NCBI GenBank assembly: GCA_964016885.1
Contig: OZ024741.1
Location: forward strand, 95,914,001-95,978,000
Direction: 5' to 3'
Length of the DNA: 64,000 nt
Source of the DNA: Eledone cirrhosa
Lineage: Eukaryota
The translations under genes were made by a program, and so were the position numbers. Shown here one piece after another: positions 1 to 64,000 of this stretch. Below the pieces are notes generated by a model. It ran no database searches. It was given only the letters and a program-made list of their open reading frames with translations, and was not told the DNA's origin. The stretch's first letter is position 1; every line of letters begins with the position of its first letter.

Positions 1-39
1 TGAATTTCCCCATTGGAAAACATTGGAAATAGAAACAAC

Positions 40-490
40 AAATCAAATTTCTCAAAGCATGAATGGAAGAACTTAATTGATTTACAAAAAACCCCCACTG
101 AAATCACCATTAAAGAAGCTGATAAAGGTAACACTGTTGTCATCATTAACACGAACTACTATAAAGATCTGGCACTATAAAGATCTGGCATCTAAAATGT
201 TAGAAGATAACAGTTACTATGAAAAAATCCTCTAGCTACAAACAATAAAAACAATGAAAAATCTTCTAACTCTTCAAAATAAGTATCTAACTCTTCAAAA
301 TAAGTACTGCAAAGGTCTCGCCACAAAAGAAATCGATTACATAAGCCACTTCAAACGCTCAGCTAGCATAGTCCTGCCGAAACCACAAAATTGCAAACAG
401 ATAAATGACGCTTGTAAAACCTCGACAACCAAATACATCCAGTTAACAACTCTTAAGGATTTAAAGCTGCAGCCAATTATAGTAGGCCAT
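40..490 (+). pseudogene. Decayed Penelope-like element (PLE) reverse transcriptase N-terminal fragment
   Basis: Manual translation from 43 gives SNFSKHEWKNLIDLQKTPTEITIKEADKGNTVVIINTNYYKDLA, then KMLEDNSYYEKI and LPKPQN...LKLQPIIVG. These match the PLE IK.ADKG..VV and LPK.HK...RPIV motifs. Broken by two short tandem duplications (16 bp and 21 bp). Confidence 0.75.
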
Positions 491-1044
491 CACTTGCAAT
501 CGAATAACTCGTTGGTATATGTTACGTTTGCGCTAAGGATTTTTTTTAAGTGTCCTTGCAATCGTGAGCAGACTTAAACACTTTCTCTGCCCTTCTAGCA
601 GAGATAGACTATATAATATATCAGATGTTCTGATTTGCTGTTCATTTCTCCATTTATGTTAAATAATTGTCCGGAACTAGTATTAAATTAGTTTCATACG
701 GCGCTACTGTATGTCAGACACAAGTTTTATTGGAAAGTTTGAAATTATTTTCTGATGTAAATATTCCTCTGTGAGAGTTTTTGAGGGTCTTTGGTTGGCG
801 AGATCTTGCATTTTTATGCATTGTAACATGATGAGCAGGTTTACATTAATGCTGGCAAATAAGTTTGCTACTTTTCGATCCTAATTTTTAATAAACAGAA
901 TAATATATTCCTCAACTTTCTATCTAGAAGTGTATCCAGTTGTTTCTTTGCCTTTTTAATCCCGTAATCTATTAAATTCAACTGTTTTATTTCCATTTAC
1001 AATAAACTTTATCAAATTATATTATACCAAAGGGTCTTATAATC

Positions 1045-1179
<135 letters not shown>

Positions 1180-3134
1180 CATTCACAAAGCATTGCTCAA
1201 TTTATCAATGAAAACATTTGCCTAAGAGTTACGCATTAATGTTCAAATTTAAAAAAAAATGAAATGCGTGATGTCGCTTAATATTAATTTCAGAATATAT
1301 ATTTTCAGACAAATATGTGTATTTTAGCTTTAACGTGTGTAAATGATTTTCAGTCTATATGATCGCAGCCCCAATTGAATAATTTAAACAATAAACAAAT
1401 ATGTTAAATACTCGTAAAAAGTTAATTCTTTAAATTAGATCCTTATATTTTATCCCACGTGAGTTTCCTTTACTTCTGCTTTCGTTTACATTACCCCCGT
1501 TGTGGCAACGACAAGATAAAAGTGATGAGCTTTTATTCATCATCAAACGACTTGAAGATACTTCTGTAAATATTACGTTCAATACTACCAACGAATTTAA
1601 TCAAGAAAGACTGGCGTGAAATTATTCCTGTATTGCCAACATGTCACGTGCGATACATAGAATCATACATCTCTAGATGATACGAGCCAACTCGTAGTAG
1701 GTCTCTATGGACTCACTTCACCCGCTAGAAATAACAGCCATATAGCCATTAAATTACAGCCTACCGTATTATAAAATAAAAGGGCACTAAGAATAATTTA
1801 ATTATAGATTCATTATGTGCGAATAAAAAAGAACAAGAAGGTGACGACTGATGGGTATTTGAAAATATGTCAGATCAAATCGAGTAGCCATAGGGCTAAA
1901 ATATTGACTAGGGATAGAAAATATTTCAACTCCAACAACTATTAACACTTTAGAAAGCTTAAGGGAGCTACTATTTCTCTCGTCACCCTTCTTGTATGCA
2001 CTCAAGACCCTGCATTAATAACTATACCAAATCCTCTGTCTTCAGAAGATCTTCTCTTCGAAATTCTTCCAAGAGGATCGTTAATCACGTGAAGTTCACC
2101 GTTTTCGCCGGGTCTATGAAGACCATGGAAAAACCATGGAAACAACCTCTTCTTCCAGACCAAACCATTAAAATATAACAATGGCAATAGCAATACTAGA
2201 TAATAGCTCCATGATCCCTAAACACTCTATCGAGTTCATTGCCGCTAAGCCTTTAAACAGCAATCCTAATTACAATTTTTTTCTTTAATCAACACAAAGA
2301 CTTTTCTAAATAGTCTAAAGAACTCTTGTACTATATCTAAATATTCCTCCTTAAATCTAGATGGCCAGAATGGTTGATATTCTTTATTGTCTGAATACTT
2401 CATGCTTGTAACCTTAGAGGTATGTAAATCAAAGCTGACGCCCGTAAGAATTAAAAAATGATAGTATCAAGGGACGCAACTAGGGACTTAGTCTAGTATT
2501 CTATCTACTATTTCTGCCTCCTCACTATCTTGGTATTGTTAAATATTTGCAGGAAAAGGGTTGTATAACTATATGATTTATACTTATTTTTATTAAATTC
2601 TGAGAGATGAAAGATAAAGGAAAGATCCATAAGATTTGAAGTCAGAATATTAAAAGCATAATTAATTTCTACAAAACATGTTTTTTCTCTTTCTACTGTC
2701 TTTCAGTTTGTTAAAAACTGCGTCGATTAATGAATTCTTAAAAAATCAATGATTTACAAAATAGACAAAAGGAAAATGTCCTACTCACTACGGCTTTTGA
2801 TTGAAGTAATTACTTCATGTATAAAACATCATATCTCCTAGAAAGTTTCATCAAATATACTAAGAAAACCGAAGAAAACCTTTTAATGGCGTAGTCAGTA
2901 GAGGAAGTCTGAGGCCAAGATCCTTTACAGAGCAGCTGATGAATATTGAAACGTTTTCAGTAAAACCCTCCAAATTCTTCATTAATTAATTAAAATATAA
3001 AGTATTTTATTAGAATACCGCAACAAAAGGGTTAAGACGGAGATGAATGTTTTGAATGAGATTTACTTGTTATTACCAGGAGACTGTACTTCCGCATATA
3101 GGCTTCTTCAGTTACTCACCACCGATTTACTCTC

Positions 3135-3365
3135 GTTGTTATTGTTTAACCTAAGTTCAGCCCTCCTCATGTAGGCCTATGTTCCAAGGTGTTGCTACCG
3201 TAACCCTTACCTCGCATTATACAGGTAGGATATGCTGACCTTGTGTCTATACAAGAAACCATTATACAGGTAGGATTACATTAACTTGTGCGTCTTTTAT
3301 CTAAGAGAGTAGGTTTTGATTTGAGGAAGAGCTGGCTGTTATTACTAAGCTACCTTGATGGTTCT
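3135..3365 (+). mobile_element. Degenerate copy of an old dispersed SINE-like repeat family
   Basis: Motif gatttgagg.aga..tggctg.tatt.cta and a tgttgtttaac...gaccta.gatc head recur at about 25720-26100, 27790-28270 and 39120-39310 on +, and at about 1690-1800, 8960-9110 and 45240-45600 on -. Confidence 0.5.
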
Positions 3366-4176
3366 TTAAATATTCTCACATAGTTGAAGAGATGGTACAT
3401 CAAAATCTTCTCAGTTTTTAAAATCTCCATTTGTATATAATTACCAACGATATATTTACTTCATTGCCATTATACAGTCAGACTTTGTGTTGGGTAAAAA
3501 CATTTGAAAAAAAAAATGGAATAAATTAGTTTCCTGTAAGAAAGGGGAAAATCTAATGTATCGTTTCGGAGAGAACCCTTAATCGGAGAGAGATGATTTC
3601 TAATAGTACCGAAATAGATATATTAGGACTAGTAAGAAATGGAGAAAAATAAAAGGAAAATAGTGAGAGTTAAGAGTGGGCGGAGGTCCAGAAGAGGAAA
3701 CTAATGAGTTATTTTTACTGTTTAGTCAGGGAAGGGCATCGTCTATTACCCTTTTCAGGGATACTAGACTGGGAGGAAGAGGACAGATGTCTTCAAATCG
3801 GAGACCTCACTGTAATGCTTGCAACTGAGTGCATTTTATTAAATGAACCATAGGGCTAGGTAGAGGTGTTAAACAACGGTCAAATCAAGCAGATAATGGA
3901 CAGGAGCATTGGCAAATTTGAAATGTAATGAGGAAAATAACGGGTAAAGATAAGAAGAAACAAAGACAACTAGGAAATGATATATACTCTCAACCAACCA
4001 AACTTGGCATCGAATCTACAAAACTTTAGAATGAGAAAAATTACACCTTGAATAAATCGAAATTATCTTCAGTCAGCTATTCTGAACAAAAGGCGGGAAT
4101 ATTCTTTGATTAGAGGTCTGCTATATGAGACCTATTGGCTAAATCCTCCTCCTTGTTTCTTTCTAGGTAGCCGCAT

Positions 4177-4448
<272 letters not shown>

Positions 4449-4714
4449 TTTCAATCTTTGAAACACACAAAGACAGACTTTCTCGAACAAATATGCACAA
4501 GCTCCCGAACACACGCACACATACTCACAAACACACGCACATTCACCTATATACACTGTTTCTGTTACACATACCCAGCTACACACGTTTCATTGCCTAC
4601 ACATAGCATACACATAGGAAACACATAAGAAACACACATGTGCTTATTCGTATACAATCAAAATCTCGCTCTCACACATACAATCTGATTATCTATCAGA
4701 CACTCTTTATTATA

Positions 4715-5860
4715 AACACACACATACGCACACACAAACACCCTCATACATATATACATACACATATACATGCACATATACACACATACACATGTGTACA
4801 TATACATTTACACACATATACACACATAGATACACACATATACATACACACATATACATACACACATACGCACATATGTACATATACACTTAATCACGAA
4901 GATACATACACATACACATACACACATACATACACACACACACGCACATATACACAAATATGCACGTATACACGAAGATTCATATACATACATATACATA
5001 CACACATACATATGCACGCGCATACATATACATACACATATGTACATATACACTTATATACAAAGATGCATACATACATACATACACACATACATACACA
5101 TATAGACACTCATATACACACATACACATATACACATATGTACATATACACGTATACACGAAGATGCATACACACATATATATACATATACACGCATATA
5201 TACACTCAAACACATATACACATATGCACGTATACACGAAGATTCATATACATACACATACATGCACACATACAGACAAATATACACGCGCATACACACA
5301 CACATACACACACACATCACACATACACATATGTACATACACACATATGCACATATGCACATATACACGAAGATACATATATACATACACACTGTATGTT
5401 CATTTGTCAATCGTTCTCCCTATAGTTCTATCTGTTCCTTTCACTATGTCTCCCTTTTAATCACACAGACACATATACACACATATACACATAGAAACAT
5501 ACACACAAATATGTACGCATATACACACATACATACATGCATATGCACATGCACACACACACACATACACATGCACATGCACACGTACACATACACATAT
5601 ACGCATACACATATACACATACAAACATACACACACACACACATACACACCTACACATACACATAGACACAAATACATACACATATACACACATACACAC
5701 ATACACACATCCACACATACACATGCACACATGCACATACCCACATACACATGCACACATTCACATACAAATATACACACATTCATATACCCATACACAC
5801 ATATACACACATACACACATACACATACACATATACACATGCACACATACAAATACATCC
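4715..5860. repeat. Long degenerate (CA/TA) compound microsatellite with recurring cacgaagat subunits
   Basis: Directly visible low-complexity tract. Confidence 0.9.
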
Positions 5861-6296
5861 ACAATCCACACTGTCCATTCCGTTGCCACTCTCTCTGCCT
5901 CCCCCTATATCTATCTCTTCCTCTGACTATCACTCTCTACGTATCGCCCCCCCCACCTCTCTTGATTCTATCTGTTATTTTTGCACCACTCCACATCAGA
6001 ATCTCTCTCTGTTCTTTTATTATTCTGTAAATCTGCTCGGACCGTTGCACATATTCCTTTAACCCTCTCTTTAGATTCTTCTCTTTTGCTCTGTCCCGTT
6101 GTCTTTCAATTCTTACTCTCTCTTACAACTATCACTTACCCCTCACTATCATTCATTAGCTCTCACTATTCCTCTCTACATTTGTTCTCGGTATCTTTCT
6201 CACTGTGTCACAGACACAAATATCTACAATAAAACCGACACACACACACATACACACAGAGATACACACACACACACAGATGCACAAACACACACA

Positions 6297-6820
<524 letters not shown>

Positions 6821-7458
6821 TGTAAATGCAAATATGCGCACACACACACAGACACATACATGCACACACACACACACACACACGCATATATATATATGTG
6901 TACACATATATATATATATATAATACATACAATAGTGGTACGTCACACCAACTACGTCACATCAACGTTGATGCTATATAGCAAAGCCATTGCGCATGAT
7001 CGATTTGCTTGGATGGTAACGTGCAAGAAAGTGGCTGCTGTCAAACTGTAAACAAAGTTTGCTGGGCTCCCTAGAGATATACTGGCTGCAATCCATCACA
7101 ACTAGCAAGCAAATGCATCTTTCTCACGCCTTAACTATCAAAACGAGTGGTATTCCCGTGGGAACGAAAGCTATATAAGAACCCTTTCAATTCTTGCCTC
7201 TCTTCTTCTTCTTTTAACAATGTTTAGCTCTGACAGTTTTAGACATTAGAGGGCCGCTGCTTAAAAACCGCAGGCATTTCGTGTGGCATGTAATCAACTG
7301 CGTAATTTCTGAACATCGACTGCCTCCTATTTGTGTAGGTACACTAATCACACTCGCGCACACGCATACGCATGCAAACACGCGCACATCCACGCTCATG
7401 TAGGTTCATAACTTCCCTATACGTGTCATACACACGAGTCATTCAGTACACATTCAGT

Positions 7459-7513
<55 letters not shown>

Positions 7514-7771
7514 CATATAAAATATATTTATAGATATGTCTACGTTAAGTAGCTACTCCGAGTTTCTCATCCTCGGTTCTCGTAAGCATAGGAAGTGGAA
7601 ATCTCCACGTATTGCATTACGTTGAAATTTACACCAACATGTATCCATAATTGCCTAAATTATCTATCTCTATATATATATATATATATATATGTATCTA
7701 TCTATCTAACCATCATATATATATATATCTACATCTATCAACCTATCTATGCGTGTATATATATGTATACA

Positions 7772-7874
<103 letters not shown>

Positions 7875-8181
7875 GTCTATATATATATATATATGCACCC
7901 TTGTCCTATCTTGTAATCATTGCATTACGTCTTCAGTTTGGTGCATCTTCGGTTTCGTACGCACACTTTCTGCGTAGTTTTCTTTGTCCATTTAGTTGAA
8001 GTTGTTTTACCATATGTTGCCGTATCGACTTGTATTGCAATTGCTGGTGCTCTGGAGTGAGTGATTACGTCCTTAGTTTCATCGAAATCATGGTGATCTC
8101 CAGCGGACAGCCAATGTGTCCGTTTGTTCGTTTTGCACCGATTTTCCAACGTCCTTTACCATGGAGTGCGCTCAGAATTTG

Positions 8182-8230
<49 letters not shown>

Positions 8231-8233
8231 TTA

Positions 8234-8315
<82 letters not shown>
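8182..8315. repeat. (ACT)n microsatellite
   Basis: Directly visible. Confidence 0.97.
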
Positions 8316-8316
<1 letters not shown>

Positions 8317-8493
8317 ACACACGCATGTGTGTGTTTGTGTGTAATCTGTAACGTAAGTTGAGGAAATGCAAATGGACTCTGCAACGGTAGTACATTATGT
8401 GAAGCTGGGGAGTAATACTTTACTATGATATGATAATCGATCCTATACTGTATAGTATTGTGATGTGTAGTTCTGTATTATTATTATGTGAAG

Positions 8494-8686
8494 GGGCGGC
8501 GATTTGGCAGTATCGGTAGTGGGTTGGACGCCATGCTTTCCAGCATAGTTACGTCCTATTACGGTCTGAGTTCAAATCCCGTCGAGGTTAACTTTGCCTT
8601 TCATCCTTACGGGGTCAATAAAATAAAGTACCAGTAATGTACTGGGTATTTGCTGTCCTTGTGCCAAAAGTAGAAACAATTATTAT
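8494..8686 (+). mobile_element. tRNA-derived SINE, family 1 (Meta-domain-like core)
   Basis: A-box-like tggcagtatcggtag, B-box gagttcaaatccc, core ctttgcctttcatccttacggggtc.ataaaataaagtaccag and an (att)n tail. Several copies in the window. Confidence 0.85.
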
Positions 8687-9559
8687 GTGAAGGCCGTTCA
8701 AGTACTGTACTAATATAATGGGAAATTCTACTCTGACGGTTCGGTATATCATTTTGAAGGAAATAATAAAACGGGGCTCTGATTTCTGGCAATAATCATC
8801 AACTTGGAGAGGGGTGATGTCCGCCGAGCAGGCTATCTTAACCTAGACACCTTACATATATGCGATTCTATCTGTAGTGTTAATCAAATGCCTATTAAAG
8901 TTTACGAGAGATTTACATTAATTTCATAGTTTTTAAGTAGATGAGACGACAAATCTTCAAACCACATCTTACTGTCTTAAGAAAGGAAGGACACATTTGA
9001 GAAAGTAGCTTAAGATACACCATATCTCAAAATAAAGACGGGAAGGACACTTTTGGAACGGTTTTTGAATGTATGTCTACTTGTTCACGACTGACATGCT
9101 GCTGAACAACCGCTTCTACAAATATAAGGAGCTGTGACAACCCAAACTACCCTTTTACAAAACGTTCTTTATTTTTTATGATAAGCAATCTGTCAAGTCT
9201 GTCGACTTTAAGAGGCAACATTAAGTTATCAATGTCAAGGATATATTACCCTGTGGCCATTAGCATTGTATTTGTTGTAGAAAGAAGCAATTGTGAGTTG
9301 AAGAAGTGTATAGAAGGGTGAGAGTGTGAGGATGAGTAATGGTGAGGTGAAGGAAAAAGAAATATTTTGGGGAGAGTGAGAAAGGAGTTATAGTAAAGTT
9401 GAGGGTGAGGAATGAAGGAATGGGTATAACGATTGGGAAATAGTTAGGCGAAAAATAAGAAGTATGAGAATGAGTATGATGATTGCTTTTCTTCTATATT
9501 TCTTTTTCACATATTCCTTTTATGTTATTTGAAATACTGGTTATACAACGTTGGTTTTT

Positions 9560-10060
9560 CTTACTTGTCACATATAAGATTCTCTTCGTTTCATGAAATA
9601 TATAAATTGCCAAGTAACTTGTAACTGTTACATTGTAGTCTCCTGATTCTCTCTAATCGTTGTCTATATATAGTTTACTAACTCTAACTCGTGTATGTAA
9701 CTCCCTGTTCACCTTTCTGAAGCGACTGTCTATTTTATTCAATTCAGTTTTCGTCCACGGAGGAAAATATCTTAAAATATCTCAATAATAGTATATTTCA
9801 GATGTTGATTTCCTTATTAATGGTCCGTCCTTCCATTTAGTTTTGTCTCAAAGAGTTCCTCCACTCTTCCATATTATCATCATCCTTTCCTTTCATGTTT
9901 CTTTGTTTCACCTCGTTAATAAGTAACTCATCAAAATATTAACATCTCTCTCACTATCATTTCTTTTACTTTTAATCCTTGAAAGGGCTCTTTTCCTGGA
10001 TTGAACATTTGTCTACTTTTTATAACAAACATATATTTCTCAATACCTCACTGCATCCTC
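9560..10060 (-). pseudogene. Decayed R4/Dong-like LINE fragment (post-RT region)
   Basis: Minus-strand translation with frameshifts gives ETKLNG..INKEIN...LRYF...WTKTELNKIDSRFRK...LHTRVRVSKLYI, resembling the LN..N...AIN...Y....W...EL...D...RK...H....RLY pattern of this clade. Confidence 0.5.
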
Positions 10061-11479
10061 ACCAATATTTCAGATGGAAATTAGAACAAGCGATGTCATT
10101 GAACTTAATGCCGTTTTAATTTTGGAGTAAACTTAGAAGTTATCTGTATACACTGAATGATTGGAAACATGTAATATCGATATTTATATTTTTCACTATA
10201 CGAGGAGAATAACGTTCTCACAGCGGGGCTTGTAAATTAAAAACTAGTAATACAAAAATTACATTTATCTTAAAATGTTAGTATTTGTTAAAGTTTTTAT
10301 AGTAATATATACAATCTGTTATATGCAGCTCGGCAGACGACACTAAAGTGATGCTGGAGATCAAGACAAACAAAGGTATTTACGCCGTCCAACAAGACCT
10401 ATACACCATATAAAGCTAGGTATATGGGAATAACTTTCTTCTATGACCTCCATTACAGTCAAAAGGTCCAACAACGGAATATTTTACTGAAGTTCAATCA
10501 TGGGATAATTGAAGAATCTGAACTCGTTGTTGACTTGAGTGTAGATATGCCTGCATATATATATGTTTCTCTAAACACATCTACAGATTGCCAAATGATC
10601 AGAGCCTGACTCCTAGCTGAATTTTCTATTACAGACTCAGCAAGAGTATTGAAACTCAGGAAATACCTACTTTAGCAACTTATTATTACTTGTTTTACTT
10701 TCATATCAAGCTTAATGTAAGAATCTATACCTCTTGCCCGACTACATAAGGCTTGTAAGCGTATTTATACCCAACTAAAATATTCCAGTACGCCTAAACT
10801 AACGATAGTTTCGACTGATATCTTAACACATTTTCTCAAACAATTAGCGTAATTCACTATATTACAAGATAGCAAACTCTTCTACTGAATACAGCTAAAC
10901 AACTTCGTATTTAGATGTTATTGTAACTAATTATTGGCTAAAATCGTAATTGGCGCAGTTTTAAGGCTTTTACATAAAATTATAATTAAAGCCTTCCCCC
11001 CCACTTTATATATATACAGTAAATTAAATCATTAAACTTACTTACGTTCGGATTATTAAAATATTTATAATTTTGTAATAAGACAATATTCAACTATAAG
11101 GTGTACATTTTATTAATTATAATCAAGCGCGGATTCAAATTTCCTGTTTCATTTTAATCGCTAAATTGACTAATAACCCTAATTGTCCCACCCTTATTGT
11201 CAGTAAACCTGTTTACTCACTCGCACAGAATCACGTACACACACATATATATATATGCACACAGACATGATGTCTCTCCCGTGTTTTTAATTTAGTAACT
11301 TCATCTTGTGACCTCTTCATCTTCGTTGTTTACATTTAATAATCACCTCACCTCCATATTTAGTGGCTTTGCTCTCCACCAGTTAGTTAAACCATCTTAT
11401 TTCAAGTAATCTTTATAAATGTACTCTCACATTCTTTCTGATACAGTCTAAGAACCTGGATTCAATCGAAACTTCGAGG

Positions 11480-12180
11480 TCACTGTCAGCTATTTTCATT
11501 ATCATCTTCACGTGCTGGTTGCACGCATCGCCAAGACTCTCCTTCTCCGCCCGTCTCAGTCGTCAATCGCTCATTTGAAGATTGTACTCAGCATTCCCAA
11601 ATAACTGTTTGTTATAGGTTCTGGAAGGTCTGTCCACGTTGGTATATCCATACGTTGGTATCCATAACAACACATCGCTGACAATGTCTTTCTTTGCTCA
11701 CCAGCAGTGTCACACCGATCTGGTTTGTTTCTCACGGATTGAATGAGAGATTGTAGGTAGCTGGCAATAATGTTGCCTTTTATTGTAGGATGCTGCTTCC
11801 AGGATACGTTTAAAGTCGCTTTAAGCACTCTTGTGTACGTTCCATCAAATATCTTCCCGAGTCTCGAGCCCACGTAGTATATACATATAACCGAACTGAT
11901 TTCACTGTCATTTGGAAGAATTAGTGTTTCATTCGTTTGGGGAGAATTGATTTCCAAATTGTATTTAGCCTATCCAAGGTATCCCAAGCTTTGCCGATAC
12001 GCGTATTTATTTGGCTTTTAGTGCGATCTTACTTCAGGATCTTGCTTCCAAGATGAACTAGTCAATTTCTCCAGGAGGTTTGCCGATTACTGAATCTATA
12101 CCGCCATCCTGGTTGTAACAAATGTATTCTGTCTTGTTCGCATTTACATAACATATTTTATCAGTAAATGTTTCTATGGT
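11480..12180 (-). pseudogene. Decayed RTE/RTE-X-like LINE 3' fragment
   Basis: RIGKAWDTLDRLNTIWK then FDGTYTRVLKATLNVSWKQHPT, typical of the region after the RT in RTE-group LINEs. Frameshifted. Confidence 0.7.
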
Positions 12181-12648
12181 TTTAATGCATTTAATATATA
12201 TAAGTTAAAAACCTATGCATCTTATAATACTTAAAATTATTTATTTTCTGTTTAAAATTCTGATATTTTTTAACATGTGCGTTCAATTGAATTGACGTCA
12301 TTTTTACCCCAGTGACAACAGATCTCAATAAATAGAGGAAGCGATGTCATTAATCTTTTCTCTGCATCAGTTTTGAATTTAGTATGTGTATGTGTTTTTA
12401 AAGAACACACCAACTTTCGGTATCTAAATTCACTGTTCAACAGGTTATAATATAATATCAGCACTTTATAAAACAGTAAAATCACCATGTTAACCCAAAT
12501 TAGATATATTGTATTTTCAATACATGTTGTTTTTTTGTATATGCGTATATTTTTTTCGTAATCATTTTTCATATATACATTTCGCTATTTCAAATGGAAA
12601 AAAAAAGGAAAAAAACCTACTCGATCGCTTTCAAAATTTGCAATTCAA

Positions 12649-12748
<100 letters not shown>

Positions 12749-12774
12749 TCATATATATATATATATATATATAT

Positions 12775-14376
12775 ATAAATGGAATAGAATGAAACGAAAT
12801 TTCATTTCTCACTCTTAGTACGGCACATACTTAAATGTAAGTATGTATGTATACGTACATACATATATGTATACAGACGTACAGTAGTATGTATATATAT
12901 ACACACTTGCACACATATATATTTGCACGTATCGGTTTACCGAACAATTATTATAATGCTCGGTTTGTTTGTTTGTAAACAAACAGCCCGAATTACGCCG
13001 TACAGTGTTTAGGCAACCAAGTCACCTTTTTGTTCAACACTGACACAGGAACGATGTACTAGTTTCAAGCTTATTAGCTATCGTCACCATCGTATACCTT
13101 CCTGCCAGATGGTTGAACGTCTGAAAGTATATACTTTCCTTATGCATATTAACGGCTGAGCAGCCTAATTTGCATATCGAGTGAGTTCAGTCGGCCGGGC
13201 ACACCGTAAACGATAAATGGAATAGAATGAAACAAAATTTCATTTCTCACTCTTAGTACGTCACTTACTTAAATGTAAGTATGTATGTATGTATACGTAC
13301 ATACATATATGTATACAGACGTATACACACATGCACACATATATATATGCACGTATCGGTTTACCGAACATTTATTATAATGTCAGTGTTGAACAAAAAG
13401 GTGACGTGGTTGCCTAAACACTGTACGGCGTAATTCGGGCTGTTTGTTTACAAACAAACAAACCGAGCAGTATAATAAATATTCAGTAAACCGATACGTG
13501 CATATATATGTGTGTGCATGTGTGTATATATATACATACTACTGTACGTCTGTATACATATATGTATGTACGTATACATACATACGTACTTACATTTAAG
13601 TAAGTACCGTACTAAGAGTGAGAAATGAAATTTCGTATGTATGTATACGTACATACATATATGTATACAGACGTACAGTAGTATGTATATATATACACAC
13701 ATGCACACACATATATATGCACGTATCGGTTTACTGAATATTTATTATACTGCTCGGTTTGTTTGTTTGTAAACAAACAGCCCGAATTACGCCGTACAGT
13801 GTTTAGACAACCACGTCACCTTTTTGTTCAACACTGACATTATAATAAATGTTCGGTAAACATGAGCATTATAATAAATGTTCGGTAAAACTATACGTGC
13901 ATATATATATGTGTGCATGTGTGCATACGTCTGTATACATATATGTATGTACGTATACATACATACATACTTACATTTAACTAAGTGACGTACTAAGAGT
14001 GAGAAATGAAATTTTGTTTCATTCTATTCCATTTATCGTTTACGGTGTGCCCGGCCGACTGAACTCACTCGATATGCAAATTAGGCTGCTCAGCCGTTAA
14101 TATGCATAAGGAAAGTATATACTTTCAGACGTTCAACCATCTGGCAGGAAGGTATACGATGGTGACGATAGCTAATAAGCTTGAAACTAGTACATCGTTC
14201 CTGTGTCAGTGTTGAATAAAAAGGTGACGTGGTTGCCTAAACACTGTACGGCGTAATTCGGGCTGTTTGTTTAAAAACCGATACGTGCATATATATATAT
14301 GTGTGCATGTGTGTATATATATACATACTACTGAACGTCTGTATACATATATGTATGTACGTATACATACATACTT

Positions 14377-14378
<2 letters not shown>
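12775..14378. repeat. Nested tandem plus inverted repeat forming a palindrome of about 1.5 kb
   Basis: A 438-bp unit (12775-13212) restarts at 13213 and inverts at about 13383. Segment 13637-14378 is the reverse complement of about 12836-13590 with small indels. Confidence 0.92.
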
Positions 14379-14464
<86 letters not shown>

Positions 14465-14679
14465 CCATATATATATATATATATATGTACGTGTGTGTGT
14501 ATTCGTCCACACATATATATATGTATACAATTATTCTATCAATCAGTATATTTCTATTTCTCTCTCTCTCTCTCTTTATATATATGTTCAACACTTTCAT
14601 GTACATACCTGTTCTCTCCTTATCCAAACTCTGCAGTTTCCGACGAAGGAATCCCGTCCAAAACGTAGAACCTTCCTCC

Positions 14680-14941
<262 letters not shown>

Positions 14942-14984
14942 TATATATATATATTATATATATATTATATATATATATATGTGT

Positions 14985-15170
14985 GTGGTGGATTGGCAGT
15001 ATCGGTAGAGGGTTGGACGCCATGCTTTCCAGCATAGTTACGTCCCTTTACGATCTGACTTCAAATCCCGCCGAGGTTGACTTTGCTTTTTATCCTTACG
15101 GGGTCGATAAAATAAAGTACCAGTAATGCACTGGGTAATTGCTGGCTTTGTGCCTAAAGTAGAAACAATT
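14985..15170 (+). mobile_element. tRNA-derived SINE, family 1
   Basis: Closely matches 8494-8686. Confidence 0.87.
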
Positions 15171-15560
15171 ATATATATATATATATATATATACGCATTC
15201 CAAAGTTTTCAGCGATATATTACAATATATAACTTCTTTCATTTTCTTTTTCAATTTCTATTTTTACAATTTTCTACTTCTGTACAAATTTACGTTTCAA
15301 ACATCTCTATTACAAATTTGTAGTTTTGCATATTTACTTTCGGCCTTTCTTAAATTGCTTCTCAAAATTTAATTTTCAGAGTAACTTACATTTTTTTTAT
15401 TTGATATATTTGCCATTGTTAACATGTTATGCCCTCTTAACGAATTTTAAAAGCTTCAATTGAAGTTCGCTTATATTGCATTTTCGATTTCTATCTATTT
15501 CATCAAATTTATTTAATGTTTATATATTTCCATTTCCATTTCCATTTCGTATCCTCCCTA

Positions 15561-15773
15561 TACATATACATGGCGGCTGCCAACTCGTTTTCGAGTACGG
15601 CCACTACTTTATATCCATGGAGGGGAACCCCTACCGATGCGCTGAAGGAGTGTGATTTTTAGTCCAGCCAGCGACTTGAAAACTCTGGTACAACCACTAC
15701 ACTTGTGACAATTATTGACACATAGTGCTGGGCCCATGGTACAATGTGACGACAAGTGCAGAGAGATCTCCAG
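15561..15773 (-). mobile_element. 3' terminal fragment of an RTE-like LINE
   Basis: Minus strand encodes CSGCTRVFKSLAGLK (C2H2-like end of RTE ORFs), then a ctcg-aaaa-cgag stem-loop and an atgt-type tail. Adjacent to a (TACA)n array. Confidence 0.5.
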
Positions 15774-15806
15774 ATACATACATACATACATACATACATA
15801 CATACA

Positions 15807-15838
<32 letters not shown>

Positions 15839-15914
15839 CATACATACATACATACATACATACATACATACATACATACATACACATACATACATACATA
15901 CATACATACATACA

Positions 15915-15964
<50 letters not shown>
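15774..15964. repeat. (TACA)n/(TA)n microsatellite
   Basis: Directly visible. Confidence 0.97.
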
Positions 15965-15967
<3 letters not shown>

Positions 15968-16020
15968 CTCTTTTACCTGTTTCAGCCATCCGGCTGAGGC
16001 CATGCTGGTGCACCGCCCTT
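15968..16020 (-). mobile_element. SINE 3' fragment
   Basis: ctcttttacctgtttcagccatccggctgaggccatgctggtgcaccgcc resembles, from recall, a very abundant Octopus SINE end. Not verifiable here. Confidence 0.55.
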
Positions 16021-17214
16021 ATATATATATATATAAAAAGTTATGAAACGAAAGGAGCTGTGTGGTTACTAAAAACAAGGTTTAGGATGGAGGTTAGGAC
16101 GGAACAGGAGGAGATAGGAAGAAAGGAGTTTCCATCGTCAGCTGTTAATGTATCCCGAACCGATGTTTCGGCGCTGAATTACAGGACATCGGTGTAGTTT
16201 GGGTGCGCCCGAGGCCTTTTATTAATCAAAATACCACATGGAAAAGGAGAGAGTAAGAGAGAAAAAAAAGGAGAGAGAAAAAGAAGAGAGAGGGAAAGGA
16301 GGGAGAACAGGGGGGAGGGGAGGAAGAAGGGGAAAAATAGGAAAGGAATAGAAGAAAAAAGTGTGCAGATCCCATCGTGGGAAGACACAGGTGAAAGAAA
16401 CATGCCAAAATGTAAACGTGAAGAAATAGGGAAAGTAAGTTGTGGCCAACCTGGGAGACTTTAGCCTGGGGGTCAGCTACGACTCAGAGCTAATACGATA
16501 TATATGATTTATTTCATTGTTTTAACTTATATCATGACTCTGTTTTCCTTTTAATGTTTTATTGTTTACTGAGATTTATCTTAACCTACAACATTTTCAA
16601 CATATGGATTACATCGAGTTCTTCATGCAGAATAGACCCCACGACTTACAGTGGATACCTCTGTGTATATATATTTATTCTTATATGTTCTTATATATTT
16701 GAAATTCTTTGTTAATTTCGTTACGTTGTATAACCATAGATTACTGTTTTATATATTTCCCTCTCAGCTTTGAATTTGATCTACTCCAATTCTTAATACT
16801 GAGATACACTTTTCCTTCGCTCTCTCCATATTAGATTCCTATATTTTTTTCACAATATTTACAAATACAAGCCTCTACCTGTGTGTTGTATCCGTTGCAA
16901 TTTATAATCATAGCAGTGTATATAAGAATAACGATAAATAAATACTATAATAATGGTTACGTAAAACTATAGTTTTTAGATCACAAAGACAAGAATTATT
17001 CCGACAAAATGAGCTACAGCAAAGGAAATCCATACAATTACAAGAGAAAGGTCTGCAGTGGCTGTTTTACATAAAATCAGACAAACAATGGAAAATGTTT
17101 CAAAATATGACGCAACTAATGAGGTTGAAGCACACACAATACAAACCAGCAAAACCGAAAAAATGGATGTTAATTGTTCGAAGATGCTCCAGCTCTGGTG
17201 CTGATAAGTGACCA

Positions 17215-17600
17215 AAGAAAGTGTTTTACAGAGAGCTCAAATAATTCCAATCCTAAATTTCATTTATGTTATGATAATGGACTTTTGGTACTATTATCTA
17301 TTCCTTATCCATTCTTAAACCTTGGAGAACTTCTAGCTTTAGTTAACGCAAAAGGTGACAACTTCAGTTCTCACATTCGGGCTTATAATTCAACTTTAGA
17401 ATTAATATCCACATAAACTCACGGGCACTAAGGAAAAACATTAAAATGCCACTAATATGTACACGTAGTAGGATTATAATCGATTAACTTCCAAGGGATT
17501 TGCTCAAATATACCTTTTTGATATTTCACATCAATTGGATCGAAAGATACAAATGTTCAACGCACGAGAGATATCATAGCAATGACATTAAATAATAAGG
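17215..17600 (+). pseudogene. Decayed Helitron Rep/helicase N-terminal fragment
   Basis: PKFHLCYDNG...LGELL...NFSSHIRAYNS and downstream GFAQIYLFD match the Helitron CC..G...LL...F...IR.YNS and AQLY..D motifs. Stops present. Confidence 0.7.
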
Positions 17601-18061
17601 AATTTGTATGTCTATTTCAGGATAACAGAAAAGAATACTTGGATACTGTTAAACTGAAGAATGTTCAATGGTTATTCCTGAAAATAAATAAGTTACGAAA
17701 TTTGGTATCCGAAGATACCAGTGTTCGGCACACTGATGAAAAGTTTGCAGCTACTAACCTAGAAACACTACAGCCGAATCTATTTAATTGGTTACGGAAT
17801 GGAGTACTGTATTTCAAACAGGTTTTATCGTCGATACAAGAAGCAAACAGTTTTTAAGGTGGGTTCTTTCCTACGAGTAGTTTGCAAGGCAACAAAGCAA
17901 CATTCATGTATTCATATCTTACACAGAAAACAATACCAGGCCTTTCACCGTAAACAAAACACTATATCACTGACAAATACGCTATCTTTGAAATGTTCTC
18001 TTTCTCTCTCTTGCTTTCTCCTCTCTCTTCATCTCTGTCTGTCCGTCTGTCTGCCTCTCTT

Positions 18062-18111
<50 letters not shown>

Positions 18112-18265
18112 TATAGATATACAGAGTGAGAGAGGGAGAGCGAGAATGAGAGTGTGAGAGTGAGAAAGTAACGGTTTTGTAATAAACTTTCGTGACGTTT
18201 TCGCTCATAAAACAGAATTTAATACCGACATGGCGGGATGGAAAGAATACCTCCCTCCCACATGC

Positions 18266-18329
<64 letters not shown>

Positions 18330-18356
18330 CACATATATATGCGTGTGTTTGTATAA

Positions 18357-18388
<32 letters not shown>

Positions 18389-18399
18389 TGAGAGAGAAA

Positions 18400-18479
<80 letters not shown>

Positions 18480-18865
18480 GAGAATTACTTCTTCGCTGAA
18501 ATATCCTATGTCTATATTTATCCTTATTTCACCACCAAACAGAGATTAACTGAAATGGATGGCTGTCGCCGGTGGAGGTCCACAAGTTCAAAGGTGAATA
18601 CAAACAATGGAATGTCTTTTGAGTGTGCTTTATCTTTCCTGTGATGTCATGCATGGAGCTTCTGTCATGTTATAGACGCCATATTTTATCTACAGCTAAA
18701 CGAGGTAGCTAACAAATGTCCCAACGAGGGACCAAGTGTAATTCTTCAAGGTTAAAACCATTAGGTAAGTGATATTTTAAGCCGAATTCTGACATAGAAA
18801 GTGTATGTGGAAGAAAATGTATATATATACATGTATATGTATATATATTTAGGGAGAGAGAGAGA

Positions 18866-18959
<94 letters not shown>

Positions 18960-20035
18960 TATGCTTAGCAAAACCTTCCACTGTTAATAAAATACTCCGT
19001 CTTGTTTGCAACCCAGAGACCTACTACATTCTATTCTGTTTAACAGCCATTCGGTATTAGTCTCATCTTAAGATATGGAATATTTAGAGCATTAAGATTG
19101 CAAACCAATTAGATTTGTAAGTAGGTTTTGATTTATCAGCCTGACACACACACAGTCATATCTTGGAAGATGGCTACCTATACGTATGTGGCGAAACCTT
19201 ACATTAACCAAGTCGCTATTGTAGGAAACTAACCCTATTTTCATATTGGCATATTAATATTCATTAATTTCGGCGCCAAATCGCGAAATTTACAAATCAA
19301 CATGACATTCTCTTTTGAAATCAAAGGCAATGTTACAAAGGTAGCCTCTTATTCGGCCACAGATGTCGATAGAAGCTGAGTTGGCTGTAAACACTTTCCG
19401 TCACTGCAGGCTCCACAGTTAAGTTGACTGACAGCTTGTCATAACTATCATCTCTTACTGACCCTAAATTCTTCGCTCACATCATTAGTATATCAGTCTC
19501 TCTTTCAGACCAAAAAAGTGTGTTGTTTACAATTTCGCTTACTCATGATTCTTTTATAGTTAACCTTGTGATTTTCACGAATGAATAAAAAATTTGAACA
19601 TAGTTTTAAATCAAATATTTGACGAAGAAACAAATAATTCTATTTTCGGCAAACAAATGCATGCATTTTCTTCACCTTTGTCAGCCTTTTCGCCAAACCA
19701 TAAATAACGGGCGTAAATTTATAGCATGAAATTTCGTGATTAATACGTACACACATATTACATTCATTACATGATTTTCAACATCATCATGCTCGATATG
19801 TATTTTCCAATGTGTTATCTTAGAAAATATACAGTAGTATCTATTAATTTCTGATAATGTTCTACAGCGTAATGTTTCTTAAACTATCAATATATTGAAC
19901 TACTTAAGTTTATTTTATCTTCGTTCATTTTATCATATATCAGTCCTCAACAATTTACGATACAATATCAAATTTAATAAGTTCACAATTATTCAAGACT
20001 TGAGAGGTTTATACATTACGCATATATAAGTGAAG

Positions 20036-20190
20036 CCGTGTGGCTGAGTGGTTAGAGAATTGGATTCGCAATTGTGAGGTGGTGAGTTCGATTCCCGGGC
20101 CGTAACGATGCGTTATGTCCTTGCGCGAGACACTTTATTTCACGTTGCTCCTTCTACCTTGAGTTGCGACCGGCAGATAGTATTAGCAAT
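20036..20190 (+). mobile_element. tRNA-derived SINE, family 2
   Basis: A-box tggctgagtgg and B-box gagttcgattccc followed by tgtccttg.gc.agacactttatttcacgttgctc, a SINE central-domain-like segment rather than a tRNA 3' acceptor stem. Confidence 0.75.
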
Positions 20191-20452
20191 TGGAAAGACC
20201 CGCGGAAACATTTTTTCCTCAGTCCGATTTAACGAAAGTCGATCGACAAATTTTATATATTTACCAACATCATTATACCAAACCAACATCATTTTTATAC
20301 ATTTGTATAATCCCTTTCTTGTATAATAATCAATTTATGCTAAACGTTCTCACGAACTACATCACACTCGCCTTTTATATATTACTTATTAATTATAACA
20401 TTACTTCTACTAAATTTGTTGGTGCTTTCGTAGCTTTTACAATGTTAAATCC

Positions 20453-21563
<1,111 letters not shown>

Positions 21564-21989
21564 TGAAAATTGAACTGATATTACTTTTTACGCCAGTCAT
21601 ATGTATGCTTATGGTTGATGTGCATTTTCTCCAAAAATTCCCTTTCCGTTCTTTCCTCTTCTTACACTATATCTTTCAATTTCTTCTTTTATTTCTCATA
21701 TTATCTTCTGATAAAGAACTCGTGTCCGAAACGTCTAGAGATTTCTGACTGTATCAAGCGTTAAATTAATATATTCTTCCTTCTACTGTATTGTTTGCTT
21801 AGTTGTATCCGTTTACTTTACGTATATATGTATACATATCTAGACACACACACAAATACACACATACATAGATACATACACACACACGTATATATGTGTG
21901 TGTGTATGTGTGTGTCTGTGTGTGTGTGTGCGTGCACGCGTATAAATATATTCATACTTGTACTTATAGATATATGAATAAATGTGTAC

Positions 21990-22084
<95 letters not shown>

Positions 22085-22269
22085 TTTAATGTATAATAAA
22101 CAATACAGTATAATTACCTCATTAGTTGTATCCATTTACTTTACGTATATATGTATACATACCTATATACACACACAAATACACACACACATACATAGAT
22201 ACATACACACACACACACATACACAGATATATATGTGTGTGTGTATGTATGTGTCTATGTATGATTATA

Positions 22270-22368
22270 CGGTATTGTTTATGATACATTAAATATTTAG
22301 CTCTGTAACTTACATAGAGCACTCTTCATTCCTCTTACTTTTTCAAATTTCAACGGAAACTTCAATAC
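22270..22368. repeat. Dispersed repeat with an inverted copy at 42314-42410
   Basis: ttacatagagcactcttca...caacggaaacttcaatact is the reverse complement of agtattgaagtttccgttg...gaagagtgctctatgtaag. Confidence 0.85.
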
Positions 22369-22432
22369 TTATATATATATATATACATATACCTTTATAT
22401 ATATATATATATGTGCATGCATATATATATAC

Positions 22433-22493
<61 letters not shown>

Positions 22494-22874
22494 TGCATAT
22501 ATATATATATAAGTATAGATAAATGTATATATATATATATATGTATACACACATATATATATATTTATATATAAGTTTATGTGCATGTGTGAGCTAACAT
22601 CCCCAGTTACCAAACGAGGCAGGCAATAGAGGTTGTAATGACTAAATAAATAAGACGGTAAATCCTTCGAGGAAAGAACCATATCTGACAATTTTGGAGT
22701 AAGCAAAAAGAACACCAACAACAACAAAATGAACAACAACAAGAAGAAAAAAGTAAAAAGAAAAGCAAATCTAGTTTAGTGGATGCCATAAACAAATCTA
22801 GTTTCCCTTTATAATTATAGCAAAGCTGTCAGTCTCATGTAAGTTACCATATACATATGTGTGCGTACATACAC

Positions 22875-22956
<82 letters not shown>

Positions 22957-23054
22957 GTATGCATTCATACTTATACACATATACACACACAGACACACAC
23001 ACACACATATATATATGTACGCATTCAATACTTATACACATACACACACACACA

Positions 23055-23104
<50 letters not shown>

Positions 23105-23376
23105 CCTACATATATATATATATATATATATACATACCTACATACACAGATGCATAGATGCATACATAACATACAATCATAGATACATACGTGCTTACGT
23201 ATATGTATATGTATATGTATATGTATATATACACGTGTGTGTGTATATATGCATGTGCATATATATATATATATATGTGAGTGTATATATATGCGCGTAT
23301 ATATATATGTATGTATGCATTTGTATGTATGCATGTATGTGTTTATGTATCTCTCTCTCTATATATATATGAAGAT

Positions 23377-23516
23377 ATAGGAAAATGTTTGACCCCGACG
23401 GCAGAGCTCAAGCCGTTTCGACGGGTATTTCAGGACTAAATAGTCCAGACTGTTTAGTCCAGAAATAGCCGTCGTAACGGCTTGAGCTCTGCCGTCGGGG
23501 TCATACTTTTTCCTAT
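23377..23516. repeat. GC-rich near-perfect hairpin (MITE-like foldback)
   Basis: tgaccccgacggcagagctcaagccgtt ... aacggcttgagctctgccgtcggggtca, pairing inward to a 2-nt centre with few mismatches. Confidence 0.9.
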
Positions 23517-23635
23517 TACCCACTCTATACCCGAAGGATTGAGTACTCTGGTGCGTTATGGTCCATCTGGTTCCTTACCACATCTCCTTCGTTATATATG
23601 AAGATAGCTAGATAAATATATGGATAGATAGTTAT

Positions 23636-23674
<39 letters not shown>

Positions 23675-23954
23675 TTTATATATATATTTATATATACATT
23701 TATATATACATTTATATATATATATCCAAGCATACATTGATGCACACATAGCTTACACATTTCTCTTTGCCTACTCCTACTTTATCTTTAGCTGTGGTGG
23801 TGTCAGGGATTGTCTGGTGTAATTAAAGGTAGCTGAAACTATACACAGATACACGGAACAAAAAAAGTAAAAATAACAAAGACCAGACCTTATCAACAAC
23901 AACAACAACATCAACAACATAGGGGCATTAAAAAGGTTCTGAAGACAGAGTTAG

Positions 23955-23989
<35 letters not shown>

Positions 23990-23991
23990 TG

Positions 23992-24022
<31 letters not shown>

Positions 24023-24069
24023 GTATATATATATGTATATATATAGACGTTAAACGATGATGATGATAA

Positions 24070-24113
<44 letters not shown>

Positions 24114-24199
24114 GCATATATATACACATACACAGACACACACGCACTTATATATATATATATATATACGTGTATGTATATATGTATATATATATATAC

Positions 24200-24239
<40 letters not shown>

Positions 24240-24262
24240 GTCTGCGTATGTGTATATATAAG

Positions 24263-24333
<71 letters not shown>

Positions 24334-25068
24334 GCATATATATACACATACACAGACACACACACACACATATATATACACACATACATATATACATACA
24401 TACATACATACATACATACATACACGTATATATATATATATATATACGTTACTATACATACATAATTACAGACAGACACACACAAACACGTAGTCACATC
24501 ATGTCCACGCCCACACACACACACATATCTTTACATACATAAAATACGTACACACATACACAGGCATATATATATATCATCCTGTTATATAACAATCTGT
24601 CTATCCCGCAATTGTCCAGTGGAAAATCCAGTTTTAGAGAAGAAGTCTGGTCACGTACATGATAGAAGACCAGGATAATGGTTGTAGTAGTTGTGAAGCG
24701 TGGATGGTGATGGTAGTGATTGGAAAGGATTTCCATAATGTCCGTAGGGGGATATTGCTGATTGGCTAGACTTTAAGGTAGCGTCCAGATAAGCTAATGG
24801 CAATTGGGTTTATGTAGATCTGAGAACAGATGGTATGGTGCAGCGTTGAGGAGAATACTATATGTGCTGTAAATAGTTTGAAGGTGGTGGTAGGTATAGT
24901 AGTGTTTTGTGTAGTGGTAATGGGGTTAGAGTAGTTCTTTTGATGAAGGAATTGATCTGTGGTATGAAAGTAGATTTTGGTTTAGAGAAAATGATAACGT
25001 TGTTCGTATCTCTTTCTTTCTCTGTTCTACCCCTCTTTCTTTCTGTGTGTGTGTGTACGTACGTACGT

Positions 25069-25121
<53 letters not shown>

Positions 25122-26204
25122 TGCGTGTGTGTGTGTGTGTGCGTGTGTGCGTGCGTGCTTGTGAAAAAGATGAGGTGGAGGAGTAGATAAGATGGACTAT
25201 ACATGTTAGTAAGGTTTTGTGTAGGAGGATGAAAGTAGGTTTGTGGTGAGGGCGAAAAATAGGTGACTATGAGGATTGAAAATTGAGACTTTAGCGATGA
25301 TAGAAGTCTCTTAGGATTGTAGGAGTTTATTGAGGAAGATAAGAATTGGGAGTGGAGCTTAGGGTGGTTTTGAGAAAGAGATGAGAAAAGACGATTGAAA
25401 ATCCTAAATAGTGGAGCAGGTAGGGGTTGTGAGGATAGTAGTTGGTTGTGATTGGGTGAATGTATGTTTGAGAATCGTGAGGGTGGATCTATGTTAAGTA
25501 TGAAAATATTGACGTTCGGGGTAGGAATTTGTGGTGTGGATTGGACAGTTGGAGGCATGATAAAGATGAGTTTAAAAGGTGAACCGATTCGTTTATCTGT
25601 CTGTAAGAGGTCGATGAGATAGGAGCTACACCCTTTTCCTATGAAGTTGGTTTGTGATAAACAACCTGTATATATTATTTACCATTACCTGATTAGTGTT
25701 TCTTGTGGTTGCTGTTGGTTTGTTGTTGATATTGTGGTTTATTTCCAGGCCATATTTTCATCGAGCAGATTTATGATCAAATGTGCTCCAAGCATGATCA
25801 TCCAACCTTTGTTTTTGACATTGGGTATCTAGGATTACACCATCCAATCTTTCTTTCTTCCTTTATTTAAGATGACAGGGATAGTGACTTAGTAAAGGTT
25901 ATCTTTTGATAAGATGTTACTGTTGTTTTGTAACGCTAGTTCAAACACCGTGTTTGTTTAAGGCTTATTGTATCCAGGATTCCATTATTCTGGGTACAAT
26001 TTCTCTTTATCTTTGAATACGATAAGATGTGATTTGAAGGATTATTGTCTACTATTTCAAATAGTTTAAAGGATCACGTTGAGGCTCTCTAAGTAAATGA
26101 TGTCAGTGATGATTATGGACAGTGGTATAGGTGTACGATTCTGTTGTATGAACTATTTACAAACTTAAAATTCTAGTATTGTAGTTATTATTCTGCCCCA
26201 AGTT

Positions 26205-26602
26205 AGGTGGTGGATTGACAGACTCGTCAGAACATCTGTCGAAACGCTTTGCGGTCTTTATACCGGCTCTTTACATTCCGAGTTCAAATCCCACCGCAGT
26301 CAGTTTTGCTTTTCATCCATCCGAGGTCGATAAAGACAACTACTGGGGCCGGCATAATCAACATTCCCCAATTAGAAATCATTATTTTGCCCCAGATCGG
26401 TGAATTGGCAGTATCGGTAGAGCGTCGGACAACATGCTTTGCAGCATAGAGTTACGGCCCTCTACGGTCTGAGTTCAAATACCGCCGATGTTAACGTTGC
26501 CTTTCATCCAAAATAAAGCACCAGTAACGTACTGGGGTTGATTTAATCGACTTTCCCATCCCCCAAATTGCTGGCCTTGTGCCTATACTAGAAATCATTA
26601 TT
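26205..26602 (+). mobile_element. Two tandem family-1 SINEs
   Basis: B-boxes gagttcaaat at about 26280 and 26471, each followed by ctttcatcc and ending tagaaatcattattttgcccca. Confidence 0.8.
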
Positions 26603-27264
26603 TTGCCCCAGGGCAATTCTGATCGATCAGGCAATAGTTTATATTTCATATCAGGAACTATACTGTCGAGTGTATCTCTCTTTAAGATGGCCGGTCGTGA
26701 TTTGTTTTTTTATAGACGCAGACATATATGAAGAAGTTCACTTTACAATCAAGCGGTTCCAGATTCGAACTCACTGCTAGATAAATGTCTTGTACGATAG
26801 TGTTTAGTGTCGACAGAAGCTTTTCGAATGAAATTAAATACACGAATGGATTCTACTTCTAATTCAAAGGTCAGTCACGTCGCACAGTGCCTCACACTCA
26901 TTCTTCATGAAGATTAATTTAAAGGTTCACGTGCCTGAAGAATACTCAGCCACTTACACAATAATTCAGTGAGAAGCTAGTCCAGTTGTTCGAACAACTG
27001 GAATCCATTTACCTCATATTAATTTATTATAACGTGTTATTCTATATAGAGAGAATAACGTCGCCATCATTGCGAATAGAATTTTAATAACGATGGTGAT
27101 GGTGATGGTACTACTGTATAGGAAGGTGATGAATGTAACAAAGCTTAGAGATTGGAATTAGTATTGATGGTAATGGTAAGAGAGTTGTGACCTTGTTGTG
27201 TTAATCATGATGATGGTTAGTTGAGCCTATAAAGTAAAGGTTGTTTTAAATGCATATAATGCTG

Positions 27265-27682
27265 ATTTCTAAATTTGGCAAAAGGCCAGCAAATTTTAGG
27301 GAAAGGGGAAATCTGATTAAATCAAGCCCAATGTTTAACTGGTATTTTATTTTATAGACCACAGAAGGATAAAAAGCAAAATAAAATCATTATCGGGGTT
27401 TGAACAAGAACACATGCTACAATGGCATTTTACCGATTGCGCTACCAATTCTGCCACTCCACAACCCTCTTGTAAAATTAGTTTCTGATTTAGGTACATG
27501 GCCAACAATTTGGGGGATGGGGAAAGTCGATTAAATCGGCCCCAGTGCATTACTGGTACTTTATTTTATCGATCCCGTAAGGCAAAGCTAACCTCGGCAG
27601 GATTTGGACACAGAATATAAAGGGCCGTAACTCTGTGCCATAAAGAATGTTGTCCGACGTTCCACCGATACTGCCAATCCTA
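27265..27682 (-). mobile_element. Two tandem family-1 SINEs, reverse orientation
   Basis: Reverse-complement cores ctggta.tttattttat.gacc at about 27340 and 27553. Head ccgatactgccaatcc at about 27665. Confidence 0.78.
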
Positions 27683-28851
27683 TATTGATTGATGTTTAGT
27701 ATACTGCCAATCCTATATTGAGGTTTAGTATTTATGATGGTAATAGTGTTGATACTTGTGCTACTGTTGTTGATGGCATTGGTAAGCATGTTGTTCAACT
27801 TCAGATTAATCCTAATTGAAGAGATCTGTGAACAAAGGTATTTCAACAAAAGTTATTCGTCTTTTTAGAGGTATATGTATGGAATTATCCAGTATGTCCT
27901 TTCTTTTTCCAAGAGAGTAATGTGTGATTTGAGGGAAATCTGGCTGCTATTTCTTGCAGGTAGGGCTACCAGTTAGCTCATTGTTGACTCGGTAGTAGGG
28001 GTGGTGATGGATATGGATTGATATAACAACAACGGTATTAACGGGATGGTGGTAGTTTTGGTGATGATGAGGATGATTGTAAGAGTGATGTATGGGGGAT
28101 CATGCTGGTGTTACAGACAATTGTAGTGTAGTCTAAAAGACTCTGATTTCAATACAGTGTATCCTGGACAACACTGCACAGTATGTTTATTTTCAAGATG
28201 GTGGTGTTCTTTGACGGAAATTTTGCTGCCATTTCTAAAAGGGTGAGTAACCAGATCGAGGCTCAGTCGTTGATTCGAGTTCTCTCGAGTAAATTATGAC
28301 AGTAATTGATATAATAAGTGTTTGTTAGTTACGTTGATAGTAATAGGATCATAATGTTTAACATGTTGCAGTTGGTAGCGTTGGTTAAATAAACTGTGGT
28401 GGTAATCTAAACTATAATAAAATAAGAAGTGCGAGACTGCATACGGTTTATAATTTTTTTATCCACTTAGTAAAGTAAGTTGGATTACTTTGAATAAATA
28501 ATGAATGGATATTACATAATTTATCTACTAAATTTCGTGGCTGTTCATTAAATATATTTTATTACTTATTTAAAGATTCACTTCTTTAAAATTTTCACAT
28601 GTCAACACTTCCGGTTAGCGATCGTTTAAATAAACATTCATATATTTCTGTCACTAATTTTCTCCTAATGCAGTTTATATATAATATCGTCTTTTTTTAA
28701 TGTATCATGGATTACATTACTGATTACATAAGAGAGTGTAACACAGTCTTCGTTCAATTTCTGTGTATATTGTCAATTACGATTTTATTTGATGTATCAT
28801 ATCTACATGCATATATACCTGCGTATAATATCAATATACACACTACACATG

Positions 28852-28890
28852 CTAGCAGAAAACCACCAGAAGGGTGGTTTTTCTGCTAGT
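28852..28890. other. Short palindrome resembling a Helitron 3' end (hairpin then CTAG-T)
   Basis: ctagcagaaaaccacc-agaag-ggtggtttttctgctag-t. Confidence 0.4.
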
Positions 28891-29371
28891 ACTTTTAATG
28901 TTGATGGTATTCATATCAGCCTTTCAGCTGAATGCTAAAGTCAGATTATAATAAACAGAATGACATATAACAATATATAACAATCCGATCATCCAGTCAT
29001 CTATGTTTACATAGAATAGGACTAAAACATCATTCTGAAAACGATACCATAATATCATGATTATACTTAAAGCGAAGGTCAGCTAAACGCAGATTAATTC
29101 TGATTAAGCCAGATGGGATCAGGTGAGGTTATATGAGGGTCAGATGATATCTCAATAACAAAAGAATTGGATACGAGAGTTGGTATTGCTTTACATCCTA
29201 CTTTCACCGTTTGTAATAAATAAATATCATAAGATGTTACACCCTTAATATTCGGGTTTATGTTTCGTTCATCATCTGTAAGTGATAAGGCTTATTGCCT
29301 ATTCTATATTTATGATGTTTTAACATGAAATCATAGACGCTACATTATAACCTGTTATTTTCGTTTGGATT

Positions 29372-29402
29372 ATATCTATCTATCTATTTATTTATCTATC
29401 TG

Positions 29403-29497
<95 letters not shown>
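29372..29497 (+). repeat. (TATC)n microsatellite, 5' flank of retrotransposon cluster 1
   Basis: Directly visible; abuts copy A. Confidence 0.97.
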
Positions 29498-29701
29498 CGG
29501 AGAAGATAGACGTGTGTTTGTTTCGCTCCTGCATTTTGTCGGAATTTATTACGAGAGGCGGTAGGTTTGTTTAAGTAACTTGTTATTTGTTGTATTTAAA
29601 CCCTCGCCTGGGCCTGCAGACGTTGGGTAAAATAAATTTCGCCCCTTTTTGGGGCGAAATTTAATAGTTATAATTTGTCGATAAAAAGTCGTTTAGTGAC
29701 A

Positions 29702-31513
29702 ATGGACGCCATTAATACGACGCATGCCACGCCCCCCAAGGAAAGTGACAGAGAGAAGGTAGCAGAACAACGCTGTAAGCCTTCCCTCCTCACTGCCGCA
29801 AAAGACACCACGGAATCAAAAGAAAAAATTGTGGAATTGGGTGAAAACCCCAAAAGTAACAATTACACAAACAAGAACAACAATGACAATAATAACACAA
29901 CCAACAAAAGCAACAATGACAATAACAACACAACCAACAACAGCAACAATGACAACACCAACAACGGAAAAAAGCAAGCCAACACGAATAACAACAACAA
30001 CAATGATAACAACACGAAAGAAAACGGACCCACAGCTGCAGTCTCCTTCGCACAGGCAGTCCGAGAAACGCAGACATACAAGGCACTGGACATCTCGATT
30101 GCCAAGAAATTGCTGAAAGAAGCAAGGAATTGTGTAAATTTCGAGGAAGGTGGGGAATTCACAATTACCTCCCCCGAAGAAATTAGAAGGGACACAGTCC
30201 CCAGGACTGTAATCTATAGGACAGTTTCGAACACGACTAGGAAACCGGCTCAATTGTCTCAAAGCGAAATTGAGCTGGTCCTAAGCAGTGCCTGGAAGGA
30301 TATCGATTTCATACAGAAAGGGAAACTGTATGGAAGCATATCTGTTTTAATGCAGGTTGAATTGGCGGCACGGAAATATTCTGTGTCGCCAATTGTATCC
30401 AAAGCATACACATTTTTCCCCACATATTTGGGGAAAAGAACTCAAAAGATAAGAATCTCGAGCATCAGGCCAAATGCGAGCATTTGATGGGTGCTAACGG
30501 GATTCTTAGAAGATGAGGACACAATCTTTTCGATAGGCGAATCCACCGGGGGCGTATTCGGCGGCAATAGCCTTGAAGTTCTGGTCCAAATGAGACCAGA
30601 ACGGATAGCAAGAATACCGCCGCGTGTGTCCCTGGACGGAGTCGCCTTCTTAAACATTTCTGTTGAGGGCAGGAGGCCTTCATGCTACCACTGTTCAAGA
30701 AGTGGTCACCTGAGGGCTTCCTGTCCTATTTTAAATGCCCCCCACAAAAAAAGACGCTTCTGCCCACCCCACACACAACAACACAACCACCACCACCACA
30801 ACAACAACCACAACAACACGAAAAAATAACAACACAAGACACTGTCCCACCCAACCCCTCCCCACCTAAAAAAAATACAAAAGAAAACACAACAAAACCC
30901 CAAAATATACCCGTCCCCAACAACACGGACGAGGACCCCTTATCGACGTCACCCAGTGACGACGAGGGAGAACCCTTTCAACCTGTAAAACGAAAGAAAA
31001 GAAGGCACCACATTAACAAAAATGCAACAAACACACAACCACCAGCACAAACAGAACAAACATCACAAACAAAAAACCCACCCCTCCCGAAAACATAACA
31101 CATACTACAAAACACAATCACACAAGAACAACAAACAAAAACAAACACAACACAACAAAAACAGTATACATACATCAACACAAACAACAAAACACTTGTG
31201 CAAACAATAGACAAAGACGAAGGGAAAAAATTCACCAACGCGGCGACTGAACCGCATTTAAAAATGATTAGGGTCCCAAAGGACACCTACGCAATGCTCA
31301 AAACCTTTCCCGATGACGTGGGGAACCCCTGTACTAGACCTAGCAACCGCGTCCTCTTGAAATATTTCCCCAGCACCACCCCAGACACCCCTTCCCCACC
31401 AAACACCCCCACCCCACCACACACTGATGACCCCACCACACCCCCCACCAAACAACCCCACCGACACCCCCATGGAAATTGTGCAGCCTGGTCCCCAGGA
31501 GACGGACAGGTAG
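29702..31513 (+). pseudogene. Copy A ORF1, gag-like CCHC zinc-knuckle protein, disrupted
   Basis: ATG at 29702 and knuckle CYHCSRSGHLRASC. Premature TGA at 30485 plus frameshifts. The homologous frame ends PMEIVQPGPQETDR-TAG at 31513. Confidence 0.88.
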
Positions 31514-31556
31514 GTGTCTTTTCCTTTTTCTCCACTCAAAACTCTTCACCACCAAC

Positions 31557-34500
31557 ATGGCTGTTATAAGAGTTGGATGTTTAAATGTGCGCAGCCTGGG
31601 GATGTACTGGAAGCAGGGCAAACTCTTAAATGACCTCAGGTCGCACAGAATGGATGTGATAGCTATTTGCGAGTCCAGGACCAGCAGCGAGCACCAACTG
31701 GCCCCCATCTTCGACGACTTTGAAATCTATGCATCTCTCTGTCAGCCGGGAGGTGGGGGCGGGGTGGTCGTTCTGCTGCGAAAACACCTGGGCCTCGCAA
31801 CACGGAAGGTACACCTGGACCGGAAGGGTCGACTGGTGGTTCTAGACGTCGGCAGTAGTGAAGGTGGAGCCTTCAGGCTGGTGGCAGCGTATGCCCCATC
31901 TGGGACACCGCGACAAGACATCTTCCAGCACCTAGAGACTTTTCTGGGAACATCTCGCTCCTTGCTTTTAGTGGGGGACTGGAATGGTATCCTGGATACA
32001 CGTTGGAACTAAGTAGGGGCATGTTCCGATAGAGGGGATGTAACAACCTCAAACGGTTAATCGGCCGATTTGATCTGGCCGATAGATATCGACGAGATTT
32101 TCCGACTGTGCCACTGTGGACGTGGACTAATTGTAGCGGAACATCTAGGTCGTACCTAGATAGGTTCCTTGTTAGAAATAAGGATAGGGACATATTAAGC
32201 TGTCCACGAATGTTCATGGTTGACTATTCGGATCACAAGTTGGTGACCGGAGTGGTCAACCTTGATAGAACCCATAGACAAGGACCCGGTTACTGGAAGC
32301 TAAACTTGTCCTTACCGACAAACAAAGCTTACAGTAAGCGGATTAGCCTCTAGTTAAGCAGCGGTTGACGGGGGTAATTGTCAACAGCAGGTGGTGGGGC
32401 TCTCTCAAGAAACTAATTAGAATAGAATCGATAGGTTTTAGTCAGGAATTAGCATCAGGTAGGAATAGAACTGAAAGGGAATTGATAGATAGAGTAGAAT
32501 AGGCGATTAGGAGTAGCAACGTGGCCGGCGTGCTGGCGTCAAGAACGGTCCTAGACCAGTTCTTTGATGCGAAGCACGAGGGCTACCTTGTCAGGAGTAA
32601 AATACGTGCTCTGGGTAACGAGGGAGCCAAAGCTGTTAGCTGGGCCCGAGTGACAGAGGCAAAAAGTGGAAACAAGTCCACAATTCGGTCTTTGAAGGAC
32701 CAGGATGGACGTGTGATCCTTGAACCTGAGTGGATGTGCGCGGCCTTTCAGCGGCGCTTTGCACGACTGTTTCGGAGGGGCGGCGGACCGGGTGGGGCCA
32801 TGGATTTCGGTCCATACCTCGACGGTCTGCCGCGGCTCTCGGACGAGGAGGCGAAGTCCTACGAAAGGCCGATTTCAGCCGCTGAAATAGAGGAAGCGCT
32901 GAGCCAATACGGCAAACGCAAATCTCCCGGTCTCGATGGTCTACCATACGAACTTTATTTAGCGATGCCGGACTTGTTCTCCGATCTCCTCGAGGCGGTC
33001 TCCTGCAACTGGCAACAGAACGGGAGAATTCCCAGTTCTGTGACCAAGGGCGTAGTCACGCTGGTGAGGAATGACGAGAACAAGGGGGATGACATAGATA
33101 ACTTCAGGCCGATAACTCTGCTAAACACAGAGTTAAAGATTTTGGCCACGGTGTTAGCCAAGGTGTTAGCTTGTCGTCGGGAACCTGGTGGGAGAAGCGC
33201 AGACATGCGCAATCCCGTCCAGGTCCATACACGACAACCTCCACCTCATGCGATACATCGTAGAGAGGGTAGGGAACGAACCCGGCTTTGGTGGGGCCCT
33301 GATCAACTTGCATCAATCTAAGGCATTCGATAGGGTCCACCATCGGTACCTGGATGCGGTGCTCGCGGCGGCAAGCTTCGGAACCGTTTTCAGGGGCTGG
33401 ATTGCTGCAATGAACAGCAGCAACACCTGCTCGAAGGTCAAGGTGAACGGCTGCCTCTCGGAGCCGTTCCAAATCGCGCGATCCCTCCGACAGGGATGCC
33501 CTCTCTCCTCCCTTCTGTATGTGCTGGCTCTCGAGCCACTACTACGGAAGTTGGAGCTGTTGCAGGGAATCCCCTTGGAACCGGGATTGCGGAAAGCGGT
33601 GTCGGCCTACGCCGATGACGAGACAGTAATAGTGTCGTGCGCCTCGGAAATCGGGCAGATCGGCACCTTACTGGAGGAACACGAAAGGTTTACAGGACCC
33701 AAGCTAAACCGGGACAAATCCGTCGGTTTGCAACTCGGAACGTGGAGAGGCAAACCGATGCCCTCCGACGGCGTCGTCGGACGCTGGACGGAGGGACCGG
33801 TGAAGCCTCTCGTGATGTGGTTCGGACCGGATCTCCAGGTGGAGAAAAGCGGGGACGAGGTAACGGGAAGGATGTTTGCACTCGCCCAGAAGTGGGCCGA
33901 GTGTAAACTATCCCTGAAAGGTCGAGCGGAGGTGGCGAACACTTATATAGCGTCCGTCATCTACTACCGCTTGACCGTTGTGCCTTGCCCAGCGAAAACG
34001 CTCGCCAAAATGAAGCGCGCGCTCTTCCGATTCCTTTGGAAGAAGCGGGCCCCTTTGGTGAGAAGATCCATCTGCTGTCAACACCCTCGAACGGAGGGCT
34101 GGAGATGCCGTGGCTGACGATGCGTAGACACGTATTAAGGCTACGGCACCTCCAGGTATTCCTCACCGGTCAGCCGGTGTGGACCCCTTTTGTGAGGGGA
34201 GCCTTTCCGAAACTCGTCTCACTCACCGAGCTGCAATCCTGGGTCAAGCAAATACCGAGAAAAGTGGGCGACTGGCACATTGAATGTGCCCAGGTGCTCA
34301 CGGCCCTCTGACAAGCGGATCCGGCAATCAGTGTAAACTCAACCTCAATATTCTATAGAGGGTTGGTGCGCAGCAAGTGCGACGACGCTCTCAGAGAGGC
34401 TCTGGGCATGGAGGAAGACGAGCTAGTCAGTCTGTTCGGTAGGACGTTTGGCCCGGGACCGATGGACAACTTCCAAAAGTCCCTGGCTTGGCAGTGCTAC

Positions 34501-34981
34501 CGAGGAGCTCTACTCGTTCGGGACAAGCTCTACAGACACGGGCGCCCGGGTAGGGACCCCTCGAAGAAGATCTGTCCGAGATGCGTGCGTGACGAAGAAA
34601 CAGTCGCGCACGCATTCGTACACTGCCCGGGAGTTGCTGACCTGTGGGGCTATGTGGAACGACTACTGTCGCGGGTGGGACCAATCCGGTTGACCACTGA
34701 GTACGTTGTCACGATCACCTCCCTTCAAAAACGAAGGAGAGGCGGTTTTCCTCTGTGTGATAGCTATGGCGAAAGAGGTTGTATGGTGGACGATGTTGAA
34801 AGGGCTGAGGTCAGACACTTTTCTCTCCGGCCAACAACTGGTCTTTTTTTTCAAGTACCATTTTAGAAGAAGGATGAGAATGGAGAGAGAGGTGCTCTAC
34901 CCCAGCAAGTTTTATGAAAAGTGGGTGAAAGTGGCGAGAATGGCCCGAGTGAATGGGCATTCTCTCTATATCAGCCTGTAG
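31557..34981 (+). pseudogene. Copy A ORF2, APE endonuclease-reverse transcriptase, disrupted
   Basis: MAVIRVGCLNVR, GDWN, SYLDRFL, SDHK, RPITLLN, QGCPLS, YADD and CPRC-x8-H-x4-C split over several frames by stops and indels. Confidence 0.93.
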
Positions 34982-35242
34982 GTGAGAGAGGAGAAGAAGG
35001 AGGAGAGGAAGGGAGCACCGGCTCTTTGTGCTCCTGAGGAGGAGGGTTGCACATTTTTTTCGGGGGTGTGTGGGACCCACGTCAACGCCCCCTCCCTATT
35101 GTGGACTTCGATTGTTGAATTTGATTTGCTATATGTTTTTACACGTCCTTTGAAATGTATGTAAACTACCCCTTGTATTTGTCCCAATCTTTGATTCCTT
35201 GGTGGCAAATAAATAGAAAGTTATCTATCTATCTATCCATCT

Positions 35243-37931
35243 CGTCAACAACAGGTGGTGGTGCTCTCAAAGAGAGGAAGTAGCAAGGCAGTAGCTTTAG
35301 AGAAAAACAAGACAGAGAAGGAATTTGTAGCCAAAGTAGAAGAGACATTTAGAAGTGGAAATGCAGCTTGTATTGTCAGAAGTAGAACACGTGCTCTGAG
35401 AATCGAAGGAGCGAAACCTGTTAGCTGGGCCCGAGTGGCAAAGACGAAAAGTGTCAGAAAATCCACAATTCGGTCTTTGAAAGACCAAGACGGACGCGTG
35501 CTACTTGAATCCAGGCAAATGTGCACGGCTTTCCAGCAGCACTTTGTACAACTGTTCGAGCAGAGCGGTGTGTCGGACGACGGCTTACCGGGACTCTCGA
35601 ACACCGATGCAGAGAGCTGCAAAAGGCCGATCACAGCCGCCGATATACAAGACCCCCTAGTCCACTGTGGGGAGCATAAATCACCCGGTCTAGATGGTTT
35701 ACCCTATGAGTTTTACATAGGCATGCCAGACTTGTTTCTGGCGTCCTCGAAGCGGTCCACTGCAACTGGCAGCAGAACAGGAGAATCGCCAGTTCTGTAA
35801 GCCGAGGCGTAGTAACGAGAACAAAGGGGACAACATAAGCAATTTCAGGCCCATAACTCTTCTCAACACGGAGCTGAAGATTTTGGCCAAGGTGTTAGCA
35901 ACGAGGCTGGCACTTGTCGTAGAGAGCCTGGCGCGGGAAGCACAAACGTGTGAAATCCCGACCACGTCCATACACGACAACATCCACCTCATGCAATACA
36001 TCATAGAGAGGGTGGGGTGTAAACCTGGCTTCGGTGGGGCTCTGATCAATTTAGATCAATCTAAGGCATTCGATAGGGCCGACCATCAATACTTGGACGC
36101 CGTTCTCAAGGCGGCCGGTTTCGAACCCGTCTTCAGAGGCTGGATTGCTGCCATGCACAGCAACATCTGCTCGGCAGTCAAGGTGAATGGCTACCTGGCG
36201 GAGCTATTCCAAATCACACGTTCCATCCGCCAGGGATGCCGTCTCTCCTCCATTCTGTATGTACTGACTCTCGAGGCATTACTGTGGAAGTTGGAGTTGT
36301 TGCAGGTCATCCTGATGGAACCAGTATTGCGAAAAGCAACGCTGGCCCATGCCGACGATGTGACCGTAATAGTGTCGAAAACTTCGGAAACCGGGGTGAT
36401 TGGTAACTTACTACAGGAATACGAAACACTGGCGGGAGCAAAACTGAACCTGGACATGTCAGTTGCAACTCTGCACGCGGAGAGGCAAGCGTCGTTGGGC
36501 GCTGGACGGAAGGACCGGTGAAATTGCTCGGGGTTTGGTTCGGTACAGACCTCCAGGTGAAGAAAAACTGGAACGAGATTGCAGCGAATGTATTTGCACT
36601 AACCCAGAAGTGGGCTGAGTGAAAACTTTCCTTAAAAGGTCGAGCAGAGGTTGCGAACACTTACATACCGTCCGTCATCTACTACCGCTTGACAGTTGTG
36701 CCTTGTCCCCGTGATCACTTCGCCAAAATGGAACGCCTACTCTTCAAGTTCTTTATAAGAAAAAGGTTCCATTGATGAGGAGATCCATCTGCTGCCAACA
36801 CCCTTCCAACGGAGGGCTGAGCATGCCGTGGCTGAGGATACGGAAACACGCACTGAGGCTACGCCATCTCCAGGTATTCCTGATCGGTGAACCCGTGTTG
36901 TCATCGTTTGTGAGAGAATTTTCCGCAACTCGTCTCGCTAACGGAGCTGCAGTCCTGAGTCAAGCAAAGACCGGAAATTGGCGCATGGCACCTCGAGTGC
37001 TCACAGTCCTCTATCAGGCAGACACGGCAATCAGCGGGGACTCCACTTCAACATTCTATAGAGGTTTAGTGGACGATAAATGCGACAACGTTCTCAGAGA
37101 GACTCTAGGTATCAAAGAGAACAAACTGACCAGTCTGTTCGGGAGGACTTTCCGTCCAGGACCTATGGATAACTTCCATAGTTATCTGGCCTGGCTGTGC
37201 TACCGAGAAGCTCTACTAGTTCGAGACAAGATGTACAGGCACTGACGCCCTGGCAGGGATCCTGCCAATAGAACCTGGCCAAGATGCGAGCGGGGTATTG
37301 AAACCGTTCTGCGCGCAATTGTACAGTGAGCAGGGATGACCGACCTATGGAACTATGTCGAACAGCCGCTGTCACGTGTGGGTCAAATCCAGTTGACTGC
37401 CGAGCCCATGGGAGGATCCCGCTGTCGCCTTTATTTAAAAACAAAGGAGAGGCGGTTTTCCCCTGTCTAATGGCTATGGCGAAAGAAAGAGGTAATATAG
37501 TTGACGAGATTAAAAGTAACGAGGACAGACACCTTCCTCTCCGGACAACAACTCATTTCCTTCTTTAAATACCACTTCAGAACGAAAATGAGAGTGGAGA
37601 GAAAGGTGCTGCATCCCCTTAAATTCGCTCAAAGGTGGGTAAATGTGGCGAAAATGGCTCGAGTGATTGTGCCTTCTCTGTATCTAAACCTGTAGGCTGA
37701 AGAAGACAAAAGAGAGGAGACAGGAGCACTTACAAATCATGCTCCTGGAGTCGAGGGTCATTCTATCTACAGGGCGTAAAACAACCCAATTGCAACATTC
37801 TCCCTACTGGGGATTTCGATTGTTATTTATTATTTTATAAATATTAAAACTTTTGTGTACACACTTAATTGTAAAATCCCCGCCATACGTCCTGTAATGT
37901 CCCATTTCTTATCCGCCCTTGTGGAAAAGAA
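35243..37931 (+). mobile_element. 5'-truncated, internally deleted copy B of the same lineage
   Basis: Starts mid-ORF2 (VNNRWW) directly after (TATC)n. DQSKAFDR, RQGC and HADD motifs, ORF2 stop at 37695 and a divergent 3' UTR followed by (ATCT)3. Confidence 0.92.
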
Positions 37932-37944
37932 ATCTATCTATCTA

Positions 37945-38323
37945 ACTATTTTTTCAAATACCACTTTGGAAGAAGAATCAGGATGGAGAGAGAGGTGCTG
38001 TACCCCAGCAAGTTTTATGAAAGGTAGGTGAAAGTGGCGAGAATGGCCCGAGTGAATGGGCCTTCTCTCTATATCAGCCTGTAGGTTGAGGAAAAAGAGG
38101 AAGAGGGGAAAGGGGTACAAACTCTTCGTACTCCTGGAGATGAGGGTTGCACATTTTTTCGGGGGTATCTGTTACCCATATGAACTGTCTCCCCCTATTG
38201 GGGAAAATCGACTAAATTTTTAAATTGCATTTGTGATAATATTTTACACGTTTTTATTGTATGTAAACTTCCCCCTTTGTATTTGTCCCCTACTTTTGTA
38301 CCCCTGTGGCTAATAAAGAAACA
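37945..38323 (+). mobile_element. Heavily 5'-truncated copy C (end of ORF2 plus 3' UTR)
   Basis: FFKYHFGRRIRMEREVL...GPSLYISL-TAG (38084), AATAAA at 38312, then (TATC)n. The 3' UTR is very similar to copy F. Confidence 0.92.
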
Positions 38324-38373
<50 letters not shown>

Positions 38374-38402
38374 GCTAGCTACCTGTCTACCTATCTATCT
38401 AT
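38324..38402 (+). repeat. (TATC)n, 3' flank of cluster 1
   Basis: Directly visible. Confidence 0.95.
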
Positions 38403-40591
38403 TCCCCCCCCCTCTCTCTTTATATATATCTATATCTATATATGTGTGTGTGTCAACTAATGCTTGTAACACATTGAACTCCGCTGAAAGCAGCAAAGGA
38501 TCTAGTAGGGTGTTAATCCGGCTAAGAGTAAAGTGTTATTGAACGTAAACTTGGTCGCTATTTCAAACATATCGAGCTACGCCATAGGTGTTACGTCAGA
38601 GACCCCGAATCGTAGTTTTTCATGGTGCAAATGTGGATAGTTGAATAGATGCTAATGATGATGACAATGATGATTGTAATGATAATGATGATGCGAACGA
38701 TGATGATGAGGATGATGCGAACGATGATGATGACGATGATGATGATGAAAGATAGCTATTGGAAAGGCAGTAGATGAAAGAATTACAAATGCAAGAGATT
38801 AAATTCAATATAAAAGTATGCTGGATTAGTAGAAACGCTCGAACTTGGTTGTTATTTCTAGCAGATTGAATGAATCTGTAACTCCCCATTCCGTTCTTCT
38901 GTTGGCTTGGTAGAGCTGTTACTGTTTGTATTTTTGTTTTATTGCTGTTGAACTTCAGTTGAGCGCTGAATCGGGATAAAATCTGATGAAAGGCGTTGCA
39001 ACCGTGGAGATTTCGGAATCTAATATTATGAGTTATGTGAGTAAAGTGAGCTGCGTTTGTGTCCATGACAATTAACTTGATGAATTAATCTTGATCTAAA
39101 TAGGTATTGGATAGATCTTGTTGTTGCTATTGTTTAACCACCGATCAATCAGACTCGAGATAAAACGTATCCATTCATGACAATCTTATCTTTTCAAAGC
39201 TAAACATGACAACCTTTTGTAACTTCCCGTTCCTTAGTTAAGACGGCATGCTGTGATTAGCGGGAGATATAACTGCTATTTCTAGAAGATAGTGTGACTA
39301 TGTATAGTCATAGAGGGAAATAATTCATTGTTGTAAGAAGTGGCAACACTGTAAAATTGCTTAGTGCTTCATTGGCTTGAAGTGTTTCTGTTAAAGCCTT
39401 ACTGTGAACATATAGACCAGAGAAAACAAGAGGAAAACACTTCATATATGTACTTCCACCATGAATTACTATATCAAGGACGGATGTTTAAAGATTCCAC
39501 AACGACCTAAACAGCATCAGATTTTTTTTTATAGCGATTAGATCGAATGACTTGACAAAATATCCCTTGCTTGCTCAGACAGAAATTGTGTGGTGGAGTG
39601 ATGTTGGCTGTGATGTTTGTGTTGGTGACGAGATTATAGTGAAGCGCACTAATAAAAGATGATGATCAAGAACTGGATGAAGCCGGTCATCTTTTCCTTC
39701 CTTGGTGATCATACTTATATCATGTGGTGGCTGTGAGAGCCAAATAGGGGATTCTTTGGCCTATAATCGGAAGCTGGACAGCCAAATAAAATGATATTAA
39801 AAGAAATAAAGCACTGAGCCATCAAATAAAATAGAATTGAAATACAAAGTTTCAAATATAGAAAGAAAAAATAATAACTGAATAATTCTGTAAAGAAATA
39901 TATGATGAAAAGCAACATATACGGATTTACATGAAAGACGATGTGATCATAAACTATTAAGGCATCTCTTGGTACAATGATTTTGGCATCTTTCACTCTT
40001 CTGTAATCTCTATCGGACAATTTCACACAAAGAATTGCAGCAGCATCAGAAAGTGGCTGCTCAAGTGAAGAAAACCATCGATATTGCTGTATCGTTATTG
40101 CCACGAGGCAGTTTGTGAGAAATTCAGCCAAATATCAAATATCAAATAAACCTAAGCAAATATCAAATACTAGATACGCTCGCCTGATATCGAACGAATT
40201 GTTAATTGGGCTAAACAGAAAATTTCTAATATATTTATCCATGTCCTCGCAGACATGTTGGAATTTTCCTTTCTCTTTTACTCCATGATATTAAAGAAAA
40301 GAACTAAATGTTGGCAAGTTTAGTTTTCTAAGCACTGCCAGTAGCTAGCTAGCATTATTGGTGAATATAATTTGATTTTCGACTTTCTTATGAAACTTCT
40401 TCAAAATTAATCGCAACAATTATTCTCTATGAAAATCACCGTTTCTGCCCTCCCTGTTCCTTTTCTAGAGGAAAATAGTTTTGTTCTTTTTTAATAATCC
40501 TTGTGGAATCTCATTTCTTTATCTCTCTTAATCTTTAACTTACTCTTACATTTTTCTAATTTTCTGTTACTACCGTTTGCTTTCGTTATTT

Positions 40592-40592
<1 letters not shown>

Positions 40593-40690
<98 letters not shown>

Positions 40691-40715
40691 GCTATCTAAA
40701 GATATCTATCTATCT
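40593..40715 (+). repeat. (TATC)n tract without an insertion
   Basis: Directly visible; no element sequence adjacent. Confidence 0.95.
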
Positions 40716-40776
40716 TTGATAACGATTAATGAAAATATGAAAGAAAATGATTGTAATTGATTTAAAAGAATATATA

Positions 40777-40895
40777 ATTGTTTCTACTTTTGGCACAAGG
40801 CCAGCAATTACCCAGTGCATTACTGGTACTTTATTTTATCGACCCCGTAAGGATGAAAGGCAAAGTTAACCTCGGCGGGATTGATTTGAACTCAG
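40777..40895 (-). mobile_element. 5'-truncated family-1 SINE
   Basis: Reverse complement of the 3' two-thirds of 8494-8686. Confidence 0.85.
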
Positions 40896-41099
40896 AATTT
40901 AAAAGAATATATAATGAAATACGGTGATGCGTGGAGTGACAAGCAAGAGAAGGTCAATAAAAACTCGTGGATTCAAGTATGTTTACATAGAATTATATAA
41001 AAGAATTATCGGATTAAATAATATATTCCTATAAACCTCGTCATTTTGACAAGTACTATGCTATTATATGTGTATATATCACCAAATGAGTAAATGTGG

Positions 41100-41700
41100 A
41101 AACAAGGATAGAAAACACGCTATCACAGTGATAGCAACAGAACATTGGAACTCTAAGGATCAAGGAAGCACTTTTGATCAAACGACTGGAACCGCCACTC
41201 ATCAACTGATCCGAAAGGAGCCAAACGTAGTGGCTGGTCTAACCTGAACAACGTTACGCACACACAATAACAGATGAATGAGAAAATGAATATTAGCCTA
41301 CATTTCGCCCACCTGTAAACAAACAGGTGGACAGGCTCTGCTACTATGCTGTACCTGCCACCAATTTTTCGCCCACCTACCTACCTACCTACCTACCTAC
41401 CTACCTACCACAACAACAAGACCCACTACCAGAATGCAAGGAGACAACAGCACTCGCGCGTGAGCGCGGACCCTATCATACCAGACCCACCACACGCTTT
41501 AGTGCCAACTACTAACTTTGACGACTTTTAAATATCAGCACCGATTTTCCGTGTGCGAGCCCGATAGGCTATATCTGTTGGCTTATTTCAACCAGTCAGA
41601 AGTTCCTTCAGACCCCCTGATGAGGGATGTGAAATCCGAAATATAAGGACGAATAAATCGATTCCAATGTAATTTCCTCTCTGGTTTTCATTTCATTTTA
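41100..41700 (+). mobile_element. PLE 3' end: GIY-YIG endonuclease C-terminus, (CCTA)n and a hammerhead-like motif
   Basis: LRIKEALLIKRLEPPLIN-stop (about 41153-41209) is the typical E.L.I....P..N end of PLE GIY-YIG domains. CTGATGA-g-ggat-gtgaa-atcc-GAAA-tata lies at 41617-41645. Confidence 0.7.
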
Positions 41701-41875
41701 CATTTCCTTTCCTTATTTCCTCTATTCCTCCTTTATCCCCTTTCTTCCTACTGTCACCTGATTTTGTTACCTGGAGATTTATTCATCTGCATTGTAGAGG
41801 CTTCCAAGAACGATCAGTTTTCATATATATATGTGTATATCTATATCTATATATCTATATATTTGTGTTTGTGTG

Positions 41876-41955
<80 letters not shown>

Positions 41956-42451
41956 CGTGCGTGTGTATTAATCTATTACACTATTATGTATTTTAGCCGA
42001 CAGATTGAGGACATGGTGGGGCACCAAGTACTTTATTTATATACCTCTTTCGTCATGAAGCATTGTCAGTAAACGTAAACACAGACACTGATATACACAT
42101 AAGCACGCGCTTATACCCCTTCCCCACCATATGTATTCTTGCTGGAATATCAGGCAAAATAAAAAAATGTGACGCATCCCGCAAGCTCACCAGACACCAG
42201 GCATGCACATGAATGTATGCAGCTTCACTCGGCATTCTTTTGTCTCCTTACCGTCATTACTTCTTCAACCCCCCCCCCCCCCAAAAAAAAAACACATATA
42301 TATATATATATATGAGTATTGAAGTTTCCGTTGAAAATTGAAAAAGTCATAGGAGTGAAGAGTGCTCTATGTAAGTACCAGAGCTAAATTTAATGTATAA
42401 TAAACAATACCTCAGTGCATTACTGGTACTTTATTTTATTGTTTATTATAC

Positions 42452-42521
<70 letters not shown>

Positions 42522-42597
42522 AAAATTGAACGGGAACAAAACAGAGAGGCAGTACGAACAAAGGTTTATTAGTTTCACGCTCTTGAGAGTGGGGTGG

Positions 42598-42637
<40 letters not shown>

Positions 42638-42820
42638 CCGGAGACTTTTTCGACAGACATCGTATGAAGGTGGTGTGCGCGTGATCCTAAATATTAAATT
42701 TTACAAAAATTACTTATGTAGTTTATTTTGTCGTCAGTTGAAATCTACTTCCTTCGTTCACCCATATCCTACACTGTTCCTCCGTATGTTTACCGTGTTG
42801 TTCTCTATCATATTACATAC

Positions 42821-42996
42821 ATCATTTCGTTAGGACGGAGAATTCCAACGCTTGCCATCCATCTTCTGACATCCTGAGATAGATCGTTGTTATAGTCAGT
42901 AATTGGGCTGAAATCATGCAGGGTCGATTCCAGTTTGATGGTTGACGAGTGAAGATGATGTTTTGGTTGTTGCCTATCGCATGTATTCACTCCTTC
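42821..42996 (-). CDS. Candidate isolated host exon, product unknown
   Basis: Minus strand tttttaacAG | 176 nt open in phase 0 (EGVNTCDRQQPKHHLHSS...DVRRWMASVGILRPNEM) | GTatgt. Non-repetitive, but no recognisable homology or partner exon. Confidence 0.3.
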
Positions 42997-43040
42997 CTGT
43001 TAAAAATGTCGCTATATTTTAGATATATATGCACACACAG

Positions 43041-43110
<70 letters not shown>

Positions 43111-44201
43111 TACATATGAACATATATATGAATATGGTATGTATGTCTAAAATATCTATCGGTATTGAAAACACCAACATTTCTGGCAGAAATCATGTTC
43201 ATAATTTACTTACATAAACAAATGCATATGCACATACACACGCAAGCCCGTGTGTCTGTGTATATATACTTGTGTTTCGACATTTACGTGCGTGTACATG
43301 TGCATGTATGTATGTACGCTTGTCTACATATTTAACAACTCCTTGCCTCTATTCTATTTCCCATCAACATTTAGGAGGCAATGATTGTTGATCAGTAGAA
43401 TTAGCAAGTTGGTGTGCGGTAGTCTGAGCATGCAAGGATCGGACGGAAGAAAATAAATAATTGAAAATCTGTATTTCTTCCACAGTACAATAACATACAC
43501 AGTGAGCCTGTTAGCGTGTGTCTTTGCCACCTTTTACATCAGCTACAGACTTGGATTGTATGTGAAAACAACTGATCATGTATCGTTTGTGACCTACCTA
43601 ATCATTAGCTTTTGTTCCTCACGGCATGTTGTCTGCCCATAGGTCAGTCATGGGTTATCAGACCTAGCATTAAAGGCATTCTAGCTATGGTCACCCATCA
43701 TTTTTCTATATGCAAGTATACTTTAGCTCACACTACGGCATTTAATATATATTTCCTCTTAAAAACAACAAAAACAAAAGCAACAATAAAAAACATGGTA
43801 CTGAGAAGTTTCAAACATGTGTGTGTGGGTGAAACAATGAGGGAGATTTTACGTTTGTGGTCACTCAACTTGTTAAATATTAGAACATCTTTCTGATATT
43901 AGAGTTTACCGTCTTTCGGGAAGGTATGGGATAATGTAGTCTGAGATAAACTGTTTGCATGTACCAAAGATCGTGACGGTCACGGGTAGAATATCTTTAC
44001 TGATTGTTCTGTTGAAATATGACTGACAGTGAAGTACAAGATCGTATAGATAGCTAAATCATATAGTACGCATGATCAATGTTTCTGATATACAACCAGT
44101 GTCTGTGTCCTCTGTAAAACGTCGCAAAAAGACCAACTTTAATAGTAAATCATCATCCCTTTAATGAAAATCTCATTGATCTACTTCTGTATTACGACTT
44201 T

Positions 44202-44777
44202 TAATAATATAAGAACTGCTACATAAGGTGGTGGATTTAATGATATAAGAACTGCTACATAAGGTGGTGGATTTAATAATATAAGAACTGCTACATAAGG
44301 TGTTGGATTTAATAATATAAGAACTGCTACATAAGGTGTTGGATTTAATAATATAAGAACTGCTACATAAGGTGGTGGATTTAATAATATAAGAACTGCT
44401 ACATAAAGTGTTGGATTTAATAATATAAGAACTGCTACATAAGGTGTTGGATTTAATAATATAAGAACTGCTACATAAGGTGGTGGATTTAATAATATAA
44501 GAACTGCTACATAAGGTGGTGGATTTAATAATATAAGAACTGCTACATAAGGTGGTGGATTTAATAATATAAGAACTGCTACATAAGGTGTTGGATTTAA
44601 TAATATAAGAACTGCTACATAAGGTGTTGGATTTAATGATATAAGAACTGCTACATAAGGTGGTGGATTTAATAATATAAGAACTGCTACATAAGGTGTT
44701 GGATTTAATAATATAAGAACTGCTACATAAGGTGTTGGATTTAATAATATAAGAACTGCTACATAAGGTGGTGGATT
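44202..44777. repeat. 36-bp minisatellite, 16 copies
   Basis: Unit taataatataagaactgctacataaggtgKtggatt; 576 bp equals 16 x 36. Confidence 0.97.
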
Positions 44778-44952
44778 GACCATACTGGTGGAGCCTCGGA
44801 CAAACTGCTTTGCGGTATTTACTTATGACTTTCTACGTTCTGAGTCAAATCACGTCGAGGTCAATTTCTTTAAAAGTCGATGAAATAAAATACCAGTAAA
44901 CTACTTTACCGTCTCCACCAAAACTCTTGGCTATGTGCCTATGTTAGAATCG
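44766..44952 (+). mobile_element. Diverged family-1 SINE whose head overlaps the last minisatellite unit
   Basis: aggtggtggattgac head (same as 26205), ttctgagtcaaat, gtcgaggtcaa, gtcgatgaaataaaataccag, tgtgcctatgttagaat. Confidence 0.72.
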
Positions 44953-46299
44953 AATAACATTAGATCTGCTACAAAAGCCGATGGCTTCGTCGTAGAATCT
45001 CATTCAAAACCTGTCTGTGTATTTACACTATAAAGACAAACCATGCAAGACTATCTACTAAAAAGGTAACTAACTAAAATAAAAAAAAAACCCTGAGAAA
45101 AATCCCATTTAATATAACAGATTTCAGTGAAGTAACATAGAAACTTCATATTAGTCCCCGACATACTAAAGCAAAATTGATTTAAATGTTATTGCGAGAA
45201 TGATTGTCACTTGAGTAGAAAGTGGTGAATATTCGCATGTCTATTACGGAAATACCAATATGCCAGTCCTGCTAAAAATAGTAGCTGAATTACTTCAAAC
45301 CATACACCTAGTCTTAATATATAATAGAAAATGTATATATATTCCAAGTTGGGGCCATTGATTTGTTACTTGAGAGCAGAAGTTTTGTAAAGAGACACAT
45401 CATTAACATGAGAAAGTTATATGCCATAGAATGCTTCTGATATTTTCTAAAACTTGAATAGGTCCATGAGCGGCTACTAGTCTCTTAAAATCATAGAGGA
45501 CGCATTAGATAATATAGTATGTAATATAGTTCTTAAAACGTCGTGATGACCATAGCTAGAATATACTGTATTTGATCATAACCATGAGGATAAAAGGAAA
45601 CAAACAATAACCAACGTCAACAACAACAACATCAATAACAATAACAACTGCGTAAATATTTGTTTAATGTCTGTTTTTCTATTGCAGTCCACCAAGAAAA
45701 GACTTCCAGATCAATGTTCAATCATATTTGACTCCAAACACACAACCTTATCACAATAATATCGTTTATCAATATATGGATGATACTGAAACATATATTC
45801 AAATAATTATAGATATCTAAAGAATATCACTATATCATCCCATTGCAGAAAAGATATGTGTGACTGCACATATTATTATCAATAACTGTTACCAATCTAG
45901 GAATATGTGTTAGATGTATGTATAGATTATCACTAAATAAACTCAAACCTGATATTTTATCATTGTCATTTCTACAAGATATCCTCACAGTCGATTTTGC
46001 ACCTAAATTTTATCATTGGCTACTATCATAAATATTCTCACATCTGCTAATGTATCTCACTTCCTTTGTCTATTTATTTGATGGTTTCTTTGTTGTATGT
46101 GTGAATGTAAGTATTTATTCAATATAACCACATGTATGTATGTATATAAGTATGAATGTATGTATGTATGTAAATATGTATGTATATATGTATGCATGTA
46201 TGTATGTATACATATATGTATGTATGAATGAATGTCTGTATGTATGTATGTATGTATGTGCATTTATTTATATATTTGGATGCGTGTGTATTTGTGCAA

Positions 46300-46426
<127 letters not shown>

Positions 46427-46609
46427 GTATACTTTAAGTGCGTGTATATATATATGTATACATACACAGACAGACAGACACACACTTTGGTATTCAACTA
46501 TAAATGCAACAGTTGAAAATTGAATTAGATAATCCAATTCCTGCTAACTTTGGCAATAGTAATATCATCACTCTACTTCTTATCACTTTACCATCGTACT
46601 TATCAATCT

Positions 46610-47043
46610 CATCATCATTATCACCATTATTATCCACCTCCTCATTGCCATTACCACTAGCATCACCACCATGACGACGACCATCACCACCTACACCAGC
46701 ACCACTACCTTCACCAGCACCACTACCTTCACCAGCACCACCACCTCCACCACAACCACCACCTCAACTAGCACTACCACCTCCACCACCTTCACCAGCA
46801 CCACCACCTCCACCAGCACGACGACGACGACGGCTACCACCACCACCACTATCACCACCACTACCACCACAACCACCACCTTCACCAGCACCACCACCTC
46901 CACCAGCACCACCACCACCACCACCACCATCATCACGACGACGATGACCACTGCGACAACCAAAGCCGCCGCCACCCCATCACCCTCACCACCGTTGATA
47001 CTAACACTGTCATACATGAGCTACAACAGCGACAACAGCGACG

Positions 47044-47076
<33 letters not shown>

Positions 47077-47092
47077 TGTATAACAACTACAA
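46610..47092. repeat. Degenerate (ACC)n/(AAC)n trinucleotide low-complexity tract
   Basis: Directly visible; explains the poly-Thr/Asn ORF. Confidence 0.85.
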
Positions 47093-47580
47093 TAGATACA
47101 TCCATAGGCTGTATCTAAAAGAAAAGAAAAACGAAATGAATGCCTGATTTGCATTACGAAATGTAATTTACATTCAGAGGAATACATAAAAGAAAAAGAA
47201 CGAAATCGAAAAAAAAAAAAAAATCCAAAACGAACAAAGAAAATAACAAACAGGGAAAACACAATTACAACAACAACAACAACAACAACAGCAGCAGGAA
47301 GATTCTTGAATACATCAACAGCAACAGAAATCAAAAAGTTTATTTTATGCGCTAAAAAATAATAAGACAAGAATCGACCAATATACGTGGACTTTTTGTA
47401 GGTTTTAAAATAGATAAGTATTGATTCTGTACAATCTTGTTTCACTTATTTTATTATTATTAATGTAAAAATGCTATAAATTTTACTAGACGAAATCTTA
47501 TTGAATAAAGTTGTCACATAGAAAAGATTTAATCAAATAGAAGAGGGTAGTTTTATGGACAACATACCCACACCCAACCA

Positions 47581-47664
<84 letters not shown>

Positions 47665-47670
47665 AATCTA
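47581..47670 (+). repeat. (TATC)n, 5' flank of cluster 2
   Basis: Directly visible; abuts copy D. Confidence 0.97.
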
Positions 47671-47896
47671 GCTGTCGTCTGTTCTACAGTGTGGATGTAA
47701 TTCACTTCGCGCAGAAGTTTTGTTCAAATTTATTGCGGAAATTTTGTGAGTTCAAATTTAATTTTGATACAATTGTGTAGCTTGACCCCCCGTCTGAACT
47801 GTCAGGCGGTGGGTCAGCTCATCTTTACCCCTCCTAGAGGTGAAAAACCTGTTTTAAAAAATTTTGTGGCAAAAAAATTTCAATCGTCTAACAGAA

Positions 47897-49795
47897 ATGT
47901 TAAACGCAGCGAACGAAAATAGTGGTGGGGGGACAGCGGTAAGAGTTGTAAGCTCGCACGCTTTAGTCCCCCCTTCCTTCCCAACTAACGTCATAGAGAA
48001 GGAAGGAAAAATTAAAATAAAAACAGACGAATCTGCGGAGAAAAAAAATGACGAAAACACAAATCTGGACATGGATTCCAACAACGAAAAAAAAAAATTT
48101 GAAAAATTGCATGACAATACTAATAACACAAACAAAGACACAACAAACACAAAAATAACATTTGAAAATAACACCATAACAGAAAGCAAAGCAGACGACA
48201 AGATTTCATTTGCACAGAAAACAAAGAAATCTTTGACTTATATACCGGAAAATATTTCAGATGTGGCACGAAGAATCACAGACGCCAAACAATACATAAG
48301 TGAAGGAGAGAATGGTATTTTATCGGTAAAAATGCCTCAAGAATTCACCAAAGACATTGAAAGCCGAACGGTCAAGTTTCGGACCATCAACAACAGTACA
48401 AAAAAACCTGAACAGCCTTCTCAAGCAGATATCAAAACAGTACTCACAGAAGTACTTAATGAAACCACTTTCATAAGAAAAGACAGACTGTATGGAAGCC
48501 TAGCAATTATCATGAAGAACGAATCGGCGGCAAAAAAATGTGCTTTGTCACCGATTCGTTCGAAAAATTTTACCTTTTATCCATCTTATATGGGTAAAAG
48601 AACTCAACGCATATGGCTGGATGCAATGATGCCAGATGTGGACTACTGCTGGCTCATAGCTGGCTTCATCGATCCAGTGAATGACAACGTGATTTCCATT
48701 GGGAAAACCACAGGCAATGCGTTCAGTGGAACAGGTATAGAGCTGGTAGTGCAAATGAAGCCTGAACGCATCGCCCAAATACCCGACAGAAACCTATTAG
48801 AGGACCACGGGTATATAAACATTAGCGTGGAGGGGAGAAGGCCGTCCTACCATATCTGTGCAGGCAGAGAGCACCTGAAGGCCGCTTGTCCCCAACTCAA
48901 CAAAAAGAAAACCCTGCTACCAACACCAGCTCCACCACCACCACCACAACAGATAAACAAACAACAAAACTCAGTCCCACCCAACCCGTCCCTCAGTAAA
49001 ACCACACCACCACCACAACACAAACAGTCACAACACATTACCCCAAAACAAAATACAGGCCCACCCAACCTCTCACTCAATAAAACAACACAACCACCGC
49101 AGACACAACACACAACACAGTCTAACATAGTGACATCCATCTCCCCCACAAAGAAAACCAACACGGAAACATTACCAGCAAACATACCTCTTCCCTCCAA
49201 CACTGAAGATAACCCAACGAATTCGGAGGAAGAAACGGAGTCCTTCAGACAGATTAAAAGGAAAAAAAGAAAACATGTGCAAAACACACAAGGCCAAACA
49301 ACCCCCACCCAAATCTCAACACAATCCAACAAAACAGAAAACACCCCTCCAGCAACAAACAAAACCAAACCTGCCCCTCCCCTCTTCGAAACACTCACAC
49401 CATCCGAAAAAAAGACATTACACTATACTTACATCAACAGAAACAATAATAAATTAAATGAACTCATATACAATAATCCTTCGGTACAAACCGAAGGTGT
49501 AAACTTTGTTTCTTCAGAAAACTACCCACATTTAAAACTAATAAAGATCCCAATGAACCTCTACCAAAAACTAAAAAAGGATTTTAAGGAGGACGTAGGA
49601 CCACCCTCTGTCAAACCCATAAACCGCGTCCTACTAAAAAGCTTTCCCCCTCCCCTTCCCCTCCCCAACACAACTCCAAACACCCCAACCCCACCACACA
49701 CTGACGACCCCACACCACCACAAGACACCCCTTCACCCAACACCTCCGACCCCATGGAAGTCGTGCAACCCGAACCCCGGGAAGCGGAAAGGTAG
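47897..49795 (+). CDS. Copy D ORF1, gag-like nucleic-acid-binding protein
   Basis: Open frame from first ATG 47897. Knuckle reads YHICAGREHLKAAC (first Cys to Tyr), then a P/T/Q-rich linker, KRKKRK and the conserved C-terminal block. Confidence 0.9.
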   Translation: MLNAANENSGGGTAVRVVSSHALVPPSFPTNVIEKEGKIKIKTDESAEKKNDENTNLDMDSNNEKKKFEKLHDNTNNTNKDTTNTKITFENNTITESKADDKISFAQKTKKSLTYIPENISDVARRITDAKQYISEGENGILSVKMPQEFTKDIESRTVKFRTINNSTKKPEQPSQADIKTVLTEVLNETTFIRKDRLYGSLAIIMKNESAAKKCALSPIRSKNFTFYPSYMGKRTQRIWLDAMMPDVDYCWLIAGFIDPVNDNVISIGKTTGNAFSGTGIELVVQMKPERIAQIPDRNLLEDHGYINISVEGRRPSYHICAGREHLKAACPQLNKKKTLLPTPAPPPPPQQINKQQNSVPPNPSLSKTTPPPQHKQSQHITPKQNTGPPNLSLNKTTQPPQTQHTTQSNIVTSISPTKKTNTETLPANIPLPSNTEDNPTNSEEETESFRQIKRKKRKHVQNTQGQTTPTQISTQSNKTENTPPATNKTKPAPPLFETLTPSEKKTLHYTYINRNNNKLNELIYNNPSVQTEGVNFVSSENYPHLKLIKIPMNLYQKLKKDFKEDVGPPSVKPINRVLLKSFPPPLPLPNTTPNTPTPPHTDDPTPPQDTPSPNTSDPMEVVQPEPREAER

Positions 49796-49828
49796 GTCTC
49801 TACACTCTCCTTTGGCTCTGCCGCCCAC

Positions 49829-52800
49829 ATGGATGTGTTAAGAGTAGGATGTTTGAATGCACGTGGCCTGGGCTCAACTTGGAAGCAAGCAAAGCTGCTA
49901 AATGACCTTAGGTCATGTAGTATAAATGTAATGGTTATCTGTGAGACTCGAATCAGCGTCGTGCGCAGCTGGCCCCCACCTTCGATGACTTTGAGGTGCA
50001 TGCATCTCTCTGTCAACCTGGAGGTGGGGGTGGGGTTGTCGTACTGCTGCAAAAACACCTGGGTCTTGCCGTACAAGTTGTGCACTCGGACCCGGAGGGT
50101 CGCTTGTTGGTGCTAGACGTTGGCAGTAGTGAAAGTGCGGCCTTGAGACTGGTTGCCGTCTACTCCCATTTCGGAGCTGAACGGCCCGACTTCTTCCAGA
50201 GTTTGGAGACTTTTCTGGGAACGTCGCGTTCCCTGATTCTAGCGGGGGATTGGAATGACATCCTAGATGCACGTTGGGACTATGCAGGAGCATGTCCTAA
50301 TAGAGGGGGGTGTAACATCCTCAAGGGGTTACTCGACCGTTTTAACTTGGTCGATAGATATCGACTAGATTTTCCAACTGTGCCCACCTGGACTTGGAGA
50401 AACCACAGTGGTCAATCTAGATCGTACTTAGATAGATTCTTAGTTAGAAGTAAGGATAGGGACATATTAAGCTGTCCAGAAATGCGCACGGTTGGCTACA
50501 CGGATCACAAATTAGTGACCTGCGTAGTCAATCTCGAGAAAACACATAAACAGGGTCCCGGTTACTGGAAACTTAATTTATCTTTACCGGCAAAAGAGAC
50601 TTACAGAAACCGGATTAGCAGATTAGTTAAGGAGAGGTTGACGGGTGCAATCGTCAACAACCGATGGTGGGCATCTCTCAAAAGAGAGATTAGAACAGAA
50701 TCAATAAGTTATAGCAAGATGTTAGCTGCCGATAGGAATAGAAACGAGAAAGAATTAACAGGTAAATTAGAAGAGGCAATCAAGAGCGAAGATGTGGCCA
50801 GAGTGCTGGCATCGAGGACGGCCTTGAACCAGTTTTTCGATGCAAAGCACGAAGGCTGCGTCATTCGAAGTAAAATACGTGCTCTAGGTAATGAAGGGGC
50901 CAAAGCCGATGGCTGGGCCCGCGTGACAGAAGCTAAGAGTGGAAATCGATCCACCATCCGGTCGTTGCAAGACGAAGATGGACGGGTGATCCGGGAGCCT
51001 AAGCAGATGTGCGAGGCCTTTCAAAGGCACTTTGCCCGATTGTTCGGGGGAGGCGAGGGTCCGGGCGGGGGCGTGGATTTCGGTCCATACCTCGACGGCC
51101 TGCCGCGTCTCTCGAGCGAAGAGGCAGAGTCCTGCGAGGGACCAATCTCGGCTGATGAGATCGGAGATGCGCTGAGCCAATGCAGCAGACTCAAATCTCC
51201 AGGTCTCGATGGTATAACTTACGAACTTTATTTAGCAATGCCGGTCTTCTTCTCGGAACACCTCGAAGCGGTCTACTGCAATTGGCAGCAGAACGGGAGA
51301 ATTCCTTGTTCTGTAGCCAAGGGCGTAGTCACGCTGGTGAGGAAGGACGAGAACAAGGGAGATAGTATAAATAATTTTCGGCCCATAACCCTGCTAAACA
51401 CAGAGTTAAAGATTTTGGCCAAGGTGTTAGCAAAAAGGTTGGCGCTTGTCGTGGGTGGCCTGGTGGGAGATGCGCAGACATGTGCTATCCCATCCAGGTC
51501 CATTCACGATAACCTCTACCTCATGCGATACATCATAGAGAGGGTTGGCAACAAACCCGGCTTCGGTGGGGCCCTGATCAACTTGGATCAGTCTAAGGCC
51601 TTCGATAGGGTCGACCATGGTTACCTGGATGCGGTGCTAGCGGCGGCTGGGTTCGGTCCTGTTTTCAGAGGCTGGATCACTGCCTTACATAGCAACCACA
51701 TCTGTTCTAGGATCAAGGTGAACGGCTACCTTTCGAAGCCGTTCGAAATCACACGATCCATTCGACAGGGGTGCCCTCTCTCCTCCCTTCTGTACGTATT
51801 GACTCTCGAGCCTTTACTGAGGAAGTTGGAGTTGTTGCAGGGTATCCCCCTGGAACCAGGATTGAGCAAAGCGGTGTCGGCCTACGCCGATGACGTAACA
51901 GTAATGGTATCGACCGACTCGGAGATCGAGGCGATCGGTACCTTACTGGAGGAGTACGAAAGGTTGTCAGAAACGAAACTGAACCGGGAAAAATCCATCG
52001 GGCTGCAACTCGGAACGTGGAGACGCAGACCGATGCCTCCTGACGGTGTCGTCGGACACTGGACGGAGGGCCCGGTAAAGTTGCTTGGGGTCTGGTTTGG
52101 ACCGGACCTCCAGGTGGAAAAGAACTGGAACGAGGTTACGAACAAGGTGTTTGCACTAACCCAGAAATGGGCCAAGTGTAAGCTGTCCCTAAAAGGCCGG
52201 GCGGAGGTGGCGAACATTTACATAGCGTCCGTCACTTACTACCGCCTGACTGTCGTGCCTTGCCCTAAGGAAACACTCACCACCATGGAACGCATGCTCT
52301 TCCAATTTCTTTGGAAGAAGCGCCCTCCTATGGTGAGAAGATCCATCTGCTGCCAACAACCTTCGAAAGGAGGGCTGGGGATGCCGTGGTTGATGATGCG
52401 TAGGCACGCATTAAGGCTACGGCACCTACAGGTATTCCTCACTGGTCAACCGGTGTGGGCTCCGTTCGTGAAACGAGCCTTTCCGAGACTCGTCTCGCTC
52501 ACCGAGCTACAGTCCTGGGTCAAGCAAAGATCCGGAAAACTGGGAGACTGGCACACTGAGTGTGCTCAGGCGCTCAGGGCTCTGTGGCAAGCGGGCCAGG
52601 CCATCGGTGGAGAATCCACCTCATCATTCTATAGAGGGCTGGTGGCTAGCAGGGGCGATGACACCCTTGGAGAGTCGCTGGACATGGAGGAAGACGAACT
52701 GGCCAGCCTGTTCGGTAGGACTTTCGGCCCAGGATCAATGGACAACTTCCAGAAGTCACTGGCCTGGCAGTGCTACCGGGGTGCTCTACCCGTTCGAGAG

Positions 52801-53265
52801 AGGCTCTACAGACACGGGCGCCCGGGCAGGGATCCCTCAAAAACGATTTCCCCTAGATGCGTGCGTCACGAAGAAACCGTTGCGCACGCATTGGTGCAAT
52901 GTCCGGGCGTGGCTGATCTGTGGGGCTACGCCGAACGACTGCTGTCGCGGGTAGCGCCGATTAAATTGACCGCCGAGTCCGTGATGACAATCAAACCGCC
53001 TCCCCTCTTCACAAAGGAAGCAAAGGCGGTTTTTCTGTGCGTAATAGCCATGTTGAAAGAGGTTGTTTGGTGGACACGATTGAAAGGTCTGAGGTCAGGC
53101 AACTTCCTCTCTGGCCATAGTCTGGTCTACTTCTTCCGATATCACTTCGGAAGAAGGATAAGAATGGAGAGAGAGGTGCTTGGCCACAGGCAGTTTTATG
53201 AAAGGTGGGTGATAGTGGCGAGAATGGCTCGTGTAAATGGGCCTTCTCTATATACCATCCTGTAG
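49829..53265 (+). pseudogene. Copy D ORF2, APE-RT, with a single frameshift near 49965
   Basis: MDVLRVGCLNARG starts at 49829. One base is missing relative to copy E (gtgcg-cagctg). The remaining 1089 aa are open with YADD. The C-terminal finger reads SPRC instead of CPRC. Confidence 0.92.
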
Positions 53266-53479
53266 GTAAAGAAGTAAAGGAGAGGGGAGCACCTTCTCCA
53301 TGTGCTCCCCGGGCAAAGGATTGCACACTTTTTCGGGTGTGTGTGCAACCCCCATCACGTCCCCTCCCTTTTGAGGTTATTTTCGATTATTTTCATGTTA
53401 CACCCTTTTTACTCGATTATATGTAAACTCCACCTTTGTATTTGTCCCTTCTTTTTATGCCTTTATGGTAAATAAAGAA

Positions 53480-53536
<57 letters not shown>

Positions 53537-53737
53537 GATAGAGTAAGACACGCTTCGCATCGGCTCCGCTATTCCATCGGGATTTACCCTTACTATTGTA
53601 AGTACCGGATAAATTTTTTAGAGCAACACATTTGGAACACTAACCCCTGTTATTTAGGGAAACATTTTTGCATTTACCCCCTTTTTAGGGGGTAAAATAA
53701 ATATCTATTTTTGCCGAAAAATTTCTTTCTTGGCAGC

Positions 53738-55573
53738 ATGGCGGAAAAGATGGCAGACATGTCTGCCATTAGCTCTGCCACGCCCCCCAAGTCTGAAGAA
53801 CAAAAAATAATTACAACAAAATTAGACATTGAAACAAACAAACAAAATGAAAAAACAAATGTTAAGGAAAATGAGCAAACAGAAAACAAACAAACAGAAA
53901 ATAATACAAATAACGACAGGGCAACTTTCGCCCAGAAAACAAAGCAATCCATTACATACACACCAATTGACCTAACTGCCGCCAGAGAAAAACTGGCCGA
54001 AGCAAAGAAACATATTGTTTTGGGGGAGAACGGAATGTTTTCCATTAACTCCCCCCCAGAATTCAAGAAAGCCAGAGCAGAAAACACAGTTATATACAGA
54101 ACTATACTAAACCAGTCAAGAAAGCCAGCACAGCCCAGCCAAATGGAAATAGAGTTAGTCCTAAAAGACTATATGAAGAATATTCTCTTCATACGAAAGG
54201 ACCGACTCTATGGCAGCATTTCGGTCCTAACAAGAGACAAAGAAACGGCGGTTCAGCTTTCCCTAAGCCCACTCTCGTCGACAACATATAGCTTCTATCC
54301 CTCCTACATGGGTAGAAGAACACAGAGGGTAAAAGTAAAAACAATGCTGCCCACAATGGACTTCTGGTGGGCTATTGCTGGCTTCATTGATATGGGCGAA
54401 GACACTATGCTGTCAATGGGGAAGGCAACTGGAGATGCGTTCCTGGGAATGGGCCTCGACATACTAGTCCAAATGAGGCCCGAAAGAATAGCACAAATCC
54501 CGGATCGCATCTGGCTGGATGACCTTACCACAATAGACATAATTGTAGAGGGGAGAAGACCAGCATGCTATTTATGCATGGAAAGGGGACACGTTAAGGC
54601 TAACTGCCCGAAACGTATCCCCCAAAAAGGACTATTGCCCACACCCACCACAAACAGTACACCAGCACCACCCACCTCCAAAAATACACTAATACCACAC
54701 ACAGCAAACAAAATACAGACACCACCAACCACAAACACAACACAAACATCACCACCACCAGCACCAAACACAAGCACGACACAAAAATCACCACCACCAA
54801 CCACAACACAAACATCACCACCACCATTACCAACCACAAGCACGACACAAACATTACCACCACCACCACCACAAAACCCATTCCAAACAAATAATAAAAA
54901 AAACAGTAACAAATCTACCCCTCCCGCAAAAAAAAAACAACCACACAACACGTCCCTCCCACCTAGCGCTGAAGAGTTTCCCCCAACTTCTGAAGAAGAA
55001 GGAGGAGAAGCCTTCAGACAAGTTAAAAGAAAAAAAAGAAAACACACACCCAGCACACCACAAATAACCCACACACAAACACCAACTCCAATCAAAAACA
55101 CCCCACCCTCAACAAACAAAAATAAATCTGCGCCTCCCCTCTCCGAAACATTGACAGCATCACAAAAAAAGACGTTGCAATACACATATATAAATAAAGA
55201 AAACAAAAAACTGGTTAAATTAATAAACAATAACCCTATGGTGCAGACCGAAGGGCCAAACTTTATCTCAACAGAGAACTTCACCCATTTAAAAATGATA
55301 AAGGTCCCTCTGGACCTTTATCGTTCCTTAAAAGAACAATTTAGACGGGACGTGAGCCCCCCCTGTTTAAAACCGTTGAATCGCGTCCTCTTGAAAGATT
55401 TCCCCATAACCGCCCCTCTCCCTGACACAACTCCAAATACCCCAACCCCACCACACACGTGTACCCCCACACCACCACAAAACATCCCTCCACCCAACAC
55501 ACCTGATGCCATGGAAATTACGCAACCCGGAGAGGTAAGTGCTTTTCTTTCTTCACTTTCAACACCAAAATAG
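53738..55573 (+). CDS. Copy E ORF1, gag-like CCHC zinc-knuckle protein
   Basis: ATG at 53738, intact knuckle CYLCMERGHVKANC, P/T-rich linker and EEEGGEAFRQVKRKKRKH. Homologous to A and D ORF1. Confidence 0.92.
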   Translation: MAEKMADMSAISSATPPKSEEQKIITTKLDIETNKQNEKTNVKENEQTENKQTENNTNNDRATFAQKTKQSITYTPIDLTAAREKLAEAKKHIVLGENGMFSINSPPEFKKARAENTVIYRTILNQSRKPAQPSQMEIELVLKDYMKNILFIRKDRLYGSISVLTRDKETAVQLSLSPLSSTTYSFYPSYMGRRTQRVKVKTMLPTMDFWWAIAGFIDMGEDTMLSMGKATGDAFLGMGLDILVQMRPERIAQIPDRIWLDDLTTIDIIVEGRRPACYLCMERGHVKANCPKRIPQKGLLPTPTTNSTPAPPTSKNTLIPHTANKIQTPPTTNTTQTSPPPAPNTSTTQKSPPPTTTQTSPPPLPTTSTTQTLPPPPPQNPFQTNNKKNSNKSTPPAKKKQPHNTSLPPSAEEFPPTSEEEGGEAFRQVKRKKRKHTPSTPQITHTQTPTPIKNTPPSTNKNKSAPPLSETLTASQKKTLQYTYINKENKKLVKLINNNPMVQTEGPNFISTENFTHLKMIKVPLDLYRSLKEQFRRDVSPPCLKPLNRVLLKDFPITAPLPDTTPNTPTPPHTCTPTPPQNIPPPNTPDAMEITQPGEVSAFLSSLSTPK

Positions 55574-58500
55574 ATCAATTGAGAGTTGGCTGTTTGAACG
55601 CGCGTGGCCTGAGCTCAGCTTGGAAGCAAGCAAAGCTTCTAAGTGACCTCAGGTCACAAAGTATAGATGTGATGGTTGTTTGCGAGAGTCGGATCAGCAG
55701 CGTGAGACAGCTGGCGCCCGCCTTCGATGACTTTGAGATGCACGCATCTCTCTGTCAACCCGGAGGCGGGGGGGGAGTTGCCGTACTGCTGGATAAACGT
55801 CTGACTCTCGACGTACAGATTGTTCACTCGGACCCGGGGGGTCGATTACTGGTGCTGGACGTCGGAGGTGGTGAAGGCGGGGCTTTCAGACTGGTCGGTC
55901 TTTATGCTCCCTTCGGGGCGGAGAGAGCCGACTTCTTCCAACGTCTGGAGACTTTTCTAGGAACGTCGCGTTCCCTGCTTTTAGTGGGGGACTGGAATGG
56001 AATCCTAGATGCGCGTTGGGACTATGCAGGGGCATGTCCCGATAGAGGGGGGTGTAGCAGCCTCAAGGGGTTACTCGATCGATTCGACCTGGTCGATAGA
56101 TTTCGACTAGATTGTCCAACTGCGCCAACCTGGACCTGGGCAAACCGCAGTGGACAATCTAGATCGTACCTAGATAGGTTTTTGGTTAGGAGTAAGGATA
56201 GGGACGTATTTAGTTGTCCAGAACTGATCATGGTTGGCTATTCAGATCACAAATTAGTGACCTGCGTGGTCAACCTTGATAGAACGCATAGACAGGGTCC
56301 CGGTTACTGGAAGATGAACTTGTCCTTACCGACAAAGAAAGATTACAGAAACCGGATTAGTAGCTTAGTTAAGATGCGGTTGACGGGAGCGATCGTCAAC
56401 AGTAGGTGGTGGATATCTCTAAAGAGAGAGATTAGAGTAAGTTCGATAGGTTACAGTAAGGAACTAGCGGCGAATAGAAATAGGAGGGAAAGGGAGTTAA
56501 CAGATAAACTAGAAGAGGCGATTAGGAGCGGAGACGTAGCCAGAGTGTTAGCGACGAGAACGGCATTGAGCCAGTTCTTTGACGCGAAGCACGAAGGCTG
56601 CGTTGTCCGAAGTAAAATACGTGCTTTAGGAAACGAGGGGACCAAAGCTGTTAGCTGGGCCCGCGTGACAGAAGCCAAGAGTGGGATTAAATCCACCATT
56701 CGGTCTTTGCGAGACCAGGATGGACGGGTGATCCTTGAACCTGAGCGAATGTGCGAGACCTTTCAAAGGCACTTTGCTCGACTGTTCGGAGGTGGCGGGG
56801 GGCCGGACGGGGATGTGGACTTCGGTCCATACCTCGACGGTCTACCGCGTCTTTCGAGCGGCGAAGCGGAGTGCTGCGAAGGGCCAATCACAGCCACTGA
56901 AATCGGGGAAGCGCTCAGCCAATGCAGCAGACGCAAATCCCCGGGTCTCGATGGTCTACCATACGAACTTTATTTAGCTATGCCGGTCTTGTTCTCCGAA
57001 CTCCTCGAGGCTGTCTATTGCAACTGGCAACAGAACGGGAGAATTCCCTGTTCTGTGACCAAGGGCGTGGTCACGCTAGTGAGGAAGGACGAGAGCAAGG
57101 GGGACGACTTAAGTAACTTTAGGCCCATAACTCTGCTGAATGCAGAGTTACAGATTTTGGCCAAGGTGTTGGCGAAGAGGTTGGCGCTTGTGGTGGGTGG
57201 TTTGGTGGGAGACGCGCAGACATGCGCTATCCCGTCCAGGTCCATTCACGACAACCTCCACCTCATGCGATACATCATAGAGAGGGTTGGCTACGAACCC
57301 GGCTTTGGTGGGGCCCTGATCAACTTGGATCAATCTAAGGCGTTCGATAGGGTCGACCATGGTTACCTGGATGCGGTGCTAGCGGCGGCGGGCTTCGGAC
57401 CCGTTTTCAGGGGCTGGATTTCTGCCATGCACAGTGGCAACATCTACTCTAGGATTAAAGTAAACGGCTACCTCTCGGAGCCGTTTCAAATCACCCGATC
57501 CATCAGACAGGGGTGCCCCCTCTCCTCCCTTCTGTACGTATTGACTCTCGAGCCACTGCTGCGGAAGTTGGAGTTGCTGCGGGGCATACCCCTGGAACCG
57601 GGATTGCACAAAGCGGTCTCGGCCTATGCCGACGACGTAACAGTAATGGTGGCGGACGCCTCGGAAATCGGGGCGATCGCCACCCTACTGGAGGAATACG
57701 AAAGGCTGACGGGGGCTAAGCTGAACCAGGACAAGTCAGTCGGTTTGCAACTCGGAACGTGGAGGGGCAAACCGATGCCGTTAGACGGTGTCGTCGGGCG
57801 GTGGACGGAGGGCCCGGTGAAGCTGCTCGGGGTCTGGTTCGGACCGGACCTCCAGGTGGAGAAGAATTGGGGCGAGGTGACGAGCAGGGTGTTTGCGCTG
57901 ACCCAGAAGTGGGCCAAGTGCAAACTATCACTGAAAGGTCGGGCGGAGGTGACGAACGCTTACATAGCGTCCGTCATCTACTACCGCCTGACCGTCGTGC
58001 CTTGCCCCAAGGAAAAGCTCACCATCATGGAACGCATGCTCTTCCAGTTCCTCTGGAAGAAGCGGCCTCCCATGGTGAGGAGATCCATCTGCTGCCAGCA
58101 CCCTTCGAAAGGAGGGCTGGGTATGCCGTGGCTGTTGATGCGTAGGCACGCATTGAGGCTACGGCATCTACAGGTATTCCTCAACGGTCAGCCGGTGTGG
58201 GCCCCGTTTGTGAGGCGAGCCTTCCCACAGCTCGTCTCGCTCACCGAACTGCAATCCTGGGTGAAGCAAAGACCGAGAAAACTGGGCAACTGGCACACTG
58301 AGTGTGCCCAGGCGCTCACGGCTATCTGGCAAGCGGACCCGACTGTCAGTGGAGAATCCACCTCGACATTCTATAGAGGGTTGGTGGCTAGCAGGGGCGA
58401 CGACACCCTTGGAGAGTCGCTAGGCATGGAGGAGGACGAACTGGCCAGCCTGTTCGGTAGAACTTTCGGCCCGGGACCCATGGACAACTTCCAGAGGTCC

Positions 58501-59007
58501 CTAGCCTGGCAGTGTTACCGGGGGGCTCTGCCCGTTCGAGAAAAGCTCTACAGACACGGGCGCCCGGGCAGGGATCCCGCGAAAAAGATCTGTCCCAGAT
58601 GCGTGCGCGACGAGGAAACCGTTGCGCATGCACTGGTACACTGCCCGGGCGTTGCCGATCTGTGGGGCTACGTCGAACGACTGCTGTCGCGTGTGGCGCC
58701 GATTCGATTAACCGCCGAGTCTGTGGTGAACATCAAGCCGCCTCCTCCCTTCAGAAATGAAGCAGAGGCGGTCTTTCTGTGCGTAATAGCCATGATGAAA
58801 GAGGTTGTGTGGTGGACGCGCCTGAAAGGTCTGAGGTCGGGTGACTTTCTCTCCGGCCATCACCTGGTTTACTTCTTCCGATACCACTTCGGAAGAAGAA
58901 TCAGGATGGAGAGAGAAGTGCTTGGTCCCAGACAGTTTTATGAAAGGTGGGTGAAAGAAGCGAGAATGGCCCGTGTAAATGGGCCTTCTCTCTACATTGT
59001 TCTGTAG
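55570..59007 (+). CDS. Copy E ORF2, APE endonuclease plus reverse transcriptase plus C-terminal CCHC finger
   Basis: Uninterrupted frame with CLNARG, CE, YAP, GDWN, SYLDRFL, SDHK (APE); RPITLLN, DQSKAFDRV, RQGCPLS, YADD (RT); CPRC-x8-H-x4-C. The codon aligned to the A/D start is ATA at 55570. Confidence 0.95.
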   Translation: MDQLRVGCLNARGLSSAWKQAKLLSDLRSQSIDVMVVCESRISSVRQLAPAFDDFEMHASLCQPGGGGGVAVLLDKRLTLDVQIVHSDPGGRLLVLDVGGGEGGAFRLVGLYAPFGAERADFFQRLETFLGTSRSLLLVGDWNGILDARWDYAGACPDRGGCSSLKGLLDRFDLVDRFRLDCPTAPTWTWANRSGQSRSYLDRFLVRSKDRDVFSCPELIMVGYSDHKLVTCVVNLDRTHRQGPGYWKMNLSLPTKKDYRNRISSLVKMRLTGAIVNSRWWISLKREIRVSSIGYSKELAANRNRRERELTDKLEEAIRSGDVARVLATRTALSQFFDAKHEGCVVRSKIRALGNEGTKAVSWARVTEAKSGIKSTIRSLRDQDGRVILEPERMCETFQRHFARLFGGGGGPDGDVDFGPYLDGLPRLSSGEAECCEGPITATEIGEALSQCSRRKSPGLDGLPYELYLAMPVLFSELLEAVYCNWQQNGRIPCSVTKGVVTLVRKDESKGDDLSNFRPITLLNAELQILAKVLAKRLALVVGGLVGDAQTCAIPSRSIHDNLHLMRYIIERVGYEPGFGGALINLDQSKAFDRVDHGYLDAVLAAAGFGPVFRGWISAMHSGNIYSRIKVNGYLSEPFQITRSIRQGCPLSSLLYVLTLEPLLRKLELLRGIPLEPGLHKAVSAYADDVTVMVADASEIGAIATLLEEYERLTGAKLNQDKSVGLQLGTWRGKPMPLDGVVGRWTEGPVKLLGVWFGPDLQVEKNWGEVTSRVFALTQKWAKCKLSLKGRAEVTNAYIASVIYYRLTVVPCPKEKLTIMERMLFQFLWKKRPPMVRRSICCQHPSKGGLGMPWLLMRRHALRLRHLQVFLNGQPVWAPFVRRAFPQLVSLTELQSWVKQRPRKLGNWHTECAQALTAIWQADPTVSGESTSTFYRGLVASRGDDTLGESLGMEEDELASLFGRTFGPGPMDNFQRSLAWQCYRGALPVREKLYRHGRPGRDPAKKICPRCVRDEETVAHALVHCPGVADLWGYVERLLSRVAPIRLTAESVVNIKPPPPFRNEAEAVFLCVIAMMKEVVWWTRLKGLRSGDFLSGHHLVYFFRYHFGRRIRMEREVLGPRQFYERWVKEARMARVNGPSLYIVL

Positions 59008-59239
59008 GTGAAGAAGTGAAGAGGAAAGGGGGAGCGCCTCCTCTCTGGGCTTCCCCCGCGAAAAGAGTTGCACACTTTTCGGGGGTATGTGCAATCCCCA
59101 ACACGCCCCCTCCCTTTTGAGGACTTTTTATTGTTATATTATTATTGTTATTCCTTTTTTCTTTACTCGATTTATGTAAACTCCCCCACTGTGTAAATGT
59201 CCCCTTCTTTTGTGCCCTCGTGGCAAATAAATAGAAATT

Positions 59240-59272
<33 letters not shown>

Positions 59273-59276
59273 ATCT

Positions 59277-59542
59277 ATGGGCCTTCTCTCTATATCAGCC
59301 TGTAGGTTGAGGAAAAGGAGGAGGAGAGGAAAGGAGTACAAGCTCTTCGTACTCCTGGAGATGAGGGTTGCACATTTTTTTCGGGGGTCTGTGTTACCCA
59401 TATAAACTGTCTCCCTCTATTGGGGAAAATCGACTAACTTTTAAATTCCATCTGTGATAACATTTTACACGTTTTTATTGTATGTAAACTTCCCCCTTTG
59501 TATTTGTCCCCTTCTTTTGTGCCCCTGTGGCTAATAAAGAAA
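59277..59542 (+). mobile_element. Copy F, essentially 3' UTR only
   Basis: atgggccttctctctatatcagcctgtag (stop 59305) plus a 3' UTR nearly matching copy C, AATAAA at 59533 and TATC repeats on both sides. Confidence 0.92.
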
Positions 59543-59607
59543 TATATCTATCTATCTATATATCTATCTTTCTTTCTTTCTTTCTCTATTTCTATCTATC
59601 TAGCTGT

Positions 59608-59703
<96 letters not shown>

Positions 59704-59712
59704 GCCAGTCTA

Positions 59713-59751
<39 letters not shown>

Positions 59752-59799
59752 GCGTCTCCCTCACTCTCTCTATCTTTCTTTCTATCTAACTATTTTTTG

Positions 59800-59842
<43 letters not shown>

Positions 59843-59980
59843 ACCAATCTCCCTCTCTCTACATATATACCTAGCCTACAACACACGTCCACATATGCAT
59901 TAGAGAGAGTGAGAAAGAAAGAGAGAGAGAGAGGGAGAGAGAGCGAGCGAGAGCGAGAGAGGAGAAGAGAGAAAGAGAAA
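59543..59980. repeat. Compound (TATC)/(TTTC)/(CT)/(AT)/(GTCT)/(GA) microsatellites
   Basis: Directly visible. Confidence 0.93.
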
Positions 59981-60134
59981 GAAGCGAAAAGGAAACAAGC
60001 CTGTATGATATAGATATCTGGCTGATTACATACTTGTAAGTGACATGTGTCTTTGTGCAGCGGTGACATTGATGTTCTGGCAAGCAAAGACTGGATGATA
60101 TGATTAATACTGGTTATATTGGTTATTGATAGAT

Positions 60135-63100
60135 GCCATGGTTAGTGCTGGGTAAAGTGGCTAGTGTTGGATGTAGTGGTTAGTGTTGGATATGATGTTT
60201 AGCGTCGGGTGTAGTAATTAGTGTTGGGTATAGTAGTTAGTGTTGGGTACAGTAATTAGTGTTGGATGTAGTGGTTAGTGTTGGATATGATGTTTAGCGT
60301 TGGGTGTAGTAATTAGTGTTGGGTATAGTAGTTAGTGTTGGATGTAGTGGTTAGTGCTGGATGTAGTGGTTAGTGTTGGATGTAGTGGTTAGTGCTGGAT
60401 ATGATGTTTAGCGTCGGGTGTAGTAATTAGTGTTGGGTATAGTAGTTAGTGTTGGATGTAGTGGTTAGTGTTGGATGTAGTGGTTAGTGTTGGATATGAT
60501 GTTTAGCGTCGGGTGTAGTAATTAGTGTTGGGTATAGTAGTTAGTGTTGGGTGTAGTAATTTGTGTTGGATGTAGTGGTTAGTGTTGGATATGATGTTTA
60601 GCGTTGGGTGTAGTAATTAGTGTTGGGTATAGTAGTTAGTGTTGGATGTAGTGGTTAGTGTTGGATGTAGTGGTTAGTGCTGGATATGATGTTTAGCGTG
60701 GGTGTAGTAGTTAGTGTTGGGTATAGTAGTTAGTGTTGGGTGTAGTAATTAGTGTTGGATGTAGTGGTTAGTGTTGGATATGATGTTTAGCGTCGGGTGT
60801 AGTAATTAGTGTTGGGTGTAGTGGTTAGTGTTGGATGTAGTGGTTAGTGTTGGATGTAGTGGTTAGTGCTGGATATGATGTTTAGCGTCGGGTGTAGTAA
60901 TTAGTGTTGGGTATAGTAGTTACGGTTGGGTGTAGTGGTTAGTGTTGGATGTAGTGGTTAGTGTTGGATGATGTTTAGCCTTGGGTGTAGTAATTAGTGT
61001 TGGGTGTAGTGGTTAGTGTTGGATGTAGTGGTTAGTGTTGGATGTAGTGGTTAGTGTTGGATATGATGTTTAGCGTAGGGTGTAGTAATTAGTGTTGGGT
61101 GTAGTGGTTAGTGTTGGATGTAGTGGTTAGTGTTGGATGTAGTGGTTAGTGTTGGATATGATGTTTAGAGTCGGGTGTAGTAATTAGTGTTGGGTGTAGT
61201 GGTTAGTGTTGGATGTAGTGGTTAGTGTTGTATATGATGTTTAGCGTCGGGTGTAGTATTTAGTGTTGGGTGTAGTTGTTAGTGTTGGATGTAGTGGTTA
61301 GTTTTGGATGTAGTGGTTAGTGTTGGATATGATGTTTAGCGTCGGGTGTAGTAATTAGTGTTGGGTGTAGTGGTTAGTGTTGGATGTAGTGGTTAGTGTT
61401 GGATATGATGTTTAGCGTCGGGTGTAGTAATTAGTGTTGGGTGTAGTGGTTAGTGTTGGATGTAGTGGTTAGTGTTGGATGATGTTTAGCCTTGGGTGTA
61501 GTAATTAGTGTCGGGTGTAGTGGTTAGTGTTGGATGTAGTGGTTAGTGTTGGATGTAGTGGTTAGTGTTGGATATGATGTTTAGCGTCGGGTGTAGTAAT
61601 TAGTGTTGGGTGTAGTGGTTAGTGTTGGATGTAGTGGTTAGTGTTGGATGATGTTTAGCCTTGGGTGTAGTAATTAGTGTCGGGTGTAGTTGTTAGTGTT
61701 GGATGTAGTGGTTAGTGTTGGATGTAGTGGTTAGTGTTGGATATGATGTTTAGCGTCGGGTGTAGTAATTAGTGTTGGGTGTAGTGGTTAGTGTTGGATG
61801 TAGTGGTTAGTGTTGGATATGATGTTTAGCGTCGGGTGTAGTAATTAGTGTTGGGTGTAGTGGTTAGTGTTGGATGTAGTGGTTAGTGTTGGATATGATG
61901 TTTAGCGTCGGGTGTAGTAATTAGTGTTGGGTGTAGTTGTTAGTGTTGGATGTAGTGGTTAGTGTTGGATGATGTTTAGCCTTGGGTGTAGTAATTAGTG
62001 TTGGGTGTAGTGGTTAGTGTTGGATGTAGTGGTTAGTGTTGGATGATGTTTAGCCTTGGGTGTAGTAATTAGTGTCGGGTGTAGTGGTTAGTGTTGGATG
62101 TAGTGGTTAGTGTTGGATGTAGTGGTTAGTGTTGGATATGATGTTTAGCATTGGGTGTAGTAATTAGTGTTGGGTGTAGTTGTTAGTGTTGGATGTAGTG
62201 GTTAGTGTTGGATGATGTTTAGCCTTGGGTGTAGTAATTAGTGTTGGGTGTAGTTGTTAGTGTTGGATGTAGTGGTTAGTGTTGGATGTAGTGGTTAGTG
62301 TTGGATATGATGTTTAGCATTGGGTGTAGTAATTAGTGTTGGGTGTAGTTGTTAGTGTTGGATGTAGTGGTTAGTGTTGGATGATGTTTAGCCTTGGGTG
62401 TAGTAATTAGTGTTGGGTGTAGTTGTTAGTGTTGGATGTAGTGGTTAGTGTTGGATGATGTTTAGCCTTGGGTGTAGTAATTAGTGTTGGGTGTAGTTGT
62501 TAGTGTTGGATGTAGTGGTTAGTGTTGGATGATGTTTAGCCTTGGGTGTAGTAATTAGTGTTGGGTGTAGTTGTTAGTGTTGGATGTAGTGGTTAGTGTT
62601 GGATGTAGTGGTTAGTGTTGGATGATGTTTAGCCTTGGGTGTAGTAATTAGTGTTGGGTGTAGTTGTTAGTGTTGGATGTAGTGGTTAGTGTTGGATGAT
62701 GTTTAGCCTTGGGTGTAGTAATTAGTGTTGGGTGTAGTTGTTAGTGTTGGATGTAGTGGTTAGTGTTGGATGTAGTGGTTAGTGTTGGATGATGCTTAGC
62801 CTTGGGTGTAGTAATTAGTGCCGGGTGTAGTGGTTAGTCTTGGATATGATGTTTAGCCTTGGGTGTAGTAATTAGTGTTGGGTGTAGTTGTTAGTGTTGG
62901 ATGTAGTGGTTAGTGTTGGATGATGTTTAGTCTTGGGTGTAGTAATTAGTGTTGGGTGTAGTTGTTAGTGTTGGATGTAGTGGTTAGTGTTGGATGATGT
63001 TTAGCCTTGGGTGTAGTAATTAGTGTTTGGTGTAGTGGTTAGTGTTGGATGATGATTAGCCTTGGGTGTAGTAATTAGTGTCGGGTGTAGTGGTTAGTGT

Positions 63101-64000
63101 TGGATATGATGTTTAGCCTTGGCTGTAGTAATTAGTGTTGGGTGTAGTTGTTAGTGTTGGATGTAGTGGTTAGTGTTGGATGATGTTTAGCCTTGGGTGT
63201 AGTAATTAGTGTTGGGTGTAGTTGTTAGTGTTGGATGTAGTGGTTAGTGTTGGATGATGTTTAGCCTTGGGTGTAGTAATTAGTGTTTAGTGTAGTGGTT
63301 AGTGTTGGATGATGTTTAGCCTTGGGTGTAGTAATTAGTGCCGGGTGTAGTTGTTAGTGTTGGATGTAGTGGTTAGTGTTGGATGTAGTGGTTAGTGTTG
63401 GATATGATGTTTAGCATTGGGTGTAGTAATTAGTGTTGAGTGTAGTTGTTAGTGTTGGATGTAGTGGTTAGTGTTGGATGATGTTTAGCCTTGGGTGTAG
63501 TAATTAGTGTTGGGTGTAGTTGTTAGTGTTGGATGTAGTGGTTAGTGTTGGATGATGTTTAGCGTTGGGTGAAGTAATTAGTGTTGGGTGTAGTTGTTAG
63601 TGTTGGATGTAGTGGTTAGTGTTGGATGATGTTTAGCCTTGGGTGTAGTAATTAGTGTTTAGTGTAGTGGTTAGTGTTGGATGATGTTTAGCCTTGGGTG
63701 CAGTAATTAGTGCCGGGTGTAGTTGTTAGTGTTGGATGTAGTGGTTAGTGTTGGATGATGTTTAGCCTTGGGTGTAGTAATTAGTGTTGGGTGTAGTTGT
63801 TAGTGTTGGATGTAGTGGTTAGTGTTGGATGATGTTTAGCCTTGGGTGTAGTAATTAGTGTTGGGTGTAGTTGTTAGTGTTGGATGTAGTGGTTAGTGTT
63901 GGATGTAGTGGTTAGTGTTGGATGATGTTTAGCCTTGGGTGTAGTAATTAGTGTTTAGTGTAGTGGTTAGTGTTGGATGATGTTTAGCCTTGGGTGTAGT
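60135..64000. repeat. G/T-rich satellite of 19-bp monomers with higher-order organisation, running off the window end
   Basis: Monomer types gtagtaattagtgttgggt, gtagtKgttagtgttggat and atgatgtttagcgtcgggt (or 17-nt gatgtttagccttgggt) recur in mostly 4-5-mer cycles. Confidence 0.97.

Follow-up and report, generated by a model that had tools for sequence, protein, structure and literature searches.

A conserved splice-donor-like site at the ORF1 end of Tx1-like LINEs in Eledone cirrhosa, and possible removal of ORF2 as a retained intron

The window (the whole stretch of DNA analysed, 64,000 nucleotides, positions 95914001-95978000 of contig OZ024741.1 of Eledone cirrhosa) contains six copies of a two-ORF non-LTR retrotransposon, with (TATC)n runs between them. 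Copies A, D and E are full length, while B, C and F are 5'-truncated. The features are listed below in window positions; genome-wide counts given later refer to the 3.0-Gb genome.

47665..53479, + strand: copy D, full-length L1-group (Tx1-like) LINE with (TATC)n runs on both sides
47897..49795, + strand: ORF1 of D, 632 aa, with a degenerate CCHC knuckle at aa 318
49448..49453, + strand: AATAAA in ORF1 of D, 344 nt upstream of the donor, one of several
49789..49797, + strand: 5' splice-site-like motif of D, AAG|GTAGGT, with the GT at 49792-49793
49793-49795, + strand: ORF1 stop TAG of D, overlapping the donor
49792-53265, + strand: candidate intron of D, filled by ORF2
49798..49828, + strand: pyrimidine-rich inter-ORF spacer, up to the ORF2 ATG of D
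49829..53265, + strand: ORF2 of D, with APE endonuclease, RT and C-terminal Cys region
49905..49915, + strand: alternative near acceptor in ORF2 codons 26-29, family form GACCTCAG|GTC, in copy D TTAG|GTC
53244..53266, + strand: candidate far acceptor, a pyrimidine-rich run plus CTGTAG|G, its AG being the ORF2 stop
53266..53479, + strand: 3' UTR of D and candidate terminal exon, with a purine-rich start and two stem-loops
53471-53476, + strand: AATAAA in the 3' UTR of D
53536..59239, + strand: copy E, full length
53738-55573, + strand: ORF1 of E, with an intact CCHC knuckle
55535, + strand: donor of E, GAG|GTAAGT, phase 0
55570-59007, + strand: ORF2 of E, starting at ATA; the acceptor ends at 59007
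29498..35222, + strand: copy A, full length, decayed; donor 31510, ORF2 ATG 31557, acceptor end 34981
35240..37930, + strand: copy B, 5'-truncated, of a diverged family; ORF2 end 37695
37940..38323, + strand: copy C, 5'-truncated; ORF2 end 38084
59278..59543, + strand: copy F, 5'-truncated, with a 3' UTR of the type found in C; ORF2 end 59305

Since the six copies are related by descent, they do not represent six independent events. ORF2 of D carries a frameshift near 49966-49978, and A is broken at several places. ORF2 of E has no ATG; its ATA at 55570 overlaps the ORF1 stop and lies 36 nt past the donor. This ATA-stop overlap (55570-55573) was present in 30 of 30 near-identical copies of family E, which suggests that this recently active family reinitiates after termination independently of AUG. 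The 5' UTRs of A, D and E (29498-29701, 47665-47896 and 53536-53737) and the N-terminal part of their ORF1s share little or no nucleotide similarity, unlike their ORF2s, which are 78-82% identical, suggesting replacement of 5' ends. No Rfam match was found in 29000-60000 of the window. The window also holds a 36-bp minisatellite (16 copies, 44200-44777) and a satellite with a 19-bp unit (~205 copies, 60139-64000) that runs off the window end.

The ORF2 product matched the Pfam families Exo_endo_phos and RVT_1 above cut-off and zf-RVT below cut-off, and its best PDB match was human L1 ORF2p (residues 8-855, E 7e-48). An ORF2 with APE endonuclease, RT and C-terminal Cys region, an upstream nucleic-acid-binding ORF1, the lack of LTRs and frequent 5' truncation are features of the L1 group. 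ORF1 is 611-632 aa long and had no Pfam match; its knuckle reads CX2CX4HX4C in E and is degenerate in D. Among its Atlas neighbours, zf-CCHC was found in 75% of members and a ZCCHC3-type RBD at 0.89. ORF1 proteins of Tx1 elements typically carry a CCHC zinc knuckle or an RRM-like domain. When insertion ends were inspected by eye, all 20 D copies ended at an ATCT/TATC-type junction or nearly so, and 30 of 30 G copies ended in (ATT)n. In its microsatellite targets and its ORF1 knuckle the element resembles members of the Tx1 clade (PMC4494074), and it is therefore called Tx1-like within the L1 group here. The nearest named relatives were unannotated proteins of Argonauta hians and Octopus species, and word-index searches with ORF1p returned no match or the query alone. 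The group has thousands of copies in the genome, with 8,744 matches to a degenerate ORF2-start pattern. Its families were compared through 20 representatives whose ORF2s are 63-97% identical; some families are represented by a single decayed copy. A passage of PMC8967140 describes an L1-Tx1 expansion in coleoids.

A preliminary description of this DNA had pointed to a strong splice donor at the ORF1 end of every full-length copy. Letters and positions agreed in all three, with CAG|GTAGGT at 31510 (A), AAG|GTAGGT at 49792 (D) and GAG|GTAAGT at 55535 (E). The site was also the top-scoring one among ~290 GT dinucleotides in each copy (1/290 in A, 1/294 in D and 1/266 in E), as scored with a general metazoan donor matrix rather than one trained on host introns. 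The exact 26-mer spanning the ORF1 end and donor of D has 579 copies in the genome. Among the first 100 listed of the 8,744 ORF2 starts, 93 had G|GT[AG][AG]GT 20-55 nt upstream as judged by eye; the donor was mutated in four of the other seven and cut off in the display in three. Two more listings aimed at rarer families gave the donor pattern likewise. Of the fetched copies, 16 of 20, and 9 of 10 in a second set, had the donor as their top-ranking site among ~300 GT. For family B a single 5' end was found, with the donor changed from G to A.

On a tree of the 20 representatives, counted without N and its weaker GTAATT, donor positions -1, +2, +5 and +6 did not change at all, +1 changed once, in the lone B copy, and +3/+4 changed only between A and G. 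Positions flanking the donor changed 2-7 times. An exchange of A and G at +3/+4 keeps the pairing with the 5' end of U1. Relative to the ORF1 frame, the donor falls in phase 2 in A, D, I, J, K, T, G, N and most C, in phase 1 in H, H2, M, M2, M3 and a minority C form, and in phase 0 in E. Because it is kept in all three phases, neither the ORF1 stop codon nor a protein motif explains it; together with the restriction to changes compatible with U1 pairing, this indicates selection for U1 binding rather than a side effect of the stop codon. The alignment of many family members, which had been proposed as a check, thus found the donor kept across the group independently of the ORF1 stop. The spacer 3' of the donor was 71-87% pyrimidine in 20 of 20 representatives.

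Outside this genome, distant metagenome relatives (mostly <35% identity) had a rank-1 donor in none of the 13 scorable among 80 loci, with ranks of 2-131. Two of seven outside ORF1 proteins with the C-terminal motif end in G-K(-S), like the phase-1 families, and at the protein level Argonauta ORF1p ends in P-E-G-K-S, as would be encoded by G|GT AAG T. These endings are a hint that the donor may be older than this genome.

It is very unlikely that the motif is unrelated to the spliceosome, serving ORF1 termination and ORF2 re-initiation or being kept by descent. Its place next to the ORF1 stop, ahead of the pyrimidine spacer and the ORF2 start, would suit such a role, and the ATA start of family E overlapping the ORF1 stop suggests coupled translation here. 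However, the motif is kept in all three phases, even in E where the stop is 36 nt away, and it tolerates only U1-pairing changes whereas the adjacent spacer changes 2-7 times. Nor does a stable structure form around it (z +0.9 to +1.5).

The acceptors described for the window were also found in place, with CTGTAG|G ends at 34981, 37695, 38084, 53265, 59007 and 59305. The predicted introns of the full-length copies measure 3,472-3,474 nt. By a crude pyrimidine score, the AG of the ORF2 stop ranked first of 371 in D, tied first of 375 in E and tied third of 369 in A. The proposed coincidence of the ORF2 stop with an acceptor-like AG was seen in all six window copies and in most families, but it is not universal, as G and G', a young and intact lineage, end in TAA|A and have no AG at the ORF2 stop. 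In H the TAG is followed by T or A. Among the first 100 listed, 85 had TAG|G at the ORF2 end (by eye, with a pattern that undersamples G/G'), and the stretch after TAG|G was 68-96% purine.

Conservation did not single out this acceptor. The third base of the ORF2 TAG changed once on the 20-representative tree; since 14 of 30 comparable synonymous A/G sites changed once or less, the TAG is not conserved in excess. Three internal YAG sites of ORF2 had an equal or better mean score and were equally conserved. G and G' have a T-rich CAG acceptor candidate in the 3' UTR, and because the same CAG is present in N, which keeps TAG|G, it is not necessarily a compensation. L252-L255, which lack TAG|G, showed no G-type CAG, but these are decayed or truncated copies and say little about a 3' UTR acceptor. 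Contigs from four runs of unrecorded kind, compared with L191 (a 3' part of a D copy plus a full E copy), gave no donor-to-acceptor joint among the 15 listed of 179 joints, and we base no claim on them.

Two other candidates at the ORF2 end were dropped. 'Family P' (CAG|GTAA past the ORF2 end, 106 matches), considered as an acceptor kept without a stop, proved to be the LINE 3' end inside both arms of a palindromic element of ~800 bp. This foldback, MITE-like element (L250 5347-6139; L251 5297-6106) carries in its arms the last ~30 codons of the LINE and part of its 3' UTR, and the 106 arm matches genome-wide include many inverted pairs. A hairpin at the ORF2 end marking unspliced RNA for RT was unsupported, as 24 of 98 ORF2 windows fold equally well.

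The reading frame of the predicted join is the best support for the far acceptor. In the true frame, the joined ORF1 ends in Arg-stop in A and D and in V-K-K-stop in E, exactly as had been predicted. The proposed rebuilding of the stop thus holds for these copies and is prompt in 11 of 16 families, but it is not a general property, as K, T, B, N and most C read through the join for a further 28-100 codons. A stop within 3 codons past the join was found in 11/16 families in the true frame vs 7/32 control frames (Fisher p 0.004; label permutation p 0.02), the test leaving out J2 and K2, which have indels, and the minority phase-1 C form. A version including that C form gave 9/14, and with relatives collapsed to 10 lineages the count was 6/10 (p about 0.1). 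The phase-1 families H, H2, M, M2 and M3 reach a prompt stop via five different exon-2 starts. Because a junction at or just before the ORF1 stop leaves no junction downstream, such an mRNA would be expected to avoid nonsense-mediated decay.

Could the donor be spliced mainly elsewhere, to the site near ORF2 codon 28, to an internal ORF2 site or beyond the element? We consider this unlikely. An intron ending at the near site, GACCTCAG|GTC, ~110-135 nt past the donor, would be of ordinary length; YAG is present there in 19 of 19 aligned representatives, and codons 26-28 are synonymously invariant against a baseline chance of 0.13-0.18 per codon, although about one such triplet is expected somewhere in 1,145 codons by our estimate. 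The pyrimidine tract is weak, however, with intervening AGs, and the join would produce an in-frame ORF1-ORF2 fusion without the first endonuclease motif in phase-2 families and a frameshift in the others. No near-acceptor genomic copies were found in D, E or J/K/T.

The preliminary description had further suggested that the spliced RNA could be retrotransposed as a HAL1-like, ORF1-only element. That prediction failed in the six family groups searched, with no junction copy in D, E, I, J/K/T, G or G'. In D, I and J/K/T together, no spliced copy was found vs 2,387 counted unspliced copies. Family D had neither a far junction nor any other continuation vs 579 unspliced copies; I had no spliced copy and one point mutant vs 303; J/K/T had no spliced copy and seven point or insertion mutants vs 1,505, K variants with the exon-2 start GTA being missed by the pattern. 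No spliced copy was found in E, with 748 first-look candidates, or in G, with four mutants in a search that did not include the near acceptor, and in G' there was no copy joined to the 3' UTR acceptor. Any insertion of spliced RNA longer than ~235 nt would show the join. Splicing is not refuted by the absence of spliced copies, given the preference of L1 proteins for the RNA that encodes them, as stated in a passage of PMC5860796. Since the 3' UTR stem-loops would stay in the spliced RNA, the model needs strict cis action or a low level of splicing.

A selected donor, a weakly conserved acceptor and the lack of spliced copies would all be covered, with no further assumptions, if U1 bound the ORF1 end without splicing to the ORF2 end and suppressed poly(A) cleavage in the A-rich final part of ORF1, allowing full-length RNA to form. 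As the whole explanation this is possible but doubtful; such a shield could also act alongside splicing. The 400 nt preceding the donor contained 28 AATAAA or ATTAAA vs 13-15 expected, with occurrences in 17 of the 20 representatives, which are related and not independent. Elsewhere the hexamers were below expectation (20 vs 28-37 further upstream and 10 vs 19-23 in ORF2). As they coincide with conserved Asn/Lys/Ile-rich protein motifs, coding constraint may be behind the excess. A shield would leave the in-frame stops after the far join unexplained, and a near-perfect donor left unpaired would be expected to find some acceptor.

On balance, a copia-style production of an ORF1-only mRNA by splicing out ORF2 is the best reading, and we hold it to be somewhat probable. 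U1 snRNP would bind the conserved 5' splice site at the ORF1 end, and in part of the transcripts the spliceosome would join this donor to the acceptor at the ORF2 end or, where that acceptor has been lost, to one in the 3' UTR. ORF2 would leave as a retained intron of ~3.45 kb, yielding a short ORF1-only mRNA, while the unspliced RNA would be both the message for ORF2p and the template for insertion. With ORF2p acting in cis, as is proposed, the spliced RNA would not be copied into the genome. Judged from the DNA, binding of U1 at the ORF1 end is highly probable. The donor motif is real and its letters are under selection; splicing from it is plausible but unproven, and for its use with the far acceptor our confidence is moderate. 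A role in the ORF1p:ORF2p ratio and a strict cis preference are suggested by analogy only. More tentatively, we may be dealing with an octopod LINE lineage in which ORF2 is a regulated retained intron, the stop is re-formed at the junction, the U1 site also shields the full-length RNA from early polyadenylation and the spliced RNA is kept strictly out of retrotransposition, a retrovirus- or copia-style strategy that would have evolved independently and might be shared with Argonauta.

Several known systems bear comparison. In Drosophila copia, a Gag-only RNA arises by removal of an intron of ~3 kb covering POL, according to an account in PMC5580714 (citing Yoshioka 1990). The predicted product here is similar, as the enzyme region would be removed to leave an mRNA for the structural protein only, and the donor is conserved at the end of the structural-protein ORF as expected of a copia-type arrangement. 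However, copia is an LTR element with one ORF, whereas here the element is bicistronic and non-LTR, ORF1 and ORF2 are already separate and splicing is only predicted. For Arabidopsis EVD, passages of PMC5580714 describe U1 as promoting the short RNA and blocking premature termination, and for barley BARE1 PMC3735527 mentions a subgenomic GAG RNA. A conserved donor after the structural gene is common to these and to our elements, but EVD and BARE1 are LTR elements that use a short intron plus premature termination or a frameshift, and their enzyme ORF is not wholly removed.

Human L1 is an L1-group element with functional splice sites, where ours are predicted. In PMC5860796, sections on L1 splicing and SpIREs describe a 5' UTR donor whose use is rare and harmful and which is retained because of a RUNX3 site, as well as spliced RNAs found as genomic copies. 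Here, in contrast, the donor is at the ORF1 end and bears signs of selection for U1 pairing, and the families searched yielded no spliced copies. The predicted splice product resembles HAL1 (half-L1), an ORF1-only product as outlined in PMC5753468, but HAL1s are genomic elements and none was found in the six family groups tested. The Tx1 elements Kibi and Koshi, targeting the microsatellites (TC)n and (TTC)n in the description given in PMC4494074, share the two-ORF L1-group build and microsatellite insertion; the targets here are different, (TATC)n, (ATT)n and others, and that description mentions no splice signal. In HIV-1, a poly(A) signal in the 5' LTR is silenced by the major splice donor, which lies 195 nt downstream of it, as reported in part of PMC3694450. 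Here too a putative U1 site lies a few hundred nt downstream of AATAAA, but HIV-1 silences a duplicated LTR site and the targets here would be hexamers inside a coding region. We found no report of an ORF2-intron or U1-shield design in any LINE in the literature, Repbase and supplements being outside the scope of the search; the main text of PMC9115989 on octopus brain LINEs contains neither 'splic' nor 'Tx1'. The design works like copia or EVD subgenomic expression, yet the element is not a member of those LTR families.

In LINEs, poor translation of the second ORF on a single bicistronic RNA is thought to set the ORF1p:ORF2p ratio. The selected U1 site found here, in a LINE group of high activity, would be a second, splicing-based solution or a U1 shield against internal poly(A) signals. 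If spliced RNA is made, its complete absence from thousands of genomic copies would serve as a natural gauge of cis preference. Host transcripts may be affected too, since near-consensus donors accompany at least 8,744 ORF2 starts.

Further observations concern the families as a whole. Two sub-clades differ in their targets, (TATC)n-type vs (ATT)n; the runs at the ends of K copies are (TGTC)n-like, and the flank in which I copies end is not a repeat. Some copies (L200, L209) look recombinant between families. Copies of family I seem clustered toward contig ends; on C1 (443 Mb), all 27 among the matches listed were within 31 Mb of the start or 12 Mb of the end. In the family alignment, synonymous change was strongly reduced (ratio 0.13-0.3) at ORF2 codons ~469-480, 522-534 and 561-581, which are possibly RNA elements inside the RT region.
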